A DNA stretch of 64,000 nucleotides, from contig SICL01000001.1 in NCBI GenBank assembly GCA_009691445.1, forward strand, positions 65,738 to 129,737. The letters are read 5' to 3'. Under the pieces are notes generated by a model, which was not told the DNA's origin, made no database searches, and saw only the letters and a program-made list of their open reading frames with translations. The DNA is from Candidatus Taenariivivens baikalensis. GTDB lineage: Bacteria > Omnitrophota > Omnitrophia > Omnitrophales > Aquincolibacteriaceae. Positions 1 through 64,000 of the stretch are shown here, one piece after another. The position numbers and the translations under genes were made by a program. Numbering within the stretch: the first letter of the stretch is position 1; every line of letters starts with the position of its first letter.

Positions 1-234
1 CCACTGCCCTTCGCTAGGCTCCAGGCGGCTCCATTCAAGCGAGAAACGATGAGCATTATGACCCAGATCCGCAATCATCTGGATATCTTCCCGAAAACGC
101 TGAAAATGATCGCAGGCAATCCCCGAAGAGTCTTTGACTCGTCCTTCCTGCTCCCAAGCCCACCAATCGTTCTTGGTATTAGATCCTTCGACCTGATGAG
201 AACTCGTTGCCGCTCCCCATAAAAAACCCGGCAT
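1..234 (-). CDS. Glycoside hydrolase family 1 beta-glucosidase, N-terminal fragment (gene continues beyond left edge)
   Basis: Manual reverse-complement translation from ATG at 234..232 gives MPGFLWGAATSSHQVEGSNTKNDWWAWEQEGRVKDSSGIACDHFQRFREDIQMIADLGHNAHRFSLEWSRLEPSEGQW. This matches GH1 N-terminal signatures (F-x-WG-x-AT-S-x-[HY]Q-x-EG; C-DH-[YF]-x-R-[FY]-x-ED; [YH]RFS-[IL]-x-WSR-[IL]-x-P). It is absent from the ORF track because it has no in-window stop. Confidence 0.8.
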   Translation of the reverse strand, partial: MPGFLWGAATSSHQVEGSNTKNDWWAWEQEGRVKDSSGIACDHFQRFREDIQMIADLGHNAHRFSLEWSRLEPSEGQW

Positions 235-242
235 AGAATAAA

Positions 243-902
243 TTATTCCGCGATTTTAATTCGCTTGGGTGGCCACCAGATAAAAAAAGCTCGGCCCACC
301 AAGTTTTTGGCTGGCACAAAGCCCCAATTCCGGCTGTCGGAAGATTGCGCAGAATTATCACCGAGGGCGAAATAGCTATTCAGAGGCACTTGAATAACTG
401 CCCCCTCTTTTGCGTATTGCCAATCGTTTCTATTGTAATAATAAAGGTTAGAGAAAGGCGGTTCGTCAAGAGGCGCCCCATTAATGTAAAGCTTCCCCTC
501 TTTGATCAGAAGCGCTTCTCCTGGAAGTCCTGCCAAGCGCTTCACATAATCCTTTTTTGGGTCAAGCGGATACTTAAACACAATAATATCGCCGCGATGC
601 GGAGGATGAAGACGGTAGGAGATTTTATCCACAAAGATTCGGTCCCCCTCCATGAAGGTGGGCCGCATCGAGGCCGTGGGAATTTTATAAGGCCCTAAAA
701 GAAATGTCCGGATTACCAACGCAAGAATTCCCGCAACCAAAAAGGGTTCAATCCAGTTTTTCCAGAGATCACAGCTGACAGCATTCAGCCAAACCTTTTT
801 ATTTTGAGAAAATAGTGCCCAGTTTACGATCAAGCGTTGTGCGAAATAAAGAATGATAAACGCCACCGCTCCCAAAGAGATTAAAATAGGCGTCCGATCC
901 AT
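243..902 (-). CDS. lepB: Signal peptidase I (S26 family)
   Basis: ORF 243..959 carries the S26 boxes 'SMRPTF' (Ser) and 'GDNSAQSSDSRNWGFVP' (box E) plus an N-terminal TM. The start is trimmed to the internal Met (MDRTPIL) that abuts the lepA stop, since the longer ORF overlaps lepA. The lepA-lepB order is the classic arrangement. Confidence 0.85.
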   Translation of the reverse strand: MDRTPILISLGAVAFIILYFAQRLIVNWALFSQNKKVWLNAVSCDLWKNWIEPFLVAGILALVIRTFLLGPYKIPTASMRPTFMEGDRIFVDKISYRLHPPHRGDIIVFKYPLDPKKDYVKRLAGLPGEALLIKEGKLYINGAPLDEPPFSNLYYYNRNDWQYAKEGAVIQVPLNSYFALGDNSAQSSDSRNWGFVPAKNLVGRAFFIWWPPKRIKIAE

Positions 903-903
903 C

Positions 904-2700
904 TCAATCCACCCGCAAGATCGCAATAAATGCTTCTTGTGGCAGCTCAACAGTACCAATTCTTTTCATTCTTTTTTTCCCTTCTTTTTGTTTCTCAAGA
1001 AGTTTTCTTTTACGGCTGATATCACCGCCATAGCATTTGCTTGTTACGTCTTTTTTCATGGCGCTGATGGATTCGCGCGCAATGATCTTGCTTCCAACAG
1101 CCGCCTGAATTGAGATTTCAAACATCTGCCGGTGAATTACTTCCTTGAGCTTTTCCGCCAGGTTTTTCCCTTTATGGTGAGCTTTTTCCTGACAAACAAT
1201 CGTGGATAGTGCATCGACGGGTTCGCCATTTACTAAAATATCAAGTCGAACTAATTTCCCCCGTTTATACGCAATAAAGTCATAATTAAACGATCCGTAA
1301 CCGGCCGTCATAGATTTAATTTTATCATGAAAATCCATCACAATTTCAGCAAAAGGGATTTCATAAACTAAAATGGCCCGAGTTGTCTCAATATACTCGG
1401 TGCTTTTATAAATCCCCCGTCGATCCTGACATAGCTGCATGACCGCCCCGACGCATGATGAGGGAATCATTAGATTTGCCTTAATATAAGGTTCTTCAAT
1501 GCGGTCAATCATGGTTACGGGTGGGAGTTTGGTAGGATTTTCCAACAAGGTCATTTCTCCCTTGGTCGTATAAACCCGATACACCACATTAGGGGCAGTG
1601 ATTAGTAGCTCGAGATTAAACTCCCTCTCCAGACGTTCTTTGGCGATTTCCATATGAAGGAGGCCCAAAAATCCGCATCGAAAACCATTTCCAAGCGATT
1701 CTGAAGTTTCTGGCTCAAAAACAAAGGAAGAGTCATTGAGCTGTAATTTTCCCAATGCCACCCGAAGTGGAACAAAATCGCTTGGGTTGAGAGGATAAAG
1801 CCCACAAAACACCATCGGCTTGGCTTCATGATAACCCTCGAGGGCCTCCGAAGCTGGATTTTGAGTCAACGTGATGGTGTCACCGATTTTTATATCCGAT
1901 ACCAGTTTGACATTAGCGGCCACATACCCTACTTCGCCCACGGCCATTTGAGGGACTTCCTCATCGTGAGGATTAAATGTTCCAATCTCCTCCGCGATAA
2001 AATGGCCACCCACTTGCATCATGAAAATCGAATCCCCCTTTTTTAAAACACCGTCAAAAACTCGGATATAAGCGATCACTCCTTTATAGGTGTCATACTT
2101 GGAATCAATAATCAGAGCCTTAAGAGGCTTCTCTAGCTTTCCGGCTGGCGGAGGAATCCTGTCTACGAGAGCCTTAAGAATTTCCTCCGTACCCTGGCCT
2201 GTTTTCGCGCTGCAATAAATAATTTCATCTTCAGATACACCCAGAAGATTGATAATCTCCTCTTTGACCTTCTCAGGATAAGCCGCGGGAAGATCAATCT
2301 TGGTAATGACGGGAATAATGACAAGATTTCGTTCCATCGCTAAGTAAAGATTGCTGACCGTCTGAGCCTGAATACCTTGCCCGGCATCCACAAGCAGTAG
2401 AACGCCTTCACAGGCGGCCAGGCTTTTTGAAACTTCATAGGTGAAATCTACGTGACCAGGGGTATCGATCAGATTGAGAATGTAGCCTTTATGCTTGATC
2501 CGCACAGCACGCGCCTTAATCGTAATGCCGCGTTCCCGTTCAATATCCATATCATCAAGAATCTGCTCGCGGAATTCACGTTGGTTGATCGCTCCTGTAT
2601 ACAGAAGAATTCTATCGGCCAGGGTAGATTTCCCATGATCAATGTGAGCAACAATCGAAAAATTACGAATTAATTTAGGGTCTATCATAGGAAAGTTCAA
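904..2700 (-). CDS. lepA: Translation elongation factor 4 (LepA/EF4)
   Basis: 598 aa; G-domain motifs AHIDHGKST, DTPGHVDF, and LepA-specific C-terminal region; adjacent lepB. Confidence 0.95.
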   Translation of the reverse strand: MNFPMIDPKLIRNFSIVAHIDHGKSTLADRILLYTGAINQREFREQILDDMDIERERGITIKARAVRIKHKGYILNLIDTPGHVDFTYEVSKSLAACEGVLLLVDAGQGIQAQTVSNLYLAMERNLVIIPVITKIDLPAAYPEKVKEEIINLLGVSEDEIIYCSAKTGQGTEEILKALVDRIPPPAGKLEKPLKALIIDSKYDTYKGVIAYIRVFDGVLKKGDSIFMMQVGGHFIAEEIGTFNPHDEEVPQMAVGEVGYVAANVKLVSDIKIGDTITLTQNPASEALEGYHEAKPMVFCGLYPLNPSDFVPLRVALGKLQLNDSSFVFEPETSESLGNGFRCGFLGLLHMEIAKERLEREFNLELLITAPNVVYRVYTTKGEMTLLENPTKLPPVTMIDRIEEPYIKANLMIPSSCVGAVMQLCQDRRGIYKSTEYIETTRAILVYEIPFAEIVMDFHDKIKSMTAGYGSFNYDFIAYKRGKLVRLDILVNGEPVDALSTIVCQEKAHHKGKNLAEKLKEVIHRQMFEISIQAAVGSKIIARESISAMKKDVTSKCYGGDISRKRKLLEKQKEGKKRMKRIGTVELPQEAFIAILRVD

Positions 2701-3347
2701 ACCGAACGCTTGGCTCCGAGAAGGCTATGAACAGCCAGCTTGCGGTCCTTTTGGCCGAAAATAGCAGTGCCAGCAACTAGCACATCGGCTCCCGCATCGA
2801 CACAAATCGCAGCCGTTTGGGCCGTAATGCCTCCATCCACGGAAATATGGCCTTTGAACTTACTTCGCAGGAATTTTACTTTATTCACCATCTCAGGCAT
2901 AAAAGATTGTCCTCCAAAACCTGGCTCAACGGTCATCACAAGAATTAAATCAACTTCGGATAAAAACGGCTCCAACAGCTTCACGGGAGTATTAGGGCGC
3001 AAAGAAAGTCCTACCTTTGCTTTAAGATTTCGTATCTTGTTGATCGTTGCCTGAACATCGTCAGCCGCTTCTACGTGAAACGTGATCATGTCCGCACCCG
3101 CACTCCGGTAATCCTCTACCCACCGAATTGGATTTTCAATCATCAAGTGAGCGTCAAGCGGCAGCTGAGTCGACTTTCGGATCCACTTAATCACCGGTGG
3201 TCCCATCGTAAGATTTGGGACAAAGTGGGCATCCATGATATCTAAATGAACCCAGTCGCATCCTGCAGACTCAATATCACGAATCTCTTCAGCAAGACGG
3301 CCAAAGTCAGCTGAAAGAATACTGGGAGAAATATAAATATGGCTCAT
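2697..3347 (-). CDS. rpe: Ribulose-phosphate 3-epimerase
   Basis: 216 aa; MSHIYISPSILSADF...HLDIMDAHFVPNLT and ...VDGGI... are typical of Rpe. Confidence 0.9.
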   Translation of the reverse strand: MSHIYISPSILSADFGRLAEEIRDIESAGCDWVHLDIMDAHFVPNLTMGPPVIKWIRKSTQLPLDAHLMIENPIRWVEDYRSAGADMITFHVEAADDVQATINKIRNLKAKVGLSLRPNTPVKLLEPFLSEVDLILVMTVEPGFGGQSFMPEMVNKVKFLRSKFKGHISVDGGITAQTAAICVDAGADVLVAGTAIFGQKDRKLAVHSLLGAKRSV

Positions 3348-3355
3348 GTTATTTC

Positions 3356-4654
3356 TTAATTTAGAGAAAAAATTTTCTGGATAGCGGCCCGGTCTTTTTC
3401 AGGCTCCGGACCCATCAGTGCTAAGTTGAGATTTTTACTTACAAACAAACGTTCGGCAACTTGTCTCACATCACTCTCCGTAACTTGCTGAATGGCCGCA
3501 TCGATTTTCCTAAGATCCGGCAGAAGATTTCCATCAATGACACGTTCTCCTACCCAGAGGAGATGATCCAGTGTATCTTCTAAAGCCATGCGAAGCTGAC
3601 TTTGAAAATATTCTTTGGCGCGGCGAAGTTCCGAAGACGTCACACCGCGGGTTCGAATCTTTTTTAACTCCAAGAGAATGACTTCAATCGTTTTTTGAGC
3701 CTTGGTGTTTTCCACTCCGGCCGAGATGGCCATATATCCGGCATCCTGATAAAAACCGGTCCCGGACCGAATTTCATAGGCCAAACCACGTTTCTCTCTC
3801 ACGACCTCAAACAGGCGACTCGACATATTCGCACCCAGTATAACATTGAGCAAAGCCAATTTATAGCGGTCTGGATGAAACCGCGAAAAAGTATGAATCC
3901 CCATTACAAAATGCGTTTGTTCAATCTTTTTCGTCATCAACGATATTTCCGGACTTTTTTGGTTCCTGGAAGCTTTTAAATAATTCCTGGTTTTTCCCGG
4001 CTGGCGGGTCAAAAACATATTCTGAACCCAGCTCACGATCTTGTCATGGTCGACGGAACCTGCCACAGATACAAGAATATTTTGATCATAATAATGTTCT
4101 GTTTTATAACGCAGCATATCATTACGTGTAATTCGAGAAACGCTTTCATAGGTGCCTGAAATTGGGCGCCCAAGAGGATGACCCGGCCATAACATGCGAA
4201 TGATTTCTTCATGAACTCCGTGGGATGGAAGATCCTGATACATTTTAATTTCTTCAAGAATGACCTTTCTCTCCTTTTCCATATCCTTGCGGGTAAGCTT
4301 GGCATGAATCACCATATCGGACAAAACCTCCAAACCCGTTTTTAAATGTCCCAAAAGCATTTTTGTAAAATAACAGGTGCTCTCTTCGCCCGTAAAGGCG
4401 TTGAGCATTCCACCAACCCCCTCAATATCCAATCGGATCTGACGGCTGGACCGTTTAGGGGTTCCCTTAAAAAGCATATGTTCAAGAAAATGAGAAACAC
4501 CCGAAATAGATTCATCTTCGTACCGGCTGCCGGCCCCGACCCAAATCGCGACCCCAACCGACTCAAAGTTTTTCATAGGGACCGTAAGAACGCGAACCCC
4601 GGATTGGATCGTCGTTATCTGATAAGGAATCGAGGTAATAGGTTTATGCATCAT
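3356..4654 (-). CDS. M16 (pitrilysin/insulinase) family zinc peptidase
   Basis: HxxEH inverted zinc motif 'SHFLEHMLFKGT'. Length is about 430 aa. Start placed at the MMHKP Met pair to limit overlap with ruvX; the upstream TTG/ATG extension is unlikely. Confidence 0.8.
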   Translation of the reverse strand: MMHKPITSIPYQITTIQSGVRVLTVPMKNFESVGVAIWVGAGSRYEDESISGVSHFLEHMLFKGTPKRSSRQIRLDIEGVGGMLNAFTGEESTCYFTKMLLGHLKTGLEVLSDMVIHAKLTRKDMEKERKVILEEIKMYQDLPSHGVHEEIIRMLWPGHPLGRPISGTYESVSRITRNDMLRYKTEHYYDQNILVSVAGSVDHDKIVSWVQNMFLTRQPGKTRNYLKASRNQKSPEISLMTKKIEQTHFVMGIHTFSRFHPDRYKLALLNVILGANMSSRLFEVVREKRGLAYEIRSGTGFYQDAGYMAISAGVENTKAQKTIEVILLELKKIRTRGVTSSELRRAKEYFQSQLRMALEDTLDHLLWVGERVIDGNLLPDLRKIDAAIQQVTESDVRQVAERLFVSKNLNLALMGPEPEKDRAAIQKIFSLN

Positions 4655-5084
4655 GATGGAAATCCTTTTGTGCGCGATTAAAATCGATATAGGATTGAAG
4701 CATGCGCTGGGCGGCAATCTGATCGATCACTTCTTTTCGACGAGCCCGGGAAAGATCCGCCTCCAAAAGAATGCGCTCTGCTTCCTGTGTCGTTAGGCGT
4801 TCATCCCACAAAACCCACTCCAGGGACGAATGCGACCGAAACCACTCGACATGTTCTTGAACTTTTTGAGCCGCTTCTTTAATTTCCCCACGGAGTGTAA
4901 TCGGAAATCCCACAACAATTTTTGTAACTCCATATTCCTGAACGACCTGCTGTATTTCCCTAAGAAGCTGTCGTCGCCCCTGAACGAAAATAGTCTTCAA
5001 CGGCGTGGCGATCGTTATGGTTTCATCACTCACGGAAACCCCGGCCCGTTTTTCACCTAAATCAATTCCGAGAAGACACGGCAC
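4644..5084 (-). CDS. ruvX: Holliday-junction resolvase-like RNase H-fold protein RuvX/YqgF
   Basis: Core 'LLGIDLGEKRAGVSVSDE' matches the YqgF N-terminus (LAFDFGTKSIGVAVG). A GTG start at 5084 is preceded by AAGGAG-N7 on the minus strand. The longer ORF (to 5189, TTG) would overlap trpA by about 125 bp, so it was rejected. Confidence 0.75.
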   Translation of the reverse strand: MPCLLGIDLGEKRAGVSVSDETITIATPLKTIFVQGRRQLLREIQQVVQEYGVTKIVVGFPITLRGEIKEAAQKVQEHVEWFRSHSSLEWVLWDERLTTQEAERILLEADLSRARRKEVIDQIAAQRMLQSYIDFNRAQKDFHHDA

Positions 5085-5883
5085 GTGTGCGCTCCTTAAC
5101 GGCTCGAAGCATTTTTTCCACAAAGAGGATGGCCGGAGCAATCTGATGATTACTCGAACGGATCGCATCAATAATAGCACTCCCAACAATCACACCCTGC
5201 GCAAGCCGTGACAGGGCTCTTCCCTGTTCTGGCGACGAAATCCCAAAACCGATTAACAGCGGCTGCTTAATTACTTTTTGCACTTTGTTAAATTCCCTGC
5301 TGAGATTCGATGCAGATACTTGGCGGGCTCCCGTCACCCCCCGTAGAGAAACATAGTAGACAAATCCTGATGACGACCGAGCGATTTGTGAAGCCCGCTC
5401 CGGTCGTGTCGTGGGTGCGACAAGAAAAACCTGCGAAATTTCATGTCGACGACATTCTTTTTGAAGGTTTTTCTCTTCTTCTGGTGGTAAGTCAGGAATG
5501 ATCAGTCCATCAAATCCGCTTTGGCGGGCCTTTTGGGGAAAGGCCTTAATCCCAAAATGATAAATAGGATTAAGGTAACTGAAACAAAGGATCGGGATCT
5601 TACATCCCCTGAGGCGCAGATTAGAAACCAGGTGAAAGGCATCTAGCAACGAGACACCTTGACGCAAAGCAAATTCGGAAGAAAACTGAATCGTGGGCCC
5701 GTCCGCCAGGGGATCCGAAAACGGTATTCCAAGTTCAATGATATCCACGCCAAGTTTTTCGAATTCGAGAATAAGCTGCTCCGTTGATTTTAAATCCGGA
5801 TATCCAAGAGTGATAAAAGCGCAAAAGAGTTTCCCCTTTTCCTTTTGCACGTCACGGATTTTTTGAAGCAATCGATTTTTCAT
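5062..5883 (-). CDS. trpA: Tryptophan synthase alpha chain
   Basis: 273 aa; FITLGYPD...ELGIPFSDPLADGPTIQ canonical TrpA motifs. Confidence 0.9.
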   Translation of the reverse strand: MKNRLLQKIRDVQKEKGKLFCAFITLGYPDLKSTEQLILEFEKLGVDIIELGIPFSDPLADGPTIQFSSEFALRQGVSLLDAFHLVSNLRLRGCKIPILCFSYLNPIYHFGIKAFPQKARQSGFDGLIIPDLPPEEEKNLQKECRRHEISQVFLVAPTTRPERASQIARSSSGFVYYVSLRGVTGARQVSASNLSREFNKVQKVIKQPLLIGFGISSPEQGRALSRLAQGVIVGSAIIDAIRSSNHQIAPAILFVEKMLRAVKERTRAVSSRN

Positions 5884-5887
5884 TAAT

Positions 5888-7075
5888 TTACAGGAAATGT
5901 TTTCGAATAGTTTCGATATCTTTATCGCCGCGCCCGGATAGACAAATCAGGACCCTTTGACCTTTTTGGGTCTTCGGCATCAAACGTGGAAGGAAACCGA
6001 TCGCATGTGAAGGCTCTAGGGCCGGCATAATGCCTTCCATCTCAGTCAGCATACGGAACCCTTCCAGCGCCTCTTTATCCGTGGCAGTTTCATATCGAAC
6101 TCGCCCCGTATCCTTCAAATGGGAATGCTCTGGCCCTACAGATGGATAATCCAATCCCGCTGATATCGAATGGGCAAGCTGAACTTGTCCATTTTTATCC
6201 TGCAATAGATAGCTTTTCATGCCATGTAAAATCCCCGGAGACCCCATCGTCATGGCCGCTGCATGATGAAGCGTGTGAATGCCCTCACCCGATGCCTCCA
6301 CCCCGACCATCTGAACCTTGCGATCTTTCAGAAAGGGATGAAAAAAACCGATGGCATTACTCCCGCCTCCCACACAAGCCAGTAGATAATCCGGAAGATG
6401 TTTGAGGCTTTTTTGAAAATATTGTCGCGCTTCTATTCCGATAACGGACTGAAAATTACGAACCATCACAGGATAGGGATGAGGGCCCACCACAGATCCA
6501 ATGAGGTAATGGGTTGTTTCTACATTCGTAACCCAATCACGAATGGCTTCGTTCGTCGCATCTTTAAGTGTCTTGGAACCTGAATTCACCGGACGCACTT
6601 CGGCTCCGAGAAGTTTCATTTTATAAACATTCAAAGATTGGCGTTCGATATCCTCTGCTCCCATATAAACAACACATTGAAGACGAAGAACACTTGCAAT
6701 GGTTGCACTGGCAACCCCGTGCTGACCCGCGCCGGTTTCAGCCACAATCCGTTTTTTACCTAAACGCTTCGCGAGCAATCCCTGCGCAATGGCATTGTTA
6801 ATTTTGTGCGCTCCGGTATGGCACAAATCTTCCCGTTTAAGGAAAATTCGTGCGCGTCCAAAATGTTCCGTAAGATTCTTTGCTTCGTAAACCGGCGTGG
6901 GTCGGCCCGCATAGTGAGTTAAATAATATTTCAATTCTTCCTGGAATTTTTTTTCTTTTCTTATGAGACGGTAGGCACGATCGAGATCCTCAAGTGCCGC
7001 AAATAAAGTCTCAGGGACATAGCGTCCTCCGTAAATTCCAAAATGCCCGAGATGATCTGGGAGTGTTTTATTCAT
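5888..7075 (-). CDS. trpB: Tryptophan synthase beta chain
   Basis: 395 aa; PLP-lysine motif HTGAHKINN and GAGQHGVA. Confidence 0.95.
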   Translation of the reverse strand: MNKTLPDHLGHFGIYGGRYVPETLFAALEDLDRAYRLIRKEKKFQEELKYYLTHYAGRPTPVYEAKNLTEHFGRARIFLKREDLCHTGAHKINNAIAQGLLAKRLGKKRIVAETGAGQHGVASATIASVLRLQCVVYMGAEDIERQSLNVYKMKLLGAEVRPVNSGSKTLKDATNEAIRDWVTNVETTHYLIGSVVGPHPYPVMVRNFQSVIGIEARQYFQKSLKHLPDYLLACVGGGSNAIGFFHPFLKDRKVQMVGVEASGEGIHTLHHAAAMTMGSPGILHGMKSYLLQDKNGQVQLAHSISAGLDYPSVGPEHSHLKDTGRVRYETATDKEALEGFRMLTEMEGIMPALEPSHAIGFLPRLMPKTQKGQRVLICLSGRGDKDIETIRKHFL

Positions 7076-7078
7076 AAA

Positions 7079-7846
7079 TTATTTCATTTTGGGGCGGACC
7101 CCCGAGATTTGATTATTCGCCATCCAGCCGCCTTCGCCATTCGTCAGCCACACACGACTCCAGCTGTCCCGGTGATCAATGACATAAACTTTAAGTCCCT
7201 CGCCCAATCGCAGTGCTACCAAATCCGAATCTGAGGGGCCATAATGGATTTCCGCATCTTTCACAGTAACAATGGCTTCACGAATCACGTGCGTCTGAAT
7301 ATGTTTAGCGCCATAAAGAGCGCCGGAGAAAATGGCCATCGACAGTAAAGATTGGATTATCCATCCCCACTCAAGACCGCGGCGAAAAAATAAGGTAAGA
7401 ATCCAACTGGCCATGAAAAGCCCGTAAAGAAATAAGAAGCCAAGCAAGACCTCATTCACCGTAAAATAGCCAAGAAGTTTTTCACCGAACTGGATATACC
7501 AGTTCCTTTTATCTTTGATCCGGTATTCCAAAAGCCCACGAACATGAGCTAGGTTATGACGGGTATCCCGGTCTCGGGGGTTAAGAAATTTAGCTTGTTC
7601 ATAGGCGAGAATAGACGCCCCCATTTTTCCGGAACGGAAACAGGCATTTCCCAAATTAAAATATATTTCTCCTTGAGCCGGGTAATGGTCGGCAAGCTTT
7701 TCGTACAAAACGATGGCTTCAGAGAATTTTCCAGCCCGATATAATCCGTTTGCATTTTGGAAATCTTCGCTGAAAGATCCTGCCAAAGCCAGCCCGCATC
7801 CAGTTCCCGCCATCAATAAAAAAATAACAAAAGTTCTTATCTTCAT
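7079..7846 (-). CDS. BatE-like TPR/SH3 lipoprotein
   Basis: Lipobox LLMAGTGC, TPR repeats, a central TM segment and a C-terminal SH3b-like segment. Lies immediately downstream of the batD-like gene. Confidence 0.6.
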   Translation of the reverse strand: MKIRTFVIFLLMAGTGCGLALAGSFSEDFQNANGLYRAGKFSEAIVLYEKLADHYPAQGEIYFNLGNACFRSGKMGASILAYEQAKFLNPRDRDTRHNLAHVRGLLEYRIKDKRNWYIQFGEKLLGYFTVNEVLLGFLFLYGLFMASWILTLFFRRGLEWGWIIQSLLSMAIFSGALYGAKHIQTHVIREAIVTVKDAEIHYGPSDSDLVALRLGEGLKVYVIDHRDSWSRVWLTNGEGGWMANNQISGVRPKMK

Positions 7847-9807
7847 CGGATTTTCTCCAAACGATAAATCGCTTCCTTAAGAATCAGCTGCGCTTTATTT
7901 CTTTCTTCCTGGCTCACGGCTGCCTTCGCAAATCGGGAAATATCGCACCAGGAATAGAGGCTCATCAACTCTTGATAAAACGGGTCCTGGGGTCCCAGAA
8001 TTTCTTCGAGCTTCTTCTCAAGATCCATCCGGGTAATACCGAGCGTTGATAAATTGAATTTATCCGTCAAATATTGCGTGAGGATTTTTTCAATCTCATC
8101 AAAATAAAGACCCTCATTTCCGTGATCCCCACGGTGCATCATCGAAATTAATTTTTTAAGTCTTTTTTCGGCCCGCGACTTTGCTTGCGTCCTGCGCTTT
8201 AACGCAACATTCCTGGAAAAAATCTCAGTACGCTTTTGCGTTAAATAGTTCAAGAGGAGAAAGATCGTCAGCCCAATATCTATCACCCCGAGAACTGCTA
8301 ACATAAGGGTCGTCCTTTCGGGAGAACCGGTTTTTGAAATTTTTTCCTGAATATATCGGATATCCCGCTTCTCAACCTCGACATCTTTTTTTAGGTTTTC
8401 ATTTTGACCCAGCTGGGCGGGCAGAGTAAATATTTGATCCGATTTCTCTACATTGAGAGTGGTTTCTTGTGTGCGAAGCGTAGCATATTGTTGGATTGAT
8501 GGATTAAAATAACTGAATTCAAGGGATGGAATCACCATGCGTCCAGCTTTGGTAGGAATAAACACAATTTCAAAGGTTTTCCTGCCGCCAATCTGGTCAC
8601 CCGTGCGAAAAAGTTGATGCTTGGCGTCTGCATCATAAGTCCGAAATCCTTCCAAGTTTGGGATTGGCGGTTTATTCAAGGTTTCAATATTACCTTCGCC
8701 CTCGATGACAAGCGTCATAGTAACCGGCTCATCCTGCTTAAGCGTCGTCTTATCCACCGAGGAGGAAAGGCGGAAATTTCCCACTGCCCCCACAAAACTT
8801 TTTGGTTTATTTTGTTCCGGAAAGGGTTTAATCTGAAGTCGGATAGGAGGAGGCTTTAATATCAAATCTTCTCGCCGTGCAAAAAAGTTCCCTCCGCTAA
8901 AAAAGCTATCGTCGAAAAATTCATCAAAAACACTGTTGCGCTGGGGATCTCGCCGAATGGAGGCCTTAAGTGTACCGGGTTTAATGGTATAGTCGGCGGG
9001 CGATGTAGGAAAAAGCGCATACTTTTTCACATCCGCCTTGATATAACGCTTGCCATTCACAAAGACATTTTCCTTGGGAACATTTTGGTCCATCGGAAAT
9101 TCCTCAATCCAGAATCCACTGACCTCGGGTTCCTCCTGAAAGCCTTCATAGCGTGTGTCGTAACGGGTGTAAAGCGAGTAAGTCAAAAGGATTTGTTCAT
9201 TCGGGTAGGCCAAAGTTTTATTCACCTTCGCTATGGCATAAATATTATCATCTTCCGGACGTACGCTGGGACCCGGCTCGCTCTGAGGCGGTGCTTGATT
9301 TTGAGTTGCCGGCGCTTGTGTCACCGGCGGATATAAGGGGGCTCGTTGAGAGTTTAATACTTGCTGCGGAGGCCGCCAAGACGAACTGTTTGGAGGATTC
9401 TGGGATTGGGACGGAGCCTGAGCTCCTGGCAAAATCTCCACATTGATTGGCTCAGTACGAAAGTTTTGTCCTCCGGCTTGAATATCAATCGGGTGTATCA
9501 AAAAAGTTCCGGTTTTTTGGGGAACTAAAACATAATTGAATTCAACGCTTGAACTCGACGTGCCATTGATAAAAGTTAGATGTGATGCGCGCCCTGTGTA
9601 AAAAATATCAAAACCGTCAATGCCTTGCACGCGAGGCGCCTGAACATTCCCCTGAAAATCCAAAACCCGAATGGTTAAATGAATTTCCTCTTGGACTCGA
9701 GCCGTGGTCTTATCCAGATCCGCTGCAACGCGTGCTGCCATTGCCATCGAATTGGAATTTAGAAGAGTCCAAGCAATAATTAGAATGAGGAAAAATGGCT
9801 TTTTCAT
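7843..9807 (-). CDS. BatD-like (aerotolerance operon-type) protein
   Basis: 654 aa with a signal peptide, a large periplasmic domain, a Pro/Gln-rich low-complexity linker, a C-terminal TM and a cytoplasmic tail. This is the BatD architecture. Its stop and start overlap the batE-like gene by 4 bp. Confidence 0.6.
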   Translation of the reverse strand: MKKPFFLILIIAWTLLNSNSMAMAARVAADLDKTTARVQEEIHLTIRVLDFQGNVQAPRVQGIDGFDIFYTGRASHLTFINGTSSSSVEFNYVLVPQKTGTFLIHPIDIQAGGQNFRTEPINVEILPGAQAPSQSQNPPNSSSWRPPQQVLNSQRAPLYPPVTQAPATQNQAPPQSEPGPSVRPEDDNIYAIAKVNKTLAYPNEQILLTYSLYTRYDTRYEGFQEEPEVSGFWIEEFPMDQNVPKENVFVNGKRYIKADVKKYALFPTSPADYTIKPGTLKASIRRDPQRNSVFDEFFDDSFFSGGNFFARREDLILKPPPIRLQIKPFPEQNKPKSFVGAVGNFRLSSSVDKTTLKQDEPVTMTLVIEGEGNIETLNKPPIPNLEGFRTYDADAKHQLFRTGDQIGGRKTFEIVFIPTKAGRMVIPSLEFSYFNPSIQQYATLRTQETTLNVEKSDQIFTLPAQLGQNENLKKDVEVEKRDIRYIQEKISKTGSPERTTLMLAVLGVIDIGLTIFLLLNYLTQKRTEIFSRNVALKRRTQAKSRAEKRLKKLISMMHRGDHGNEGLYFDEIEKILTQYLTDKFNLSTLGITRMDLEKKLEEILGPQDPFYQELMSLYSWCDISRFAKAAVSQEERNKAQLILKEAIYRLEKIR

Positions 9808-9833
9808 GAATTGATCCCAATATTATCTGGTTA

Positions 9834-10796
9834 TCATACCATGAAATCAAAAAAAGAATTAAGCAAAGTTCTGAGCTTTTCCAGCGCAGGAAGTAATTCA
9901 TCCAGCGACTTGGGATTACGTACTTTTAGACATACGGTATACCCCTCGTCTTCAAAAAAAGGGTGGGCCTCCAGCTTAATATCTTTGTGGGCTTGACTTA
10001 TGTCCTGGGTCAGTTTCTTAAAATGCTCCTTAGGTCCAGTAAGCTTGGGAAAGCGGAGACGACTTATCGCCTCCACAAAACACTCGGTTTTCTTTCTTTT
10101 ATCTAAGGGGGCTGATGAAAGAGATTTTATGAGTCCATGAGCTTCTAAAAAAGCCTGCAGTGAATTTGGCGTCGAACGAGAGATTTCTAGCAGCCACTCC
10201 GTGACGAGAATCACTTGGGCCACTGTTAAGGATAATTGCGGGATTAACTCAGATGCAATCCATTGCTGGTCTCCTTTGGAAAAAAGACACAGCGTGGACG
10301 CGGCTTGAAGAGATACCTTCCCTTCGGAGATTGGAATCCACAGAGCTGGAACAAGTTTTGTAAGTGCGGCGTAAACTGCATAGGTTTGTGCCTGAGGCTT
10401 AAGCGCTAATGCCGGAAGAACCTTTGTCACTATCTCCACGGGGGTCATTTTGAAATCAGTCAAGGCCTTTTGAATCACATAAATCCTATCAATATCGCTC
10501 CACTTCAACGCCCAATTTGTGTAAACAGCTTGCAAAAAATAGTCTTTTTCTGAAAGCGGGATCTGAAGCACCATCGCAGGTACAACCGACAAATGAAGTT
10601 TTTTTGCGGCCAGCGCTCTTTTATAACCATCTACAATTTTAAAATCTGGAGCAGGCGTAAGAAGAAGCGGCGACTGAATTCCCATTTCGAGAACTGAGGC
10701 TTCAATCCGTTCATCGTTGACCCTGAAATGGCAAGTATAGACCGTGTCAAAACAAAGTTCCTCAACCGGAATTATTTGATAAACGTACTTTTCCAT
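9834..10796 (-). CDS. ParB/Srx-like N-terminal domain protein (hypothetical)
   Basis: N-terminal 'IPVEEL...IEASVLEMGIQSPLLL...KIVDGYKRALAAKK' resembles the ParB N-terminal domain (DG-[HY]-[HK]-R-x-xAAK). The rest is unassigned. Confidence 0.4.
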   Translation of the reverse strand: MEKYVYQIIPVEELCFDTVYTCHFRVNDERIEASVLEMGIQSPLLLTPAPDFKIVDGYKRALAAKKLHLSVVPAMVLQIPLSEKDYFLQAVYTNWALKWSDIDRIYVIQKALTDFKMTPVEIVTKVLPALALKPQAQTYAVYAALTKLVPALWIPISEGKVSLQAASTLCLFSKGDQQWIASELIPQLSLTVAQVILVTEWLLEISRSTPNSLQAFLEAHGLIKSLSSAPLDKRKKTECFVEAISRLRFPKLTGPKEHFKKLTQDISQAHKDIKLEAHPFFEDEGYTVCLKVRNPKSLDELLPALEKLRTLLNSFFDFMV

Positions 10797-11905
10797 TCAC
10801 TTTCCAGTTTTTCGGTCGAAATTTGAAGCACTTCGCGGATCACTTCATCGCTGGTCTTGTCATTAGTGAATTTTTGGAGCATTTGTTTAACTTGAAACAT
10901 CCCGTATCGCGCCGCGAGATAATCCACGAGGTGAAAACTTTCCTGATAAAAAAGAGCAACCTCCGACGTGTCTGTCATTGCTTCAAGATGGCTTTGACTC
11001 ATGAGCTGATCAACTGGAATCAGTGTATGGGTTTTGATGGCTGACCGAAAAATAAGCAAATCAACCTTTCGTTCTTTGTTTTCTTCGTAAACAGCAATCC
11101 CTTCATTAATCCAGGCCGGTGCAGATTGTTTGCTGATCGCAGCCACAAAGGCATGCGTCACCTCATGGCGCGTCAAGGCCCGAAGCTCCGCATCAATCGA
11201 CTTTCCTTTTTTAACCGGCATACGGACCTTTCCATCGTAAAGTCCCGACGACCAGTGGGGACGGCCCGTAATGGCCTTGAACTCCTCATCCTCGTACAAC
11301 ATAACGACGATCTGATACGTAAGATAATGCGCAAAATCCTGTGATATCTGGCGATAGGTTTCCCGCAAAAGCTCCCGAAGTTCAAACCCTTCAACAACCT
11401 TATCATTATCATGGTATTTGATAATAAAATGTTCTTCGGTATAAGTTGAAAATTTTGTTTCAACCTGGGTTTCTTTGATTAATTTTTCAATCTTCTCTAG
11501 AACTTCGGGACGCGGCTGTAAGGCATAGGATATCTGATAATTTTCCTTAGCGTCTTTGAGTTTTTGCTGCATATAATAAATTTCTCCGAGCAACTCATAC
11601 GCGTAAGCATTGGTGCTATCCTGCTTGAGCGCTTCCAAAACCGTTTGACGCGCCAGTTCATATTCCTGTTTCTGGAAATATTCAACCGCTTGATTGTTGA
11701 GGCTCACGGAAATCGGGGCGCTCGGCAGTTTTGCCTGACCCGGTGGTTTTGCGAAAAAACTCATAATCTCAATTTTTTGGCGTTTCTCAAGATTGCTTTC
11801 GACTTTATTTTCATCCACGGGTGATGTCCCAGCCGTACCCGAGCCTCCGTTCCAGAGGAATGTCGAAAGGATCATCACAACCCAACTTTTTCTCAGGATC
11901 TTCAC
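10772..11905 (-). CDS. Secreted TPR protein with putative HExxH zincin motif
   Basis: Signal peptide, TPR region, then 'LTRHEVTHAF...EGIAVYEE' (HExxH plus a downstream Glu). Confidence 0.45.
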   Translation of the reverse strand: MKILRKSWVVMILSTFLWNGGSGTAGTSPVDENKVESNLEKRQKIEIMSFFAKPPGQAKLPSAPISVSLNNQAVEYFQKQEYELARQTVLEALKQDSTNAYAYELLGEIYYMQQKLKDAKENYQISYALQPRPEVLEKIEKLIKETQVETKFSTYTEEHFIIKYHDNDKVVEGFELRELLRETYRQISQDFAHYLTYQIVVMLYEDEEFKAITGRPHWSSGLYDGKVRMPVKKGKSIDAELRALTRHEVTHAFVAAISKQSAPAWINEGIAVYEENKERKVDLLIFRSAIKTHTLIPVDQLMSQSHLEAMTDTSEVALFYQESFHLVDYLAARYGMFQVKQMLQKFTNDKTSDEVIREVLQISTEKLESEWKSTFIK

Positions 11906-13020
11906 AACCCAGACCCATCATGATCATTCCATTTCTTCGCCATATCTATTCGCTTTCGAATGGCGGGGTGATCATAAAAAAACCACTCATAAAGTGGATG
12001 AGGATCGGTATCTGCCAGGTTTACACGAGCGAGTTTTTCCATACAAGAGACAAAAACTGCTGGTTTAGGAAATGCCGATAATGAAAAAAGATCAGCCGCG
12101 CGCTCCATCTTCCTCGATAAAGCGTTTTGAAGGGGCGTAAGAAGGCAATAAATTCCGTAAAAAATAAAAAATAGAACTGGAAGCGTGCCGATATTTGAAA
12201 TTCCGTGCAGATGGAAATACTCGCCCAGCGGATCAATGGATCGAGATGCGCCGTAAAAGGCAGCTCCTGAGAAGCAAGTGCCCATCACAAGCTGTTTCCA
12301 GATATCACCATGTTTAAAGTGACCTAACTCATGAGCGACAACCGTTTCAATTTCATCCGCGGTAAAGTTCTGAAGCAAGGTATCACTCAGGACTACGCGT
12401 TTTGTTTTCCCCATTCCCATAAACGCAGCATTTGCCTTCTTTGTTGTTTTACTGAGATTGATCGAGTAGACATTTTGAATCGGAAGACCGTACCGGATTC
12501 CAAGATTCAAAATTCGTTGAACCAGCAATTGGTCTTCAACCCTGCCATATTTATAAAACATGGGAACAACCAAGACAGGGAAAATTTTTCCCATCCCATA
12601 ACTAAAAGCAACAAAGCTAATCCACGCCCAAAACCACCAACTTTCCGGCTGATGCCAGATCAAAGCGTAAAGCGCGATGATGAGACCCAACGATACTATA
12701 AAGGAAAGGACTGATCGCTTGAGTAGGTCCACTCCCCAAGCGCCCAGAGTTTGATTCGAAAGATCAAATTGATGCTCCACCCAATATCCAGAATAAAAAC
12801 TAAGCGGAAGATCGAAGACAAGCATCCAAAGTGAAAAATAGAAAAAATAAAGACTTAGCTGGGCATAATGATTCGGCGCCACAGCGGCCCATTGGACAAA
12901 AGTTGTATTCATGGGCAAGACGAGTGTTAAAAAAAGGAGAGCCGGGGTCAGAATCAAATTAAATAACACGAGCCTCTGTTTGATACGCTGATAGGCTTTT
13001 GACTTTTCATCAGGATTCAT
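11902..13020 (-). CDS. M48 (Ste24/HtpX-like) integral-membrane zinc metallopeptidase
   Basis: Multiple N-terminal TM helices, 'VVAHELGHFKHGD' HExxH motif and C-terminal 'YDHPAIRKR'. Confidence 0.8.
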   Translation of the reverse strand: MNPDEKSKAYQRIKQRLVLFNLILTPALLFLTLVLPMNTTFVQWAAVAPNHYAQLSLYFFYFSLWMLVFDLPLSFYSGYWVEHQFDLSNQTLGAWGVDLLKRSVLSFIVSLGLIIALYALIWHQPESWWFWAWISFVAFSYGMGKIFPVLVVPMFYKYGRVEDQLLVQRILNLGIRYGLPIQNVYSINLSKTTKKANAAFMGMGKTKRVVLSDTLLQNFTADEIETVVAHELGHFKHGDIWKQLVMGTCFSGAAFYGASRSIDPLGEYFHLHGISNIGTLPVLFFIFYGIYCLLTPLQNALSRKMERAADLFSLSAFPKPAVFVSCMEKLARVNLADTDPHPLYEWFFYDHPAIRKRIDMAKKWNDHDGSGL

Positions 13021-13043
13021 AACACCTTTTGTCTGTTTCTTGG

Positions 13044-13781
13044 TTAATTGAATTCAGCAAGTAGACCGAAATGGTCCGATGCGTAGAGGGCATCTGATTC
13101 AGGCTTGTCCCAAATCATCGTACATTCCCTTAAATTCTTAAGACTGATTTCCTGAGACTGATAAAAAATATAATCAATCCGTCGATCGGGAAGCACATGG
13201 CTGGATCCTGCTGCGAAGGGATTATCATTAGCCCAGGTGCATCCCGGGATATCTGGATGTTTGATCGTATACGAATCTTTCCATCCCTGCGCTTTGATCA
13301 TCATAATTTCGTTGGCGGTTGGGGGCGCGTTAAAATCCCCCATCATGATTGACTCCTTTGAAAGACCCTTTGAGTTGATAAAATCCAGCATCTCAGACGC
13401 CTGTCTTTCCCTAAAAATCCCCTCCTCTGGCAGCCACGAAAGGTGGGTATTAAAAATCCTGACGGGATTGTCACCAATTAGAATTGCCGCATAAATCAAA
13501 TAACGAAAATATGTTTCAGTTGGTGATTGGGTGGGCAAACGAAGATAATCCGTCTGAATGATCGGGTGTTTCGAAAGAATCAAAAGCCCCGAGGGTGACT
13601 CCGGATAATAAAAATAGGGAAGACCTGTCTTGTTTGGCAGACTTACGGCCCAAACCTCATTAAAGACCTCCTGAAAGCAAACCACCTCAGGACGATATTT
13701 TTCAAGGCCCTGGAGGATGATCTCCCACCGGCGCTCCCAGGGTCCACGCTCCTGCCAAGTATTCAGCGTGATAACTTTCAT
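13044..13781 (-). CDS. Endonuclease/exonuclease/phosphatase (EEP) family protein
   Basis: MKVITLNTW...VVCFQEV N-terminal EEP motif; C-terminal SDH. Confidence 0.75.
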   Translation of the reverse strand: MKVITLNTWQERGPWERRWEIILQGLEKYRPEVVCFQEVFNEVWAVSLPNKTGLPYFYYPESPSGLLILSKHPIIQTDYLRLPTQSPTETYFRYLIYAAILIGDNPVRIFNTHLSWLPEEGIFRERQASEMLDFINSKGLSKESIMMGDFNAPPTANEIMMIKAQGWKDSYTIKHPDIPGCTWANDNPFAAGSSHVLPDRRIDYIFYQSQEISLKNLRECTMIWDKPESDALYASDHFGLLAEFN

Positions 13782-14566
13782 TCCGGTTGATTCCCGCTCT
13801 GGGCTCGAAGAGCCGCTAAATCCTGAATCATCTTGTCCCTGATTTCCTGGATTTTCTCCGTCATTTGTTCGTCGTCTTCTGAAAGAAGAATGGGTTCTTG
13901 GATGGATGCCTGGATTAGCACATTACGGGCAACACGCCAGGATTTCTTACGAATTCCCTGCATTGTTCCAGCAATGACTAAAGGAAGTAAAGGCATGCGC
14001 TCGTTCTGAGCCAGCTTAAAAGCGCCTGGCTTAAATGGCAGCATATGTCCGTTAAGGCTGCGAGTTCCCTCGGGAAACATTAAAATACTTTCCCCCGCCT
14101 GTAAATATTGCTTAGCACTTTGAACCGCCAGTCTGCGGCTTTCAGGGCTGGACCGTCCAACCGGAATATATCCGGCAAAAAACATGTGCCAGCCCAAAAA
14201 AGGAATCTGAAATAATTCTTTTTTCGCCATAAACTTAAAGGGCATAGGCAGAACCACTAAAGCCACAAGAATATCCAGAATACTCTGGTGATTCGCAATC
14301 ACTAAATAATGCTGTCCCTGACGATGATTTTCAGCCCCGCGAACCTCGATTTTCCAAATTCTCACGGCTCCTACAATGGATTTCGCCCACAAAACAGCAA
14401 CCTGATGAAAAACCTTTTGAGCTTTTGGTCTTGAGAAAATATAAATCCAGGAAAAAAAAAGGATCGATGAGACAGTATAAAAAAGAGTGACGAAAATTAA
14501 AACCGTCCAAAAAAACAGAGACATCACTGGGCTTGATTCTTTCAATTGGTTTTGATCGTTTTTCAT
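13778..14566 (-). CDS. plsC: 1-acyl-sn-glycerol-3-phosphate acyltransferase
   Basis: HxxxxD motif (NHQSILD) and FPEGTRS motif; N-terminal TM. Confidence 0.85.
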   Translation of the reverse strand: MKNDQNQLKESSPVMSLFFWTVLIFVTLFYTVSSILFFSWIYIFSRPKAQKVFHQVAVLWAKSIVGAVRIWKIEVRGAENHRQGQHYLVIANHQSILDILVALVVLPMPFKFMAKKELFQIPFLGWHMFFAGYIPVGRSSPESRRLAVQSAKQYLQAGESILMFPEGTRSLNGHMLPFKPGAFKLAQNERMPLLPLVIAGTMQGIRKKSWRVARNVLIQASIQEPILLSEDDEQMTEKIQEIRDKMIQDLAALRAQSGNQPE

Positions 14567-14620
14567 AAGCTTGTAATTTTAGTAGTGTTAGCGAGAAATT
14601 AAAACAGCTATTTTGATCCA

Positions 14621-14649
14621 TTGACAAAACATCCTCGATCTCTAAAATG
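14621..14649 (+). promoter_or_regulatory. Putative sigma70-type promoter (TTGACA-N16-TAAAAT) for the DUF59/TPR gene pair
   Basis: TTGACA at 14621..14626 and TAAAAT at 14643..14648, followed by AGGAGG (14656..14661) and ATG at 14666. Divergent from plsC. Confidence 0.5.
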
Positions 14650-14665
14650 TGACTCAGGAGGCCTT

Positions 14666-14974
14666 ATGATTACTAAAGACCAAGTAATTGATGTAGCCAA
14701 ACAGTGTTTTGACCCTGAAATCCCCGTCAATATCTGGGATTTGGGACTGATCTATGATATTAATATTACGCCCGACACCAATGACGTTCATATCCGGATG
14801 ACACTAACGACCCAGCATTGCCCATCCGCCAAGGAAATACCTCTAACCCTCAAGAGCAAAATACAGGCGGAGTTGCAGCCGACAAGCGTGGAGGTTGAAA
14901 TCGTGTTCGATCCTCTTTGGACTCCGGAGCGAATTACCGAAGAAGGCAAGAAACTTTTGGGGATCGAGGCTTAG
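14666..14974 (+). CDS. DUF59 / MIP18-family (SufT-like) Fe-S assembly protein
   Basis: About 100 aa; 'VNIWDLGLIYDI' and 'HCPSA' match the DUF59 family. Start set at the ATG with a strong SD. The TTG at 14621 is the promoter -35. Confidence 0.7.
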   Translation: MITKDQVIDVAKQCFDPEIPVNIWDLGLIYDINITPDTNDVHIRMTLTTQHCPSAKEIPLTLKSKIQAELQPTSVEVEIVFDPLWTPERITEEGKKLLGIEA

Positions 14975-14979
14975 AGCGG

Positions 14980-15651
14980 ATGGATCAAGCCGCCAACCTT
15001 TATGAATCTGCCCTCAGCGACTTCAGCCATCAAGATTATGATTCTGCGATTTCAAAATTACACGCGACGTTAGAAATTAGCCCGGAATTTGAAGATGCTC
15101 ACGAAGCCCTCGCCGTCATTCTCTATCATCAGAAAAAGTATGATGACTCCGTCCAGGCTATTCAGCATTGGATACGCCTGAATCCCCATTCGATCATGGC
15201 TCGAACCAATCTATCCCGATGTTACGTCGCCAAAGGGATGATCCTAGAAGCAGAAAAGGAGCAGGCTGAAGCACGCCGCCTTACGTGGCAGGCAGAACTC
15301 AAGCTAAAAAAACAAAGTGCCCCGCCGATCAATCCCCAGGAACTCATCGAACGGTATAAGAAGGTCATCGCTCTAGATCCCCTGGACGTTTTAGGCTATT
15401 TCAGCCTTGGAACCACTTATATGGAATCCGGCATGAAACGGGATGCTGCTGATACTTTCGAAAAAGCCGTGGAAATCAATCCTAAACATTCCTCATCCTA
15501 TCTAGGATTCGCACAAGCCCTCACAGCTCTTGGTGATAACGAAAAGGCTAAAAGGATTTTCCGCCAAGGGATTAGAGTTTCAGAAAGTCAGGGGGACGTC
15601 ATGGTGCAAAAAAAGATGGAAGCCCATCTGAAGAATCTAGAATCGTTTTAG
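14980..15651 (+). CDS. TPR repeat protein
   Basis: Multiple TPR-like repeats. Start at the second Met immediately after the upstream stop. Confidence 0.6.
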   Translation: MDQAANLYESALSDFSHQDYDSAISKLHATLEISPEFEDAHEALAVILYHQKKYDDSVQAIQHWIRLNPHSIMARTNLSRCYVAKGMILEAEKEQAEARRLTWQAELKLKKQSAPPINPQELIERYKKVIALDPLDVLGYFSLGTTYMESGMKRDAADTFEKAVEINPKHSSSYLGFAQALTALGDNEKAKRIFRQGIRVSESQGDVMVQKKMEAHLKNLESF

Positions 15652-17693
15652 AAATTATCCGGATCACTTTCAGCTTTACGCCGATTAAATGAGTCTGTAT
15701 CGTAGGCAGTATCTGGTTCTTCCGCAAAGGGACAGTCATCTTCTTCAGGAATCTTTTGAGAAATATTGTTCTCAAAAAGATCGGAAGGAATTTCACTAAG
15801 AAATCGTGACGGCAGATTTCTTTGGCGGGAACCATAAAGAAGCCGCTCACGCGCAAAGGTCATATGCAGTTTATCTTTAGCCCGCGTCATCCCGACATAA
15901 CACAGACGCCTCTCCTCTTCCAGATCCGCTAAATCTGCGGAATAACTCTTAATATTGGGAAAGATTCCCTCTTCCAGCCCTATCATGTAAACAATAGGAA
16001 ACTCAAGGCCCTTGGCTGTGTGCAGACTCATGAGCGTAAGGACATTGGTGCTAGCATCCCAGCGGTCGAAATCTGTCACAAGAGAAATGGATTCTAAAAA
16101 AGAATAAAGCTGATTACCTTCTTCGTAAGCGTTGGGTATTTCTTCGAAATCCTGAATCACACTGAAAAATTCTCCAATATTTTCTATTCGAGCTTTGGAT
16201 TCAATGGTTTTCTCAGCCTCAAGCGTATGAACATAGCGGGAATTTTTGAGAAGCATTTCCAGCAGATCGCTAATACTAAGCTGACGGTGTTCTGCGCGGG
16301 CCTTTTCAATCAGTCCCACAAATTCATAAATTGACTTACGAGTTTTAGGCGTTAAATCATCGAGTCCGTGAGAGGCCCGAAGCGCTTCATGAAATCCGAT
16401 TTGCTGCTGCAAAGCGTGTGCCTCAAGAACCTCCAAAGCTTTTTTCCCAATTCCCCGCGTTGGAACATTAATGATTCGTTTCAAGCTGATATCGTCTTGA
16501 GGATTTGCGACCACGCGGAGATACGCAATAATATCTTTAATTTCCTTGCGGTCATAAAAGCGCGTACCGCCAATAATTTTATAAGGAACGCTTGCGCGAC
16601 GAAGAGTATCTTCTAAAATCCGGGATTGCGCATGGACGCGGTAGAAGACCACTTGATCGGAAAATGTCTTTCCACGCTCAGTATTTTCAAGCACTTGCTT
16701 CACCACATACTGAGCTTCGTGTTTCTCATCGAAGGACTCAAAAAGACTGATGGCTTCGCCACCCTTGCGGCTGGTCCAAAGGGCTTTGGGTTTTCTCTGC
16801 GTATTGCGGCTAATTAATTCATTCGCTCCATCGAGAATCACTGAACTTGACCGGTAATTTTGTTCAAGTTTGATGATCCCGCATTCGGGATAATCCGTTT
16901 CAAAACTGAGAATATTTTGAATATCCGCCCCGCGCCAGGAATAAATGGACTGATCCGGATCACCCACCACGGTAATCTGACGGCGCTGCGAGGCTAAGAG
17001 TTTAACAAAGAGATACTGGGCATGATTCGTATCCTGATACTCATCAATCAGAATCACCTTAAAACGATCCTGCCAGGACTGTAGGACTTGCGGCGAATGT
17101 TCAAAAAGCTGAACCGTTTTCATCATTAAATCGCCAAAGTCACAGGCTTTAAATTGGCTCATCTTTTTTTCATAGAGGGTATAAATTTTACTGACGGCGT
17201 CATCATAGAGATCCCTCGCATTCGCGGCAAACACTTTGGGATTCATGAGGAGATCCTTAGCTCTCTGGATCCTTTCCAACACGCCCTTGGGATGGACTTG
17301 TTTTTCGTTGAGTTTCAATTCTCGAATACATTCTTTTACCAAAACACTTTGATCATGATCATCATAAATAGTGAACCCAGATTCAAGACCGATTGCCCGC
17401 CCGTCCATGCGAAGAATACGAAGGCAGGTTGAGTGAAAGGTACTCACCCAAATCTGCTGATTGATCAGACTCTGGACCCGCCTCTTCATTTCCGCCGCAG
17501 CTTTATTGGTGAATGTTACTCCGAGAATATTAAACGCAGGCGTACCTTGACTAATCTGGTAGGCAATACGATGGACTAAAATTCGCGTCTTTCCACTTCC
17601 AGCACCCGCCACAATGAGCAATGGCTTGTTCGGCCAGCAGACGGCAGCTTTTTGAGATTCGTTTAAATTTTCTAGAAGTTTATCGAAGCTCAT
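15648..17693 (-). CDS. uvrD: ATP-dependent DNA helicase, UvrD/PcrA/Rep family
   Basis: 681 aa; Walker A 'AGAGSGKT' and the UvrD-family motifs throughout. Confidence 0.9.
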   Translation of the reverse strand: MSFDKLLENLNESQKAAVCWPNKPLLIVAGAGSGKTRILVHRIAYQISQGTPAFNILGVTFTNKAAAEMKRRVQSLINQQIWVSTFHSTCLRILRMDGRAIGLESGFTIYDDHDQSVLVKECIRELKLNEKQVHPKGVLERIQRAKDLLMNPKVFAANARDLYDDAVSKIYTLYEKKMSQFKACDFGDLMMKTVQLFEHSPQVLQSWQDRFKVILIDEYQDTNHAQYLFVKLLASQRRQITVVGDPDQSIYSWRGADIQNILSFETDYPECGIIKLEQNYRSSSVILDGANELISRNTQRKPKALWTSRKGGEAISLFESFDEKHEAQYVVKQVLENTERGKTFSDQVVFYRVHAQSRILEDTLRRASVPYKIIGGTRFYDRKEIKDIIAYLRVVANPQDDISLKRIINVPTRGIGKKALEVLEAHALQQQIGFHEALRASHGLDDLTPKTRKSIYEFVGLIEKARAEHRQLSISDLLEMLLKNSRYVHTLEAEKTIESKARIENIGEFFSVIQDFEEIPNAYEEGNQLYSFLESISLVTDFDRWDASTNVLTLMSLHTAKGLEFPIVYMIGLEEGIFPNIKSYSADLADLEEERRLCYVGMTRAKDKLHMTFARERLLYGSRQRNLPSRFLSEIPSDLFENNISQKIPEEDDCPFAEEPDTAYDTDSFNRRKAESDPDNF

Positions 17694-18118
17694 ACGTCTT
17701 CCGAAATGATGAAGTCTTTTTCAAAAGTTTGATGGAAATCATAGACGGCATGAAAGTCCTCGAACTTATCATTAGGCTGTTTTCGGAGGACTTCGGCGTC
17801 CACAAGGTCAAAAACAATCTGCCCGAAATCATCTGTTGTAAAAATTCCCCAATGGTTCAAAACAGTCTTGGACATTTTCCCAAAGCGTTGAACCGTGAAT
17901 TCACGGATTCCAAATAGAAGTTCCGGGCCCGTAATGTGACGAGGCTCGGCAAGCTTTGAAACCGTAAAAGTGAGGGCCTCCATAAGAAAAAAATAAGCCT
18001 CCTCGTGAAAACGGGGCGTCTTTGTTCTCGCTAGTTTCATTTTCTCGAAAATATTTTGGAAGTCACTCAATGGAATTCCCAACACGTTCATTTTCTGTTG
18101 TAAGGCTATGATATCCAA
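17690..18118 (-). CDS. Conserved hypothetical protein, translationally coupled to uvrD
   Basis: 142 aa, no recognizable motif. ATGA overlap with uvrD start. Confidence 0.4.
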   Translation of the reverse strand: MDIIALQQKMNVLGIPLSDFQNIFEKMKLARTKTPRFHEEAYFFLMEALTFTVSKLAEPRHITGPELLFGIREFTVQRFGKMSKTVLNHWGIFTTDDFGQIVFDLVDAEVLRKQPNDKFEDFHAVYDFHQTFEKDFIISEDV

Positions 18119-18800
18119 ATTGAACGGCTTGTTTTATTTCATACTTCTTCTGTGAAAGTTCTTGGGCTTCCTTTAACTGGGACGGGAAAATAGGGGCTGG
18201 TTTGAGATTAACACCAAAAACTTTTTGAAATCCAGCACATAAACCTCGTTGAAACTCGGTGGATGAAATTCCGGGAATCAAACGCACCGACTCTTGGTGG
18301 AGAAAAATTCCTCGAGAACGCTTTTGAGACCCTCCTGCCACTTTATTGAGTCCAAGAGCAAGATCCGTCGCAATAGGGAAAGTAAAACAGTCAAATCCTC
18401 GAGGAAGATTTTCATCGACGCGATAAAATCGTGGTTTGACGCCGGCTAATTCGAGTCCGTACTTGACCGCTTCATGAATCTTCCAATAGCTCAAACGCAC
18501 CGATCCAAACGACACATCAGCTGATTTTTGAGCCACCAAACTAAACATAAGATCTTTTCCATGGACGACGCGGCCACCTCCGGTAATTCTTCGGCAGGTT
18601 CTGCGTGGATTCGGAATTTCTTCCCGGTGAGTATAGCCGACCGTAACCCAAGATTCATAAGAATGGAAAAATCGGAGAATGGGAAGAACGCAATTGGGGT
18701 TTTTCTGAAGCGATTCATAATGGCCATTAAACAATACTTCATCCAAGGCCATTTGAAATGGCATGGGAGCGCAAATATCCGGTAGAAGTTTCCATTCCAT
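18063..18800 (-). CDS. Lipoate-protein ligase / octanoyltransferase family (BPL_LplA_LipB domain) protein
   Basis: 'RRITGGGRVVHG' matches the LplA/LipM 'RR-x-[ST]GGG-x-V-[FY]HD' motif; 245 aa. Immediately downstream of gcvPB. Confidence 0.7.
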   Translation of the reverse strand: MEWKLLPDICAPMPFQMALDEVLFNGHYESLQKNPNCVLPILRFFHSYESWVTVGYTHREEIPNPRRTCRRITGGGRVVHGKDLMFSLVAQKSADVSFGSVRLSYWKIHEAVKYGLELAGVKPRFYRVDENLPRGFDCFTFPIATDLALGLNKVAGGSQKRSRGIFLHQESVRLIPGISSTEFQRGLCAGFQKVFGVNLKPAPIFPSQLKEAQELSQKKYEIKQAVQFGYHSLTTENERVGNSIE

Positions 18801-18808
18801 GTCAATTT

Positions 18809-20317
18809 TTAGGAAACCGAAACGCCGTCAGATTGAAGAGCCTTCTCCCTGACTAAGTCACGATACGAGAGAATCGGCTTGCGCGCAGCGAGAACTTCAT
18901 CCGGTCGAGCAATCGGAAGATTGCGCGGAGCGTCCAAAATCACCTTGGGATCCTCTTCGATTTCTCGGGCGATGGCTATCATCGCCTCAATAAATTCATC
19001 CAGAGTTTCTTTACTTTCCGTTTCAGTAGGCTCGATCATCAGCGCTTCCTCGACCACAAGTGGAAAATGAACTGTCGGCGCATGAAATCCTAATTCTAGA
19101 AGCCGTTTACCAATATCGCCAGCATGAATTCCTTTATTAGTCGCAAATTTAAGTGTCAGGACAAATTCATGCATACAGGTTTCATCAATGGCAACGGGAA
19201 AATATTTTTTAAGCTTTTTTCGCAAGTAATTAGCATTAACAATCGCACCTTCCGAACATTTCAAGATACCCTCAAGTCCCAAAGATCGTATATAGACATA
19301 GGCACGAAGGAGCATCCCTGCATTTCCATAAAAGGATTTTACGCGGCCAATTGATTGGGGCGCATCTTTGTTCCAAGTGAATTTTCCCGCGGCAGTTTTT
19401 TCAAGGACAGGAAGCGGAAGAAAAGGAATAAGTCGCTTTTTAACACCCACCGGTCCGGAACCCGGACCACCGCCACCGTGTGGCGTTGAAAAGGTTTTGT
19501 GCAGATTAAGATGAACAATATCAAATCCCATATCCCCGGGGCGCGCGATGCCAAGCAGAGGATTTAGGTTTGCGCCGTCATAATAAAGCAGAGCGCCTTT
19601 CGAATGTACCTGTTTTGTAATTTCAAGAATGTCCTCTTCAAAAAGACCCAAAGTATTGGGGTTAGTCAACATCAAACAGGCTGTGTCATCATCCAAATTT
19701 TCGAGGAGAACCTCCAGATCAACGCGCCCACGGTCATTCGTTTTTAGCTCAACCACACGATAGCCAAAAAGCGCAGCGCTGGCGGGATTGGTTCCGTGGC
19801 TTGAATCAGGCACGAGAACTTTAGAGCGATGACCCTGCCCGGTAGCATTGTGATAAGCCCTGACCAGCATAATTCCGGTAAGCTCCCCGTGCGCGCCCGC
19901 TGCTGGCTGAAGCGTAAAGGCATCCATTCCCGTAATAGTTTTAAGATATTGCTCCAAATCATAAAAGATCGATAGCATTCCTTGAACCGTTTCTTCGGGT
20001 TGAAAGGGATGAAGTGCTGAAAATTTATCTAGTCCCGCAGCCCATTCATTAACTTTGGGATTGTATTTCATGGTGCAGCTGCCTAGTGGATAAAATTGCG
20101 TATCAATGGAGTAATTTTTTTTAGAAAGGGATACGAAATGTCGAACGGCTTCAGGTTCCGTGAGCTCGGGAAAAAGGAGCACCTGCTTGCGAAGCAAACT
20201 TTCGGATATTTTTTGAACCGGTTGATAATCCAGACAACGCGACGATGTAAGCGTGGCGCCGCGGCGTCCCGGCTTGCTTTTTTCAAAACTCGTCCTGGAA
20301 TCTGTAGAAATTAACAT
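18809..20317 (-). CDS. gcvPB: Glycine dehydrogenase (decarboxylating) subunit 2
   Basis: 502 aa; 'CTMKYNPK' and PLP region; split P-protein partner of gcvPA. Confidence 0.9.
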   Translation of the reverse strand: MLISTDSRTSFEKSKPGRRGATLTSSRCLDYQPVQKISESLLRKQVLLFPELTEPEAVRHFVSLSKKNYSIDTQFYPLGSCTMKYNPKVNEWAAGLDKFSALHPFQPEETVQGMLSIFYDLEQYLKTITGMDAFTLQPAAGAHGELTGIMLVRAYHNATGQGHRSKVLVPDSSHGTNPASAALFGYRVVELKTNDRGRVDLEVLLENLDDDTACLMLTNPNTLGLFEEDILEITKQVHSKGALLYYDGANLNPLLGIARPGDMGFDIVHLNLHKTFSTPHGGGGPGSGPVGVKKRLIPFLPLPVLEKTAAGKFTWNKDAPQSIGRVKSFYGNAGMLLRAYVYIRSLGLEGILKCSEGAIVNANYLRKKLKKYFPVAIDETCMHEFVLTLKFATNKGIHAGDIGKRLLELGFHAPTVHFPLVVEEALMIEPTETESKETLDEFIEAMIAIAREIEEDPKVILDAPRNLPIARPDEVLAARKPILSYRDLVREKALQSDGVSVS

Positions 20318-21648
20318 TGGGAAAGAGCCTCCACATATCGATCCAAATCACCTTTGGTTTTTGTTTCCGTCGCACAAACAAGAAAGTGATTCTTCATTTC
20401 CGGATAAAATTCATCAAGGTTAATTCCGGGAAGAATAAGGTGGCTTTTTAGGATTTCAGAAATCCGCGCAAACGGTTTATCACTTCGCACCACGAACTCA
20501 TTGAAGATCGGTAAATTCACATTCACATGAAAACCTGGTAATTTTGAGATTTCCGCCCGAAGATAATAAGCCCGGTCCAGATTAATTTCTGCCACTTCAC
20601 GGATTCCCAGCGTTCCCATCAAGGTCATATAAACACAAGCGGTCAATGCACACAGCGCCTGATTTGTGCATATGTTCGATGAGGCGCGTTCGCGGCGGAT
20701 ATCCTGCTCTCGAGCTTTGAGTGTGAGCACATACGCGCGGCGGCCTTTACTATCCTGAGTGATTCCCACCAAACGTCCTGGAATTTTTCGCATTAAAGAT
20801 CGGGCGACCGCAAAATAGCCTAAGTACGGACCGCCGTATTGAGTTGTAAGTCCCAGCGGTTGACCTTCTCCGACCGCAACATCCGCTCCCCACTCACCCG
20901 GGGATTTAAATACACTAAGAGAAAGAGGATGAGATGCCATGATAAGCAGGGCTCCAGCTTCATGGAGACTCTCACTGACGCCCATTAGATTTTCAACAAC
21001 GCCAAAAAAATTCGGGGTTTGAAAAATAGCTCCCCCAACTTGAGGATCAAGATGCTTCATGAAATCTTCACGGCTAAACTGACCGTTTTCATCAAAGGCA
21101 AACTCCTGCATAATGTAAGGGGTTCCCTTCAGATAGGTGCGTATCGTCTGGCGATAATGAGGATGCAGAGATGAGGACACAAGAATTTTACTACGGCCTG
21201 TGTGTCGCAAAGCTAATAGAACTGCCTCAGCAACGGCTGTGGCTCCATCATAGTGCGAAGCATTGGCCACATCTAACCCGGTCAACTCCGAGATGAGGCT
21301 TTGATATTCAAAAATCGTCTGCAGAGTTCCTTGAGATGCCTCAGGTTGATAGGGGGTGTAGGCCGTATAAAATTCATTACGGGAAATAATCTGCGCCACT
21401 GCCGAAGGAATAAAATGGTCATAGCTTCCCCCACCTAAAAAAGAAAGTAGATCACTTTGACTTTGATTGAGCCCCAAACGTTCCTTCAAAAGATTTTGAA
21501 CTTCAAACTCGCTTAAACCCGCAGGAATATCCAGCTTGGGATGCCGCAATACAGAGGGTATACCTTGCAACAGGTCATTAAAGCCGGAAACGCCAATTTC
21601 TTTCAGCATCTCGTCTTTATCCGCGTCCGTTAGGGGATGAAAATGCAT
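20311..21648 (-). CDS. gcvPA: Glycine dehydrogenase (decarboxylating) subunit 1
   Basis: 445 aa; typical GcvPA N-terminus and length. Confidence 0.9.
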   Translation of the reverse strand: MHFHPLTDADKDEMLKEIGVSGFNDLLQGIPSVLRHPKLDIPAGLSEFEVQNLLKERLGLNQSQSDLLSFLGGGSYDHFIPSAVAQIISRNEFYTAYTPYQPEASQGTLQTIFEYQSLISELTGLDVANASHYDGATAVAEAVLLALRHTGRSKILVSSSLHPHYRQTIRTYLKGTPYIMQEFAFDENGQFSREDFMKHLDPQVGGAIFQTPNFFGVVENLMGVSESLHEAGALLIMASHPLSLSVFKSPGEWGADVAVGEGQPLGLTTQYGGPYLGYFAVARSLMRKIPGRLVGITQDSKGRRAYVLTLKAREQDIRRERASSNICTNQALCALTACVYMTLMGTLGIREVAEINLDRAYYLRAEISKLPGFHVNVNLPIFNEFVVRSDKPFARISEILKSHLILPGINLDEFYPEMKNHFLVCATETKTKGDLDRYVEALSQC

Positions 21649-21664
21649 AAGGTGCTCCGCCCGT

Positions 21665-22060
21665 TCAATGCTTTGTAGATTCTTGTTTTAAATGATCGGA
21701 ATACTGGTCTGCGGAAAGCAACTGATTCCAATCATCGTCATAAGACATATCAATTTCAAAAAACCAACCCTTGCCGTAGCACTCTTCATTGATAATTCCA
21801 GGGGCGCTTTCTAGACTCTGATTCACTTTAGAAACTTTTCCAGATACGGGGGCATAAATATCAAAGGCTGCTTTTACCGATTCGACGACTGCGGCAGGTT
21901 TTCCCCGCTCGATTTGCTGTCCCAATTTTGGTGTCTCGACAAAAACAACATCGGAAATTTCTTTTTGGGCATATTCTGTGATACCAACAATGACAATATT
22001 TCCCTCACGCTTCGCCCATTCATGCGTTTTTGTGTATTTTAAATCTTGCGGAATATTCAT
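21665..22060 (-). CDS. gcvH: Glycine cleavage system H protein
   Basis: 131 aa; lipoyl-lysine motif 'ESVKAA'. Confidence 0.9.
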   Translation of the reverse strand: MNIPQDLKYTKTHEWAKREGNIVIVGITEYAQKEISDVVFVETPKLGQQIERGKPAAVVESVKAAFDIYAPVSGKVSKVNQSLESAPGIINEECYGKGWFFEIDMSYDDDWNQLLSADQYSDHLKQESTKH

Positions 22061-22073
22061 AAAACTCCCAGCG

Positions 22074-23171
22074 TTATTCAGACTTCTTACGATGATAAAA
22101 TGGAATTGGAATTATTTTTGCTTTCTGCGGTCTATCACGAACCAGAATTTCAATTTCTTCATTAATCGCTGAAGATTCGATAGGGACATACCCGAGTCCA
22201 ATATTTTTTTGAAGCGTAGGAGAAACACCACCGCTTGTGACTTCCCCGGTTTTTTTTCCAGATTTTAAAATCGGATAACCTTGGCGCGGAATGCCACGGT
22301 CCATCATTTCAAATCCAATCAACTTCCGGGTGATTCCCTGCTCTTTTATTTTCAAAAGGATATCTCGCGCTACAAACTCAGTTTTAGTGAAATCAAGCGT
22401 CCATCCAATCCCGGCTTCAAGAGGATTAACTTCTTCATTCATATCATGACCATAAAGGAGCATAGCAGCCTCAAGGCGAAGAGTATCCCGAGCTCCAAAC
22501 CCTATCGGCTTCAAATCGGGATTCTGAAAACATCGGTCCCAAAGATGATTCAGCTCGGACTTATCAATCATAATTTCAAAACCATCCTCACCCGTATAGC
22601 CTGTTCGGGCAATCATTCCACCTTCAATCTCAATAAATCCATAATTAGAAAGCTGGGACAACTTTAGAGATGGGTATAATTGGTTAACCACTTGAAGCGC
22701 AAGAGGACCCTGAATCGCCAAAAGACCTTTGTTGTCGCTTTCGTTTGTTAAAAGCACATCCCCTGACAGGTTTGTTTTAAACCAAGCAAAGTCCTTCGCG
22801 ACATTACCCGCATTGACAATGATCCAAAAACGCTCGCTAGAAACTTTGTACACAATAATGTCATCAACAAATCCCCCGCGCTCATTTAAGAGGGGTGAAT
22901 ACAATGCTTTTCCAAGTGGGAGCTTCTTGATATTTCTGGGTAAAAGAAAATCAAGATAGGATTCAGCCCCCTTACCTGTAACAACGAACTCACCCATATG
23001 AGAAATATCAAAAAGTCCCGCCCTTTTCCGGACTTGTTCATGCTCCTCAAGAATACTGGTGTAGTAGAGAGGCACTTCCCACTCGCCAAAGACCCCGAAA
23101 CGCGCACCACGCTCCTCGTGCTTTTTATGAAGATACAAGGGGTATGTTTTTTCCGTCATTTGGGTGCTCAC
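22074..23171 (-). CDS. gcvT: Aminomethyltransferase (glycine cleavage T protein)
   Basis: 365 aa; GcvT family features. Confidence 0.9.
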   Translation of the reverse strand: MSTQMTEKTYPLYLHKKHEERGARFGVFGEWEVPLYYTSILEEHEQVRKRAGLFDISHMGEFVVTGKGAESYLDFLLPRNIKKLPLGKALYSPLLNERGGFVDDIIVYKVSSERFWIIVNAGNVAKDFAWFKTNLSGDVLLTNESDNKGLLAIQGPLALQVVNQLYPSLKLSQLSNYGFIEIEGGMIARTGYTGEDGFEIMIDKSELNHLWDRCFQNPDLKPIGFGARDTLRLEAAMLLYGHDMNEEVNPLEAGIGWTLDFTKTEFVARDILLKIKEQGITRKLIGFEMMDRGIPRQGYPILKSGKKTGEVTSGGVSPTLQKNIGLGYVPIESSAINEEIEILVRDRPQKAKIIPIPFYHRKKSE

Positions 23172-23224
23172 GAGGGCTACATTATAGGGATGAAGGTCGA
23201 AAATTCAATCGAAATAGGGCGGTA

Positions 23225-24475
23225 TTAAAAGTAAGCAAGAAACCAATCACGAGCAGAGACCACTATGCGTTTAAGAAAACCATTTGTCTGCATCATCTGC
23301 TTTTGCTCCTGATGCGAAGTGGCAATCCAGCGAAACATTCCCAGAGCATGTGTCATAGAAGGATCCACCAGAAGCTCGGTGGGTGCATCAACATGCTTGG
23401 TGAGGCCTATCCGGGCCACAAGAGAAAAATGCTTATAAAGGAACTCAATAAAGCCATCAATACTGGCGCCGCCTCCCGTAAAAATAAAGTGGGGGTAGTG
23501 TGAACCCTGCGCCTGAATAAAAACATTAACTTGGCCCAACAAGCCTGTGAGCCATTCCACGGCTATTTCCGAAAAAAGAGATTGAAACTCGGAGCGCTTG
23601 ATCTGGCGACTCTCTCTTCCATCGCGATTAATCAGCGGAATCAATTCATCCCGATTATCCGGAGGGACAAAAGCCGCATAGTTTTTTTTGAGTCTCTCAG
23701 CATCAAAGAGATCAATCCCTAAGCGTTCGGATAGCCGGGTATCAATTTGCTTTCCTCCAAAATCCAACATTCCACTGCTCATCACCGCTCCGTCCTTCCA
23801 AAAGAAAACCTCCGTATTTTCCGAAGTCATGTCCAGCACGAGGGCGCCCTGTGTTTTTTCAACATCCGATAGAACGGCCTGAGAAATGGTCAATCCCTTA
23901 GGGATATACCCCGTTACCTCAAGATCGCTGGAGTCAAAAACTTTCGAAAGATTTTTAAACTCCTGAAAATTCATTGTGAATATTTTTAGATTAACGCCCA
24001 ATCGCCGGGCCTCGAGGCCCATGGGATTACGCACACCCGAAACATCATCAACCATAAAGTTGTCGGGAAGTGTTTGGAGCACAAATTCCGAGAGAGGGAG
24101 GGTCGCAACGGTTCGTGTCTGCTGAATGACCGAGTGGATTTCGTCGCTGGTAATCAGGCGGATATCACCCTGATAATACTGAGAACTTTGAAATGAATAC
24201 TGGCGCAGCTTAAGATTTCCCAAGACGATCCAGGCTGCTATGATTGCCGAAGCATTATCAGGGAATAATTCTTTGAGCATTCCTTGGAGCGTTTTCGTCG
24301 CATCTCCCAGTTGACTGACTAAGCCCTGCTGAAAACCTTGAGGAATCTCCTTCTTGACATAGCGATTCACTCTGACATCCGTACCCTGGACGATCCCTTC
24401 CAGAACAATAAGATGCCGCATCCCCAGATAAACAACAACCTCAGATTCAACCTGCAAATGCCGTCCCATGATCAA
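23225..24475 (-). CDS. ftsA: FtsA-like actin-fold cell division protein
   Basis: Central 'NPMGLEARRLGVNLKIF...' and 'LDMTSENTEVFFWKDG...GGKQIDTRLSERLGI' and 'FIFTGGGASIDGF' align with FtsA. The N-terminal phosphate-1 region is atypical. 4-bp overlap with ftsQ. Confidence 0.75.
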   Translation of the reverse strand: MIMGRHLQVESEVVVYLGMRHLIVLEGIVQGTDVRVNRYVKKEIPQGFQQGLVSQLGDATKTLQGMLKELFPDNASAIIAAWIVLGNLKLRQYSFQSSQYYQGDIRLITSDEIHSVIQQTRTVATLPLSEFVLQTLPDNFMVDDVSGVRNPMGLEARRLGVNLKIFTMNFQEFKNLSKVFDSSDLEVTGYIPKGLTISQAVLSDVEKTQGALVLDMTSENTEVFFWKDGAVMSSGMLDFGGKQIDTRLSERLGIDLFDAERLKKNYAAFVPPDNRDELIPLINRDGRESRQIKRSEFQSLFSEIAVEWLTGLLGQVNVFIQAQGSHYPHFIFTGGGASIDGFIEFLYKHFSLVARIGLTKHVDAPTELLVDPSMTHALGMFRWIATSHQEQKQMMQTNGFLKRIVVSARDWFLAYF

Positions 24476-25275
24476 CCTTTCTTTTTAACAATGACATTTT
24501 CATATTGCAAATCAATGTAGGAAATTTTAGCACTTTCCTTATCCTCCAAAAGATGCGTCACCTTGTGAAGGGCAGAAATGCGAGAAGCGGGATGACGCCC
24601 GAGTTTAATTTCAGGACTATTTTGCAGAATCAAGTTCACATTTCCCTGAGCATCAAAAAGCAATTTTTGAACAGGGTACTTTTGAGCTAATGAAGACTCT
24701 GAATAAACACGCAAAAACTCCATGCATTCACGAAACCCTTTGTGGTGCAAACGCTGCCCCACACGAAGGTCAGCAGAATCGATAAACATGGCTTCGATAA
24801 GGACAAACGCTGGCGCTAACTCAGACATCACACGAAGAATCATTCCGTCTTCGGCAACAACACCATATTTTCCTCGGGCAGAAAACTTGATAAGCGCTGC
24901 AGGTATTCGCTTCTCAATATTCAAGGCCAAAGTGGAAGGAAAATGCCTCTCTACCGCTACGTTCTTAATCTCTGGATTTTTTTCCAAAATCTGTGATAAA
25001 TCATGAAGATTAATTTCAAGGATATGTCTACCGATGAATTTATTTTCCAATGCTGTTCTCTCGGCGACAGGCAAAGAAAGCGGGGGCTGAACCGTCAGAT
25101 ATTTCACTTCAAAAAAAGTATCCGCGTAGAGTGCTTTCCGCAGACCAAAGAAAATCCCGAGTCCAGCCACGAGAACGAGAAAAGGTGGGAAAAGAGAAAT
25201 AATTAAACGTCCAAAATACGAAAAGTATCCCAGAGCGTTATTTTTCTTTCTACTTCGTTTTGACTTTTTTGACAC
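24472..25275 (-). CDS. ftsQ: Cell division protein FtsQ/DivIB
   Basis: N-terminal basic tail plus single TM, then POTRA-type domain. Position between ddl and ftsA. Confidence 0.8.
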   Translation of the reverse strand: MSKKSKRSRKKNNALGYFSYFGRLIISLFPPFLVLVAGLGIFFGLRKALYADTFFEVKYLTVQPPLSLPVAERTALENKFIGRHILEINLHDLSQILEKNPEIKNVAVERHFPSTLALNIEKRIPAALIKFSARGKYGVVAEDGMILRVMSELAPAFVLIEAMFIDSADLRVGQRLHHKGFRECMEFLRVYSESSLAQKYPVQKLLFDAQGNVNLILQNSPEIKLGRHPASRISALHKVTHLLEDKESAKISYIDLQYENVIVKKKG

Positions 25276-26251
25276 GGTGACTCGTTAAAGGTTTTCGTCG
25301 GATGGCCAACGAAACAAGGCGACAACACAAAGCTTCAAAAGATAAACCGCATGCTTTCGCAGCTTTAGGCAACAGACTAAATTCAGTAAATCCTGGTATA
25401 GAATTAGCTTCGAGCACAAATGGATTTCCAGCTCGATCCACCTTGAGATCAATTCGAGATAGGTCCCGAAGGCCTAAAGCTTTATGCGTCCTTGTGGCAA
25501 TGTTTTGCAACTTGCGGGCAAAAGATACCGATATTTCTGCTGGTACAATATAATCGGTCATTCCTGAGGTATATTTAGCCTTAAAGTCATAAAAAAGCGA
25601 CTTAGGTCGAAGTTCCACAACCGGCAATGCTTTCTGGCCGAGAATTCCAACCGTATATTCAGCCCCTTCCAAGGTACGTTCGGCCATAAGCTCGCCATAG
25701 ACTTGCAGACGGGCCTTGATTTTTTTGAGCGTTGACGGACTAAGGATTGACACGGAAAGAATGCCAATACTGGATCCTTCTCGAGGCGGTTTAATGAAAC
25801 ACGGGCATCCAAATTTTTTAAGCGCTTCCTGCCAGCGGGAACCTCGTTGAAGAATAATAAAAGGCGCCGTTGGGATCCGACGCTGAATCAATATGCGTTT
25901 TGTTTTAATTTTGTCATAAGCAAGTCGACTGGAATTAGCGCCGGAGCCCACATACGGCTTTCCCCGCTTCTCCAGCCATTCTTGGATGGTGCCGTCTTCC
26001 CCACCGGCACCGTGTAAAGTTAAAAACGCAATATCAATAGAATTTACGAGCCGACTGACCTGCGCGGGTTTCGCGGGATCAAGTTCAGAAACGCAGTAAC
26101 CTGAACGTTTCAATGCCTGAATCACAGCGTGGCCTGAGCGTTTTGAAATTACGCGCTCTGATGAGGTTCCGCCGCAAAAAACGCCGATGCGATGTGATTT
26201 AGACAAAGATAACTTCGGTTTCGAGGGCAAATCCAGTCCCATCAAAAACAA
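25250..26251 (-). CDS. ddl: D-alanine--D-alanine ligase
   Basis: 333 aa ATP-grasp; N-terminal 'RIGVFCGGTSSERVIS' typical of Ddl. Confidence 0.9.
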   Translation of the reverse strand: MFLMGLDLPSKPKLSLSKSHRIGVFCGGTSSERVISKRSGHAVIQALKRSGYCVSELDPAKPAQVSRLVNSIDIAFLTLHGAGGEDGTIQEWLEKRGKPYVGSGANSSRLAYDKIKTKRILIQRRIPTAPFIILQRGSRWQEALKKFGCPCFIKPPREGSSIGILSVSILSPSTLKKIKARLQVYGELMAERTLEGAEYTVGILGQKALPVVELRPKSLFYDFKAKYTSGMTDYIVPAEISVSFARKLQNIATRTHKALGLRDLSRIDLKVDRAGNPFVLEANSIPGFTEFSLLPKAAKACGLSFEALCCRLVSLAIRRKPLTSHRVKKVKTK

Positions 26252-27143
26252 CCTTTTTCACTTGATGAATCAATTCAACAAAATCAGAACTTTTTGCACG
26301 ACCCAAATTAACCATATAATTCGCATGTGCCGGTGAGATCATAGCATCCCCAATCCGCATCCCTTTCAACCCAAACTGATCGATTAACTTCCCCGCAGAA
26401 ACACCAGGAGTCGGATTTTTAAAAATAGATCCGGAGCTGGGGTACCGTACGTCCTGTTCCTGGGTACGATAATCAAAATTGGCCCGAATCTCCCTATCGA
26501 TATCCTCATTGCGACCGTGCCACAAACGAAAAGAAGCCGAGAGAATAATTTTCCCTTTAAGACTAGATTGGCGGTACGAAAAGGACAACTCGTTTTTCTG
26601 GAGGGTTTGTTTTTTTCCATCCTCGCTAATAATCGTCACGTCATTAACAATATCCCCAATTTCATTCGGCTGCCCCGGATGACGGCTAAATCCAGCATTC
26701 ATCGCCAGAGCTCCGCCCACCGACCCTGGAATAGTCGATAGAAACTCAACGCCACCGAGGTTCCGATCCCGGCATGCGGTCGCAAGCCGGGATAGCTGAG
26801 TGCCTGCCGAGCAATGGACGATAGGAAAATCTGGATCAAATAGAATATTCCCATTCTGAAAACGATTCATGGAGATAACGACGCCCTGATATCCGGCATC
26901 TGGGAAAATAAGGTTTGAACCGCGGCCTAAAAGTATGTAGGGCAGTTTTTCACTCTTTGCAAAATGGACAGCTTCAAAAACATCATCCTCGGTCAAAGGC
27001 TCAATAAAATATGCAGCCGGCCCTCCCACGTGCATCGTTGTGCAGCGGGAAAGATCAACCTTACGCCGTAACAGTGGTTTTGTGTCTGTCCGAAAACTCA
27101 TTGGCAAGATCTCCGATATCACCCGCTCCCAGAAAGGCGACAA
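26199..27143 (-). CDS. murB: UDP-N-acetylenolpyruvoylglucosamine reductase
   Basis: FAD-binding 'LGRGSNL' region. Start uncertain (overlaps murC 3' end). Confidence 0.85.
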   Translation of the reverse strand: MSPFWERVISEILPMSFRTDTKPLLRRKVDLSRCTTMHVGGPAAYFIEPLTEDDVFEAVHFAKSEKLPYILLGRGSNLIFPDAGYQGVVISMNRFQNGNILFDPDFPIVHCSAGTQLSRLATACRDRNLGGVEFLSTIPGSVGGALAMNAGFSRHPGQPNEIGDIVNDVTIISEDGKKQTLQKNELSFSYRQSSLKGKIILSASFRLWHGRNEDIDREIRANFDYRTQEQDVRYPSSGSIFKNPTPGVSAGKLIDQFGLKGMRIGDAMISPAHANYMVNLGRAKSSDFVELIHQVKKVVFDGTGFALETEVIFV

Positions 27144-28470
27144 CTCCGGAAAGATTTAGGCGAGATGATAAATATAAAGAAACTTTTTCTTTAGCGATAA
27201 AATGAACCGAGGGATGACCGAGCCTTATCAATTCATCGTGAATCTTCTGAGTTGAAATATGAGTTTCATTATTTTCACCGGCCCCATAAATGTCCGTCAG
27301 AATCAGATCATCCGTATCACGAAGAGCATGGGCGAATTCTTTGAAAAAACGCTGCGTTCTTGTGTATCGGTGCGGCTGAAAAATGACCGTCAGCTTACGG
27401 TTGTAAACCCTCAACGCCTTAATTGAAGCCAGCACCTTGGTTGGATTATGTGCGTAATCATTGATAATCATCAAATGATCAGATTGATATTTTACTTCCA
27501 ATCGCCTCGTCGCTCCGTGAAAGCGTGACAGAGACTCGGAAATACTATCCAGATCAAGGCCTAAATAGTGAAGAAGGGCAATGGAAGCAAGGGCATTGGA
27601 TACATTATGAAGACCAATCAGGCACAGCCGAAACTCGGTAGAAAAGACGCCGCATACATACAAATCAAAAATTGTGCCGCTAGGGGCAAGCCTAATATTT
27701 TGTGCGGAAAAATTCGCGGCAGAAGAAAATCCGAAACTCAGATGAGGCTTACCCGATTTCAAGGACAAATTCTTAAGATCAGGATCATCCTCGGAATAAA
27801 CAACAAGCCCAGGATCATGCAGATTCTGCAGAAATCGCTGAAATGAATCCTGCAAATCCTGAGTTCCTGTGTAATGGTCCACGTGATCTTCTTCAAGATT
27901 TGTAACGATCGCATAATTTGGTGCGAAAAGTTCGTGAGTTTTATCACTCTCATCGACTTCAGACACGTAAATCCCAGAGTGCCCCAGCAATGCATTGGTT
28001 CCAAAATCCACCAGATCTCCACCGATCAGGCAAGTGGGATCTTTTCCCCGATCATGTAAAACGAAGGAAACCATTGCGGATGTTGTGGTTTTGCCATGAG
28101 TTCCTGTTATCGCAACCGAAATGTTGGCTGAATTAAAAAAAGAAGAAAGGACGGCAGCCCTGTGAAATATATTCCGTCCAAACTGTTTGGCGGCGGCAAA
28201 CTCCACATGATTTTCATGAATCGCGGAAGAATAGACGACCAAATCAACGGCCGGATCAAAATGCGGCTCTTCTTGGCCAATATAGACCGAAATCCCCAAA
28301 TCTAAAAGTTGACGTGTCGCTAGGGTTTCCTTCAGATCAGATCCGGAAACTTTAACTCCGTTGTGGTGGAGTAATTTCGCCAGAGCACTCATCCCCGCCC
28401 CGCCGATTCCAATGAAATAGGCACTTCTCGCGTTTTGAATCTGGTGATTATCACTCAACCTATTGATCAT
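27061..28470 (-). CDS. murC: UDP-N-acetylmuramate--L-alanine ligase
   Basis: 'FIGIGGAGMSALA' and Mur ligase central motif 'GTHGKTTTS'. Confidence 0.9.
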   Translation of the reverse strand: MINRLSDNHQIQNARSAYFIGIGGAGMSALAKLLHHNGVKVSGSDLKETLATRQLLDLGISVYIGQEEPHFDPAVDLVVYSSAIHENHVEFAAAKQFGRNIFHRAAVLSSFFNSANISVAITGTHGKTTTSAMVSFVLHDRGKDPTCLIGGDLVDFGTNALLGHSGIYVSEVDESDKTHELFAPNYAIVTNLEEDHVDHYTGTQDLQDSFQRFLQNLHDPGLVVYSEDDPDLKNLSLKSGKPHLSFGFSSAANFSAQNIRLAPSGTIFDLYVCGVFSTEFRLCLIGLHNVSNALASIALLHYLGLDLDSISESLSRFHGATRRLEVKYQSDHLMIINDYAHNPTKVLASIKALRVYNRKLTVIFQPHRYTRTQRFFKEFAHALRDTDDLILTDIYGAGENNETHISTQKIHDELIRLGHPSVHFIAKEKVSLYLSSRLNLSGVVAFLGAGDIGDLANEFSDRHKTTVTA

Positions 28471-29569
28471 ATTTGAATCCTGCTAATTGTCTCGCTAACT
28501 TAACAAGCCCACAACCCGCGTCCGGCATTGCCAAACTTCGCATTTTATCGGCCATTGGTTCTAAGGCGGAAAATGATCGCATTAGTAAACGTATCTTTTC
28601 TAAAACTAGACCGGGGACTAAATCTCTTTCTTGCGCGCACCAAGCTGCGCTGCGATTTTCAAAGAAACGCGCATTCAAGAGTTGATGCCCTCCCGCATAA
28701 GGATAAGGAATCAAAAGTGCTGGAATCCCAAAATAAGAAAGTTCGAAAAGTGTATTCGCACCTGCGCGTGATATTGCAAAATCTGTATTTAAAAAAATCT
28801 CATCCATTCTATCAAAAAAAGAAAACACTTGTGCTCGTATTTTTACTTTTTCATACGCGCACCGCACTTCGTTCCAATCTTGTTTCCCTGCGATATGATT
28901 AACGACAAGCTTATCCTTTTCTTCATCCGATAATTCAGAAAGAGCTTGCACGACAGTCTTATTAATCCAATGTGCTCCCTGGGATCCGCCCATTACGAGC
29001 AACCGCAAGCAATGAGGATCAGTCGTCATCACTTTAGAGCGCCACCCGCCTGTCTGAAGAATATGAGTTTTAAGCGGAAGACCGACATGAAACACTTTTG
29101 ATGCCGGAATATTTGGAAATGTATCGGGAAACGAGGTGGCAATTATATCTGCATGCGGAACAAGCCAGGAAGTAGCGCGGCCTGGACGGGCATTCTGTTC
29201 GTGAATAAGCGTAGGTATTTTTCTTCGATGCGCTAGAACAATTCCGGGGTACGACACGTAGCTTCCAAACCCAATGCAGACATCGGGTTTCATTTGATTC
29301 AGTATCCGGGAAGTTCGTGAAAAAGCATCGAAAAGCTTTTTCGTAAATAAAAACCAAGATAAGGAAATCCCGGAAGGAGATGGGAAAGATGGAAGAAAGT
29401 GAGTTGTTTCAAATAAATCTGTGAATTTCCCTTGAAGAAAGGGGCGTGCCTTTTCGCTCGTAATCAGAGTAATACGGCTTTGAGGGAAACTCAGCTTGAG
29501 ATTTTCACTAAATCCAATGCAGGGAAAAAGATGACCTCCGGTATGCCCCGAAAGAACTAGAACGTTCAA
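28460..29569 (-). CDS. murG: Undecaprenyldiphospho-muramoylpentapeptide beta-N-acetylglucosaminyltransferase
   Basis: GT28; N-terminal 'SGHTGGHLFP'. Confidence 0.9.
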   Translation of the reverse strand: MNVLVLSGHTGGHLFPCIGFSENLKLSFPQSRITLITSEKARPFLQGKFTDLFETTHFLPSFPSPSGISLSWFLFTKKLFDAFSRTSRILNQMKPDVCIGFGSYVSYPGIVLAHRRKIPTLIHEQNARPGRATSWLVPHADIIATSFPDTFPNIPASKVFHVGLPLKTHILQTGGWRSKVMTTDPHCLRLLVMGGSQGAHWINKTVVQALSELSDEEKDKLVVNHIAGKQDWNEVRCAYEKVKIRAQVFSFFDRMDEIFLNTDFAISRAGANTLFELSYFGIPALLIPYPYAGGHQLLNARFFENRSAAWCAQERDLVPGLVLEKIRLLMRSFSALEPMADKMRSLAMPDAGCGLVKLARQLAGFKYDQ

Positions 29570-29572
29570 TGA

Positions 29573-30679
29573 TCACCTGCTGCGATGGAGATGCTTTTCC
29601 GCACTCATAATCAGCCCCAAAGCCATAAAATTAAAAAGAAGTGAAGTCCCACCGAAGCTCACGAATGGAAGTGGAAGACCTTTCGTTGGAACCAGCCCTG
29701 TCGTGACTAGCATGTGAATGATGGCCTGAAGGACAATCATCAACGTTAAGGCTATAATTAAAAGACGTTGAAAAGAATCGGAAGCTTTCTTGGCAAGTTC
29801 CAGTCCCGATAAAAAAATCGTCACATAAAGAGCCATCACGGCGAGGACACCGACTATTCCCAATTCTTCAGCAATGATCGAGAAAATAAAATCGTTATAA
29901 CTCGACGGGAGATAAAAAAGTTTCTGCATGCTTTGCCCCAACCCTACTCCTTTGAGGGAACCAAGCCCAAAGGCTAAAAACGATTGGATGATTTGAAACC
30001 CATTTCCTTGCGGGTCATTCCAGGGATTGAGATACGCACTGAGACGGCTCAACCGGTACGGAACCCTGACCACCAACATGTAAAAAATGGGAATCACCAC
30101 CGAGGCAGCAACACCCACATACCACATTCTGAGCCCTGCTAAAAAAATTAGCGATGCAACAATAAGAAAGATAAAAGCCGTTGACCCTAAATCAGGTTGA
30201 AGAAGTGTTAAGACACACGTAATCCCCACTAAAACAAGCGGTGGAAAAAAAACCTTCAGACTGCCCTCATAAATCATCTTGCGCTTCCGAGTTAAGTAGT
30301 CAGCAAGATAAATACAAACCGCGATTTTGGCAAACTCTGCAGGCTGAAATTTAATCATCCCGAGATTGATCCATCTCTTTGCTCCGCCTGCGGTGTGTCC
30401 AATATGCGGAATAAAAACAAGAAATAAAAATCCGATGGAAAACAACATGAGAGCAAGAGCATGCCGTTTCCAAAATTGCAGCGGGACCGCTGCGGTCACG
30501 AACATCAGACCCGAACCTAAAAGGGCGTACAAGATTTGCCGGACTAGAAAGTGCTGGGGGTTCTGGTAGAGGTAATCTGCATAAACAGCGCTCGTGCTGT
30601 AGGTCATCACAATCCCCAGACCAACGAGCAGATAGATACAGGTAAAAAGAACTTTGACCGGATTCCATCGCAGCTTCAT
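29573..30679 (-). CDS. ftsW: SEDS-family peptidoglycan polymerase FtsW
   Basis: Ten-TM SEDS protein between murD and murG. Confidence 0.85.
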   Translation of the reverse strand: MKLRWNPVKVLFTCIYLLVGLGIVMTYSTSAVYADYLYQNPQHFLVRQILYALLGSGLMFVTAAVPLQFWKRHALALMLFSIGFLFLVFIPHIGHTAGGAKRWINLGMIKFQPAEFAKIAVCIYLADYLTRKRKMIYEGSLKVFFPPLVLVGITCVLTLLQPDLGSTAFIFLIVASLIFLAGLRMWYVGVAASVVIPIFYMLVVRVPYRLSRLSAYLNPWNDPQGNGFQIIQSFLAFGLGSLKGVGLGQSMQKLFYLPSSYNDFIFSIIAEELGIVGVLAVMALYVTIFLSGLELAKKASDSFQRLLIIALTLMIVLQAIIHMLVTTGLVPTKGLPLPFVSFGGTSLLFNFMALGLIMSAEKHLHRSR

Positions 30680-31956
30680 GAAGCGTGGATCGATCGTAGG
30701 GATTTATCAGCCCACTCAAAAACTTTTTCTTTAAAAAAAATCCCTCGGGCTTGATAATTTTTAAACTGATCAAAACTAGCACAGGCTGGAGAAAGGAGGA
30801 TCTGATCGCCCGCCGCGGCGAGTCCCGCTGCTTGATGAAAAGCTTCCGATAAATCATTCACGGCCATCATAGGACAGGCTCCCTTCCACGCTTCATAAAT
30901 ACGTTCTGCGGATTCCCCAAAAACAAACGCCTGTTTTACTTTTTTTTGAAGCAGTGGTTTCAAAATATCAAAATCGCTCGATTTTGCGCGGCCACCCGCA
31001 AGCAAAATCACCTGTTGATCCGCGTATCGCTCCAGAGCATAAGCCAAGGAAAGGGGCGTGGTGCATTTGGAATCATTGACGAAGGTGACTCCGCGATGAA
31101 CAGCCACTTGCTCCAAACGATGTTCAATGCCTTTGAACTCCGCAATGGTTTTGTCGACGGTGTTTTCAGGAAATTTCAAAAAGCGGGCAAGAATTCGAAG
31201 AACCCTTTCAATCCCTGGAAGATTCTCCTCGCGATCAAATTCTACTGTTTGAGCTTGAAAGTATTGCTGAGGAAAATAGCCTTTCCGGTCCCGGGATTGA
31301 AAAACGGCAAGATCTTCCACGTCTTGATTATGAAAAAGTTTCAGCTTCGACAAAACATACTCCTCCTGGGTACCGTGCCAGTCCAAATGATTCGGACTAA
31401 TATTTAGAAGAATTCCAATCTGCGGGTGAAACTGGCTGCAAGAAAAAAGCTGAAAGGAACTGACTTCGATAACAACAAAATGCTGCGGGGTAATTCTTGC
31501 GAGCTCCCCGATCCATGGATTTCCGATATTCCCACAAGAAATGACAGGTTGGTTATTGTTTTGAAGCCACTCCGTAATGATCGTCGCCGCCGTTGTTTTT
31601 CCAGCAGTTCCAGTTATGGCAATAATCTTTCGCGAGACACAAAAGCGACTGGCCACTTCAATTTCACTTAAAATTGGTTTTTGATAGCGTCCGAGGTCTC
31701 TATAAATGTCAGTGAAAGGCGATATTCCTGGGGAAATCATCACCCAATCAGACAAAAGTATTTTCTCCAAGGAGTGCCGACCAAGTTCGGTTTCAATCCC
31801 CTGGGAATGCAACTGCTGATTAAGCTCCTGAGTTTCAGCGTTACTGCGCATTTCAGAAACAAACACCTCAAATCCGTGCTGTTTAAGAAAAAGGGCAGTC
31901 TGGACACCACTGATTCCCATACCAAGAATCGCTGCCTTTTTACCTAGAGCGATCAT
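30676..31956 (-). CDS. murD: UDP-N-acetylmuramoylalanine--D-glutamate ligase
   Basis: N-terminal Rossmann 'ILGMGISG', Mur ligase 'GTAGKTT'. Confidence 0.9.
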   Translation of the reverse strand: MIALGKKAAILGMGISGVQTALFLKQHGFEVFVSEMRSNAETQELNQQLHSQGIETELGRHSLEKILLSDWVMISPGISPFTDIYRDLGRYQKPILSEIEVASRFCVSRKIIAITGTAGKTTAATIITEWLQNNNQPVISCGNIGNPWIGELARITPQHFVVIEVSSFQLFSCSQFHPQIGILLNISPNHLDWHGTQEEYVLSKLKLFHNQDVEDLAVFQSRDRKGYFPQQYFQAQTVEFDREENLPGIERVLRILARFLKFPENTVDKTIAEFKGIEHRLEQVAVHRGVTFVNDSKCTTPLSLAYALERYADQQVILLAGGRAKSSDFDILKPLLQKKVKQAFVFGESAERIYEAWKGACPMMAVNDLSEAFHQAAGLAAAGDQILLSPACASFDQFKNYQARGIFFKEKVFEWADKSLRSIHAS

Positions 31957-33045
31957 TTAGCGCACCTTCATGGTCGCAAGACCAATCACCGAGAGGATCA
32001 TCGAAATAATCCATAAGCGAATAGTCACTTTAGATTCAGGCCACCCTTTAAGCTGGAGATGATGATGAAAGGGCGACATCAAAAAAACTCTTTTCCCAGT
32101 TAATTTAAAACTAGCCACCTGAATCATCACTGAAAGGGCTTCCCATACAAATATTCCCCCAACAATAATTAGAACAAATTCCTTTTTTATTAGAAGGGCA
32201 ATGGTTCCAAGTGCTGCCCCAAGAGCAAGCGACCCCGTATCTCCCATCATGACTTCAGATGGATAACTATTGAACCACAAAAATCCTGCGCTGGAACCAA
32301 CCAACGCTCCACAAAACACAGCAATCTCTCCCCCTTCGGGAATGAGGGGCAGGGAAAGATAGGTGGCAAAATCAACCCGTCCAACAAAGTAAGCAATTAT
32401 TCCCAGCGATGCCGTGGTAAAAAGCGTACATCCGATTGCAAGACCGTCCAGTCCGTCGGTTAGATTGAGCGCATTCGAAGATCCGGTAAGCACTAAAACG
32501 GTGAAGGGAATGTATAGCCACCCCAAATAAACAAAACTATTTTTTAGAAATGGCAAATAAAGCCATCGATCAAAAGCTGGGTCAAAGAAGAGATAAACTC
32601 CAATAAAAAGCGCCATTCCGACTTGGCCTAATATCTTAGCCTTCGAGCTGATCCCATGCGAACTCTTGGATTTTAACTTGATCCAGTCATCGATGAAGCC
32701 AACTCCGCCGAACCAGATCATCGTCAAAAGAAGCAACCACACATATCGATGGGTTAAATTCCCCCAAAGAAGCATCGAGGACACAACGCTTGAAACAATC
32801 AACAGCCCGCCCATCGTAGGAACATTTTTCTTTCCCGCGTAGAGGTGATGAATTTTTTGGGCATGCTCTCTTTCCGTATGATTCACAATCCTAATCTTCT
32901 TGAGCCATTCAATCAGGGAAGGACCCAGCCACAAACAGAAAAGAAATGACGTGACACTCGCCGCAGCCGCACGAAAAGTGATGTAGCGGAAAAGATTAAA
33001 AAAAATCGAGACATCTTTAAGCGGATATAAAAAATAAAACATCAT
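31957..33045 (-). CDS. mraY: Phospho-N-acetylmuramoyl-pentapeptide transferase
   Basis: 362 aa polytopic; MraY family motifs (NxxNxxDGxDGL). Confidence 0.9.
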   Translation of the reverse strand: MMFYFLYPLKDVSIFFNLFRYITFRAAAASVTSFLFCLWLGPSLIEWLKKIRIVNHTEREHAQKIHHLYAGKKNVPTMGGLLIVSSVVSSMLLWGNLTHRYVWLLLLTMIWFGGVGFIDDWIKLKSKSSHGISSKAKILGQVGMALFIGVYLFFDPAFDRWLYLPFLKNSFVYLGWLYIPFTVLVLTGSSNALNLTDGLDGLAIGCTLFTTASLGIIAYFVGRVDFATYLSLPLIPEGGEIAVFCGALVGSSAGFLWFNSYPSEVMMGDTGSLALGAALGTIALLIKKEFVLIIVGGIFVWEALSVMIQVASFKLTGKRVFLMSPFHHHLQLKGWPESKVTIRLWIISMILSVIGLATMKVR

Positions 33046-33079
33046 CGTCCTCTAGGTCAAGAAAATATGGGAATAAAAC

Positions 33080-34495
33080 CTAAGCCTGGTTGAAGGGCGG
33101 TCCAAACTTCTCCTCAAAGACTCTCAGAACTTTATCCATCGACATTCCCCGGGACGCCTTGAGCAAGATGTCATCGCTTGACTGAACCTGCCCCAGCAAA
33201 AAATCAGCGGCTTGCTCGCGTCCTTGAAAATAAGCCGTGCGCACTTTCCCCTTAAACTCTGAATCCAGAATATCCACGGTTGATTTCGACAAGGGACCAT
33301 ACGCCACAACAACATCAAAGGAATGGCTGCCGATACATCGCCCCAAAACCTCATGGAATTTCTTCTCTTCATCCCCCAATTCCAGCATATCGGCAATGAC
33401 TACAATTTTTCTTCGCCGGTCCGGCATCGCAGCAAAAGCCTCGAGGGAACGACGAAAGGAGCTTGGGCTCGCATTATAACTATCATCAATAACTCTGATG
33501 TCATTTGCGTAAAGACGCTCCTGAAAACGACCCTGCGGCATCTCCAGTCCTTCCCATTTTTCCGGCATTTCACCGATTGGCAATCCCAAAGCCTCCGCAG
33601 CCGCAACCGCCATGGCAGCATTTATGCTGAGGAATGTGGCGATTCCAGGAAAATAAAATTTTCGAGAATGATTGAGCCAAAAAGATATCCATTTTCCCTC
33701 CCGCTGAGCATCAGAAATCTGATAATCGGCCATCATCGAGTATCCAACTGTAATAACCTTCAATCGAAGTTTTTTTGCTCTCGCAATTAAAACATTGTCG
33801 TGTTCCGGCAAAATCATCGCCGCGCCCTGTGCAAGCGCTTGCATCAGCTCACATTTGGCATCGTAAACTCCCCTTAAAGTTCCGAACCCCTTCAAATGAG
33901 CCGGCGCTATTTGTGTGATCATCCCAAGATCGGGCTTTAAAATGGCGCAAAGCTCACGGATATCACCAGAATGATTGGCGCCTAGCTCCGCGACGCAAAA
34001 ACGATGAGCCGTCTGACGGCGAAATAAAGTCATCGGCAGTCCGAGTTGATTATTAAGATTGCCTTCCGTCGAAAGCGTGGGGGATTTATGGCGCAGCAAA
34101 TGCGCTAAAAACTCCTTCGTGCTTGTTTTTCCAACGCTCCCGGTAATCGCAATAGCCTTCATGGATTGGGAATCTCGATACCAGGTCGCAAGCTGGGAAA
34201 ACGCCTGCGACGGTTGTAATACCGGAAGAAGATTTTGAAATACCGTAGGATTGCTTTGAAATTTCAAACGGTGGAGAGAAAAATAATCCTGGTCGATCAG
34301 GGCACCGGACGCCCCCTTCAAAAAAGCGTCTTCTAAGTAATGGTGGCCGTCATCCGAATTGGTTTTGATCGCAACAAAAAGATTGCCGGGTTCGAGTTTG
34401 CGGGTATCAATAGCAGCGCCCTGGATAAGGATAGAGGAATTGCCCATTTGGCATTCCACGCCCAAAACACTACTCGCATCACGAAAAGAAAACAC
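33080..34495 (-). CDS. murF: UDP-MurNAc-tripeptide--D-Ala-D-Ala ligase
   Basis: 'ITGSVGKTSTKE' Mur ligase P-loop; position in cluster. Confidence 0.9.
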   Translation of the reverse strand: MFSFRDASSVLGVECQMGNSSILIQGAAIDTRKLEPGNLFVAIKTNSDDGHHYLEDAFLKGASGALIDQDYFSLHRLKFQSNPTVFQNLLPVLQPSQAFSQLATWYRDSQSMKAIAITGSVGKTSTKEFLAHLLRHKSPTLSTEGNLNNQLGLPMTLFRRQTAHRFCVAELGANHSGDIRELCAILKPDLGMITQIAPAHLKGFGTLRGVYDAKCELMQALAQGAAMILPEHDNVLIARAKKLRLKVITVGYSMMADYQISDAQREGKWISFWLNHSRKFYFPGIATFLSINAAMAVAAAEALGLPIGEMPEKWEGLEMPQGRFQERLYANDIRVIDDSYNASPSSFRRSLEAFAAMPDRRRKIVVIADMLELGDEEKKFHEVLGRCIGSHSFDVVVAYGPLSKSTVDILDSEFKGKVRTAYFQGREQAADFLLGQVQSSDDILLKASRGMSMDKVLRVFEEKFGPPFNQA

Positions 34496-35969
34496 GCTGA
34501 TCCTTCTTTAGACACGATTGGACAACCTTGCGGTCATCAAAGGGGATTTTTACGTCGCCAAGAATTTGATAATCTTCGTGGCCTTTCCCGAGAATGAGGA
34601 TGACATCATCCAATTGAGCAAGAGATAAGACTTTTTGAATCGCTTCACGCCTATCTGAAATGGTATGGATCATAGGACCGGACCCATCAGTCTGCGGTTT
34701 ACCAATCCCCTTCTGAATATCCCGAATAATCACACTGGGATCTTCCGTGCGTGGATTATCGGAAGTCAGTACTAAAATATCGGAATAGTGAGCGGCGATC
34801 TTGCCCATCAAAGGCCGTTTGCCTTTATCTCGGTCACCTCCGCAGCCAAACACTGTAAGGATACGCTTGGGATTTAATCGTCTGGTTTGAGACAAAACAT
34901 TTTCAAACGCATCGGGTGTATGCGCATAATCCACAAAAATCTGATACCCGTCCACCCCTGACACACGCTCCATACGGCCCGGAATTCCTGGAATCTCCTG
35001 CAAGGCACCGCGGAAATCTTCGGGATCATAACCCAAAATATCTAATGCGGCCAAAACCTCAGCCACATTGTAAATATTGTGAGTAAAAGGAAGCCGAATC
35101 TGAAACGGAACTTCGCGTCCCTTGAAGCATAGGCTGAAGCGGCTGCCATGAAAACTGAGATCCACCCCCTTGACCTCATAATCAGCGGCCGCCGTAAGAC
35201 TTAATGTTTTAGCATTAGGATAACTTTTATGAAGTCTCTTCCCATAAGCGCAATCAGTATTAATCAGCATATGTCTGGGGTGAGGCACTTGATCAAAGAA
35301 AAGTTTTTTAGCGCTAAAATAGTCTTCCATGCTCTTATGGTAATCCAGATGATCTTGTGTCAGTTGAGAAAAAATAGCCAGTTCAAAACCTAATCCATAG
35401 ACACGTTTTTGATGCAGCGCATGAGATGAAACCTCCATAATGCAAGTCTTAACTTCTTCCTTGACCATGTCATTTAAAAGAGGAATTAAAACTTCGGGAC
35501 CCGGTGTGGTGTTCGTTGCCGCCAGTTTTTGATGAGGCAGATCGTACCAAAGCGTCCCCAGATACGCGGAGCGGGTATGCTCGCGAATCAGCAAATGCAG
35601 TAAATATGAAATCGTGGTTTTTCCATTAGTTCCCGTCACACCAATCAATTTTATTTTCTGATCGGGATACCTGTAATAGGCTCGGAGGAGCTGAGGCAGA
35701 CATTCATTTGCATTGGCAACTTGAACACCAATAATGGCGGGGGGAATAATCGCCTCAGGAAGATTTTCATAAACAATGACCGAGGCTTTCGCTTGAATGG
35801 CCTGTGAAAGAAAATCGTGGCCATCCATGCGGGCACCACGGCAGGCGACAAAAACATCTCCGGGCTCAATTAGCCTGGAATCTGATGTGATCCTCCCAAC
35901 GTTCAGATTCGGATGCCAATTTCGTTTTTCGAGTATCGGAACATCCTCGAACAGTTGAGTTACTCTCAC
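34479..35969 (-). CDS. murE: UDP-MurNAc-L-Ala-D-Glu--2,6-diaminopimelate (or Lys) ligase
   Basis: 'GVTGTNGKTTISY' and the C-terminal domain. Confidence 0.9.
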   Translation of the reverse strand: MRVTQLFEDVPILEKRNWHPNLNVGRITSDSRLIEPGDVFVACRGARMDGHDFLSQAIQAKASVIVYENLPEAIIPPAIIGVQVANANECLPQLLRAYYRYPDQKIKLIGVTGTNGKTTISYLLHLLIREHTRSAYLGTLWYDLPHQKLAATNTTPGPEVLIPLLNDMVKEEVKTCIMEVSSHALHQKRVYGLGFELAIFSQLTQDHLDYHKSMEDYFSAKKLFFDQVPHPRHMLINTDCAYGKRLHKSYPNAKTLSLTAAADYEVKGVDLSFHGSRFSLCFKGREVPFQIRLPFTHNIYNVAEVLAALDILGYDPEDFRGALQEIPGIPGRMERVSGVDGYQIFVDYAHTPDAFENVLSQTRRLNPKRILTVFGCGGDRDKGKRPLMGKIAAHYSDILVLTSDNPRTEDPSVIIRDIQKGIGKPQTDGSGPMIHTISDRREAIQKVLSLAQLDDVILILGKGHEDYQILGDVKIPFDDRKVVQSCLKKDQRVFFS

Positions 35970-35989
35970 AGCGAGGTCCTCGGCTTAAA

Positions 35990-36439
35990 TTATTTGATTG
36001 AAAAATTAAATGTTGGCGAATGGGCTTCCAGATAACCGATATCGAGAATTTTCTTTTGATCAAAGGTTAAATCGGCCCGTAACTGTGTTAAAGAAACGTT
36101 GCCGCGCCCCTGGATTTTCGCCCAATCTCCCAGCAAATAGATCACAGCATTATCACTTTGAATCTGAATATGCCACTTTCCATGAGTAAGAAAATACGCC
36201 AAATCGTAGCGCAGGTCAAGATCTCCTGAAATAAACTTCACCCTATCTTTCCAGATAAAATTAGCTTGGTTTATTTGAAATCGCGATTGAAACACTGACG
36301 GCACCAAAGCACCCTGCATCTGAAGTCCAATTCGTGTTTGAATATCCTTAAAAACAAGAACTTTGATGCCGAGTGACAGGCTAATTAGAACCAAGATAAA
36401 AAAAAGAAACCCTTCAGCAATTTTTTGACTATTTTTCAT
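35990..36439 (-). CDS. Hypothetical bitopic membrane protein (N-terminal TM, periplasmic domain)
   Basis: 149 aa, single N-terminal TM. Occupies the ftsI/ftsL slot upstream of murE. No PBP motifs. Confidence 0.4.
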   Translation of the reverse strand: MKNSQKIAEGFLFFILVLISLSLGIKVLVFKDIQTRIGLQMQGALVPSVFQSRFQINQANFIWKDRVKFISGDLDLRYDLAYFLTHGKWHIQIQSDNAVIYLLGDWAKIQGRGNVSLTQLRADLTFDQKKILDIGYLEAHSPTFNFSIK

Positions 36440-36644
36440 AGGGCGCGGGAGATGAAGAAGTAATCATCCTTGCTCGATGAGGCTGCGGCACATGCGCTGA
36501 TCGGTCCAGCTCCACATTGAGTCTAGAAATCTCCTGATTGAGAGCATCAATCGTTGCCGCCTGTTTTCTGTTCATTTCCATCAAAGCTCCATCCGACGCA
36601 CACCCTGAATATAGAAAAACCAATAACAAAATTCTCCAGCGCAT
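36429..36644 (-). CDS. Small coiled-coil lipoprotein (Lpp-like or FtsL/FtsB-like)
   Basis: 71 aa; signal/lipobox-like 'LLLVFLYSGC', coiled-coil 'NRKQAATIDALNQEISRLNVELDRS', C-terminal Lys (…PYEK). Confidence 0.4.
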   Translation of the reverse strand: MRWRILLLVFLYSGCASDGALMEMNRKQAATIDALNQEISRLNVELDRSAHVPQPHRARMITSSSPAPYEK

Positions 36645-38194
36645 TAGATAGCCCCCTCAAGTTGTTTTTTTTGATTCCGAATAGCCTTAATCTTTTCCAT
36701 CATATGAAACCGCCGAATAACAGAAAGAAAACAGTCCACCACATGGGGATCAAACTGAGTACCCCGATTGACCTTAATTTCTTCGATTGCTGCTTCAACC
36801 GATAAAGAAACCCGATAGGCGCGGTGCGAGATCATTGCCACCAAGGAATCAATGACCGCGATAATCCTAGCACCGATAGGAATTTCATCCCCCCTCAAGC
36901 CCTGAGGGTATCCCTTTCCATCATATCGTTCCCTGTAGTGAGTAAGAATAGGAATGTAGGGTCGAAGTGACTTCATAGACCTCAGCAAATTAGCACCGCG
37001 AATAGGAATCTGTTTGATCATGTTAAATTCACGTTTAGTGAGCTTGCCTTTTTTCTTCCAAAAAGATCCCGGAGATAGCAGGACTCCCGCATCCAAAAGC
37101 ATCACAGCTCTTTCAAGAATGATGAGATCTTTGGGGGGAAGCGCAAGCTCAAGGCCCACTTCTTTAATCAAATCCACCATTAATGGAAACTCCAAAGGAT
37201 GACGCGAAATATTCGAAGCTAAAAGCTCGCTAATGGCCTTGATGCTTCCTAAGGTAAGCTGTTCGGTCTCTTCGTAAAGCTGAGCATTCTTGATTGCCAC
37301 CACGGTTTGTTCAGAAAGTGATTTTAGGATTTCTAAATCAGTTTTGGTGAACGGCAAGCGGCCAATCTTATCCCAAAGGGCGATCGTCCCCACTACGTCG
37401 TCTTCAATAAAGGGAACGGCGATGGCATTGCGGTTAAAGTGAAACTCCCCGGTTTTAGCAATCCGGCCCGGAATTCCTCGCCCAATCTTGAGCCTGTGTT
37501 TGGGAACCAATCGCGGATGCGGGAGTGTCGAGAAAAAAGGCAATAAATATTCATGTTCTGCATCACAGAGCATAATCGAACACCCCTTCGCTTTAAGAAC
37601 TTGTGTGCTTAAGCGCGCGATTCGGGGCAGGAGTTCATTGAGACGCAGCGAAGTACTAATCACACGATGAACTGAGTGCATCGTCGAAAGCGCCAACGCG
37701 CGCGGGTGAACCGTTTCATAAAAATTGTTCAGTTCAAAGGTGCGGAACGCCAAATCCACTTGCGCAGCGAGAAAAAAATTAAGAGGTTTAATGAAAAATT
37801 CAAATTTTCTCTGTGGTCCGTGAAGAGAAGTTAAAAGTAAAAACCCTTTCAGATTTCCAACGTGGGTTAATGAAAATATAAGACAGTGCCTTCCAAAGGC
37901 ATCCTTAAAAAACAAGGGGAACTTATCAACGTAATTACTATCAAGCGCATAAATCCCACAAAATTTCTTAAGAAAATCTTCAATACTACGCTGATTAGAT
38001 TCAGATGCGGCATAAAAGGAACAATGATCCTTCCGGTCCAGGCGAATAAGTCGATCCTCGGAAAATTCATCAATGAGATATACCCATCCGAGCGAACTGC
38101 CAAATAGCTCATTAAAAGCGCTGTAGCCCTCCTGCCACTCCGGGCTTTTCAGCATAAAGCGTTCTAAGATGGTTTCGCGCTTTCCTGATTTCAT
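36644..38194 (-). CDS. GAF-domain protein with degenerate HD-GYP domain
   Basis: C-terminal 'HYRERYDGKGYPQGL' (HD-GYP signature), but 'LLDAG' stands where the canonical 'LHDIG' is expected. N-terminal GAF-like region. Confidence 0.65.
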   Translation of the reverse strand: MKSGKRETILERFMLKSPEWQEGYSAFNELFGSSLGWVYLIDEFSEDRLIRLDRKDHCSFYAASESNQRSIEDFLKKFCGIYALDSNYVDKFPLFFKDAFGRHCLIFSLTHVGNLKGFLLLTSLHGPQRKFEFFIKPLNFFLAAQVDLAFRTFELNNFYETVHPRALALSTMHSVHRVISTSLRLNELLPRIARLSTQVLKAKGCSIMLCDAEHEYLLPFFSTLPHPRLVPKHRLKIGRGIPGRIAKTGEFHFNRNAIAVPFIEDDVVGTIALWDKIGRLPFTKTDLEILKSLSEQTVVAIKNAQLYEETEQLTLGSIKAISELLASNISRHPLEFPLMVDLIKEVGLELALPPKDLIILERAVMLLDAGVLLSPGSFWKKKGKLTKREFNMIKQIPIRGANLLRSMKSLRPYIPILTHYRERYDGKGYPQGLRGDEIPIGARIIAVIDSLVAMISHRAYRVSLSVEAAIEEIKVNRGTQFDPHVVDCFLSVIRRFHMMEKIKAIRNQKKQLEGAI

Positions 38195-38197
38195 GAA

Positions 38198-39334
38198 TTA
38201 CACTCTCTCATAAGGTTCAAAAAAACGCTTATATTCATCCAAGGCAAACCGATCCGTCATCCCGGCGAGATAGTCACAAATGGCACGGTGCACTCCTTCT
38301 TTTTTCGCCCGCACCTGGACCTCGGGCGGAAGCTGTGCAGGCTTCTGCAGGTAGACATGAAAAAGCTCCTTAAGAAATCGTTGTCCCTTATCCGTCATCC
38401 GGATAACCCTGTAATGTTGATACAACTCCTGAAAAAGAAATCGTTTTAATTCCACGACGTGTTTTTTCATTTCTGGAGAATAGCCGATGAGAGAACTGCG
38501 AAGTTTTTGAACATCCTCTCGTGTTTTTATTTTTGATTTTTCAATCTGCTTTTGGGAATGAGCAACCACATCCGTCACCAAACGATTCACAATGAGACGT
38601 ATGGCCATCCTTTTTCGCTGATTCAGTGTCATTTTTTTATGACTTTTTTCGATGTACTGAATGGCATCTTTCCATAGAAAAATACCCGCGGCCTGCTCTT
38701 CGTCAATCAGTGCGGATCGTAATCCATCATCAAGGTCGTGACTCGAGTATGCAATTTCATCTGCCACATCCACAAGATCTGCCTCAAGCGATCTGAATCG
38801 CTTTTTTTTATCCGCATAAAAATGCTCGGGATGCTTCTTAAGCCCCTCAATCGTCTCATAGGTCAAATTGAGCCCTGGAAAATCAGAGAAACTTTCCTCC
38901 AAATGTTCCACAATCCTTATGCACTGGGTGTTATGTTCAAACCCCCCGTGATCCTTCATGAGGTCCTGAAGCGCCCATTCTCCCGCATGACCGAAAGGCC
39001 CGTGACCCATGTCATGAGCCAAGGCAATCACTTCCACCAAGTCCTCATTCAGAGAAAGTGTGCGGCTGATGGTTCTCGCGATTTGGGAAGTTTCCAGGGA
39101 ATGGGTTAATCGGGTACGATAATGATCCCCTTCATGATTGACAAAAACCTGCGTTTTATATTCCAGCCGACGAAAAGCCGTTGAGTGAATTATTCTGTCA
39201 CGATCCCGCTGATAGGGCGTACGAAGATCATGTTCCTTTTCTGGATATTTTCTCCCTTGACTCTGGGAACTCCAGATCGCGTAAGAAGCGAGACACTTCT
39301 CTTCCACATTTTGAAAATCTTCGCGACTACGCAT
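38198..39334 (-). CDS. dgt: dGTP triphosphohydrolase-like HD-domain protein
   Basis: 'RTRLTHSLE' and 'ALAHDMGHGPFGH' HD motifs; 378 aa. Confidence 0.85.
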   Translation of the reverse strand: MRSREDFQNVEEKCLASYAIWSSQSQGRKYPEKEHDLRTPYQRDRDRIIHSTAFRRLEYKTQVFVNHEGDHYRTRLTHSLETSQIARTISRTLSLNEDLVEVIALAHDMGHGPFGHAGEWALQDLMKDHGGFEHNTQCIRIVEHLEESFSDFPGLNLTYETIEGLKKHPEHFYADKKKRFRSLEADLVDVADEIAYSSHDLDDGLRSALIDEEQAAGIFLWKDAIQYIEKSHKKMTLNQRKRMAIRLIVNRLVTDVVAHSQKQIEKSKIKTREDVQKLRSSLIGYSPEMKKHVVELKRFLFQELYQHYRVIRMTDKGQRFLKELFHVYLQKPAQLPPEVQVRAKKEGVHRAICDYLAGMTDRFALDEYKRFFEPYERV

Positions 39335-39336
39335 AG

Positions 39337-39840
39337 TTATTTTTTCGTTTTTCCTGAATTTAAATAGATGCGCAGCGTTTCATAAGCGGACTGTAACGAC
39401 TCAGAAATAACCTTTGCTCCTGCGAGGACTGGCATAAAATTATGATCCCCAGCCCAGCGGGGAACAATGTGCAAATGGAGATGGTCTGGAATCCCGGCGC
39501 CCGCGGCAGCTCCCAAGTTAAGCCCCACATTAAAACCCTGCGCGTTCATCTGATTTTTTAGGGCATCAATCACGTCAGTTGTAAGTGCCAGCCAGTCCAG
39601 TTTTTCTTCCGCAGAAAGCTGTGCGATCGAATTCACATGACGGTTGGGAACAATGAGCACATGCCCATTGTTATACGGATACAGATTAAGAATAGCAAAG
39701 CAGGAAGGATTATGCCTAAGGACCAGATTTTTTGCATTTTGACGGTTTCCCTGAACACGACAAAAAAGACAGCCTCGGGATGCTGATGGCTTTTTAGGCC
39801 GAATATACGCTTTGCGCCAAGGCGCCCACAAACGTTTCAT
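39337..39840 (-). CDS. HIT family hydrolase
   Basis: Histidine triad 'HLHLHIVPR'. Confidence 0.8.
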   Translation of the reverse strand: MKRLWAPWRKAYIRPKKPSASRGCLFCRVQGNRQNAKNLVLRHNPSCFAILNLYPYNNGHVLIVPNRHVNSIAQLSAEEKLDWLALTTDVIDALKNQMNAQGFNVGLNLGAAAGAGIPDHLHLHIVPRWAGDHNFMPVLAGAKVISESLQSAYETLRIYLNSGKTKK

Positions 39841-41488
39841 GTAATGGTTTTTCCTCCTCCAAAATAATCACGAGCTCAGGCAGTTGATAGAGAGATAAAA
39901 GCCTGTTAAAATCCTTTAAACCCCATATTTGAATCTTCAGTTCATGAGCAAGCAGCTTTGCGTTCTGTTCAATGCCCTGAAGAGCCACAAGGATTTTCTT
40001 CTGGAACTTTCGCTTTTGGCTCTTTATCTGAAGTAAAAAGGCAGTGACATCCCTTTCCTCTACCCGTCCGGAAAACACCTGGAATCCCCACCGGATTTCC
40101 TTGTAACGTCCAACAACAACCTTCCCCTGGTCCGACAAATTCAAAGCCACGTCGTGAAAATGAGGTAAATGGTATTTCTTTCCATCAAGCTCAACGCTGT
40201 CGCGATGGAATTTTTTCAACAAAATCTCTAAACGAATGACAGGGTCAAGTGCCGCAGAGTCGCAAAAAGAGGCATAAGCTTTGTCCATCGGCAGACGCAT
40301 TTTTTCTTCATCCCTATCACATTCCTGTAAGGATGATTGATAACGAGGCGCATAAACTTCACGAAGCCAAAACCCAAAAAGCGTATCCTCCAAACAGTAA
40401 AAAGACCCATTGCGAACTAAAACGCCTTCCTCTTCTAAACGGCTTAAATGTTTTTTCACGTCCTGCACTTTTTTATTTAAGGCAAGGGCTATTTCTGAAG
40501 TTTTATGGTTGCCACGGCTTACTCCAATTAAAATCCTAGCTCCAAGCACAAACTCTTTCATTGAACGAAGCTGATTTTCCAACCGTCTCTCAAAGAGCAG
40601 CGATAATCTCCCCTGCCGTGAAACCATTTCCTCCGCACAGGCCTGAAGAAGCAGCTGAACCAAACGAGCATCATCGGCATATTGACGAAAAAAATCTTGC
40701 GCTGAGGACTGGAGAGAGATTATTTCCTTATATCGTTGAACGATAAGCTCTTGGTAAAGTGGGAAACCTCCGCAAAATGCGGCCAGGAACTCCCGCCCTG
40801 TTTTGGGTAATGCCGCCGTTGCGGGACTGCTCTCATAAAATTTCTGGCACTCGGCAGTGCTCAAAACGGGTAAATGGAAAATTTCAAAATTACTGAAAAG
40901 CAGGGAAAGCTTCTCACGGAAAATTTCAAGGGCAGCGCGTGGCTGGGAGCTTGTCATCAGAAAAGTCGTTCCCTTTTCAAGCATAATTTCTTTTCCCAAC
41001 AGCCCAAAAACGTCACCTTCAATGACGGTTGAAAGCTCGTGAAATTCATCGATCATTAAGATGATTTTTTTTCCCGTTTCCTCCCCCAAACTACTCGTCA
41101 TAGCAAACAGCTCGCGTACGGTGGTTGTGGGGCGATCACGAGCGACCACCTTTCTTAGGTGGCGAATTTTTTCAAGGGTTTTTGGAATGATTGGATCAGC
41201 GGCTTCCAGAAGAGCCTCGATTGATGTAAGTCGTTCAATGTTCTGATGGGCAAACAATCCCATCAGTAACGACCGGATCCATTTCTCGCATAATGCTTCA
41301 TAATCAAGCGACGGGGCGTGTAGCAGGATAGGAATAAAAGCGCTCTGATCGGATAATTCGCGATAAATCTCAGAGAGGAGTGTTGTTTTTCCGATTCCTT
41401 CGGGACCAATTACACCGAGATTCTGACGGTAGCCATCTTGAAGGGCGAGAATGCGTCTTAGAATACTTTTTTTTATTGTTTCACGCAT
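39794..41488 (-). CDS. ATPase (Arch_ATPase/DUF234-type P-loop NTPase)
   Basis: Walker A 'GPEGIGKTTLL', Walker B 'ILMIDEFHEL'; long C-terminal extension. Start set at Met-20 (MRETIKK). Confidence 0.6.
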   Translation of the reverse strand: MRETIKKSILRRILALQDGYRQNLGVIGPEGIGKTTLLSEIYRELSDQSAFIPILLHAPSLDYEALCEKWIRSLLMGLFAHQNIERLTSIEALLEAADPIIPKTLEKIRHLRKVVARDRPTTTVRELFAMTSSLGEETGKKIILMIDEFHELSTVIEGDVFGLLGKEIMLEKGTTFLMTSSQPRAALEIFREKLSLLFSNFEIFHLPVLSTAECQKFYESSPATAALPKTGREFLAAFCGGFPLYQELIVQRYKEIISLQSSAQDFFRQYADDARLVQLLLQACAEEMVSRQGRLSLLFERRLENQLRSMKEFVLGARILIGVSRGNHKTSEIALALNKKVQDVKKHLSRLEEEGVLVRNGSFYCLEDTLFGFWLREVYAPRYQSSLQECDRDEEKMRLPMDKAYASFCDSAALDPVIRLEILLKKFHRDSVELDGKKYHLPHFHDVALNLSDQGKVVVGRYKEIRWGFQVFSGRVEERDVTAFLLQIKSQKRKFQKKILVALQGIEQNAKLLAHELKIQIWGLKDFNRLLSLYQLPELVIILEEEKPLHETFVGALAQSVYSA

Positions 41489-41580
41489 GTTAAAACTATC
41501 TACCCACATTTTATGGTGTTTTAAGATGCACGGCAGGAATACCAAAAGAAAATATAATTAAATTCTTCGCTGATCGCCCG

Positions 41581-41660
41581 CAATATCGATCGACAAGTAT
41601 CATACAATTTTAAGTTTTGAAAGCAAGTATTAAATAGACGAATATCGATGCAACTCGTAT
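41581..41660. promoter_or_regulatory. AT-rich intergenic region with an imperfect direct repeat (AATATCGAT-N6/7-GTAT, twice, ~59 bp apart) upstream of the ATPase/HIT/dgt gene string
   Basis: Copies at 41582..41600 and 41641..41660; possible binding sites for a dimeric or tandem-binding regulator. Confidence 0.25.
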
Positions 41661-41681
41661 TCCCACAAGGAATTAGAAAAA

Positions 41682-43028
41682 CTATAGTTCTAGAGCACCG
41701 GATCGAGAGCCATCAATGATTTTTTTAATCACGGTGGCCAGCTTCAAGCTGTCATGCCGGACCAACACCGTTTCTGATGCGACATCCGCAAAAATAATCT
41801 CTGCACGTGTCTGCGCCTTAAGTCGGCTCCTATCCTTTTCAATCACCGGGTGTTGAAATTTTTGGGCATACATAAGCCGCGATTCCTCGGAAAATGCGGT
41901 GGAGGAACAAATCACGTAATCAAGAACATCCTTTTTAAGGTAATGATTAAGTTCCTTCACGTGATCACTCACCTGAAACCCACTTGTTTCTCCTGGCTTC
42001 GTCATCACGTTACAAATATAGATTTTTTTGGCCGGACAAGCCCGCAACGCTTCCCCCACCCCATCAACAATAAGGTTGCTGATAATACTTGTAAATAAAT
42101 CGCCGGGACCTAGGATAATATACTTCGCATTAAACAAGGCCTCAATCGCATCTGCATTTGCTGAAGTCTTGGGCTCCTGCCATAATTTTACAATTCGGTA
42201 ATCAGAGCCGCCTTCTTCAAGTATCCCGATATTTTTTTCTCCGGTGACAACGCGTCCGTCGTCCATCTGAGCATGAAGCGTGTTGACCATTTCCGTCACC
42301 GGAATAACATTTCCCTGAATATTTAAAATTTCCCCAAGCGACTTAACAGCATCTGCCATTGAACCCCGAATTTCATGAAGGGCCGTCAGCAATAAGTTCC
42401 CAAGATTATGACCCTCCAATCCAGCTCCTTTGCTAAAGCGATACTGCATGAGCTCGTTCAAAAGATCCGGAGCTGTGGAAAGAGCGACTAAGCTGCGGCG
42501 AACATCCCCGGGAGGTAAGATACCAAACATATCTCGCAAGCGGCCCGTGGACCCGCCGTCATCACTCATACTGACAATCGACGTTAAATTTATTCCCGTC
42601 AGTGTTTTGAGCCCAGAAAGGAGGGTGAAAAGCCCCGTACCGCCTCCCAAGCAGGTCATCTGAATATTTTGATGCAGGGACTGCTGGACAATGGACACAA
42701 ATTTGCGCATTGCTATCGGACGGGAAACAACGGTTGTTTGAGAAAAATGCTCCGCTTCCACCCGATGCCGCTCTTCTTCGGTACTCGTTAAAACTAAAGT
42801 GGGCGGTAATTTGAAATTCTCTATTGAGCAACAACGTCTTAGAACTTCACTTGCATTCATGCGCGGCAACTCATAACCAAGAAGAAATAAATCGTATCGG
42901 CTCGTAATTGCTTTCTGAAAGGCGTCAAATCCATTATCGACAATCACCCATTCATAACTAAATCGGGAAAGCGCCCGCTGGATCAACGCGACAAGGGGTT
43001 CATTATTGATAGCGAGTAAGATTTTCAT
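41682..43028 (-). CDS. Degenerate receiver (pseudo-REC) domain fused to YvcK/CofD-like (UPF0052, gluconeogenesis-factor family) domain
   Basis: The N-terminal CheY-like fold has NN at the DD acidic pocket ('ILLAINNEPL') and Gly at the phospho-Asp position ('YDLFLLGYELP'). The C-terminal part carries 'LGGGTGLFTLLSGLK', typical of YvcK/CofD. Confidence 0.7.
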   Translation of the reverse strand: MKILLAINNEPLVALIQRALSRFSYEWVIVDNGFDAFQKAITSRYDLFLLGYELPRMNASEVLRRCCSIENFKLPPTLVLTSTEEERHRVEAEHFSQTTVVSRPIAMRKFVSIVQQSLHQNIQMTCLGGGTGLFTLLSGLKTLTGINLTSIVSMSDDGGSTGRLRDMFGILPPGDVRRSLVALSTAPDLLNELMQYRFSKGAGLEGHNLGNLLLTALHEIRGSMADAVKSLGEILNIQGNVIPVTEMVNTLHAQMDDGRVVTGEKNIGILEEGGSDYRIVKLWQEPKTSANADAIEALFNAKYIILGPGDLFTSIISNLIVDGVGEALRACPAKKIYICNVMTKPGETSGFQVSDHVKELNHYLKKDVLDYVICSSTAFSEESRLMYAQKFQHPVIEKDRSRLKAQTRAEIIFADVASETVLVRHDSLKLATVIKKIIDGSRSGALEL

Positions 43029-43201
43029 TGAGTCTTTTTACGGCTATTTCGAAAAAAAATAGAGGTCCGTAAAAAGGCACCCTCTGGCCCGAGATCAGGT
43101 GCTACTGACGGCGGAATTCCCGGACCAAAAAAAAGATCGTTAAACGCAACGCCCTTTTCACAAAAATTCACATCATTAAATAGTGCAGGTAGAAAAAACA
43201 A

Positions 43202-44680
43202 TTAAATCAAAGGGAAGGTAACGCTAACGGTTGTTCCCTGAAGAAGATGGCTGTGGAGGGTGATAGTTCCTCGATGCGCGTCGCAAATGGCCTTGACAAT
43301 ATTAAGCCCCAGACCTGAACCCTCAAATTGCCGGGCTGACTCGGTGCGGTAAAAGCGAGAAAAAAGTTTCGGGATTTTTTCCGGCTCAATGCCCATCCCA
43401 GTATCCTGGATTTCAACGCGGGTCAGGTTTTTATCTCGAACAAGGCGGAGGGTCACCGATCCTCCCTCCGGAGTAAATTTGATCGCATTATCCACTAAAT
43501 TACTAAATAGGCGCTTGAGATAAACAGCATCACCCTTAATAACAACATCGTCTTGAAGAAAAGATTCTAAGTGGATTGATTTTTGAGCTGCTCGTTCCTT
43601 AAACCGCTCAACAGCAAGTACTAAGGCCGAAGAAAGAGACACCTCGAGCATTTCAAATCGAAGTTGTTTTGCGTCGGTTCGAACCAAAAAGATCAGATCA
43701 TCCACCAGACGAATTAATTCGTTAACTTCGCCTTCGATGACTCTCAAGGTTTTGGTCAAATCCTCCGCCGAGCGTACACGCCTTAAGGCTAAGTCGATTT
43801 CACCACGAATAATCGCAAGAGGCGTTCTTAGCTCATGGGAAATATCCGAACTAAAATCACGAATCATTGTCTTTGAAGCTTCAATGCGGTCCATCATTTC
43901 ATTAAGGGTTTCGGCAAGACGATCCAGTTCATCCCCACGATGCGTTCGCGGAAGCCGTCCGCGAATATCCGGTCCCGTAATTTGACGGGCTTCACGAATC
44001 ATCAGATCAAGCGGACGAAAGGATCTTTTAGCCATAAACCATCCGGCCATAAATGCCAACCCCAGCGCCATGGGAATAGAAATACTAAAAATGATCAGAA
44101 GACGATGAAGTGTGTTCCTGACTTCCTGGATGGACACACCGCACTGAATGATGAAAAGCGGGACATCCTGGTGGCGGACAAGACGATAATACAGGCGGAC
44201 AGGAATTTTACGAAAATGAATGGTCTGAAAAGACTTTCCTTGTTCGAGGAAAAAACTGTCCCGCTCAAAGTCCGGAAAAATAACCTCTTCTTCCCACCGT
44301 TTGAGATTCATAATCAACGGTTCATGGTCCAACCCGAGAAGACGAATCATCATTTGACTGCGGGCTACTTTTTTGCCGGCTCCTTCCCAGCGCTGAATCG
44401 CCGCAGCTAATTTCGCTTTGATCGGGGGAACAAAATAGAGGGAGGTGTTCATCCGGTGATGCTGGCTCTCAATCCTGGCGCCGGTAAAAATCGATGCCAA
44501 ATCCTTTTGCAGCGATTCCTCAATATTGATTGCCTCAGTCAAAAGAATCTGATCCGCATCACGGTAAAGAGCACGCGATAATTCCAGGTACATAAATACC
44601 GCGAAAATTGTCAAAAAGATGCTAAGAATGAAGGTATACCAAAGTGTCAGGCGAAGCTTGACGGATTGAAAATAAATCAT
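43202..44680 (-). CDS. Sensor histidine kinase (two TM, HAMP, HisKA, HATPase_c)
   Basis: H-box 'SHELRTPL'. Also carries the C-terminal G1/G2 boxes and two N-terminal TM segments. Confidence 0.85.
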   Translation of the reverse strand: MIYFQSVKLRLTLWYTFILSIFLTIFAVFMYLELSRALYRDADQILLTEAINIEESLQKDLASIFTGARIESQHHRMNTSLYFVPPIKAKLAAAIQRWEGAGKKVARSQMMIRLLGLDHEPLIMNLKRWEEEVIFPDFERDSFFLEQGKSFQTIHFRKIPVRLYYRLVRHQDVPLFIIQCGVSIQEVRNTLHRLLIIFSISIPMALGLAFMAGWFMAKRSFRPLDLMIREARQITGPDIRGRLPRTHRGDELDRLAETLNEMMDRIEASKTMIRDFSSDISHELRTPLAIIRGEIDLALRRVRSAEDLTKTLRVIEGEVNELIRLVDDLIFLVRTDAKQLRFEMLEVSLSSALVLAVERFKERAAQKSIHLESFLQDDVVIKGDAVYLKRLFSNLVDNAIKFTPEGGSVTLRLVRDKNLTRVEIQDTGMGIEPEKIPKLFSRFYRTESARQFEGSGLGLNIVKAICDAHRGTITLHSHLLQGTTVSVTFPLI

Positions 44681-45354
44681 TCAGGGAGGAGACGGTATCC
44701 AGCTCCCCGGATGGTCTCAATACGGCCAGGGCCTTCCAGCGAATCAATTTTTTTCCGTAAAAAATTAATATAAACGTCAATGGTATTGCTCATAGGATCA
44801 AAGCTCTGATCCCACACATGCTCTGCAATCTGAGTGCGAGTTACGACGTCCCCTTTATGACGGATTAAAAACTCCAGTAAAGAGAATTCCTTTTGGGAAA
44901 GTATAATCACTTTCTCGTTTATCCTGACTTCCCGGGACAGTAAATCCATACATAAATTACCCTGAATAAGCTGGGATTCTTTCTGAATATCATGCGGGCG
45001 ACGCAGCATAGCACGCATCCGGGCAAGCAGTTCGTCAAACGCAAACGGCTTTGTTAAATAGTCATCCGCTCCTCCATCGAGCCCTTGTATTTTTTCCTCA
45101 ACGGCATCTTTCGCAGTGAGAATAATAATGGGTGTCTTCAATTTCTTTTCGCGCACCTTTTTACAGAGCGCCAGACCATCGAGCTTCGGAAGCATCCAAT
45201 CCAGAATCATGAGATCGTAGGAATTTTTATTCACTAACGCCAACCCTTCTTCACCATCAAAGGCTGTATCCACGCCATATCCTTCTTCACTGAGACCTCT
45301 CTCAATAAAACTCGACATTTTCTTTTCATCTTCGACAAGTAGAACACGCATCAT
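44677..45354 (-). CDS. OmpR-family response regulator
   Basis: REC with intact D/D/K residues (VEDE...MILD...K) plus a winged-helix C-terminus. 4-bp overlap with the kinase. Confidence 0.9.
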   Translation of the reverse strand: MMRVLLVEDEKKMSSFIERGLSEEGYGVDTAFDGEEGLALVNKNSYDLMILDWMLPKLDGLALCKKVREKKLKTPIIILTAKDAVEEKIQGLDGGADDYLTKPFAFDELLARMRAMLRRPHDIQKESQLIQGNLCMDLLSREVRINEKVIILSQKEFSLLEFLIRHKGDVVTRTQIAEHVWDQSFDPMSNTIDVYINFLRKKIDSLEGPGRIETIRGAGYRLLPE

Positions 45355-46457
45355 TTTAACCTTTCCTTTTTCGTAAACCTCAATGGCTGATATGAAGCTA
45401 ATTGCGGTACTATCTTACCTGATACAATGGATTTTGCTAAAAGTTTTCCAGCATAGACACCAAATAGAATACCACTGCGATAATATCCTCCGGCAACATA
45501 GAGACCTGAAGTCGCCGTTTCCCCAATCACGGGAAGCTGATCCTTTGTCCTGGGGCGCAAGCCGGACCACATCGAGGTGACCGCGCAGAGCCGGATATCC
45601 GGCCAAAAACGTTCAACCCCTGACATTATACTAGCAACACCCGCCCGCGTTACTCGCGAACAATACCCTGCTTTTTCAGTGGTCGTACCGATTAAATACT
45701 GATGACTATCCCACGGAACGACGTAATGATGCTCCAAATTATGAAGGATTTTATCTAAAAAAATCTTTTTTGATTTAACGAGGACAATCTGCCCCCGTAT
45801 TGGCGTCAGCGCTGGAAAATGCCGGGAGAGAGAAAGATCTCGCCCCCAGCTGCCCAATGCGTTCACCAACGCTGAGGACTCATAAGTGTTGGTCCCGGAA
45901 AGAGCGACGTAAATTTTCGTATTCTTTTCTTTCCGGAAGCGAATAGGCGCTTTATCAGTCCACGCAAATTTTACACCGAGTTGCTTGGCTAGGGCAAGCA
46001 GCCCATCCATGTACTGATGCGGGTAGACACGCCCCATCGTAGGATAGTGGATCCCACGGGATGTCCACTCGACAGGAATTACCGTTTTTTTCTGCCAGGT
46101 AAAACGTCTCTTTAACTCGTCTTCATCCTGGGCAGATAAGGCCGCATAAATCATCCCGGTTTTTTTATACCCCACATTTAATTTAGTCTCGGACTCAATC
46201 CAGCCGATATTTTTTTCATATTCCTGAAAAGCAGGAATCGTGAGGGTCAACAGGGGGTGATTCGGTTCACGGATTTGGAGAAAGGGATCGAGAATTCCCG
46301 CAGCAGCACGTGACGCCTCACCCGGAACCCGGCGCTTGGACATCACCAAAACCTTAAGACCCTCCCGGCGCAACTCAAGAGCAACTCCAATGCCCGCGAC
46401 GCCCGCCCCTAAGACGATAACGTCAAACTGATTCTGTCGGCGGATAATAAAAGGCAT
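45351..46457 (-). CDS. FAD-dependent oxidoreductase (DAO/ThiO glycine-oxidase-like)
   Basis: N-terminal 'DVIVLGAGVAGIGVALEL' dinucleotide-binding motif; 368 aa. Confidence 0.7.
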   Translation of the reverse strand: MPFIIRRQNQFDVIVLGAGVAGIGVALELRREGLKVLVMSKRRVPGEASRAAAGILDPFLQIREPNHPLLTLTIPAFQEYEKNIGWIESETKLNVGYKKTGMIYAALSAQDEDELKRRFTWQKKTVIPVEWTSRGIHYPTMGRVYPHQYMDGLLALAKQLGVKFAWTDKAPIRFRKEKNTKIYVALSGTNTYESSALVNALGSWGRDLSLSRHFPALTPIRGQIVLVKSKKIFLDKILHNLEHHYVVPWDSHQYLIGTTTEKAGYCSRVTRAGVASIMSGVERFWPDIRLCAVTSMWSGLRPRTKDQLPVIGETATSGLYVAGGYYRSGILFGVYAGKLLAKSIVSGKIVPQLASYQPLRFTKKERLK

Positions 46458-46460
46458 TGA

Positions 46461-48539
46461 TTATCTCAAAAAATTACGCAGTGCATCCCGGCTGAAGATC
46501 GGAAGCTGACAGGTTTGATTGCGGCAAATATAGACCGCAGCGGCTTCCACGCTTGCTTCAAGTGAAGGAATCCACGGAACTAATGTCTTTAACTCAGAAT
46601 AATCATTTGGACCTGCACACACAACCAATATTTTGTTCGGAAAATATTTTGTTTGAATCTCCCGAAGCAATCCATTTTCCCCGTACAAACTTTCTTGAAG
46701 AGACAACACAACGAACTCACTCCCCTCCTGAAAAAGGTCGCGACTCATGAGCAACCAGGGAAAGGCACTGGGATGAGCTTGTCGATTTTTCTCTACAGAT
46801 AGAAGAGTTTTTCGTGCAGCCTCTCCAAAAACGGATTCCCCACAAATTCTTGCTAGGCGCGCCAAAACCCAGGCACTCACCGAGTTAGAAGAAGGCACCG
46901 CTCCATCATAATAGTCTTTAGTTAGCGCAATAAGCTTTTCGCTATCCTTCGCCGTATAGAAAAAGCCTCCAGCTTCCACATCTTCGAAGAGGTCGAGCAT
47001 CTGATAGGCCAGCCGCTTTGCTTCTTTAAGCCATTTGAGTTTAAAGGTGGCTTCATAAAGATCCAGAAGTCCAAGGATCAAATAGGCATAATCTTCATGA
47101 CAGGCTGGGCCGGACGTCTCACCATCGCGAAAACGACGCAGCAAGCGCCCTTCGATTTGTATCCGGGATAAAACAAAATCTGCAGCACGGGAAGCTATCT
47201 CCGCATACGATGAATCACCAAGGGCTGAAGCCCCTAAAGCAAAGGCGGAAATCATGAGGCCGTTCCAACCGGTCAAAATCTTGTCATCTGTCAAGGGAGG
47301 AATACGTTTTTTCCTTTCGTGGTAAACTTTCCCGCGCATGACTTGAATCTGTGCTCTGAAACTCTCGACGGACATTCCTTGACGAGCCGCATAGGATTCC
47401 AGATCTTCTTGCACCCGCAAAATGGACGTAGCATGTTCAAAATTTCCTTGCGGGGTCACATCGTAATACAGGTTAAAGATTTGGGCGTCAGGATCACCCA
47501 GAATCGCTTTAGTTTCTGAGGAATTCCAGACATAAAATTTCCCTTCGATGCCTTCGCTGTCCGCATCCTGCGCAGAAAAAAAGCCGCCCTCTGGATGCGT
47601 CATATCACGGCTAACATAGTTCAAAATATCGCGGGCAACTTCAGAATAAAATGGCGTTTGAGTGACTTGCCAGGCTTCAAGATAAACCCGGGTAAGGATG
47701 GCCTGATCATAGAGCATCTTTTCAAAATGAGGCGCAAGCCATTCCCCATCCGTAGAATAACGGTGAAAACCGCCGCCGAGCTGGTCATACATTCCACCGC
47801 GAGCCATTTTCTGAAGGGTGTGCTCCACCATTTGAAGGGCTTCTTTATTTTTAGAGCGTTTGCTGTACCAAAGCAAAAAAGAAAGATTATGGCCTGATGG
47901 AAATTTAGGCGCTTGACCAAACCCTCCGTGCACAGGGTCATACATCATCCGGTAATTGTGAAAAGCTTTTTCCATTGCCGCAGAAATATCCGGCATTGTG
48001 TCCGCAGATGCATTAGTAGGTTGGAGCGCATAGGAAATCTTTTCGGAAGATTCTAAAATTTCAACCCGACGCTCCTGCCAAAGGCCTGCAATTCTTGGTA
48101 GAAGATTTTTCATACCAGCACGGCCCCAGCGATCCTCAGGCGGAAAATAGCTCCCACCCATAAAGGGTTTTAAATCTGGCGTCAAAAAAACTGTCAGTGG
48201 CCAGCCTCCGGACTGATTCATTGCTTGTACCGCTGACATATAAACATGATCAATATCCGGCCGTTCCTCCCGGTCAACCTTTACGGAAATAAAATCTTTG
48301 TTCAGCAAGGCTGCGATTTCTTCGTTCTCGAAGGATTCTCGTTCCATCACATGGCACCAGTGGCAAGTGGAATAACCAATCGACAGAAATATTACCTTAT
48401 TCTCGGTTCTTGCCTTGGCCCACGCTTCGGGACCCCAAGGAAACCAGCTCACAGGATTATGGGCATGCTGGAGAAGATAAGGGCTTTTTTCTAAAATAAG
48501 ACGGTTAGTATAAACAGGCTCTGACGATTGCATAAACAC
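46461..48539 (-). CDS. Thioredoxin-domain DUF255 protein (YyaL/SSP411-like) with (alpha/alpha)6 domain
   Basis: N-terminal '[21 protein letters not shown]' thioredoxin-like motif; 692 aa. Confidence 0.8.
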
Positions 48540-48604
48540 CTCTTGGTCAGTATAGTCAAAACCTACGGTTCAAGGCAAAATAAAAAGTGCCGATTATCAG
48601 AAAC

Positions 48605-48988
48605 ATGAAAAAGAGTCTTTTATTGACAACACTCCTGCTCCCGCTCTTATCAACTGGCTGTGTGGGATACGATGTGCCGCCACGCATTTTTCACTGGAAA
48701 CCCTTTCGCTTACTGCGAAGCAGCGAGCAAGTCGGGCGAGATCAGGTGACAAATCGCTTATTTGTGGCCGTAAAGGCTTATCCTCTCAGAGGCCGATTTT
48801 CAAATGAGGTTTTGAGCTTTTTAGGACAGCCGCAGGAAATTAAGATCCTTGAACGCGGCGTTTCGGAAGATTGGCTTTATATTTATTACAAACCCCATCT
48901 CAAGGAAAGGATTGACTCGGAGGAGGGATCCTTCCTGGTAAGATTCTATAACGATAAAGTGATTGATGTCGTCAGGGACGTGGTTTAG
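48605..48988 (+). CDS. BamE/SmpA_OmlA-like small outer-membrane lipoprotein
   Basis: Lipobox 'LLSTGC'; 'VLSFLGQPQEI...WLYIY...FLVRFYNDKVIDV' resembles the BamE family. Start at Met-7. Confidence 0.5.
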   Translation: MKKSLLLTTLLLPLLSTGCVGYDVPPRIFHWKPFRLLRSSEQVGRDQVTNRLFVAVKAYPLRGRFSNEVLSFLGQPQEIKILERGVSEDWLYIYYKPHLKERIDSEEGSFLVRFYNDKVIDVVRDVV

Positions 48989-49001
48989 TCTCCGTTTTTC
49001 G

Positions 49002-49280
49002 TCAGCAATCTGCTTGGATCACAAGGTCAAGAGAAGACAAACGATTGATAAACGACAAGGCATCTTTCTCCGCCTGCTGAAGACTCACTTCAAAGGTATG
49101 GGTCAAGTGATCAATCACATCAGAGACAGCGAAATGACCGTCAAGGCAAATCCAGATTTCCGTCGCGACGGTATCAAACTGAAACACCTTTCCCTCTGCA
49201 TCATCCACTAAAACGGCCCGATCTTCGATAATCTTCCAGCTTATATCATCCCGTCTCTTAAAAATATCCGCCTTTTTCAT
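49002..49280 (-). CDS. PqqD-family protein (RiPP recognition element, RRE-type peptide chaperone) copy 1
   Basis: About 92 aa; 'WKIIEDRAVLVDDAEGKVFQFDTVATEIWICLDGHFAVSDVIDHLTHTFEVSLQQAEKDALSFINRLSSLDLV' fits the PqqD/RRE consensus. Start at Met-32 (AGGA SD, 8 nt after the upstream stop). Confidence 0.75.
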   Translation of the reverse strand: MKKADIFKRRDDISWKIIEDRAVLVDDAEGKVFQFDTVATEIWICLDGHFAVSDVIDHLTHTFEVSLQQAEKDALSFINRLSSLDLVIQADC

Positions 49281-49288
49281 GGAATTTC

Positions 49289-50815
49289 CTAGATTGAAAA
49301 AAAATGACCCAACGTCTGTTTGCATTGACGCGTGAAAATCAGCCAGTGAATCCTTATTTCTTCCGCAAAACATTCCAAGGCCTTTGAAATATTTCCCTGC
49401 CGCAGATAAACAGCTGCTAGTAGGGCATAAGTACGCGGCTTATGCCATCCCATCCGTAAGGCCTCACGGAGCTCTTTCCTCGCCTCTTCATAATTGCCCT
49501 CATGCAACTGGCATTCCGCAATACCTAAATGGGTTTGCGGATCAGTGGAATCAGACCGCATGGCCTTCAGAAGATGCTCAAGAGCCTTTCGATGATGGCT
49601 ACATCCTAAATGAATTTCTCCCAGATGGCGATGGGCCGACGCATGATCGGGATATTGAGCAATGACTTCCAAATATTTGGCGGCCGCCTTCCGCCACTCC
49701 TTGCGTCTCGATAAATACAAAGCCTCCCCCATCTTTGGCCAAGCCTCGTGCTGTAGAAGCTGACCCATTCTGGAGTATTCTTGATAGGCTTCCGTATACC
49801 GGCCCGCCTCTTCATAGTGGAGCGCAAAACAACTATCACTTGTGCGAAATTCAGGATCAATCAATGCGGCTTGTTCATAGACCAAGCGGGCCTCGTCAAG
49901 TCGCTTTTCTTCCCACAAGAGATTGGCTTTAAGAAAAAGTCGGGTCGCTTCAAAAATCCCTTCACTGTGAAAATGCTCCAAGGCCTTTTGGGTTTGTCCT
50001 GATTGCCCCTGAGAAAGCTGGAGCCATATTTGCTTAAGATGATGATAAGCTTCCGGCAGTGGGCGTCCTTGCGAAAGTTCGCAAAGAGTCACGCCGAAAA
50101 ATTTCATCAGGATGGGCGTGAAACCACCACGCACGGAGTGTGATACCGCAGTCAGCGATGCACGAATCCCCTTTTCCTGAAGCTTTCGATAAAACTCTTC
50201 GGGCCAAATCCAGGGTAATGATCGAAGCATCAGGGACGGTTTTGGGAGTTTTGAAATGGATCGAGCGGCAAAGTAATCCACATCAATATTTAAAAGCACC
50301 GGCTCTTCAATGACCGGCATTTCTTCCAGGGATGCAACAATCGTTTCCACGCCCCAAAAAGAGGTGCGAAATACGCCCCCTTCAACACGGGGATAATCCA
50401 TCGGGCCCATTTTTATTTTATAAAGATCTAGAAGATTTTGCCAGATCTCGAATTTAAGATGCGGCGATTTCCATTGGGGATCAGGCACAACCCAATACCA
50501 TTTCCGAACCATCTTTTCTTGAAAGACCCGGGATAAATAATTTCCTATATGAATTCGATGATGAAGACGTGGTGTAACTGTCCAGCCTTGGGGGGAAATA
50601 AGCTTTTGACCCACTTCCTGAAGGGTCGAAGCATCCAAGCAGCTTAGAGGTTGTTTATCTGAAATCCACTGAAAATCGGGGTGTTGATCAAAATGGACGA
50701 GGATAGCTTGATAAACCCCGCGTGCTTTCCACAACTGATAAACTTCATCATGATCGTCAACTAGATCAACCTGCGGGGAATTTGGAGGACAAGAAATTCC
50801 TGGAACGGAGTTCAT
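49289..50815 (-). CDS. UPF0489-like (arginase/deacetylase-fold-like) N-terminal domain fused to TPR repeats
   Basis: N-terminus carries 'ILVHFDQHPDF' and 'LLNIDVDYFA', reminiscent of the H-x-D / D-x-D metal motifs of arginase-fold and UPF0489 proteins. The C-terminal ~200 aa are TPR repeats. Confidence 0.45.
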   Translation of the reverse strand: MNSVPGISCPPNSPQVDLVDDHDEVYQLWKARGVYQAILVHFDQHPDFQWISDKQPLSCLDASTLQEVGQKLISPQGWTVTPRLHHRIHIGNYLSRVFQEKMVRKWYWVVPDPQWKSPHLKFEIWQNLLDLYKIKMGPMDYPRVEGGVFRTSFWGVETIVASLEEMPVIEEPVLLNIDVDYFAARSISKLPKPSLMLRSLPWIWPEEFYRKLQEKGIRASLTAVSHSVRGGFTPILMKFFGVTLCELSQGRPLPEAYHHLKQIWLQLSQGQSGQTQKALEHFHSEGIFEATRLFLKANLLWEEKRLDEARLVYEQAALIDPEFRTSDSCFALHYEEAGRYTEAYQEYSRMGQLLQHEAWPKMGEALYLSRRKEWRKAAAKYLEVIAQYPDHASAHRHLGEIHLGCSHHRKALEHLLKAMRSDSTDPQTHLGIAECQLHEGNYEEARKELREALRMGWHKPRTYALLAAVYLRQGNISKALECFAEEIRIHWLIFTRQCKQTLGHFFSI

Positions 50816-51108
50816 TCCGAAGAAATAGCTTTTATTTCAACAAGCTGAGATAAAAGAACTTCGAGATCCGTATTTATAGTCTGAGGCGAAACGTCAAACA
50901 CACCAAGCAGCTCTTCACGAATGTCACTGACTTTCTTCTTCCCATCAATCGCATCCCACACCACTGCCCCCATTTCGTTGAGAGAATAAATACTGTTAAC
51001 ATTTTCCAGATGGCGTTGTAGCGGGATGAGGACAATTTCCCCTGCAATTTTTCGGGCCACAAAATCGGGGCTTTTCTTGAAAAGTGAATCGTTAGTTTCA
51101 TTTATCAT
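50812..51108 (-). CDS. PqqD-family protein (RRE-type) copy 2
   Basis: About 98 aa; 'FVARKIAGEIVLIPLQRHLENVNSIYSLNEMGAVVWDAIDGKKKVSDIREELLGVFDVSPQTINTDLEVLLSQLVEIKAI'. Start set at the ATG at 51108. The TTG-extended ORF to 51198 would run through its own promoter. Confidence 0.75.
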   Translation of the reverse strand: MINETNDSLFKKSPDFVARKIAGEIVLIPLQRHLENVNSIYSLNEMGAVVWDAIDGKKKVSDIREELLGVFDVSPQTINTDLEVLLSQLVEIKAISSE

Positions 51109-51114
51109 GAGGAG

Positions 51115-51143
51115 ATTATAGGAACGGATGCAGGAATCGTCAA
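51115..51143 (-). promoter_or_regulatory. Putative sigma70 promoter TTGACG-N17-TATAAT for the pqqD2 operon (near-leaderless)
   Basis: Minus-strand -35 at 51143..51138 and -10 at 51120..51115. The -10 ends 6 nt before the ATG at 51108. Confidence 0.5.
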
Positions 51144-51163
51144 CAAAAGAGACAGCAATGTCT

Positions 51164-51192
51164 TTGAGAACTGCCGGCGGTAGTGCTAAAAT
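51164..51192 (+). promoter_or_regulatory. Putative sigma70 promoter TTGAGA-N17-(TG)TAAAAT for the nine-gene plus-strand operon
   Basis: -35 at 51164..51169, extended -10 TGcTAAAAT at 51184..51192, about 36-nt leader to the ATG at 51236. Confidence 0.5.
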
Positions 51193-51235
51193 GCGCAAGC
51201 AATTAATCCTAAATACGTGATGGATTCATAAGACT

Positions 51236-52087
51236 ATGACACTAATGATCGCGTCTCCTAATACATTCATGCGTTTCACCACAGATGGATCCAGCATGGG
51301 GGATTTTATCCAGGCGGGTGATGAACTCATCGCTAAACGTCTTTTTTCTCAGGACTATCACCTAGGAGATGTCCTCGTCTTCATGCATCCTGAACTTGAA
51401 AAACCCGTCGCCCACCGATTGCGGTGGAAGAAAAAAACGGGTCAGTCAGAGTGGGTTTTCTGTCTTTCCGGCGATTCCCATCCTCTTAGGTACGAATGGA
51501 TTCATGAGGATTTTATCAGAGGTCGGGTTGAACTGATTCTGAAAAAAAGTAGTAAAAAACTGCCCGCAGAATTTATCGTGAAGAATAATCTCTACACCCA
51601 TTGGATTTCCTTTATTCCGCATTGGATAGCCCATCAACTTAAAATCCTACTGATTCAAGGGCTTGAATTTTTTCAATCTCTGCCGGTTTCGCGCCATATT
51701 CTGGGCAAGATGCTTGGCTCGAAGGCGCGTTTTACTCACTATGATCATCTTAGCCATTTGGCGGTTGAGGCTAAGGTTTTTGGTAAATACGCAGGACGTG
51801 GACATCTCGTCTTTAATGCAAGCGAGGGGCCGGAGATTGTAAATCTTGAAGTCCGATCCCGATTCCAGGGGCTGGGCATTGGGAAGAAACTTCTTCATTT
51901 TTTAATTAACGAAGCCAAAAGCCGGAAAGCCACCCGCCTTTTCCTTTCTGTCTGGAATCAAAGCACACCGGCCTTACACCTTTATGAATCCGTCGGATTC
52001 CGAGCCATTCGCGAAGAAATGCTTCCTAGCGTCCGATGGCCCACACCTCGCTGCATGATAAAAATGGAGCTCCAGCTGGCTTCATGA
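51236..52087 (+). CDS. Peptidase S24/S26-like (LexA/signal-peptidase fold) domain fused to GNAT N-acetyltransferase
   Basis: N-terminal 'DGSSMGDFIQAGDELIAKRL...GDVLVF' fits the S24 'GDSM...GD.v.v' motif. C-terminal 'RFQGLGIGKKLL...RLFLSVWNQSTPALHLYESVGF' is a GNAT motif A. Confidence 0.65.
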   Translation: MTLMIASPNTFMRFTTDGSSMGDFIQAGDELIAKRLFSQDYHLGDVLVFMHPELEKPVAHRLRWKKKTGQSEWVFCLSGDSHPLRYEWIHEDFIRGRVELILKKSSKKLPAEFIVKNNLYTHWISFIPHWIAHQLKILLIQGLEFFQSLPVSRHILGKMLGSKARFTHYDHLSHLAVEAKVFGKYAGRGHLVFNASEGPEIVNLEVRSRFQGLGIGKKLLHFLINEAKSRKATRLFLSVWNQSTPALHLYESVGFRAIREEMLPSVRWPTPRCMIKMELQLAS

Positions 52088-53223
52088 CATCCGACACCGA
52101 ATCCTTACCCGTTTCTATATTGATGCAGGATCCATCTCGAGAAATTCTACAATCGTTTTTTTTTCCAACGGAGCGTGCGTGGGAAAATTCAATATTCAGT
52201 GGCGATTTTCTGATGGCAGAGGTAAAAAAACAAAAACTTGCTCTTCTTTTTCACTCGCTGGTTACGGTAAATTCCTCCTTGAAAAATAGTTTATCTCAAG
52301 ATCATCTTATTTGGCTCAAACATAACTACTACACAGCCCTTGAAAAGGTAACACTCCAGCAGGAAGCCATCAAAGAACTGCTTCACACCTTCCAAGAAAA
52401 CAATCTCCCCGTCATCCTTCTTCGGGGACAGTCCTTGGGACTTTTTTATTATCCGGATGCGGCATTGCGTCCGGCCTGGGATGTCGATATCCTCATTCAC
52501 CCCCAGGATCTCGCTCGCTGCGGGGATATCTGCAGCCAGTTAGGACTCGTGCGCCGGGAAGCGCATGGTGAAATAGGTTTTTTTAGAAATAGTGGGATTC
52601 AATTCCATTTGGATGTGCATACAGATCTTTGGTATGAATCCCAGGAAAATACTCTCTGGGAACGCTGCCTCCAAAAGGATTTTCTCGGCCAACCCTGCCT
52701 CATCTTGGGCCCTGAGGACCACGTGATTCACATCGTGGCCCATTCCGTGATGCATCACGGGCGTTTTTCGCTTCATGACGCTGTGGACCTCGCACTTATT
52801 ATTCGTAAAGAAGAACACCTTGATTGGACACAAATCCATCGGACGGTCAGAGGGACGCACCTGAGCGCAGTTATTTACTACGCTCTGAACAAAATTTCTG
52901 CGTGGACGAGTATCAAGATTCCCGATGCCTTGCTTTCCCCATTTAAACCGACGGGTGCCTCGGCCTGGCAGATTCCTTTCTATGAGCGTATCATTCGTTC
53001 ATATGACCGCCCATTTGTTGGACATTTTCTGCGTCCTTTTTGTATTCAAGGATGGCGGGGGAAAAAAAACTTTGTTCTGAACTATCTCTTCCCATCTTCT
53101 GAGTTTATTCGTCAGCGCTACTCGGCGCCGCATATGTTTTCAGTTGCGTGGTGGCGATTTGTTCGCCCGCTCACTCTGTGTTACAAAAGCCTGGGATTTC
53201 TCGTCAGATGTCTTCTACAATGA
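52084..53223 (+). CDS. Pol-beta-superfamily nucleotidyltransferase-like protein (NTP_transf_5/PF14907-like)
   Basis: 'LRGQSLGLFYYPDAALRPAWDVDILI' matches the minimal NTase motif hG[GS]-x(9-14)-DhDh. About 380 aa. ATGA overlap with the upstream gene. Confidence 0.55.
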   Translation: MTSDTESLPVSILMQDPSREILQSFFFPTERAWENSIFSGDFLMAEVKKQKLALLFHSLVTVNSSLKNSLSQDHLIWLKHNYYTALEKVTLQQEAIKELLHTFQENNLPVILLRGQSLGLFYYPDAALRPAWDVDILIHPQDLARCGDICSQLGLVRREAHGEIGFFRNSGIQFHLDVHTDLWYESQENTLWERCLQKDFLGQPCLILGPEDHVIHIVAHSVMHHGRFSLHDAVDLALIIRKEEHLDWTQIHRTVRGTHLSAVIYYALNKISAWTSIKIPDALLSPFKPTGASAWQIPFYERIIRSYDRPFVGHFLRPFCIQGWRGKKNFVLNYLFPSSEFIRQRYSAPHMFSVAWWRFVRPLTLCYKSLGFLVRCLLQ

Positions 53224-54047
53224 TCACGAATGATCACGACATTCAAATCATGACTCTCATGCCGCATGCCATTGAAGCGAAAAATTTGTCCAAGACTTTT
53301 AAGCATCGCGTTCCATTCGCCCCTTTTGGATCTCGTATTCCCCCCAATACCACGATCGCACTTCGTGAGTTTAATCTGACAATCAAGGCAGGAGAAATAT
53401 TTGCTCTCCTGGGTCCAAATGGTGCAGGAAAAACGACGCTCCTCAAGATTCTGAGTCATCTGGTAATTCCTGATGCTGGAGTTGCGCTCATTTATGGCCA
53501 CTCCTTCAAAACGCACGCAATGCGAATCAAAACCCTGGTCAGCTTGCTTTTAGGCGAGGAACGTAGCTTTTACTGGCGCCTTACTGGGAGGCAAAACCTT
53601 GAATTTTTCGCTGCCCTTTATGAGATAAAGCCTAAAGAAATCGCACTGAAAATCCTTCAAGTTGAAAAACTTTTTGAGCTGGAAAGTCTGGATCAACGTT
53701 ATCAGGAATATTCTTCGGGGATGAAACAAAGACTTGCTCTGGCAAGGTGTTTCTTAAGCCAGGCGAAACTTATTTTGATGGATGAGCCCACTCGAAATCT
53801 GGATCCGAATAACGCCGAAAAATTCAGGAGCCTCATAAAAACCTATCTTCAAGAAAGACCCGATCACACATTTTTTTTTACAACGCATAACACTCAGGAG
53901 GCAGAGTATCTTGCCCACCGGATCGGCATTTTGGATCACGGCGTTCTTCAAGCCTGTGGTTCTTTGGACGAACTACGTCATTTAATCAATAATCCAAACG
54001 CGTCACTCGATGAGATCTTTCATAACTTCACACGGAAAAAATCATGA
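53220..54047 (+). CDS. ABC transporter ATP-binding protein (ABC-2/DrrA-Wzt-like)
   Basis: Walker A 'GPNGAGKTT', signature 'YSSGMKQRL', Walker B 'ILMDEPT'. Confidence 0.9.
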   Translation: MITNDHDIQIMTLMPHAIEAKNLSKTFKHRVPFAPFGSRIPPNTTIALREFNLTIKAGEIFALLGPNGAGKTTLLKILSHLVIPDAGVALIYGHSFKTHAMRIKTLVSLLLGEERSFYWRLTGRQNLEFFAALYEIKPKEIALKILQVEKLFELESLDQRYQEYSSGMKQRLALARCFLSQAKLILMDEPTRNLDPNNAEKFRSLIKTYLQERPDHTFFFTTHNTQEAEYLAHRIGILDHGVLQACGSLDELRHLINNPNASLDEIFHNFTRKKS

Positions 54048-54853
54048 ACTGGAATACGATCATCGCTTTTTTTCGGCGCGACTACTTAGAACGAGCAACC
54101 TATAAGAGCGCCTTTTTCCTGGAGCTGGGAGGAATTCTTGCCAACCTCATTACGTTTTATTATATTCAAAAACTGTTTATCACTGCCCACCCAGCAGCCC
54201 TTCAGCCTTATGGCGGAGATTATTTCGCATTTGTTCTCATCGGGCTTGCTTTTTCAGGGTATCAATCCACAGCCCTAAACAGCTTCTCAACCGCCTTACG
54301 GCAAGAACAAATGCAGGGTACTCTGGAAGCAATCCTGTTAACTCCAACACGCATTGAGACCGTCATGCTGGCGGGATCAATCTGGAATTTTTTAGTCACC
54401 ACCTTGAAAATTCTAGCTCATCTGATGCTCGGTGTTGTATTTTTCCACCTTGATTTGTCTAAAATGAATTTACTTTCGGTGATTGTTACCTTGATTTTTA
54501 CGATTATTTCTTTGAGCAGTCTTGGGCTTTTCTCAGCCGGTTATACTTTGGTCCATCAAAAAGGTGACCCTGTCAATTTCGTCATTAATGCCGCCTCCCG
54601 TTTTTTCTCCGGGGTATATTTTCCCATCACTATGCTGCCCATTGGCCTTCAGTATGTTGCAAAGATTATTCCCCTCACACATGCATTGAACGCAATGCGT
54701 GACAGCCTTCTCAGAGGTTATTCGTTAACTCAAATTCATTCCGATCTTCTGTGGCTTATCCTATTCTCATTGATTCTCTTCCCTTCCGGAATTTTTTATT
54801 TTTATAAGTCTGTGGAAAAAGCAAAAAAAGAAGGGACGCTCATTTTTTATTAA
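54044..54853 (+). CDS. ABC-2 type transporter permease
   Basis: 269 aa, six predicted TM helices. ATGA overlap with the ATPase. Confidence 0.8.
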   Translation: MNWNTIIAFFRRDYLERATYKSAFFLELGGILANLITFYYIQKLFITAHPAALQPYGGDYFAFVLIGLAFSGYQSTALNSFSTALRQEQMQGTLEAILLTPTRIETVMLAGSIWNFLVTTLKILAHLMLGVVFFHLDLSKMNLLSVIVTLIFTIISLSSLGLFSAGYTLVHQKGDPVNFVINAASRFFSGVYFPITMLPIGLQYVAKIIPLTHALNAMRDSLLRGYSLTQIHSDLLWLILFSLILFPSGIFYFYKSVEKAKKEGTLIFY

Positions 54854-54854
54854 T

Positions 54855-56243
54855 ATGAAACGCTCGGTCATCATTTTTGGCGCAGGCGTGTCCGGACTTA
54901 CACTGGGCTGGAAACTTGCAAAGCAGAATTATCAGGTCCGAATCCTGGAAGCTTCCTCTCAAGTCGGCGGATTGGCTGGAACCATTCGTCAGAAGGGTTA
55001 CTGCTTGGATTTTGGACCCCATTCATTTTTTACCGACGACGAAGAAATCTCCAAAATTTTTCATCATCTTTTTCCTTCTCCGTTGCCTCCTCTTAGCCGA
55101 CGGGTCCGGTTTCGTTATCAGGGGAAATACCTGGACTACCCTCTCACCGCACAAAGTGTTCTCTTTCAAATGGGACTGCACCAGGGATTGAAAGCTTTGG
55201 GAAGTTTTCTGATAACTCGGTTTGCGCCCAGCAAGGAACCGCCCCTTCATGAGCAAAGTGTAAAGGATTGGGCGGTTCGTCACTTTGGTCGACACCTGTA
55301 TGAAACATTTTTTAAGCCCTACACCGAGCAGTTCTGGAAAATTCCTGCCGAGGATCTCTCAGCACAGTCGATTCCCACCAGCACTCGAACTGGTTTTTTT
55401 AAAGCATTACACCTGATGCTGCAAAAAAATAGTCCCGGTAAGAATCCGTCTCTCATGGAACGGGAGACTCTACCGACATTTTATCCCTCAACCGGATATG
55501 GCGAACTCCCTGAAAGAATTCTAGCAGAGTTTTTGCGGGCTGGCGGTAAGCTCGTTCTTGATTCGAAAGTCACGGGACTCGAGCATCTTCCGTCCAATGA
55601 ATTCCGCATTGAAACGGTTGAGAACCAGACTATCACAAATTACTTGGCTGACATTGTTGTTTCAACGATTCCCCTACCCGTGTTAATCCAAACCCTTGAA
55701 CCCGCCGTTTCCCCTGAGGTCCGCGATGCCGCAAATCGCCTCAAATACCGACCGCTAATCGTTCTAGGCTTAATGACTTCAAAGCAAAAGGTCCTTAGGG
55801 ATTGGATGTACGTTTACTTCCTTGACCGTTCCTACAACCGCATTTTTGAAACGTCCCAATTTAGCTCGTCCGCATGCCCGCCTGGTAAAAATTTGCTCGC
55901 CCTTGAAATCCCTTGTTCATTTCAAGATCCGCTGTATTGCGCAACGGCGGAGGATCTCCTGGAAAAGGTCCTTCCGGATCTTCACCGTGATGGCTTGCTT
56001 GAACGGGGGGATATTGAAGGGATGATGCTTGTAAAATCCAAGTACGCCTATCCGATCTATCACCTGGAATACCGCAAGCATCTGGCACTCGTGCATCAGT
56101 ACCTATCCAGCATTCCGAATCTTCATATTCTGGGACGCACAGGAGAATTTAGGTATATGGATGCAGATCGGTGCATGCGGTTCGCCTTGGAACTCTTTGG
56201 AAAAATTGATCAACATCAACCCGATAAACTTCCTTCGTATTAA
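54855..56243 (+). CDS. FAD/NAD(P)-binding amine-oxidase/protoporphyrinogen-oxidase-like oxidoreductase
   Basis: 'IIFGAGVSGLTLGWKLA...LEASSQVGGLAGT' dinucleotide-binding motif; 462 aa. Confidence 0.7.
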   Translation: MKRSVIIFGAGVSGLTLGWKLAKQNYQVRILEASSQVGGLAGTIRQKGYCLDFGPHSFFTDDEEISKIFHHLFPSPLPPLSRRVRFRYQGKYLDYPLTAQSVLFQMGLHQGLKALGSFLITRFAPSKEPPLHEQSVKDWAVRHFGRHLYETFFKPYTEQFWKIPAEDLSAQSIPTSTRTGFFKALHLMLQKNSPGKNPSLMERETLPTFYPSTGYGELPERILAEFLRAGGKLVLDSKVTGLEHLPSNEFRIETVENQTITNYLADIVVSTIPLPVLIQTLEPAVSPEVRDAANRLKYRPLIVLGLMTSKQKVLRDWMYVYFLDRSYNRIFETSQFSSSACPPGKNLLALEIPCSFQDPLYCATAEDLLEKVLPDLHRDGLLERGDIEGMMLVKSKYAYPIYHLEYRKHLALVHQYLSSIPNLHILGRTGEFRYMDADRCMRFALELFGKIDQHQPDKLPSY

Positions 56244-56288
56244 TCATCTTTACTTTAAATAAAAACCGTTATTAAATGTCTTGCGATC

Positions 56289-57566
56289 ATGACAAAAAAT
56301 CTGATATCCCCTGCAGAAAAAAGGAAATCCTTCGGTAAAGATAGAGTAACCGCCTGCCGCATCTGCCAGTCTCAAATTATTCCCTTTATCAACTTCGGAA
56401 ATATGCCCCTCGCCAATGGTTTTCTTACACCCGCACAGTTCGCAGAGGAATACTTCTATCCTCTTGAATGCTCTGTCTGCAGTTCGTGCTGGATGGTTCA
56501 ACTCAGCCATCAACCTGACCCGGAGTGGATGTTCCATTCCAACTACCCTTTTTTTACGGGAACTTCCCAGCGAATGTCGAATCATTTCAGGGCCCTGGCC
56601 GATACGATCATGTCCCACTATCTGGATCAGCAGAAGGATCCCTTCATTCTAGAGATCGGAAGTAATGACGGTACTTTCTTGAAACATTTCAGCAAAAAGA
56701 GTATTCGCACACTCGGGATCGAGCCCTCGGCCAGCGTTGCTGAACGTTCCCGGAATTTAGGAATCCCCACACTTCAGAAGTTTTTTGACGCGGAAGTCGC
56801 CGAATCGATTTTAAAAGAGCATGGTCAACCGCACGTCATTTATGCGGCAAATGCCTTGTGTCATATCCCAGATCTTGCGGGTACTTTTGAGGCGATTCAA
56901 AAGCTTATGCACCCCCAGGGGATTTTAATTTTCGAAGATCCATATTTGCCTTCCGTCCTGGAAAAGACGGCATACGATCAAATTTACGATGAACACGTTT
57001 ACCTTTTTTCGCTGCATTCGGTTAGCAACCTCGCAAAACGCTATGGCTTTGAAGTCTTCGATGCACAGCAGCTTGATACGCACGGTGGCTCGATGCGCTA
57101 CTTTCTGTCCCGCCAGGCCCGCAAACAGCTTTATGACGATCTTTGGTCCTTAACCGTGTCAGAAAAAAACTTTCATCTTGATGAGATAGCGACTTACATG
57201 AAATTTTCTGGCGCCTGTGAAACGTCCCGAACTACTTTGAAATCACTCCTGCTAAACCTAAAGCAAGAGGGGAAATCCATCGCGGGTTATGCCGCCACTT
57301 CCAAAAGCACAACCGTTCTCAACTATTGCGGCATTGACAAGTCTCTCATTGATTTTATTGCCGACTCCACGCCAGAAAAACAAGGCAAGCTTACACCTGG
57401 ATCTCATATCCCTATTGTTTCGCCGGACTATTTCCAATCCAACTACCCCGATTACGCCCTTCTTTTTGGTTGGAATCATTTAGAAGAAATTTCCGGGAAA
57501 GAACAAACGTTCCAGAAGGCTGGAGGCCGGTGGATTGTTTACGTACCTAAAGTGCAAGTTATATGA
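56289..57566 (+). CDS. Sugar C-methyltransferase family protein (TylC3/NovU-like: Zn-ribbon + class I SAM MTase + C-terminal domain)
   Basis: N-terminal CxxC...CxxC ('CRICQSQ...CSVCSSC') and 'ILEIGSNDGTFL' SAM motif I. At 425 aa it is typical of NDP-hexose C-methyltransferases. Confidence 0.6.
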   Translation: MTKNLISPAEKRKSFGKDRVTACRICQSQIIPFINFGNMPLANGFLTPAQFAEEYFYPLECSVCSSCWMVQLSHQPDPEWMFHSNYPFFTGTSQRMSNHFRALADTIMSHYLDQQKDPFILEIGSNDGTFLKHFSKKSIRTLGIEPSASVAERSRNLGIPTLQKFFDAEVAESILKEHGQPHVIYAANALCHIPDLAGTFEAIQKLMHPQGILIFEDPYLPSVLEKTAYDQIYDEHVYLFSLHSVSNLAKRYGFEVFDAQQLDTHGGSMRYFLSRQARKQLYDDLWSLTVSEKNFHLDEIATYMKFSGACETSRTTLKSLLLNLKQEGKSIAGYAATSKSTTVLNYCGIDKSLIDFIADSTPEKQGKLTPGSHIPIVSPDYFQSNYPDYALLFGWNHLEEISGKEQTFQKAGGRWIVYVPKVQVI

Positions 57567-58639
57567 TGCAGGCCCATCTTTCTGATGATCGCCTTCAGGA
57601 ATCCCCTTCTGTTTATCCAAAAGAAAATAGGAGCAATTCAGAGGCTGATGTTTTGTCGGACTTTAATTTATTTTTTTCAGGGAAAAAGATTCTTGTCACC
57701 GGGGCCAGCGGATATATCGCCCATACCCTTATTGAAAGACTGTCGCATTTTAAATGCGAACTCTATCTTTCATCCCAGCATCCCGACCAGATCACACCAC
57801 CACCCCTCAATTTGGGGTTGCTCAAATTCATGTCTCTTTCTTCTGATTTTTCCCTGCACACCTTTCAGAACATCGTTCCTGAATTGGATATAATTTTTCA
57901 TCTCAGCGCCCAGACAAATCTAACCTGTTCTTTTCAAAATCCTGGGCAAGATTTTATTGCGAATGTCTTGCCACTGGTCCACATTTTGGAGGCCGCGAAA
58001 AGACGCCAGAAACCTCTCGCGGTCATTCTGGCAAGTACCGTCACCATCTTCGGTATCCCCAATAAAATCCCTGTCAATGAATCATGCCCCGATCACCCAA
58101 TGACCTTTTACTGTTTCCATAAAAAACTGGCCGAGGATTATCTGAAAAGCTATACGGATGGTTCCTGGGTGACCGGCGCTTCTCTGAGGCTGCCAAATAT
58201 TTATGGACCGGGGCCAAAATCGAGCAATACAGAGCGCGGGGTCCTGAATCAGATGATTCGCAAATCCATCCAAGGCCACCCCCTTACCATCTATGGAGAG
58301 GGCCGAGAAATCAGGGATTATCTCTACATCGAAGATGCCGTGGACGCATTCCTATACTCTGCGCTGAATCATACACGGTTGGTGGGAAAGCCTTACGTGA
58401 TTGGTTCCGGGCACGGGTCTTCGATAAGTCAAAGCATTTCCCTTGTGGCGGAAAGAGTTGGGTCCTATCTGAGTCGAAATATTTCAATCGAGCACATTGA
58501 TCATCCGGAGAATAACTACGCCATCAACGAGAGGAATTTCGTGGCCGACGCTCAATTGTTTGCATCTCTGACGGGGTGGAAGGCCCGTACCTCCCTATCC
58601 GATGGCATTGCTCAAACGCTAAAAAGTTACTTAATATGA
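57563..58639 (+). CDS. Extended-SDR NAD-dependent epimerase/dehydratase
   Basis: 'ILVTGASGYIAHTL' and the YxxxK catalytic dyad (YCFHK). Confidence 0.8.
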   Translation: MMQAHLSDDRLQESPSVYPKENRSNSEADVLSDFNLFFSGKKILVTGASGYIAHTLIERLSHFKCELYLSSQHPDQITPPPLNLGLLKFMSLSSDFSLHTFQNIVPELDIIFHLSAQTNLTCSFQNPGQDFIANVLPLVHILEAAKRRQKPLAVILASTVTIFGIPNKIPVNESCPDHPMTFYCFHKKLAEDYLKSYTDGSWVTGASLRLPNIYGPGPKSSNTERGVLNQMIRKSIQGHPLTIYGEGREIRDYLYIEDAVDAFLYSALNHTRLVGKPYVIGSGHGSSISQSISLVAERVGSYLSRNISIEHIDHPENNYAINERNFVADAQLFASLTGWKARTSLSDGIAQTLKSYLI

Positions 58640-59604
58640 AAATTCTAATATTGGGCGGAGCTGGATTTCTTGGAACTAATCTTACACGAGGCTGGCTTGG
58701 GAATCCCGATGCTCAAGTCACAGTTCTCGATAGTTTTGATAACCGTTTTCAGTCCAACAAAAAATCCTTGGATGATGTGTGGGAGAAAATTAGTGTCGTT
58801 CGAGGATCTATATTAGACGAAAGACTTCTCGCTGAAATCGTTCCTCAACATGATGTGATCTATCACCTCGCCGCCCAGTCTTCCCACACCCTTTCGTTAA
58901 AACAACCGATTCTTGACGCTGAAATTAATTGTCTAGGAACTTTGAAGCTCCTTGAAAGTATCCGTTTATTTCATCCCGAGGCTTTAGTTATTTATCCATC
59001 CAGCACGACAAGCGTAGGAAAAGCTGAGGAAGACATCATCGACGAAAATCATTCCGAGAAACCTCTTGAAATATACTCTGCCAATAAAGGCGTCTCAGAA
59101 AAATATTTCCAAATTTACAACCTCGTTCACGGACTTAAGACCATCGTCTTTCGCTTTAGCAACCTTTACGGCCCTTACGGAAAAGCTTCTGCCGAGTTTG
59201 GATTTATCAATCATTTCATTTATCAAGCGCTCAATCATCGGCCCCTGACCATTTTTGGCTCGGGGGAACAGATCCGTAATGTCCTGTACGTGGGCGACGC
59301 GGTCGAACTTTTGATGTCAGCGGCATATCAACCGCAACTGTGCGGACAGCTTGCTCAGGCAACAAGCCCCCATCACCACTCTGTCCGTCAAATTGCTCAA
59401 ACCATTGTGGAAACTTTTCAGTCGGGACATGTCGTCTATGAAACCTGGCCGAATGAAAGAAAGCGCATTGACGTGGAAAGCGTCCGCTTTTCCTCCGAAA
59501 AACTCCGCGCCCTTACGGGGTGGAGCGCCCCCACTGATCTTGTCACGGGCATTCGAAGAACATGTGAAATTCTTCTTTCTTCTGAGTCTCGGGAACGACC
59601 TTGA
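58636..59604 (+). CDS. Extended-SDR NAD-dependent epimerase/dehydratase
   Basis: 'ILILGGAGFLGTNL', YSANK. ATGA overlap upstream. Confidence 0.8.
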   Translation: MKILILGGAGFLGTNLTRGWLGNPDAQVTVLDSFDNRFQSNKKSLDDVWEKISVVRGSILDERLLAEIVPQHDVIYHLAAQSSHTLSLKQPILDAEINCLGTLKLLESIRLFHPEALVIYPSSTTSVGKAEEDIIDENHSEKPLEIYSANKGVSEKYFQIYNLVHGLKTIVFRFSNLYGPYGKASAEFGFINHFIYQALNHRPLTIFGSGEQIRNVLYVGDAVELLMSAAYQPQLCGQLAQATSPHHHSVRQIAQTIVETFQSGHVVYETWPNERKRIDVESVRFSSEKLRALTGWSAPTDLVTGIRRTCEILLSSESRERP

Positions 59605-60542
59605 AGATTGTTATCACGGGAGCTTTAGGATATATCGGTTCTAAACTTATCCAAGAAATCCAAAAAAAAATTCCTAGAGCACGGCTGATCTTGATTGATA
59701 ATTTGATGACTCGAAATCAGGCATCTCTTTCAGACCTACCTGGCCATGTGCCGTATGAATTCCATAAAATCGATGTACTACACGATGATTTGAGTCCCTA
59801 TTTTCAAGACGCTCAGTTTGCGGTTCATTTAGCCGCAGCGGTCGATCCTCAAAACTATCCCACCGAAAATCTTTCAAACCACCGCATGACACAGCGGGTT
59901 GCAGAGGAATGCCTAAAAAACCACACGACTCTTATCTTCCCATCAACCACGAGTGTTTATGGTGTTTCGCACCCCCACCTCTGCGAATCTGAGGACTCGA
60001 ATACGGTTCACCCGCAAACTCCCTACGCCCACGATAAACGCATCTCAGAACTTTATTTTCACGGCCTTGCAGCGGAAGGCCTTCGTTTTGTCATCTTTCG
60101 ATTTGCGACAATTTTCGGAGTTTCCCCGGGACTTCGCTACCAAACCGCGATTGGAAAGTTCTGCCAGGATGCTGTCATGAACCATCAAATCGCTGTTTGG
60201 AGCTCAGCGCTCCATCAGTACCGTCCCTATTTAGACCTTGAGGATGCCGTGCAAGCCATTCTCTTCGCCCTTACCAACCAGCTGGATACCGGCGAAATCT
60301 TTAATCTGGCAAGCCTTCACGCAACGGCAAAGGAAGTTCTTGATCTCATCGCTTGTTCTGCTTCATTTGAGACAAAATTAGTTCCGTCACCACTTATGAA
60401 CAATCTCAGTTATCAGATTTCGTGTGAAAAAATTTGCCGGAAGGGATTTGTGTTTCGTGGAAATTTAGAAGCTGGAATTAGAGATACAATCGATGTACTC
60501 CGATATCAGGAATCAGACCTTTTCAACAAAAACAGGGTTTGA
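59601..60542 (+). CDS. Extended-SDR NAD-dependent epimerase/dehydratase
   Basis: 'IVITGALGYIGSKL', YAHDK. TTG start overlapping the upstream stop (TTGA). Confidence 0.7.
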   Translation: MKIVITGALGYIGSKLIQEIQKKIPRARLILIDNLMTRNQASLSDLPGHVPYEFHKIDVLHDDLSPYFQDAQFAVHLAAAVDPQNYPTENLSNHRMTQRVAEECLKNHTTLIFPSTTSVYGVSHPHLCESEDSNTVHPQTPYAHDKRISELYFHGLAAEGLRFVIFRFATIFGVSPGLRYQTAIGKFCQDAVMNHQIAVWSSALHQYRPYLDLEDAVQAILFALTNQLDTGEIFNLASLHATAKEVLDLIACSASFETKLVPSPLMNNLSYQISCEKICRKGFVFRGNLEAGIRDTIDVLRYQESDLFNKNRV

Positions 60543-61808
60543 CATCACTCGCCCCCCTGTCCTGACCTCGCCCTGAACTCGGTAATAAATCAAAGGACCA
60601 TCCTCAAACGCGTTGGGATCTTCCCATCCAAAAGATGGCTTAGTTTTAGAAAGTGCATCTTCATAAACGACTTGTCCATTTCGGATCACCTGAACATTAA
60701 CTTCATCTCCCGACTTTTTCTCGGTGACCAATCCGATCTCAACAAAAATCCTGGGTTGTCCGGTGCAAATAAGCGTTTCACCCATTCCTGATTTTTTTTC
60801 CGACGCCGAGTCAGAAATGAAAAAATCATTAAGACGGAGATCGGTATGTTTAATTTTTCGAATATAAAAACTTCCCCGCTTGATTGAATCTAAAATGGCC
60901 TCGGGGGTGCGCGCCGTTGCTCGAACAAAATTATCCCATTTCCCAAAATTCTCTTGAAACGTTTTCTTATGAATGACCCCCTCCGCAAAGGCCCAAACAG
61001 GTTGAGAGCGACGCTTCCGGCAGTATTTGTAAAGAAGCTGGTCCCAAATCCCACCGACTCGGCCCGTCTCCACAGTTCCATCGGGAAAAATGCCAACTCC
61101 TGTGTAATTTTCTGTATCCAACAATGCCTGGCTGTAAGCAGGGGTTTTAAAATAAATTGGTCCGATTTTAAAATTCGAGCCAAAAACCTCGTCAGGAGTG
61201 GACCAAATCGTGATGCCCTGATGAGCTTGGACATAATCGATCAGGACTTGATACGGTTTTGCCCCCTCCCTTTTAGGGCCTAAGTTTCGGGTGAGATTCC
61301 CATTTTCAATCGTTGGTAGATTCTGAAGGGATGGAGCATCCAAACCCGCCACTAGAATATTTTTCTGCAGGTCATGGACGGTCCAATCTTGTGACCATAA
61401 ACTGCCACTCCACCAATAATACGGTGTGACCTCGGCACCGGGAATCGCTAAGACTTCGGGATAAGTTTGGTTGAACTCATCCGTGGCTTGAAAATAGCGG
61501 GAAACGCCGTACTTCACGGCCGATGGTTTCTCGTGACTCCATTGAAGGAACGGAATCGGCGGAACTAATCGCACCGTCACTTTTTGCTGGAAATATTCAG
61601 TCAGAAGTAGAACATCGACATCTTTTTCTTTAGCAAATTGGGCATAATCTTCGAGGGAATATTCATCTTCCCCGCTGATCTGCGAATGAGCATGCAAAAT
61701 CACACGATAATCGTGCAGGCCGGAACTTGAAAAAGCAAAAACTGGGAATGCCGACAACAAGAGTGCGGGGAAGATAAAAAAAAGATAAAAGTTATTGTTT
61801 TTGCGCAT
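60513..61808 (-). CDS. Secreted PHP-domain-like phosphoesterase family protein
   Basis: Signal peptide; 'VILHAHSQISGEDEYSLEDYAQFAKEKDVDVLLLTEY' resembles the PHP 'hHhH..S.G......e....a...g...hahTDH' N-terminal motif. Confidence 0.45.
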   Translation of the reverse strand: MRKNNNFYLFFIFPALLLSAFPVFAFSSSGLHDYRVILHAHSQISGEDEYSLEDYAQFAKEKDVDVLLLTEYFQQKVTVRLVPPIPFLQWSHEKPSAVKYGVSRYFQATDEFNQTYPEVLAIPGAEVTPYYWWSGSLWSQDWTVHDLQKNILVAGLDAPSLQNLPTIENGNLTRNLGPKREGAKPYQVLIDYVQAHQGITIWSTPDEVFGSNFKIGPIYFKTPAYSQALLDTENYTGVGIFPDGTVETGRVGGIWDQLLYKYCRKRRSQPVWAFAEGVIHKKTFQENFGKWDNFVRATARTPEAILDSIKRGSFYIRKIKHTDLRLNDFFISDSASEKKSGMGETLICTGQPRIFVEIGLVTEKKSGDEVNVQVIRNGQVVYEDALSKTKPSFGWEDPNAFEDGPLIYYRVQGEVRTGGRVMSNPVFVEKV

Positions 61809-62712
61809 AAACCGTCATGGAGGAACCGCGAATAATTTTTCCATTTGAAAATCGATAAAGAATCTCAAACAGTCCGTACCAAAGATGCCTGCGAAGCAAC
61901 TCGAAAGGGGTCCCCGTCTTCCGTGGTATCCCATTGCGAATATCCAAAACCTTAAACCCATACTTGATCAGAAATCGGCTCATCGTTTGCGGGCTGTAAT
62001 CGAACAAGTGCCGGGGGGGATTTATTAAAAAAAAGCGTCCAAGCCCTAAAACACCAAGCCATTGGTCAATCGACGCATTCTGATTGGGAACTCGGATGAT
62101 CAAGAGTCCTCCAGGTTTCAAGAACTGAGCGGCCAGAGCAAGAATCTTCTCCGGATTTGGCACATGTTCCATGACATACCATAAGGTGACAACGTCATAC
62201 GGGGCGTCAGCCGTGGGGTCCAGAGATTCAATGACACCCTGGACAACATCGAGTCCTAAATTCTGACGAGCATGTTTAACCGCTTCAGAAGATGGCTCAA
62301 CTCCCTTCGTCGTCCATCCTTTCTTACGCATTAAATCGAGAAAAAAGCCCATGCCGCAGCCAACATCTAAAATTCTTGGTGGGTTCGAAAGTATAAGACC
62401 ATGACTGGCCTGAAAATCCATGATTCGATAAAGCCCCTCGATTAAAAATATTTGGGACATTTGCTTCTGCCACAAAGGAGCCGATTCGGAAGGGAAATAA
62501 TTTTCATAGAATCTCATAAGCCCCTGAGCATCCGGGCGAGGATTCGCGAAGGCTAAGGAACAATTTCGACAACGCACAATTGGGATCAGTTGCTCTACCA
62601 CGAGACGCTTGAAGTCCTTTCCACCGCAAAGCGGGCAAAGAATAAATTCAAGATTATATCCTCCTTGAAATTCCAGGTTTTCCAATGGCGTATTCTTGGC
62701 GACATGCTTCAT
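61792..62712 (-). CDS. Class I SAM-dependent methyltransferase with N-terminal Cys4 zinc ribbon
   Basis: 'CPLCGG...CRNCSLAF' followed by 'ILDVGCGMGFFLDLM'. Start trimmed to Met-30 (abuts the upstream stop). Confidence 0.75.
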   Translation of the reverse strand: MKHVAKNTPLENLEFQGGYNLEFILCPLCGGKDFKRLVVEQLIPIVRCRNCSLAFANPRPDAQGLMRFYENYFPSESAPLWQKQMSQIFLIEGLYRIMDFQASHGLILSNPPRILDVGCGMGFFLDLMRKKGWTTKGVEPSSEAVKHARQNLGLDVVQGVIESLDPTADAPYDVVTLWYVMEHVPNPEKILALAAQFLKPGGLLIIRVPNQNASIDQWLGVLGLGRFFLINPPRHLFDYSPQTMSRFLIKYGFKVLDIRNGIPRKTGTPFELLRRHLWYGLFEILYRFSNGKIIRGSSMTVYAQKQ

Positions 62713-63617
62713 CAGAGAGATTTCCTTGTGGTTACAAATAAGGACGGCCCCAGAACCTTCCCCGTTATCCGGTGGAGAACCTTTGCCAGAGCATAACATA
62801 AACGCGTCACTATTCTTGACCCCGTCGGCCCCAGAAGAGCGACAAGGACTTGAGGTTCCGCGTCCAACGGCGAGTTGCTAATTTTTGTTTCGGTAAATCC
62901 TTTTGTTTGCAAAAAATGTTTGATGGAAACCGTATCAAACATACAAAGATGAAAAACCGTCGGCTCACGTTGATCACGAGGGATCAAATAGACTGATTTC
63001 AAAAATCCAAGAAATCGGTGGAGACCCAAATGAAAAGTCGCATTCGAGACACGCAAAACTAAAAGACCTCCGGGCTTGATCACTTGAAAAATTTCCTCAA
63101 GCTGCTCCGCCGGATCCCACATTTGATCAAGCACATTCCAAAGTGTCACCACAGAAAATTCATTGGGAGGGAAATGTGAATTTTTCAACTCAGCCTGAAT
63201 CACTGATAGATCAAGCGATTCCCTGGCATGCCGAATAGCCGCCTCGGAAAGCTCGATACCCGTGACTTCCCAGCCATGGCTTCGAGCCAAATCGAGAAAA
63301 AAACCGCCGCCGCAACCCACATCCAGCAATTTCCGCTCCGAAATACTCGCTTCGATCTTATTGAGAGCAAATTGAAAAAAACGTGTTCGATTATCCTTCC
63401 ACTCGCGAAAATCTGCCCGTTCAAAATACTCCTTCTCATAAAAAGTTTTTTCGTGGCTCAGAGAAGGCCGGGGATTCAGATAGGCTAAACCGCAAATTTG
63501 GCACCGAACCAGATCCGTCATAATCCGTATCGGTGAGGAGAAAACTTTTGTAACCGTTGCCGCCTCTGTCCTGTGGCACCCTGGGCACGAGACAGGTTGA
63601 GTTTGAAGGTTTGTCAT
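62712..63617 (-). CDS. Class I SAM-dependent methyltransferase with N-terminal Cys4 zinc ribbon (paralog of the preceding gene)
   Basis: 'CPGCH...CQICGLAY' followed by 'LLDVGCGGGFFLDLA'. Same architecture as 61792..62712. Confidence 0.75.
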   Translation of the reverse strand: MTNLQTQPVSCPGCHRTEAATVTKVFSSPIRIMTDLVRCQICGLAYLNPRPSLSHEKTFYEKEYFERADFREWKDNRTRFFQFALNKIEASISERKLLDVGCGGGFFLDLARSHGWEVTGIELSEAAIRHARESLDLSVIQAELKNSHFPPNEFSVVTLWNVLDQMWDPAEQLEEIFQVIKPGGLLVLRVSNATFHLGLHRFLGFLKSVYLIPRDQREPTVFHLCMFDTVSIKHFLQTKGFTETKISNSPLDAEPQVLVALLGPTGSRIVTRLCYALAKVLHRITGKVLGPSLFVTTRKSL

Positions 63618-64000
63618 TCCAGTATTCCCTTTTGCGACAGCAACGCGGCATACAAGGCAAAAAGTTTTTCGACCGAGAGATCGACATCAAAAACCTCTTC
63701 CATCCGCCTCCGTCCATTTTGTCCTAACTCTCTGGCCTTTTGAGGATGCTTTAAAAGATACACGACACCCTCGGCAATCGCCTGAGCATCTTTTTCCGGA
63801 ACAAGGATACCCGTTTTTTGATGATGAATAATTTCAGGGATACCTCCTACGGATGTGGCAACCACCGGACGCTCCGCCACCATAGCTTCAACCATCGCCC
63901 TAGGAAGCCCGTCCCAAAGCGAAGTCTGCACGCAACAATCAAAGATGGGAAGAAGTGCTTCCACATTCGTTTGAAAGCCGGTAAAAACCACCTGATTATC
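63614..64000 (-). CDS. Glycosyltransferase family 4 (GT-B, GT1-type C-terminal domain), 3' part; gene continues beyond right edge
   Basis: 'SLWDGLPRAMVEAMVAERPVVATSVGGIPEII' matches the E-x7-E/'EGFG.P..EAMA.G.PVV' motif of GT4 enzymes. Confidence 0.75.
   Translation of the reverse strand, partial: DNQVVFTGFQTNVEALLPIFDCCVQTSLWDGLPRAMVEAMVAERPVVATSVGGIPEIIHHQKTGILVPEKDAQAIAEGVVYLLKHPQKARELGQNGRRRMEEVFDVDLSVEKLFALYAALLSQKGILE

Follow-up and report, generated by a model that had tools for sequence, protein, structure and literature searches.

The canonical dcw cluster runs mraZ-rsmH-ftsL-ftsI-murE-murF-mraY-murD-ftsW-murG-murC-murB-ddl-ftsQ-ftsA-ftsZ. FtsA, the product of the penultimate gene, normally anchors FtsZ, a near-universal division protein, to the membrane; FtsA also recruits the septal synthase, activates it, and forms filaments on the membrane.

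How cells divide without FtsZ is a long-standing question, for which Chlamydiae and Planctomycetes, two groups that have also lost FtsA, have so far been the main subjects. Omnitrophota belong to the same superphylum as Chlamydiota and Planctomycetota; all are without ftsZ (for Omnitrophota, according to phylum-level reports), and all keep peptidoglycan genes together with ftsW, ftsQ and ftsK-type genes (PMC5147048, PMC8178401, PMC10066038). However, ftsA has also been lost from Chlamydiota and Planctomycetota (PMC8178401 legend; PMC12283558), whereas Omnitrophota keep ftsA after ftsQ. Seymour 2023 reported Omnitrophota to lack ftsZ, with the exception of one archaeal-like contaminant (PMC10066038 Supplementary Notes 1-2), and placed OLB16, the sole FtsZ-bearing 'Omnitrophica' genome, outside the Omnitrophota (PMC10066038); the text of that study makes no mention of fts, the divisome or MreB, and describes neither the dcw cluster nor FtsA. 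Pende 2021 listed FtsZ as NA and FtsA as present in three Omnitrophica genomes (PMC8178401 legend, Supplementary Data 2), one of which is locus L017 of the present comparison. Two other papers on division in the PVC superphylum count Omnitrophota as FtsZ-positive or dcw-complete (PMC5147048, PMC12283558), a view that in PMC5147048 rested on OLB16. The absence of ftsZ from the phylum is already known, and FtsA without FtsZ is under-explored; what is new here is the conservation of the ftsA-gcvT junction, the module upstream of murE, and the motif changes in FtsA.

Results

An intact murE-ftsA block with altered ends

In the 64-kb stretch of DNA analysed here (the window), the central block of the canonical cluster, from murE to ftsA, lies on the minus strand in canonical order, co-directional and closely packed, with every gene confirmed by Pfam; a first-pass annotation had given the same order, which our analysis reproduced. 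The block comprises murE (34479-35969; Mur_ligase_M 2.1e-42, Mur_ligase_C 5.2e-35), murF (33080-34495; Mur ligase domains), mraY (31957-33045; Glycos_transf_4 5.7e-32), murD (30676-31956; MurD_N and Mur ligase domains), the SEDS glycosyltransferase gene ftsW (29573-30679; FTSW_RODA_SPOVE 4.5e-106, and TIGR02614 at 394.9 bits, with the cut-off at 337.5), murG (28460-29569; N- and C-terminal Glyco_transf_28 domains), murC (27061-28470; Mur ligase domains), murB (26199-27143; MurB_C 1.7e-29, FAD_binding_4 4.2e-21), ddl (25250-26251; Dala_Dala_lig_C 1.4e-44), a divergent ftsQ (24472-25275; POTRA_1 1e-7, FtsQ_DivIB_C 2.7e-5) and, as the last gene of the cluster, ftsA (23225-24469; Pfam FtsA 8.2e-14, SHS2_FTSA 1.5e-10), whose ATG start is that of the public gene call. 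Spacing between neighbours ranges from -83 to +34 nt, with 2 nt between ftsQ and ftsA.

Both ends of the block depart from the canonical cluster, and here too the first-pass annotation holds. At the 3' end, where ftsZ would stand in the canonical order, gcvT (22074-23171, minus strand) starts 53 bp past the ftsA stop and is followed by gcvH, gcvPA and gcvPB, the genes together encoding a glycine cleavage system (18809-23171, minus strand; GCV_T 3.2e-82, GCV_H 6e-39, GDC-P 1.5e-122, GcvP2_C 4.7e-30). The 53-bp spacer (23172-23224) is the widest gap of a 22-kb co-directional array. It contains a putative promoter on the minus strand, a sigma-70-like TTGAAT-16 nt-TATAAT at 23208..23181 that is a consensus match only. 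A terminator-like site was not found in the spacer, and an Rfam search of it gave no match, hence no glycine riboswitch.

At the 5' end, the mraZ-rsmH-ftsL-ftsI block is absent before murE and its place is taken by three other genes on the minus strand, two of them small envelope ORFs. A GAF/HD-GYP gene of the c-di-GMP phosphodiesterase type (36644-38194; HD_5 6.8e-30, GAF_2 1.9e-8) heads the array; its stop codon and the start codon of the ORF after it overlap (TAATG). This second ORF, of 71 aa (36429-36644), combines an N-terminus resembling a lipobox (LYSGC) with a short coiled coil. Next, directly 5' of murE, comes a 149-aa ORF (35990-36439) with a predicted N-terminal helix. From the HD-GYP gene to ftsA, all genes overlap or are closely packed.

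Lineage of the window

The first-pass annotation had called for phylogenetic placement of the contig, and the evidence points to Omnitrophota. The FtsA of the window is identical to an NCBI entry labelled 'MAG: hypothetical protein EXS63_00455 [Candidatus Omnitrophica bacterium]'. Of the FtsA homologues with 32% identity or more, all that carry a phylum-level name are Omnitrophota, and one is labelled just 'bacterium'; likewise, among 52 loci recovered from a genome collection with an FtsA profile, all those with an organism name are Omnitrophota MAGs. The named homologues within the best 120 listed for MurE are all either Omnitrophota or unclassified 'bacterium'. Named relatives fall into the families UBA2337 and GWA2-52-8, both Omnitrophales. 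Judged from these relatives, the source is a member of the Omnitrophota, class Omnitrophia, order Omnitrophales. The lack of ftsZ published for the phylum matches the missing ftsZ at the end of this cluster.

A divergent but conserved FtsA

By sequence comparison, the FtsA of the window belongs to a divergent, Omnitrophota-type clade that is well conserved inside the clade (a mean of 45% identity, vs ~20% to canonical FtsA). Its score against the NCBIfam equivalog TIGR01174, 147 bits, is under the cut-off of 175.85, and its NCBI name is hypothetical protein. A profile match to the FtsA of PDB entry 7q6g nevertheless covers the full length (E 4e-47), and an AF2 model (pLDDT 88.4) has the FtsA fold, including the 1C (SHS2) subdomain; in Foldseek searches the best matches of the model were FtsA structures (TM 0.78-0.84), ahead of PilM (0.56-0.73) and MreB. 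Shared with the FtsA structures 7q6g/7q6f/7q6d, 4a2a and 3wqt are this 1C insertion, the TGGG motif for adenosine binding, which the clade has kept, and the presence of a conserved C-terminal tail, which in the clade reads ArdWF..YF with Y413 and F414 invariant. The tail forms a low-confidence helix in the model, and its hydrophobic moment of 0.37 is not significantly amphipathic, being reached by 23% of shuffles. Subdomain 2B, through which FtsA binds the C-terminal peptide of FtsZ, is there and has its usual length.

Unlike in canonical FtsA, both phosphate-binding motifs are systematically replaced in the clade. The Asp of phosphate-1 (DxG), present in 36/36 canonical FtsA proteins, gives way to Tyr in 66 and to Phe in 7 of the 78 clade members; in phosphate-2 (DxGGGT), just 6/78 retain the first Gly of GGG, D-I-G-G-G-T having become D-[IV]-[AST]-[DE]-[DE]-x-T. 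These replacements could mean that the protein has lost the classical activity of FtsA. Together with the low TIGR01174 score, they would also suit a protein that is a relic, or that has been repurposed outside division, for example in a PilM-like or other membrane-scaffold role. We regard such a relic or repurposed protein as unlikely: the clade is strongly conserved and has many invariant motifs of its own, its aligned members are all full length (395-440 aa), the modelled fold is nearer to FtsA than to PilM, and ftsA directly follows ftsQ in 52/52 related loci, within a closely packed dcw operon.

The 3' end and the absence of ftsZ

To the 42 related species with sufficient sequence downstream of ftsA, we compared the gene order of the window. 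In 33 of them ftsA is followed by gcvT-H-PA-PB-lplA-x-uvrD; in the other nine, different genes lie 3' of ftsA. The same neighbour follows ftsA at locus L056, and the junction is kept even in a locus whose FtsA is just 29% identical. In all 42, ftsZ is missing from the 10 kb next to ftsA. Two FtsZ queries gave no tblastn match in the window or in 59 Omnitrophota loci (~1.02 Mb), whereas a canonical ftsQ-ftsA-ftsZ locus, used as a positive control, was matched at 2e-74. Of the window's 57 non-overlapping ORFs that reach 90 aa, the 54 largest were scanned with Pfam (the others being 97-245 aa), and none carried a domain of the tubulin/FtsZ, transpeptidase/PBP, MraZ or RsmH families. The end of the cluster at ftsA is no accident; it is typical of the lineage.

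The first-pass annotation had pointed out that ftsZ might lie elsewhere in the genome, the cluster being merely split. The window is indeed small next to a genome of ~2-2.5 Mb, as judged from the sizes of MAGs related to it, dcw clusters in the PVC superphylum are often fragmented (PMC12283558), and the 5' genes appear to have been relocated in Omnitrophota. Against such a simple rearrangement stand the FtsZ-less, FtsA-bearing genomes of Pende 2021, the misclassification of the sole FtsZ-bearing 'Omnitrophica' genome, and the absence of ftsZ from the Omnitrophota analysed in Seymour 2023, whose genome set includes MAGs of the same order, Omnitrophales, that are 96-100% complete (PMC10066038). 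We therefore consider a displaced ftsZ very unlikely. On the basis of the phylum-level MAG surveys and of local synteny within the 64-kb window, ftsZ has probably been lost from the source organism.

It is similarly improbable that FtsA has an undetected partner encoded elsewhere in the genome, either an over-divergent protein of tubulin/FtsZ fold or a non-homologous filament. In this clade FtsA, FtsQ and the small proteins have all diverged strongly, FtsA to the point of falling under the NCBI cut-off, and marker-set surveys apply fixed HMM thresholds, which a very divergent tubulin-fold protein could evade. However, few bacterial proteins are as well conserved as FtsZ, no candidate occurs within 10 kb of ftsA in the 42 species, and positive evidence for such a protein is lacking.

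A lineage-typical module upstream of murE

Three relatives (L057, L058 and L059) share the 5' arrangement of the window. In each, murE is preceded by AAA_16, HIT and GAF/HD-GYP genes, small ORFs and an ORF of ~155 aa, and Pfam domains of PBP, MraZ and RsmH were not found within 10 kb 5' of murE. This end of the cluster, too, is no accident.

The 71-aa ORF, which is annotated as a gene in both ENA and Logan records, had no Pfam or NCBIfam match. It is homologous to the N-terminal portion of a lipoprotein that in the relatives carries an OmpA domain (41-48% identity to the OmpA proteins of L057 and L058, E 1e-8 to 4e-11 by blastp), that domain being missing here. The 149-aa protein was likewise without a Pfam or NCBIfam match, and no relation to a PDB entry was found. 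Its syntenic homologues in L057-L059 are 24-31% identical and always lie immediately 5' of murE; as judged from sequence searches, in which 1.84 billion proteins yielded 111 representative clusters, it belongs to a lineage-restricted family. Its AF2 model (pLDDT 47.5) was too low in confidence for use.

Published KEGG tables show that ftsI, mraZ, rsmH, mreB, rodA and mrdA are present in other Omnitrophota genomes; the lists for two such genomes include K03587, K03438, K03925, K03569, K05515 and K05837, and lack K03531. Since these lists hold ftsI, mraZ, rsmH and mreB, and since ftsZ is reported absent phylum-wide, the 5' genes have probably been relocated elsewhere in the genome and ftsZ has probably been lost. 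Of the two readings offered in the first-pass annotation, that the missing genes lie elsewhere is accordingly the more likely one for ftsI, mraZ and rsmH; that the divisome has been modified gains support for ftsZ, from the Omnitrophota literature and the absence of ftsZ near ftsA. Both conclusions are drawn from evidence at the level of the lineage.

That either junction is chimeric, which might be suspected of a metagenome-assembled genome, is effectively ruled out by conserved synteny (ftsA-gcvT in 33/42 other species, the upstream arrangement in three loci), by the even GC content across the window, and by the recurrence of both the ftsA-gcvT and the HD-GYP-murE junction in independent assemblies from the same organism (a 75.8-kb ENA contig and a Logan contig), so that an assembly or binning artefact is not the explanation.

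Discussion

We think it likely that the cluster described here is ordinary for its lineage, being the usual core operon for division and cell wall of an Omnitrophota bacterium, from which ftsZ has been lost and the 5' block separated; both altered ends are conserved across Omnitrophales. The loss of ftsZ in the phylum would have left ftsA as the end of the cluster, next to the glycine-cleavage operon. The mraZ-rsmH-ftsL-ftsI block would have split off, its place being taken by the GAF/HD-GYP gene, an OmpA-type lipoprotein gene (truncated here) and the gene for a protein of 150 aa in which an N-terminal helix is predicted. Cell division would then be independent of FtsZ. FtsA, presumably still associated with the membrane and no longer a tether of FtsZ, may instead scaffold or regulate, from the cytoplasm, both FtsQ and the septal peptidoglycan synthase FtsW-FtsI, a role that we infer, and MreB may contribute, as in Chlamydiae.

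A bolder and rather doubtful proposal is that of an FtsA-centred divisome, in which, once FtsZ had been lost, the motif-remodelled FtsA at the membrane would organise or activate, from the cytoplasm, FtsQ and septal peptidoglycan synthesis by FtsW-FtsI, with a lineage-specific envelope module (the OmpA-type lipoprotein and the 150-aa protein) and a c-di-GMP phosphodiesterase being co-transcribed in replacement of ftsL, ftsI, mraZ and rsmH.

Because the lack of ftsZ in the phylum had already been published, the increment made here is moderate. Our findings bear on an inconsistency in the literature, in that reviews of division in the PVC superphylum still score Omnitrophota as FtsZ-positive, largely by way of the misclassified OLB16. 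Compared with the Chlamydiae and Planctomycetes, Omnitrophota represent a different intermediate, in which FtsZ is gone and FtsA, FtsQ and FtsW are kept in an intact operon. The case therefore separates the tethering of FtsZ by FtsA from its recruitment and activation of the synthase and its filaments on the membrane, and the altered ATP-binding motifs furnish a concrete biochemical hypothesis. If true, an FtsA-centred divisome would give the PVC superphylum a third way of dividing without FtsZ, distinct from the other two.

Results

A dcw cluster without its usual flanks

Genes were identified with Pfam and NCBIfam, and the order that the first-pass annotation had proposed for this cluster proved correct. 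In transcription order, and all on the minus strand, it comprises murE (34479–35969), murF (33080–34495), mraY (31957–33045), murD (30676–31956), ftsW (29573–30679; TIGR02614 at 395 bits, above the cut-off of 337.5), murG (28460–29569), murC (27061–28470), murB (26199–27143), ddl (25250–26251), ftsQ (24472–25275) and ftsA (23225–24469). As also proposed, Pfam places gcvT instead of ftsZ 53 bp past the ftsA stop, with gcvH, gcvPA and gcvPB following in turn, and two small open reading frames (ORFs) and a GAF/HD-GYP gene lie upstream of murE (Pfam and ORF reading). From the HD-GYP gene through ftsA to uvrD, neighbouring genes overlap or are separated by gaps of at most 34 nt, excepting the ftsA–gcvT spacer, which is the largest. 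The reported absence of ftsI, mraZ and rsmH near the cluster was likewise upheld, in that no transpeptidase, MraZ or RsmH domain, nor any tubulin/FtsZ domain, was found in the 54 of 57 non-overlapping window ORFs of at least 90 aa that entered the domain scan (the three left out are 97–245 aa long). A tblastn search of the 64-kb window with FtsZ returned no match. The same cluster junctions occur in independent assemblies (ENA, Logan). (Note that a TTG start for ftsA was considered and rejected: look-up of the exact protein was empty, and the ATG two codons downstream is the start in public records.) In about a dozen related species (murB-less loci L015, L021, L024, L026, L029, L030, L032, L034, L038, L033 and L059 of our related-locus set) murB is missing and ddl comes straight after murC; in the window and other relatives murB stands between the two.

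Elsewhere in the window, positions 49289–53223 hold genes for a 508-aa TPR protein, a PqqD-like protein, a GNAT acetyltransferase and an NTP_transf_5 nucleotidyltransferase, and the pairing of PqqD with NTP_transf_5 recalls peptide-modification (RiPP) loci. A BatD-domain protein is encoded between TPR proteins (7843–9807 and neighbours, minus strand) upstream of trpA/trpB; these BatD/TPR genes seem to belong to a Bat-type (aerotolerance-like) operon.

The identity of FtsA, its homologues and the loci recovered by profile scan all place the contig in Omnitrophota. The window FtsA has exactly the same sequence as 'MAG: hypothetical protein EXS63_00455 [Candidatus Omnitrophica bacterium]', and ~80 homologues share 32–49% identity with it; all of those assigned a phylum by their source are Omnitrophota, and one is labelled only 'bacterium'. 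Scores then pass through one intermediate (29% identity, 165 bits) and drop sharply to canonical FtsA of other phyla (98 bits, 28% identity). In an alignment-based profile scan, with each GTDB species represented by a single genome, 52 loci were recovered, of which the organism-labelled ones are all Omnitrophota MAGs; a scan with the single protein found no relative. Among the labelled loci, RIFOXYB12_FULL_50_7, GWA2_52_8, UBA1443, UBA2337 and AM-2014-D6_bin-627 belong to class Omnitrophia, order Omnitrophales, with genomes of ~1.4–2.4 Mb and completeness up to 99–100% (PMC10066038 Supplementary Table).

Both ends of the cluster are conserved

Within the clade, by which we mean the divergent Omnitrophota-type FtsA group that includes the window protein, the truncated 3′ end is conserved. 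Sequence extends at least 600 nt beyond ftsA in 42 non-redundant loci; 33 of them carry gcvT-gcvH-gcvPA-gcvPB downstream of ftsA and nine carry other genes, for example a convergent DEAD-box helicase. One locus keeps the ftsA–gcvT junction with an FtsA of just 29% identity. Further downstream, where the sequence reaches, come lplA and uvrD, usually with a conserved ORF of ~140 aa between them, which is also the arrangement of the window. In the window, the lipoate-protein ligase gene and uvrD/pcrA are separated by a 142-aa ORF (17690–18118, minus strand) that has no Pfam match and keeps its place in most related loci.

Some relatives have additional ORFs between ftsA and gcvT, which were considered as divergent FtsZ proteins and dismissed, neither of our two FtsZ queries matching them. 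Judged by eye from their sequences, the larger inserts look like an MlaC-like protein plus an MMPL-type transporter and, elsewhere, an AAA ATPase, alongside a 476-aa protein of no recognised kind. The MlaC-like periplasmic protein and MMPL/RND-type transporter occur together, by eye, in two related loci (L044:11235–14251 and L046:11191–14255), and in a third (L049:3452–4078) the MlaC-like gene alone separates ftsA from gcvT.

The 53-bp spacer of the window contains a sigma-70-like match (TTGAAT-16 nt-TATAAT, 23208..23181, minus strand; 10 of 12 consensus positions) and no terminator-like hairpin. Rfam and tRNA scans of the whole 64-kb window gave no matches, and thus no glycine riboswitch before gcvT. 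Given this promoter-like match, and a spacer with neither hairpin nor riboswitch, the gcv operon probably has its own promoter, possibly supplemented by read-through from ftsA.

The 5′ end of the cluster is conserved too. In three relatives found via MurE homologues, L057 (GCA_964385615.1), L058 and L059 (GCA_022705945.1), the common order is AAA_16 ATPase, HIT protein, GAF/HD-GYP, OmpA-type lipoprotein, an ORF of ~155 aa and murE, and no PBP, MraZ or RsmH domain was found within 10 kb upstream of murE in any of them. L057 alone has an extra HD dGTPase-like gene between HIT and GAF/HD-GYP, and L057 and L059 have an extra ORF of 53–61 aa after GAF/HD-GYP. In the window, the stop of the GAF/HD-GYP gene (36644–38194, minus strand) is overlapped by a 71-aa ORF (36429–36644, minus strand) with a lipobox-like N-terminus and a short coiled coil, which in turn overlaps by 11 nt a 149-aa ORF (35990–36439, minus strand) with a predicted N-terminal helix. 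The 71-aa ORF is homologous to the N-terminal part (lipobox and coiled coil) of the relatives' OmpA lipoprotein (41–48% identity, E 1e-8 to 4e-11), which upstream of murE is either 208–213 aa long or a shortened 96-aa version; both the window and L059 lack the peptidoglycan-binding OmpA domain. The relatives' lipoprotein (L057:8862–9503, L058:8872–9498, L059:9081–9371) is possibly Pal- or MotB-like.

The gene for the 149-aa protein (EXS63_00510) is the immediate upstream neighbour of murE both in the window and in each of the three relatives for which that region was examined. The protein's family is lineage-restricted: a set of 1.84 billion proteins yields 111 representative clusters of it, all of ~145–175 aa; a word-based homologue search with the window protein retrieved one relative only. 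None of the 67 members scanned matched Pfam, a profile search of the PDB gave no match, and an AF2 model built from a two-sequence alignment was unusable (pLDDT 47.5).

The GAF/HD-GYP gene, of c-di-GMP phosphodiesterase type, occupies the same position in L057–L059, a place usually held by mraZ/rsmH. Its overlap with the beginning of the small ORFs that lead into murE means that translational coupling to them is possible, and its position is a hint that cell-wall synthesis may be under c-di-GMP-linked control. Further upstream, a gene at 41682–43028 (minus strand) fuses a response-regulator receiver domain to a CofD/YvcK-family domain and adjoins a HAMP histidine kinase and an OmpR-type regulator (43202–45354); L057 carries such a fusion gene (2274–3620) at the same upstream position relative to murE.

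The retained FtsA is genuine, though aberrant

The window protein is a genuine FtsA homologue, though an aberrant one. A clade profile matches solved FtsA structures over their full length (E 4e-47), and an AlphaFold model of the window protein (pLDDT 88.4, pTM 0.85) has its best structural matches in FtsA (7q6g, 7q6f, 7q6d and 4a2a; TM 0.78–0.84), as against TM 0.56–0.73 for PilM and ~0.5 for MreB. It scores 147 bits with TIGR01174, below the cut-off of 175.85, and identity to canonical FtsA averages 20% (maximum 25.7%); mean identity is 35% within canonical FtsA and 45% within the clade.

The divergence extends to the nucleotide-binding motifs (numbered on an E. coli reference sequence, with the canonical consensus taken from retrieved sequences). 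All 36 canonical sequences have the phosphate-1 Asp; of the 78 clade members, 66 carry Tyr at this position and 7 carry Phe. The phosphate-2 loop D-I-G-G-G-T has become D-[IV]-[AST]-[DE]-[DE]-x-T, the first Gly being left in 6/78. The adenosine motif TGGG is kept. Many clade-specific motifs (among them SSSQYYQG, QTRSVATLPL, ELIPL and a C-terminal ...ARDWF..YF) are nearly invariant, which argues for purifying selection on the clade FtsA, not decay. The C-terminal tail is conserved and is modelled as a helix at low confidence, with a hydrophobic moment that is not significant against shuffles, so that a membrane-targeting role for it is no more than plausible.

Probable loss and relocation of division genes

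In a canonical FtsA locus used as a positive control (L061), ftsQ–ftsA is followed by a gene with Tubulin and FtsZ_C domains, which an E. coli FtsZ query matched at 2e-74. Neither this query nor the L061 FtsZ matched anything in the window and 59 Omnitrophota loci (~1.02 Mb), the best E-values being 0.25–1.1.

That Omnitrophota lack ftsZ has been reported before, though no more prominently than in one supplementary note and one figure legend, and papers on PVC division contradict it. Among 421 Omnitrophota genomes, ftsZ was absent with one exception, 89% identical to an archaeal protein, and the ftsZ-encoding genome OLB16 was found not to be a phylum member (PMC10066038 Supplementary Notes 1–2). 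FtsZ is also given as missing from Planctomycetes, Omnitrophica and Chlamydiae, with FtsA and SepF absent as well from Planctomycetes and Chlamydiae (PMC8178401 figure legend). The accompanying data list FtsA and no FtsZ for Ca. Omnitrophus magneticus, RIFOXYB12_FULL_50_7 (locus L017 of our set) and SM23_29, and FtsZ for OLB16 only among the Omnitrophica entries (PMC8178401 Supplementary Data). Two PVC division papers nevertheless count Omnitrophota as FtsZ-positive or dcw-complete (PMC5147048, PMC12283558), the first of which (2016) drew on OLB16. It seems that no publication has yet taken up this discrepancy; FtsZ and FtsA are mentioned neither in the main text of PMC10066038 nor in a 2026 preprint on 176 closed Omnitrophota genomes (10.64898/2026.06.07.730766).

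Per-genome KEGG lists for two Omnitrophota genomes both contain ftsI (K03587), rsmH (K03438), mraZ (K03925) and ftsQ (K03589), together with mreB and mreC (K03569, K03570), mrdA (K05515) and rodA (K05837); one also has ftsW, ftsA and ftsB (K03588, K03590, K05589), and ftsZ (K03531) is in neither (PMC10066038). From the published absence and these lists we infer, at the level of the lineage, that in the genome of the window ftsZ has most likely been lost and ftsI, mraZ and rsmH have most likely been relocated. Each of the two explanations offered by the first-pass annotation thus finds lineage-level support for different genes: location elsewhere for ftsI, mraZ and rsmH, from the KEGG lists of two other genomes, and a modified divisome for ftsZ, from its reported phylum-wide absence and local synteny.

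Discussion

Chlamydiota and Planctomycetota are known to divide without FtsZ, but they do so without FtsA, which the Omnitrophota cluster keeps. To the published absence of ftsZ our analysis adds that both truncated ends of the cluster are conserved order-wide, that the upstream module replacing the usual 5′ genes can be identified, and that the nucleotide-binding motifs of FtsA are systematically remodelled.

The tightly packed operon from HD-GYP to ftsA carries the genes for lipid II synthesis together with those for the SEDS polymerase FtsW, for FtsQ and for a divergent FtsA. In E. coli, FtsA recruits and activates late divisome proteins via subdomain 1C and forms membrane-bound filaments (structures 7q6f, 7q6i). 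Replacement of the phosphate-binding motifs suggests that ATP handling by the clade FtsA is changed or lost. MreB, found in other Omnitrophota genomes, may contribute to division by analogy with Chlamydiae, in which MreB does so. Division in this Omnitrophota lineage would be FtsZ-independent, and FtsA would have been kept for jobs other than the tethering of FtsZ.

Follow-up and report, generated by a model that had tools for sequence, protein, structure and literature searches.

The genes at positions 49002–54853 raise the question of whether they constitute an undescribed class of RiPP locus that is complete in itself, or belong to a larger system. The original prediction took the first view, finding a combination of RRE, protease, acetyltransferase, nucleotidyltransferase, and exporter genes that it could not match to a described RiPP class. 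We analysed these genes in the window, by which we mean the whole 64-kb stretch of DNA, and in related loci (designated by L or P numbers). On balance, the locus appears to represent one half of a conserved RiPP cassette that occurs mostly in Omnitrophota, namely the half devoted to processing, tailoring, and export.

Organization of the locus

Domain searches and an independent gene call located all of the predicted genes at the coordinates they had been given. On the minus strand, genes for two PqqD-type RREs (RRE 1, 50812–51108; RRE 2, 49002–49280) flank a gene encoding UPF0489 and TPR domains (49289–50815). The divergent intergenic region of 127 bp (51109–51235) is reproduced when the shorter starts are used, as in the independent gene call, and contains one promoter-like site per strand: TTGACG-17-TATAAT on the minus strand (51143–51115; 11/12) and TTGAGA-17-TAAAAT with TG on the plus strand (51164–51192; 10/12). 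These are the top two sites in the 13.5 kb between 48400 and 61900, where the total count of such sites is not above that in shuffled sequences.

The plus strand encodes a fusion of an SpI-like (S24/S26) peptidase to a RimI-like GNAT (51236–52087), an NTP_transf_5 nucleotidyltransferase-fold protein (52084–53223), a DrrA-like ABC transporter ATPase (53220–54047), and an ABC-2 type permease (54044–54853). The 4-bp overlaps between these genes confirm the coupled string that had been proposed. Coupling of this type continues to 60542; the right boundary drawn earlier at 54853 was therefore too tight. The additional genes form a sugar-nucleotide block of five (54855–60542, plus strand), identified with Pfam and NCBIfam as a FAD oxidoreductase (UGM/amine-oxidase-like), a sugar C-methyltransferase, and three SDR epimerase/dehydratases. 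They are separated by gaps of 1 and 45 bp and otherwise overlap by 4 bp; methyltransferases and a glycosyltransferase follow downstream. A 431-aa protein with no assigned function and no Pfam match on record (60513–61808, minus strand) recurs beside the cassette: a homologue with 39% identity lies immediately upstream of PqqD1 in L002, and L005 has a further one. On the opposite side, the product of the ORF at 48587–48988 bears a lipoprotein signal sequence, and its conservation follows synteny rather than the cassette. The flanking BamE-like lipoprotein gene of the window is shared by the syntenic relatives L005 and L038, and its YyaL-like gene by L038.

A peptide arginase homologue between two RREs

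Both small proteins exceed the PF05402 threshold of 23.4 bits, which upholds their assignment as PqqD-type RREs. RRE 1 (98 aa) scores 51.5 bits, and RRE 2 scores 48.7 bits; the independent gene call also gives RRE 2 a length of 92 aa, within a longer ORF that reaches 49373. The top PDB matches of RRE 2 are the lasso B1 RREs TfuB1, TbiB1, and PbaB1. RRE 1 weakly matches PbaB1 (9X90), TbiB1, and LppB (9X8Z), the last from the linear polyphosphorylated peptide (LPP) clusters of Bacillota (Popov et al., Nat Commun 2026, PMC13381572). RRE 1 is 45–58% identical to PqqD1 of full cassettes, and the stop of its gene overlaps the start of the UPF0489 gene by 4 nt.

The 508-aa product of the gene between the RREs comprises an N-terminal domain (residues 1–255) and C-terminal TPRs (residues ~285–500), which accords with the architecture predicted originally. 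In Pfam, the N-terminal domain matches UPF0489 (PF12640) with 18.6–22.1 bits, below the threshold of 27; its match to the NCBIfam peptide arginase model NF052474 is significant (E 9.4e-7) at 28.6 bits, far under the cut-off of 350. The homologue in L015 reaches 29.6 bits in PF12640 peptide-arginase family scoring. When a profile of nine domain sequences was compared with the PDB, the peptide arginase OspR (8BRP) was the sole significant match (E 2.2e-9). Residues H22, D23, H41, D43, H45, D47, D178, and D180 are invariant in an alignment of nine homologues; the six Mn ligands among them (H22, D43, H45, D47, D178, and D180) align with those of OspR. [quoted passage not shown] An AF2 model has a pLDDT of 82.5. 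Judged by distant homology, the UPF0489 domain is thus a peptide-arginase homologue, and the protein changes identity from UPF0489-like to a putative tailoring enzyme.

The arginase fold, the HxE/DxHxD/DxDxDYF-type motifs, and the six Mn ligands are features in common with the PF12640 peptide arginases OspR, FlmR, OhkR, BipC, and PbsE. The window protein differs from these enzymes in its length of ~500 aa, its C-terminal TPR domain, its score far under the NCBIfam equivalog cut-off, and its location between PqqD RREs (with PqqD fused to the homologue in L015). The published accounts of peptide arginases that we examined mention neither a TPR nor an RRE association. Relatives with the TPR fusion are numerous, with 533 matching cluster representatives, mostly of 450–560 aa.

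The peptidase–acetyltransferase fusion and the nucleotidyltransferase

The GNAT half of the fusion is solid (PF00583, 48 bits; rimI, E 1.5e-11). The peptidase half lacks a significant Pfam match (PF10502, E 0.21), and its assignment is backed instead by TIGR02228 (archaeal-type signal peptidase I; 29.5 bits, E 5.7e-7, below the equivalog cut-off of 51.85) and by full-length homologues that exceed the Pfam Peptidase_S24 threshold (31.4 bits in L022, 28.8 in L007, and 42.8 in L038). Ser20, His60, and Asp80 are conserved in an alignment of 10 homologues, two of which have Cys in place of Ser; the triad of LppS is S29/H68/D93 (PMC13381572). The adjacent 379-aa protein matches NTP_transf_5 with 110 bits (PF14907), its start overlaps the stop of the GNAT, and the DVD motif noted originally is visible in its translation. 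A sequence search of the PDB returned no relative of this protein. It is reasonable to infer, as had been proposed, that the fusion cleaves and N-acetylates a peptide that is possibly nucleotidylated. What has been published for enzymes of the NTP_transf_5 type, however, is that PsmN adds hexose to a phospho-serine (PMC6993621), not nucleotidylation.

Related loci and the missing half of the cassette

We compared 26 related loci, each 15 kb or longer, anchored on the arginase::TPR gene. The anchor co-occurs with a ScmC-like (HprK-like) gene in 25 of the 26 and with PqqD in 24; radical-SAM, precursor, and NTP_transf_5 genes are each found in 21, S24-like genes in 18, and an ABC ATPase in 16. 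The cassette is spread mainly through Omnitrophota and is also found in Elusimicrobia, Planctomycetes, Nitrospirae, Acidobacteria, and Deltaproteobacteria. Its precursors combine a YxxPx[ILV]xxVxLxxEQAxL leader with a core that contains at least three Cys, one to eight Arg, and a C-terminal Ser; Arg is present in all 28 cores analysed, and Ser ends 27 of 29 sequences. The full cassette further includes one to three radical-SAM maturases (with SPASM-type matches in the tested copies of L003, and joined in some loci by a B12-binding radical-SAM protein), a ScmC-type kinase that is HprK-like, a pair of discrete RREs that flank the arginase::TPR enzyme, an ABC exporter, and an SpI-like leader peptidase that is often fused to GNAT and sometimes to NTP_transf_5. 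L007 and L015 encode S24::GNAT::NTP_transf_5 triple fusions, L002 has GNAT and NTP_transf_5 on one 682-aa product, and in L015 a B12-radical-SAM::UPF0489::TPR::PqqD protein is encoded by one 914-aa ORF; these fusions imply that the parts of the cassette belong together. The conserved precursor in the relatives supports the proposal that the genes form a RiPP-type tailoring, processing, and export system, and shows that homologous neighborhoods are not uniformly polysaccharide export loci.

HMM searches of the 64-kb window found no radical-SAM, precursor, or HprK-like homologue. The ScmC-like HMM, trained on 27 sequences, gave a best E of 0.13, on the ABC ATPase, and the family precursor HMM matched none of the window ORFs (best E 0.23). 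When the window was scanned for short ORFs in which [YW]xxPx[LVIFA] is preceded by a Met, few emerged, all of which overlap longer annotated ORFs and none of which is precursor-like; no window ORF has an LPP leader of the YxxPxVLxHQxIxFETxxS type. A tblastn search with an Asn-synthase-like query from L002 had no match in the window, and Pfam families for a lasso cyclase (Asn-synthase-like) or a transglutaminase-like B2 protease were not found among the ten ORFs in 48.5–57.5 kb. The earlier observation that no precursor ORF is evident therefore extends to the whole window, and the reported absence of radical-SAM and lasso cyclase genes stands, as does that of a B2 protease among those ten ORFs. 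The further statement that no core enzyme is present was overstated, because the UPF0489 gene itself encodes a predicted tailoring enzyme. The radical-SAM, HprK-like, and precursor genes of canonical relatives were lost or are kept elsewhere, so the window contains a partial cassette rather than a complete new class, and the substrate is only assumed.

Relative to L005 and L038, both of which have the full cassette, the PqqD-arginase-PqqD triad of the window is inverted, and a five-gene block between PqqD2 and the nucleotidyltransferase is missing. A rearrangement that inverted the triad and deleted the radical-SAM/precursor/kinase block might have left an orphaned remnant, whose substrate-less peptide genes are decaying or are kept only through co-transcription with useful sugar genes. 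Such an outcome is consistent with the failure of HMMs to detect any of the absent genes across 64 kb and with the near-universal retention of the ScmC-like gene, which among the 26 long related loci is also absent in L031 only. We nevertheless regard a remnant as rather unlikely. The seven ORFs of the locus are all full length with catalytic residues intact, and the tight 4-bp coupling is preserved. Moreover, P0002 (63% identical) and L049 (30–51% identical) have the same divergent arrangement and long operon, which implies long-term selection. Action in trans is plausible because L026 and L039 hold several precursors or dispersed copies. The half-cassette is real and intact, and it probably either acts in trans or is orphaned.

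The exporter and the sugar-nucleotide block

The ATPase (275 aa; PF00005, 95 bits) has DrrA as its best family match, with 183 bits to the TIGR01188 drrA subfamily, below the cut-off of that model. Homologues with 38–44% identity adjoin the cassettes in L002, L005, L007, L015, L038, and L049. The permease (269 aa; PF01061, 52 bits) has homologues next to related cassettes, even in L007, whose tested flanking ORFs included no sugar genes. In L049, the order S24::GNAT, nucleotidyltransferase, ABC ATPase, ABC-2 permease, oxidoreductase, methyltransferase, C-methyltransferase, and epimerase is kept at 30–51% identity.

The coupling of the string to five sugar-nucleotide genes, followed by methyltransferases and a glycosyltransferase, could mean that the locus serves a polysaccharide or glycoconjugate: a Wzm/Wzt-like exporter would act with a GNAT, a nucleotidyltransferase, and an arginase-fold protein that modify a sugar polymer or carrier, not a peptide. 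Related loci include PMT_2-like proteins and a Polysacc_synt family gene, the permease weakly matches KpsM (34 bits against a cut-off of 300), and the arginase fold is also found in deacetylases. Several observations make this explanation improbable. The ATPase is DrrA-like, and Wzt, KpsT, and TagH are not among its top 25 families. In L007, a homologous ABC-2 pair and S24::GNAT::NTase fusion adjoin precursor and radical-SAM genes, and the flanking ORFs tested encode unrelated ion transporters. No role in making glycans is known for a pair of RREs or for an SpI-like peptidase. LPP clusters, too, lie within capsule loci, but their substrates are peptides (PMC13381572). A self-contained new RiPP class, defined by S24::GNAT and with an unrecognised precursor in or near 49002–54853, is no more probable: all of the genes are intact and coupled, and an unconventional precursor is conceivable because LPP precursors span 35–200 aa with variable C-termini (PMC13381572), but neither the precursor HMM nor the motif scan yielded a candidate, the sole unassigned neighbor is the lipoprotein-signal ORF conserved by synteny only, and S24::GNAT occurs in a minority of related loci, always beside other maturases.

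Comparison with known systems

The combination of genes is no longer without a match among described RiPPs, since the SpI-like peptidase, RRE, NTP_transf_5 protein, and exporter correspond to the LPP family. LppS, LppB, LppK, and LppN have been described with Pfam/TIGRFAM identities, and the supplement names NTP_transf_5 as the domain (PMC13381572). The window and LPP clusters both encode a TIGR02228-type SpI-like Ser/His/Asp leader peptidase, a discrete lasso-B1-like PqqD RRE, NTP_transf_5, and a dedicated exporter, all set within polysaccharide biosynthesis loci. The related loci, rather than the window, add an HprK-like protein and a YxxPx[ILV] leader, the only part of the two leader consensus sequences that is in common. 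Unlike LPP clusters, the window comes from Omnitrophota and has neither an HprK-like kinase nor a precursor; its peptidase is fused to GNAT, two RREs flank a peptide-arginase::TPR gene, and a separate DrrA-like ATPase and ABC-2 permease replace the MsbA-like exporter (TIGR02203). The full relatives also differ from LPP clusters in their radical-SAM enzymes and in a Cys/Arg-rich core that ends in Ser.

An NTP_transf_5-type enzyme beside a B1-type RRE and an ABC exporter is likewise found in lasso peptide modification of the paeninodin/pseudomycoidin type. In that system, the HprK kinase PsmK phosphorylates the C-terminal Ser, to which PsmN-dependent hexoses are added (PMC6993621); the precursors of the related loci end in this residue. 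The window differs in having no lasso cyclase, B2 protease, or kinase, and in its co-transcribed, dedicated sugar-nucleotide genes. PsmN-type chemistry needs a phosphorylated serine, and the absence of a kinase from the window counts against the reading that we prefer, an RiPP half-cassette. Related loci resemble SynChlorMet (ScmC, ScmD, ScmE, ScmF) in combining PqqD-like, ScmC-like (PF27840), and radical-SAM/SPASM proteins. The window PqqDs give sub-threshold ScmD matches, whereas HMMs find no counterparts of ScmC, ScmE, or ScmF in the window; the best scores of the SCM models against L003, 25–88 bits, all fall far below cut-offs of 125–400. According to a passage in PMC12703449, citing PMC8784127, selidamide pathways pair a peptide arginase with a GNAT that acylates ornithine. 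The window, too, unites a peptide arginase homologue and a GNAT in one peptide-tailoring locus, but no NHLP or Nif11 precursor is present, and the RimI-like character of the GNAT, together with its fusion to a leader peptidase, suggests that it caps N-termini.

Proposed mechanism and implications

The half-cassette that we favor could operate as follows. The two RREs would bind a leader of the YxxPx[ILV] type that is produced from another site in the genome, and the Mn-dependent arginase domain would convert peptidyl arginine to ornithine. One RRE may offer the junction between leader and core to the Ser/His/Asp domain of the peptidase, in the way that LppB serves LppS, after which the fused RimI-like GNAT would acetylate the new N-terminus or, possibly, ornithine. 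The NTP_transf_5 enzyme would attach a sugar-derived group supplied by the co-transcribed sugar-nucleotide enzymes, and the ABC-2 pump would export the product. It is tempting to speculate, although we hold this only tentatively, that the wider cassette defines an undescribed RiPP class, belonging to uncultivated phyla, with radical-SAM/SPASM thioether crosslinks, ornithine installed by arginase::TPR, and a phospho-glycosyl C-terminal serine bearing a rare branched or deoxy sugar that the co-transcribed enzymes would make, for which the window would supply a trans-acting module that cleaves, acetylates, glycosylates, and exports precursors encoded elsewhere.

What can be learned from the window alone is limited because it contains only the headless half. 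If functional, the locus would extend the SpI/RRE/NTP_transf_5 logic of peptide processing from Bacillota to Omnitrophota and several mostly uncultivated phyla. It would also link this logic to an uncharacterised subfamily of peptide arginases with a TPR fusion, whose large size is shown by its hundreds of sequence clusters, to protease::acetyltransferase(::nucleotidyltransferase) fusions, and to a dedicated sugar-nucleotide operon. LppN was inactive, and the authors of the LPP study invoked a missing rare substrate (PMC13381572), for which the sugar operon is a concrete candidate. The related loci supply a directly testable precursor family.

Gene organization of the locus

The region at 49002–54853 is made up of two gene strings that run in opposite directions. 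On the minus strand, the RRE genes PqqD1 (50812–51108; 98 amino acids) and PqqD2 (49002–49280; 92 amino acids) flank a gene encoding a 508-amino acid TPR protein (49289–50815), which overlaps PqqD1 by 4 nt and is separated from PqqD2 by 8 nt. The original prediction of two standalone PqqD-family genes holds, as both products clear the Pfam PF05402 threshold (51.5 and 48.7 bits, respectively, versus 23.4). Among solved structures in the PDB, they come closest to three discrete RREs of the lasso type (PbaB1, TbiB1, and TfuB1), with LppB matched weakly. The 127-bp divergent spacer was also correctly placed (51109–51235). It contains one promoter-like match per strand, the two best of the surrounding 13.5 kb, although this region has no more such matches overall than shuffled sequences do.

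The plus strand encodes an S24/S26-like peptidase::GNAT acetyltransferase fusion (51236–52087), an NTP_transf_5 nucleotidyltransferase (NTase; 52084–53223; 110 bits), an ABC ATPase (53220–54047), and an ABC-2 permease (54044–54853), with a 4-bp overlap at every junction. The coupling of these genes is real, but the string does not end at 54853 as proposed. After a 1-bp gap, it continues through five mostly overlapping plus-strand genes to 60542; these encode an FAD oxidoreductase (UGM/amine-oxidase type), a sugar C-methyltransferase (Methyltransf_13/14), and three SDR epimerase/dehydratases. Terminator-like hairpins between 48400 and 61900 (24 versus 15.2 ± 4.2 in shuffles) lie mostly within coding sequence and mark no clear end of the long operon. 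Housekeeping genes, among them lepA, trpAB, the dcw/mur cluster, and those for glycine cleavage, occupy the remainder of the window.

A peptide-arginase homologue fused to TPRs

The 508-amino acid protein was originally called UPF0489-like with TPRs. The gene and its TPRs are present, but the Pfam UPF0489 match falls below threshold and the N-terminal domain is a distant peptide-arginase homologue. The NCBIfam FlmR/OhkR peptide arginase model matched weakly (E = 9.4e-7; 28.6 bits versus a cut-off of 350). A profile of nine N-domains yielded one significant match in the PDB, the peptide arginase OspR (8BRP; E = 2.2e-9), with motifs in register. [quoted passage not shown] The motifs read FDQHPD, DDHDEVY, and LNIDVDYF in the window protein, whose homologues all retain H22, D43, H45, D47, D178, and D180. 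When the full-length model was compared with the PDB by Foldseek, only TPR proteins were retrieved, and the result was uninformative for the N-domain; metagenome contigs scanned with the protein matched at the level of TPRs only.

An exhaustive HMMER search recovered 533 cluster representatives at E ≤ 0.001 and 329 at E ≤ 1e-10. Because of these numbers, and because most of the top 150 representatives are 450–560 amino acids long, the TPR-fused arginases constitute a sizeable subfamily. The papers on peptide arginases that were consulted describe no link to TPRs or RREs. One related locus, L015, contains a single 914-amino acid ORF (8720–11464, plus strand) that combines B12-binding, Radical_SAM, UPF0489 (29.6 bits, above threshold), TPR, and C-terminal PqqD domains, thereby joining arginase::TPR with a radical-SAM enzyme and an RRE in one protein.

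The peptidase::GNAT fusion and the nucleotidyltransferase

The GNAT half of the fusion is solid and most closely resembles RimI-type N-terminal acetyltransferases. The peptidase half is matched weakly in the window protein (TIGR02228; E = 5.7e-7), but scores far better in full-length homologues from L005, L022, and L024 and in related proteins from L007, L015, L023, and L038, several of which pass the Pfam Peptidase_S24 threshold. Alignment of ten homologues revealed conserved G-x-S-M and HR motifs and an Asp shared by all, which correspond to Ser20, His60, and Asp80 in the window protein. These residues match the archaeal/ER-type triad of the leader peptidase LppS (S29, H68, and D93), which has been shown to be essential (PMC13381572). 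The proposed fusion stands, with the peptidase assignment drawing on its homologues. Two homologues have Cys in place of Ser (GFCM instead of GxSM), in the S24-like domains of L022 (8823–9680) and L034 (7938–9995), and could be leader peptidases that use a Cys nucleophile.

Sequence comparison with the PDB found no relative for the window NTase. Single polypeptides of ~620–665 amino acids join Peptidase_S24, GNAT, and NTP_transf_5 in L007 (13778–15772, plus strand) and L015 (13544–15415, plus strand), and one 682-amino acid product of L002 bears GNAT and NTP_transf_5. Given these fusions, the three activities constitute a single functional module. L021 carries a glycosyltransferase-2::NTP_transf_5 fusion instead of the triple fusion.

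Related loci contain a fuller cassette

Homologues of arginase::TPR were gathered by protein searches and by scanning one genome per species, and their neighborhoods were mapped by tblastn and with locally built HMMs. In the 26 loci that span 15 kb or more, an HprK-like ScmC-type protein occurs alongside the anchor in 25, PqqD in 24, and radical-SAM genes, a small precursor, and NTP_transf_5 in 21 each. An S24-like peptidase occurs in 18 of these loci, an ABC ATPase in 16, and an ABC-2 permease and GNAT in 10 each. The fullest relatives (L005, L022, L024, and L038) share the order PqqD1, arginase::TPR, PqqD2, two radical-SAM genes, precursor, ScmC-like gene, a third radical-SAM gene, and NTase. 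They also carry ABC transporter genes and an S24-type peptidase, GNAT-fused except in L038; the peptidase gene varies in position and strand from locus to locus. In L003, the three radical-SAM proteins tested match SPASM-type maturases (ScmE, ScmF, MftC, and StsB), all far below equivalog cut-offs, and the ScmC-like protein has weak ScmC and HprK-related matches.

The precursors form one clear family, from which an HMM was built with 28 sequences. Their leader, KK-Y-x-x-P-x-[ILV]-x-x-V-x-L-x-x-EQA-x-L, includes [Y/W]xxPx[LVIFA], the element bound by lasso-type RREs (PMC13381572). The core begins with Cys and contains a later C-x(2-4)-C pair, 1–8 Arg residues (28 cores analyzed), and a C-terminal Ser in 27 of 29 sequences.

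In L026 and L039, a single locus contains three copies of the precursor and as many as six radical-SAM genes; therefore, parts of the cassette can occur in several copies or scattered across a genome. A family of ~675–695-amino acid proteins adjoins PqqD1 in L003 (2212–4293), L001 (7625–9676), L038 (7601–9640), L034 (7938–9995), and L049 (1117–5240). The L034 member, which has an S24-like N-terminus, shows clear PMT_2/PMT (GT-C mannosyltransferase-like) matches and the L038 member a weak PMT_2 match; these matches hint at peptide or lipid-linked glycosylation. In six Acidobacteriota/Terriglobia MAGs (L019, L025, L033, L036, L040, and L042), arginase::TPR and PqqD adjoin Asn-synthase-like and ScmC-like genes. 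The cassette precursor family is absent from all six and a radical-SAM gene is present only in L042; in these loci, this arginase subfamily may be placed in a lasso-type setting.

The window holds part of the cassette

The earlier report of no radical-SAM gene and no evident precursor was borne out: neither family, nor the ScmC-like or ~675–695-amino acid (693-amino acid) families, was found by tblastn and HMM across the 64-kb window. A YyaL-like thioredoxin-domain gene (within 46461–48988) is matched in L038 by a homologue that lies upstream of the complete cassette, and a 133-amino acid ORF (48587–48988), possibly BamE-like without a family hit, has homologues upstream of the cassette in both L038 and L005. 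These genes mark the flank as the chromosomal neighborhood that L038/L005 also have. The 133-amino acid ORF was rejected as a precursor owing to its lipoprotein signal sequence, lack of the leader motif, and conservation by synteny. At the other end, a 431-amino acid minus-strand protein (60513–61808) with a hydrophobic N-terminus and no recorded Pfam hit has 39% identical homologues that directly adjoin the cassette in L002 and L005.

Relative to L038/L005, the window carries the PqqD–arginase–PqqD triad in inverted orientation and lacks the block of five genes that separates PqqD2 from NTase. The locus could thus be an orphan remnant of a full cassette, but we regard this as rather unlikely: all remaining ORFs are intact and retain their catalytic residues, and the divergent arrangement recurs in P0002 (63% identical) and in L049, where S24::GNAT, NTase, ABC, ABC-2, oxidoreductase, MT, C-MT, and epimerases are conserved at 30–51% identity. 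Both of these contigs stop short of where radical-SAM genes might follow. A purely polysaccharide locus is very doubtful, as homologous neighborhoods are not uniformly of that kind; this reading is weakened by L007, in which a counterpart of the ABC-2 pair, together with the triple-fusion enzyme, adjoins a precursor and radical-SAM genes, and the ORFs tested on the flanks encode ion transporters. It is unlikely that the locus forms a new class complete in itself, with a precursor concealed around 49002–54853, given the failure of the precursor HMM to find a match within the 64-kb window. Peptide tailoring and export was broadly the right reading of a real observation; what the locus represents is a partial cassette, not a stand-alone class.

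Relationship to linear polyphosphorylated peptides

[quoted passage not shown] The leader is presented to LppS by LppB, and the clusters sit inside capsular polysaccharide loci. Heterologously expressed LppN was inactive; the authors suspected that it requires a rare substrate supplied from outside the core cluster (PMC13381572). The window shares the SpI-like peptidase, RRE, NTP_transf_5, and polysaccharide-locus setting, so its gene combination, which could originally not be matched to a described RiPP class, is no longer without a match. Unlike LPP clusters, it has no kinase, precursor, or MsbA-like exporter, whereas GNAT fused to the peptidase, arginase::TPR, and a second RRE are additional here. 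In pseudomycoidin, the C-terminal Ser is phosphorylated by an HprK kinase, and the addition of one or two hexoses to that phosphate depends on the NTase-like PsmN (PMC6993621). This chemistry is consistent with the Ser conserved at the C-terminus of the precursors, with the ScmC-like protein of relatives, and with the coupling of NTase to sugar-nucleotide genes. Literature searches found nothing relevant linking PF14907/NTP_transf_5 with PqqD, on SynChlorMet/Scm names, TIGR04248-51, or PF27840, or combining PqqD with HPr kinase, nucleotidyltransferase, and radical SAM.

By homology, gene fusions, and published analogues, the encoded proteins would carry out ornithine formation by arginase::TPR, RRE-guided cleavage of the leader, N-acetylation, sugar addition, and export. 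The locus represents part of a wider cassette, itself a variant of the LPP/paeninodin-type machinery not described before.

Follow-up and report, generated by a model that had tools for sequence, protein, structure and literature searches.

The locus raises the question of what product could be made by nine tightly packed genes that join peptide-tailoring enzymes to sugar chemistry in a Candidatus Omnitrophota MAG. The stretch of DNA analysed, called the window here, is 64 kb long, and the nine genes lie on its plus strand over 51236..60542. With a rough probability of 0.55, we propose that they form a single transcription unit, itself an arm of a larger cluster that reaches from 49002 to beyond 64000, holds at least 17 genes and would mature a small ribosomal peptide, decorate it with a sugar and export it. 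The preliminary description had reported a nine-gene operon; the nine genes stand as a peptide and sugar operon, and the functional unit is larger than them. The genes of the operon are as follows.

51236..52087, plus strand: g1, signal-peptidase-like N-domain (S26/S24 fold, Ser-His type; putative) fused to a GNAT acetyltransferase (GNAT Pfam E=1.7e-12)
52084..53223, plus strand: g2, NTP_transf_5 (PF14907) nucleotidyltransferase-fold protein (Pfam, 110 bits against a cutoff of 31)
53220..54047, plus strand: g3, ABC ATPase of DrrA/ABCA type with no extra domain (TIGR01188 drrA, 184 bits)
54044..54853, plus strand: g4, ABC-2 permease (Pfam ABC2_membrane E=8e-14)
54855..56243, plus strand: g5, FAD flavoprotein of the UGM/PPO/amine-oxidase superfamily, PRK07208-like (NF005548 5e-88, below cutoff)
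56289..57566, plus strand: g6, NDP-sugar 3-C-methyltransferase of TcaB9/KijD1/TylC3 type (Pfam PF08421, PF13489 and PF08484)
57563..58639, plus strand: g7, extended SDR, epimerase/reductase-like, with a 40-aa N-terminal extension (Pfam Epimerase E=2.6e-35)
58636..59604, plus strand: g8, extended SDR (Pfam Epimerase E=3.7e-41)
59601..60542, plus strand: g9, extended SDR with a TTG start (Pfam Epimerase E=3.5e-33)

A re-reading of the window confirmed the nine ORFs and all junctions reported earlier, and Pfam and NCBIfam searches agreed with the reported order of domains. Six of the eight junctions are 4-nt overlaps (ATGA at 52084, 53220, 54044, 57563 and 58636; TTGA at 59601); of the remaining two, one leaves a single nucleotide (54854) between the genes and the other a spacer of 45 nt (56244..56288). 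Overlaps of 4 nt are common across this genome. They are possible at 11 of 45 other same-strand junctions, a smaller share than the operon's 6 of 8 (Fisher one-sided p = 0.0096). Lengths of g2 to g9 (379, 275, 269, 462, 425, 358, 322 and 313 aa) are the same in the independent gene calls of two other assemblies of the organism, while g1 is called with 283 aa in one and 280 aa in the second. Two of the overlaps hinge on start choice, since the NCBI annotation starts g2 at 52036 (395 aa) and g3 at 53208 (279 aa); the same 4-nt overlaps are found at both of these junctions in the ortholog locus L002. The 45-nt spacer contains no hairpin and folds no better than shuffled sequences (z = 0.47), and a scan revealed no terminator-like or promoter-like site in either the spacer or the 1-nt gap, where an element dividing 54853 from 54855 would have spoken against a single unit.

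The larger cluster adds, divergent from the operon, the genes of two PqqD/RRE proteins and of a TPR-fused peptide-arginase homologue; on the far side lie those of a secreted metallohydrolase, a pair of methyltransferases and a GT4 glycosyltransferase.

49002..49373, minus strand: PqqD_b, second PqqD/RRE-domain protein (Pfam PqqD E=9.6e-13)
49289..50815, minus strand: peptide-arginase-like ureohydrolase domain (aa 1-290; profile, ligands and fold) fused to TPR repeats (aa 290-508; Pfam matches)
50812..51198, minus strand: PqqD_a, first PqqD/RRE-domain protein (Pfam PqqD E=1.3e-13)
51109..51235, no strand: divergent intergenic region with back-to-back promoter-like sites (the two best of an 11-kb scan)
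60513..61808, minus strand: secreted CehA/McbA-like metallohydrolase, convergent with g9 (30-nt overlap; NF038032 5.8e-10)
61792..62799, minus strand: MTa, class I SAM methyltransferase (Pfam Methyltransf_23 E=7e-28)
62712..63617, minus strand: MTb, second class I SAM methyltransferase (Pfam match)
63614..64000, minus strand: GT4 glycosyltransferase, C-terminal part, the gene continuing past the window end (Pfam Glycos_transf_1 E=1.3e-22)

Both PqqD/RRE proteins score best against lasso-type chaperones, the lasso PqqD chaperone being the top NCBIfam match of PqqD_b (1.2e-8). The true start of PqqD_a is likely Met31 at 51108, giving the 98 aa also returned by an independent gene call, and that of PqqD_b is likely Met32 at 49280 (92 aa), 8 nt past the stop of the upstream gene. 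Orthologs of PqqD_a are present in all five related loci described below (45-58% identity), and those of PqqD_b hold the same position in L087, L089 and L091 (29-37%). The N-domain profile of the arginase-like protein has a sole match in the PDB, the peptide arginase OspR (8BRP, E=4.8e-13); chains of 8BRP are also the top three Foldseek matches of its AF2 model (pLDDT 78.7). Six Mn ligands (H22, D43, H45, D47, D178 and D180) are kept in 44-45 of 45 relatives. The protein matches NCBIfam FlmR/OhkR at 9.4e-7 but stays far below the cutoff of NF052474 (28.6 bits, with 350 required). It belongs to a separate family of about 500 representatives, in which B12 radical SAM or lasso-B2 domains occur as fusion partners of other members. 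The intergenic region contains a minus-strand site at 51143..51115 (TTGACG-17-TATAAT, 11/12) and a plus-strand site at 51164..51192 (TTGAGA-17-TAAAAT with a TG extension, 10/12); these are consensus matches only, and the total count in the scan equals the shuffle expectation. Among the convergent genes, the CehA-like protein has a signal-like N-terminal segment visible in its sequence, and in L088 its ortholog (39% identity) immediately precedes PqqD. MTa is the best-conserved gene of the cluster (62% identity in L002 and 63% in L088, syntenic), an MTb ortholog (38%) adjoins that of MTa in L088, and the GT4, 394 aa long on a short contig from this organism, is 60% identical to the GT4 preceding the two methyltransferases in L088.

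The N-domain of g1 is a putative protease, on the basis of sub-threshold matches and motifs: it matches TIGR02228 at 5.7e-7, below cutoff, and three homologs all keep Ser20 (of GSSM) and His60 (of HR). By hhalign it aligns with 92% probability to a stand-alone S24 peptidase of L009, whose gene adjoins NTase, PqqD and radical SAM genes; AF2 gave no usable model of this domain. The solved GNATs closest to g1 are RimI and N-terminal acetyltransferases. In g2, D133 and D135 (WDVDIL) are invariant. Members of the NTP_transf_5 family occur in lasso clusters, and in L088 the g2 ortholog and a GNAT form a single 682-aa fusion protein.

The product is probably exported by g3 and g4. The ATPase g3 scores 184 bits with drrA and 126 or less with other families, its nearest PDB chains are the NBDs of ABCA1/3/4/7, and its 275 aa include no C-terminal carbohydrate-binding domain. 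A Wzt-, TagH- or KpsT-like identity of g3, a Wzt/TagH type having been named earlier as what would refute the peptide reading, was rejected on these scores and matches. The permease g4 matches DrrB (3e-12) better than KpsM (3e-8) and has orthologs in L002 (50% identity) and L088 (38%). Closest relatives of the pair (38-46% identity, those of g3 adjoining NTP_transf_5 genes) lie beside NTP_transf_5, PqqD, HprK-like and lasso-B2-like genes. The glycan-export module offered as an alternative in the preliminary description thus finds no support.

Genes g5 to g9 form the sugar-tailoring module. Described earlier as FAD amine-oxidase-like, g5 does belong to that FAD superfamily, but in a PDB search UDP-galactopyranose mutases (the nearest chains, 4e-16, over the N-terminal part only) and protoporphyrinogen oxidase are nearer than amine oxidases; orthologs occur in L002, L087 and L091 (41-48% identity). 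Judged by its sequence, g6 is a bona fide NDP-sugar 3-C-methyltransferase, with full-length PDB matches to 5T64 ('Sugar 3-C-methyl transferase', E=4.6e-119) and TcaB9 (1.8e-116) and the four Cys of the zinc-binding domain (C23, C26, C61 and C64) legible. PDB matches of g7 are remote (1e-24 or weaker) and include 4-epimerases, UXS and tyvelose epimerase; YxxxK is present, the TDE/SE dehydratase motif is absent, and orthologs share 35-38% identity. Epimerases and CDP-tyvelose 2-epimerase are the top matches of g8 (1e-30), which has no ortholog in L002, while g9 has orthologs in L002 and L087 (37-38%) and requires its TTG start because the Rossmann motif starts at residue 6. To call the three SDRs paralogous is loose: g7 and g8 are 31% identical, but g9 has no tblastn match to either at E<1e-3.

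The preliminary description reported no NDP-sugar pyrophosphorylase or 4,6-dehydratase in the window, and the searches are consistent with this. The GxG[TS][RK][LMFI] motif of sugar-1-P nucleotidyltransferases is absent from every frame, tblastn found no further 4,6-dehydratase-like SDR, and the dehydratase acid/base pair is absent from g7, g8 and g9. Nor does the window contain a precursor-like ORF, a radical SAM gene, an HprK/ScmC kinase, a GT-C gene, a lasso cyclase or a B2 protease. Since precursor, kinase, 4,6-dehydratase and sugar-1-P nucleotidyltransferase are all missing from the window, the 'deoxysugar' of the preliminary description is unproven.

Five related loci, metagenomic like that of the window, hold the same parts together in rearranged order at only 29-63% amino acid identity, so that the unusual joining of peptide tailoring to sugar chemistry, as distinct from deoxysugars and glycan export, is upheld and strengthened. 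L002 keeps the order S24::GNAT, NTase, ABC, ABC-2, FAD, C-MT, SDR, SDR (30-51% identity to the window). L088 is collinear with the window over GT4, MTb, MTa, CehA-like, PqqD, arginase::TPR and PqqD, and also carries ABC and ABC-2 genes. In L087, L088 and L089, PqqD is followed by two radical SAM genes, a small ORF, an HprK-like ScmC and a third radical SAM gene. These three loci encode a conserved precursor of 63-67 aa (K.YE.PK.YRVVL.HDQAILS.CST) with a YxxP-type leader, three Cys, an invariant Arg, a Ser/Thr-rich core and a C-terminal SS. A sugar-decorated peptide is the likely product because the relatives pair peptide-modifying with methyl-branched-sugar enzymes in one cluster; it is favoured over a chance fusion, the other possibility raised earlier, because the parts recur in related loci, three of them with a precursor, and the ABC relatives lie in PqqD/kinase/NTP_transf_5 cassettes.

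In such a pathway the RREs would bind a precursor with a YxxP-type leader, encoded outside the window, and the arginase-like enzyme would turn Arg into Orn. The protease domain of g1 may cut off the leader and its fused GNAT acetylate the new N-terminus. From an NDP-sugar made elsewhere, g5 to g9 would produce a sugar with a methyl branch at C-3: the keto group would come from an SDR or the flavoprotein, g6 would methylate C-3, and an SDR would reduce or epimerise the product. The sugar could be joined to the peptide by g2, by analogy with PsmN, or in the relatives by a GT-C membrane enzyme instead, and g3/g4 would export the finished product. PsmN, described by its authors merely as an uncharacterised nucleotidyltransferase, is required for placing a hexose on the phospho-Ser (C-terminal Ser) of the lasso peptide pseudomycoidin, and its D134A/D136A mutant is dead (PMC6993621). 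Set beside the invariant D133 and D135, this requirement may count for sugar coupling by g2, the likeness being drawn from the NTase description and the DxD motif.

It is unlikely that two independent modules are merely co-transcribed, with g1-g4 and the PqqD proteins serving peptide maturation and export and g5-g9 a sugar-nucleotide pathway that feeds polysaccharide genes such as the GT4 and the methyltransferases. The downstream genes are typical of glycans (the GT4 and two methyltransferases here, Wzx in L002, three GTs in L088), distant NTase/ABC cassettes in L019 and L016 have no adjoining sugar genes, and the sugar module of L087 and L091 stands as a unit of its own, transcribed away from the adjoining PqqD/arginase::TPR/PqqD core. 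However, the flavoprotein, 3-C-methyltransferase and SDR module adjoins that core in four of the six loci (35-53% identity), a linkage that outlasts rearrangement; the ABC-2/FAD junction is 1 nt in the window and 4 nt in L002; GT and methyltransferase genes are collinear with the core in L088; and, relative to L088, the nine genes are nested within a conserved GT4, MT, MT, CehA, PqqD array.

The GT4, Wzx and GT-C neighbours would also fit a lipid-linked glycan route. An envelope glycan or glycolipid cluster without a free peptide is nonetheless quite unlikely; the ABC-2 pair would then export a lipid-linked intermediate, and the substrates of the PqqD, arginase-like, GNAT and NTP_transf_5 proteins would be sugars or an envelope protein, with roles such as sugar N-acetylation, deacylation or nucleotidyl activation. 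Such a cluster would agree with the lack of a precursor gene in the window, with NTP_transf_5 relatives often lying beside GT2, GT4, GT1, SDR and Wzx-like genes, with LytR-CpsA-Psr beside the NTase in L009 and UDP-glucose dehydrogenase in L081, with GT-C-like membrane proteins in five related loci, and with the acetylation of amino sugars by GNATs (g1 has a weak NF008212 match). Against it stand the lasso-type affinity of both RRE domains, the closeness of the arginase domain to a peptide arginase in sequence and fold, the radical SAM and lasso-B2 fusions of its family, the precursor conserved with its leader motif in three related loci, and the type of the g3 ATPase. It is very doubtful that the locus is a non-working remnant, stripped of its radical SAM genes, GT-C gene, kinase and precursor. 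Where L087-L089 have the radical SAM/precursor/ScmC block directly after PqqD_b, the window does have unrelated genes, for a small lipoprotein and a DUF255 protein, but every cluster gene wholly inside the window has an intact ORF about as long as its orthologs and keeps its catalytic residues, tight overlaps are retained, and the absent genes may sit elsewhere on the 195-kb contig or genome.

The proposed sugar-decorated peptide can be placed among several known systems. With the paeninodin/pseudomycoidin lasso clusters (PsmK kinase, PsmN) the window shares a PqqD-type RRE, a DxD nucleotidyltransferase (in the window of NTP_transf_5 type) and an ABC exporter, and its relatives further share HprK-like ScmC and precursors ending in Ser-Ser; unlike them, it lacks lasso cyclase, B2 protease and kinase, its putative protease is signal-peptidase-like and GNAT-fused, and sugar-tailoring genes lie inside the operon. 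The peptide arginases OspR, FlmR and OhkR (landornamide and orphan RiPPs; PMC10028609, PMC12703449) have the ureohydrolase fold and six Mn ligands in common with the window protein, which differs in its C-terminal TPR fusion and two flanking RREs and whose activity is a prediction. The SynChlorMet (Scm) cassette of NCBIfam/TIGRFAMs (ScmC, ScmD, radical SAM ScmE/F), an orphan predicted RiPP system with no mention in the literature searched, resembles the gene set of L087, L088 and L089; the window has neither radical SAM gene nor ScmC, and its PqqD proteins match ScmD at 3e-6 and 6e-8, far below the curated cutoff. TcaB9, KijD1 and TylC3 (tetronitrose, kijanose, mycarose) match g6 over their full length (E 1e-119 to 1e-82) in the same three-domain architecture, and SDR partner genes adjoin g6 as in their pathways, which begin with a dTDP-4-keto-6-deoxy sugar from RmlA and RmlB, both missing from the window. 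The products of those pathways are polyketide or aminoglycoside sugars, not peptide decorations. The glycan exporters Wzm/Wzt, TagGH and KpsMT likewise combine an ABC-2 permease with a separate ATPase among glycan genes, in contrast to the DrrA/ABCA-type window ATPase with its relatives in RiPP-like cassettes. Finally, the cluster of the lanthidin cacaoidin is a RiPP cluster equipped with sugar-nucleotide genes of its own (rmlA, rmlB, rmlD) and with glycosyltransferases, and its peptide bears 6-deoxy sugars (PMC8068269); it is an actinomycete lanthipeptide system with classical GT2/GT4 transfer to Tyr and without C-methyltransferase, RRE pair, arginase or NTP_transf_5, whereas dehydratase and pyrophosphorylase are what the window lacks. 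Glycosylated RiPP clusters, to which the Omnitrophota locus may belong, are a known but rare kind.

The product of the cluster is read here as a glycosylated peptide, with a probability of roughly 0.55. The genes concerned are a nine-gene operon (g1 to g9), a divergent arm and a group of convergent genes:

49002..49373, minus strand: second PqqD protein (PqqD_b), divergent from g1
49289..50815, minus strand: 508-aa TPR protein (arginase::TPR), divergent from g1
50812..51198, minus strand: PqqD protein of 98 aa (PqqD_a), divergent from g1
51236..60542, plus strand: S24-like::GNAT fusion (g1), NTP_transf_5 protein (g2), ABC ATPase (g3), ABC-2 permease (g4), FAD flavoprotein (g5), 3-C-methyltransferase (g6) and three extended SDRs (g7 to g9)
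beyond g9 and convergent on it: secreted CehA/McbA-like metallohydrolase
61792..62799 and 62712..63617, convergent on g9: two SAM methyltransferases (MTa and MTb)
last in the window, convergent on g9: GT4 glycosyltransferase, running off the window

The nine plus-strand reading frames and all eight junctions are exactly as given in the preliminary description: six 4-nt overlaps (ATGA five times, TTGA once), one spacer of 45 nt (56244..56288) and a single base between genes at 54854. In two independent assemblies of this organism the called lengths of g2 to g9 are identical to these, and g1 is called at 283 or 280 aa. The NCBI annotation starts g2 and g3 a few codons earlier, at 52036 (395 aa) and 53208 (279 aa); the shorter starts, 52084 (379 aa) and 53220 (275 aa), produce the 4-nt overlaps, and these overlaps are kept in L002, a related metagenomic locus. 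The genome is compact and such overlaps are frequent in it, being possible at 11 of the 45 other same-strand junctions; they are enriched over that background in the operon (6/8; Fisher p = 0.0096). A terminator or promoter between 54853 and 54855 had been named as evidence against a single unit; no site resembling either was found in the two gaps, and the 45-nt spacer forms no hairpin (folding z = 0.47). Of the promoter-like sites in the region, the two best stand back to back in the 127 nt that precede g1. The best of all, TTGACG-17-TATAAT at 51106..51143 on the minus strand, stops 7 nt short of the ATG that probably starts PqqD_a (51108), so that the mRNA would have no leader or almost none. 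Outside the operon almost all genes are on the minus strand, including Mur ligases at 33080..35969 and a gene at 41682..43028 that combines, unusually, a response-regulator receiver domain with a CofD/YvcK-like domain; a separate two-component pair comes after it at 43202..45354. Neither an Rfam family at gathering score nor a tRNA gene was found in the whole window (1..64000).

The branched-sugar chemistry of the operon is well supported by sequence similarity. To judge from its solved relatives, g6 is clearly an NDP-sugar 3-C-methyltransferase of the TcaB9/KijD1/TylC3 type: it matches the KijD1-type structure 5T64 over its full length (E = 4.6e-119, residues 21-425) and TcaB9 at 1.8e-116, shares their three domains PF08421, PF13489 and PF08484 (Zn-binding N-domain, SAM domain and C-terminal domain), and contains C23, C26, C61 and C64. 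The product of g5, first described as FAD amine-oxidase-like, is indeed a flavoprotein, but its closest solved relatives are UDP-galactopyranose mutases (UGM) and protoporphyrinogen oxidase rather than amine oxidases. The products of g7, g8 and g9 all carry the YxxxK motif and find only remote matches in the PDB, to 4-epimerases, UDP-glucuronate decarboxylases and tyvelose epimerase. The TDE/SE acid/base pair of dehydratases is absent from all three sequences, and on this ground, together with the weak, epimerase-dominated PDB matches, a hidden 4,6-dehydratase among them was ruled out. The 64-kb window holds no further SDR and, in any frame, no signature of an RmlA-type sugar-1-phosphate nucleotidyltransferase, in agreement with the absence of an NDP-sugar pyrophosphorylase and a 4,6-dehydratase noted before. 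The label 'deoxysugar' of the preliminary description is therefore unproven and is not retained. No gene supplying an NDP-4-keto sugar to g6 was found in the window; the keto sugar that g6 needs would have to come from an SDR or from the flavoprotein.

The product of g1 is predicted to join a signal-peptidase-like domain, a putative leader peptidase, to a GNAT domain. The N-terminal domain matches TIGR02228 at 5.7e-7, under the curated cutoff, aligns with a stand-alone S24 peptidase at 92% probability (hhalign), and has Ser20 and His60 invariant among homologs; the AF2 model, built from a two-sequence alignment, has a pLDDT of 54, with the N-domain below 50. The closest solved relatives of the GNAT domain are RimI and N-terminal acetyltransferases. 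The fusion is very rare: 5.8 billion proteins yielded two full-length homolog clusters, the GTDB species representatives a single locus, and the JGI metagenome contigs searched none. Such a fusion of protease and N-terminal-type acetyltransferase suggests that leader cleavage may be followed by N-acetylation.

The divergent arm is a predicted peptide-modification module. Both PqqD domains score over the Pfam gathering threshold (E = 1.3e-13 and 9.6e-13). The first 290 residues of the TPR protein have no above-threshold Pfam match, and a single-sequence PDB search with this domain found nothing. A complete HMMER search through 1.84 billion representatives gave a family of 531 proteins, mostly of about 500 aa and the same architecture, and H22, D43, H45, D47, D178 and D180, which form the ureohydrolase pattern GGDHS / DxHxD / DxD, are kept in 44-45 of 45 aligned members. 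In the PDB a profile of the family matched only OspR, a peptide arginase (8BRP, E = 4.8e-13), and the six metal ligands align to its H12, D39, H41, D43, D165 and D167. With the AF2 model (pLDDT 78.7, pTM 0.81), Foldseek placed three 8BRP chains first, followed by agmatinases and arginases, at modest TM-scores of about 0.42. The score against NF052474, the NCBIfam peptide arginase, is 28.6 bits, so far under the cutoff of 350 that a distinct TPR-fused subfamily is indicated. In other members of the arginase family the fusion partner is a B12-radical SAM domain or a lasso-B2-like domain. Profile, ligands, fold and family fusions thus point to a peptide-arginase homologue, from which the assignment of the arm as a whole follows. 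A lasso peptide cluster was ruled out, as the lasso C and B2 proteins of another locus (L003), used as queries, matched neither an Asn-synthetase-like cyclase nor a transglutaminase-like B2 protease in the window.

The predicted exporter encoded by g3 and g4 would belong to the peptide side, with the module boundary at the 1-nt gap 54854. The 275-aa product of g3 is an NBD only, with no extra domain. Its placement relative to Wzt, TagH, DrrA and LanF was made by HMM score ranking and genomic context as stand-ins for a tree. The DrrA type ranks first at 184 bits and the next family scores 126; ABCA-type NBDs are best in the PDB search; Wzt, TagH and KpsT are not among the top matches, and a C-terminal carbohydrate-binding domain is absent. 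For g4 the family scores (DrrB 3.2e-12, KpsM 2.7e-8, NodJ 5.6e-8) are all far under the cutoffs, and only weak ABCG and CcmB matches occur in the PDB. The closest g3/g4 relatives (38-46% identity) adjoin NTP_transf_5 genes. The option of glycan export, which had been tied to a position of g3 within Wzt/TagH, is thus not supported by these proxies.

Five related metagenomic loci (L002, L087, L088, L089 and L091) were recovered with g2 and the arginase domain as queries. In L002, PqqD and arginase::TPR face S24::GNAT, NTase, ABC, ABC-2, FAD, MT, C-MT, SDR and SDR genes, and an MTa ortholog (62% identity) and a Wzx flippase come next, in convergent orientation. In L087 and L091 a set of FAD, MT, C-MT, SDR and SDR genes (46-48% identity for g5, 50-53% for g6) is the divergent neighbour of PqqD, arginase::TPR and PqqD. 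L088 has GT4, MTb, MTa, CehA-like, PqqD, arginase::TPR and PqqD genes collinear with the window, its GT being 60% identical to the terminal one of the window, and also an ABC/ABC-2 pair (38%); compared with it, the operon of the window is nested and inverted between the CehA-like gene and PqqD. A gene of L088 that runs off the locus (L088:20614-21491) codes for one 682-aa product in which Pfam finds GNAT and NTP_transf_5, so that counterparts of g1 (its GNAT domain) and g2 are fused there. In L089 a GT-C-like membrane protein lies upstream of PqqD, arginase::TPR and PqqD, which are followed by a block of radical SAM, precursor and ScmC genes. The PqqD genes of all five loci are flanked by membrane proteins of about 640-700 aa (for example, L002:1117-5240), absent from the window, with weak PMT_2 (GT-C) matches (3.9e-5 and 1e-3). 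After the Scm cassette, L089:10608-16103 and L087:15999-21491 carry a second sugar set of SDR, NTP_transferase (in L089), GHMP kinase, SDR, thiamine-dependent E1 alpha/beta and DegT genes, possibly a further pathway to a branched or amino sugar. Peptide genes and sugar genes stay together through rearrangement at 29-63% identity, which argues for one pathway over chance juxtaposition. Independent co-located modules, as the separate sugar set of L087 and L091 might be taken to suggest, are for this reason unlikely.

The coupling of sugar to peptide is tentatively assigned to g2, a member of NTP_transf_5 (PF14907; 110 bits, cutoff 31.2) with an invariant DxD motif, D133-x-D135. A lasso peptide needs PsmN, a protein of nucleotidyltransferase fold, to acquire hexose on its phospho-Ser, and D134A/D136A inactivates PsmN (PMC6993621); because of this precedent g2 would be the best candidate for the coupling step. 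An HprK-like kinase and a C-terminal-Ser precursor as its partners are not in the window; both are found in L087-L089. Eighty distant NTP_transf_5 loci (21-29% identity to g2) were surveyed and fall into two kinds of neighbourhood, RiPP-like and glycan. The first includes classical lasso clusters, cyclase-less cassettes of PqqD, HprK-like, B2-like, NTase, ABC and ABC-2 genes, and sets of radical SAM, PqqD and S24 genes; the second, in a census of 136 neighbouring ORFs, includes GT2 (7), GT4 (4), GT1 (3), SDR (3) and Wzx-like (2) genes. L019:7599-13038 and L016:46-3644 show a cassette of PqqD, HprK-related kinase, lasso-B2-like protease, NTP_transf_5, ABC and ABC-2; a lasso cyclase is missing from its surroundings, which leaves lasso-like machinery without its defining enzyme. 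Literature searches for PF14907 found nothing relevant. An envelope glycan pathway with no peptide, into which the second kind of neighbourhood would fit, is considered improbable beside the two RREs, the arginase homologue, the precursor-like ORF of the relatives and the ranking of g3.

A candidate for the peptide is seen in the relatives. In L087, L088 and L089 the second PqqD precedes a SynChlorMet-type cassette, on which literature searches found no paper: two radical SAM genes, a small ORF, an HprK-like ScmC gene and another radical SAM gene. The small ORFs (L088:13853-14041, L087:13818-14018 and L089:8440-8640) encode 63-67 aa and are 52-56% identical to that of L088. All have the invariant leader K.YE.PK.YRVVL.HDQAILS.CST, a core rich in Ser and Thr, three Cys, one Arg that does not vary, and Ser-Ser at the C-terminus. 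The YxxP motif within this leader is known from lasso leaders. The small ORF may be the missing precursor of this orphan cassette. Precursor-like ORFs with a KYEAP/KYEHP leader and Gly/Ser/Cys-rich cores also occur a few kb from NTP_transf_5 genes at L050:5360 (plus strand) and L075:1416-1568; one example reads MSNNEKMLKPKYEAPVVVALGG... In the window no candidate turned up in the intergenic gaps, with the leader motif or by tblastn with the L087 and L088 precursors. Comparing every small ORF of the window with every one of L002 gave no common precursor, only alternative-frame shadows of conserved genes. Nor did tblastn with the L088 proteins match radical SAM or ScmC in the window. Where relatives carry the radical SAM/precursor block, the window has a 133-aa ORF (48587..48988, plus strand) that matches no family, bears a lipoprotein signal (lipobox LSTGC) and is convergent on PqqD_b. 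The absence from the window of a precursor ORF, a radical SAM gene, a kinase and a GT-C gene weighs most heavily against the peptide reading at this locus. A decayed remnant, to which these absences could be ascribed, is the least likely of the three alternatives in view of the tight overlaps and of the intact frames of all cluster genes that lie wholly within the window.

For the glycosylated peptide the order of pathway events is inferred. Besides coupling by g2, the PMT_2-like GT-C proteins and Wzx of the relatives suggest an alternative, periplasmic route by which lipid-linked sugars would be placed on the Ser/Thr-rich core. Glycosylated ribosomal peptides are rare: in 2021 glycocins, NAI-112 and cacaoidin were the only bacterial ones counted (PMC8068269), and pseudomycoidin, with a phospho-hexose, is a further case (PMC6993621). 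The cacaoidin cluster contains rmlA, rmlB, rmlD and three GTs (PMC8068269). It is a RiPP cluster with sugar genes of its own. The present, uncharacterised cluster family shares none of its components and has instead a pair of RREs, an arginase fused to TPR repeats, NTP_transf_5, a protease::GNAT fusion, a UGM-like flavoprotein and a module for a sugar with a C-3 methyl branch. We know of no glycosylated RiPP with a C-methyl-branched sugar or with a dedicated in-operon branched-sugar pathway.

Tentatively, these loci could represent an undescribed RiPP-glycan hybrid class of uncultured bacteria, Omnitrophota included, in which a peptide rich in Ser and Thr, with Cys bridges, ornithine and a leader motif of lasso type, would receive a C-methyl-branched sugar or oligosaccharide made by in-cluster genes, through NTP_transf_5 and/or a PMT-like GT-C. 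If so, a product could be assigned to the orphan SynChlorMet cassette, and NTP_transf_5 enzymes would serve generally to couple peptides with sugars. If the glycosylated-peptide reading is right, four poorly understood families, namely NTP_transf_5, the TPR-fused peptide arginases (about 500 representatives), the SynChlorMet cassette and the PRK07208-like flavoproteins, would be joined in one pathway, with concrete precursor sequences available from the related loci. New enzymes for peptide engineering would be at hand in the protease-acetyltransferase fusion, in Arg-to-Orn conversion and in sugar attachment. Omnitrophota have very small cells and are possibly host-dependent, and the finding, if true, would point to secreted glycopeptides in this phylum.
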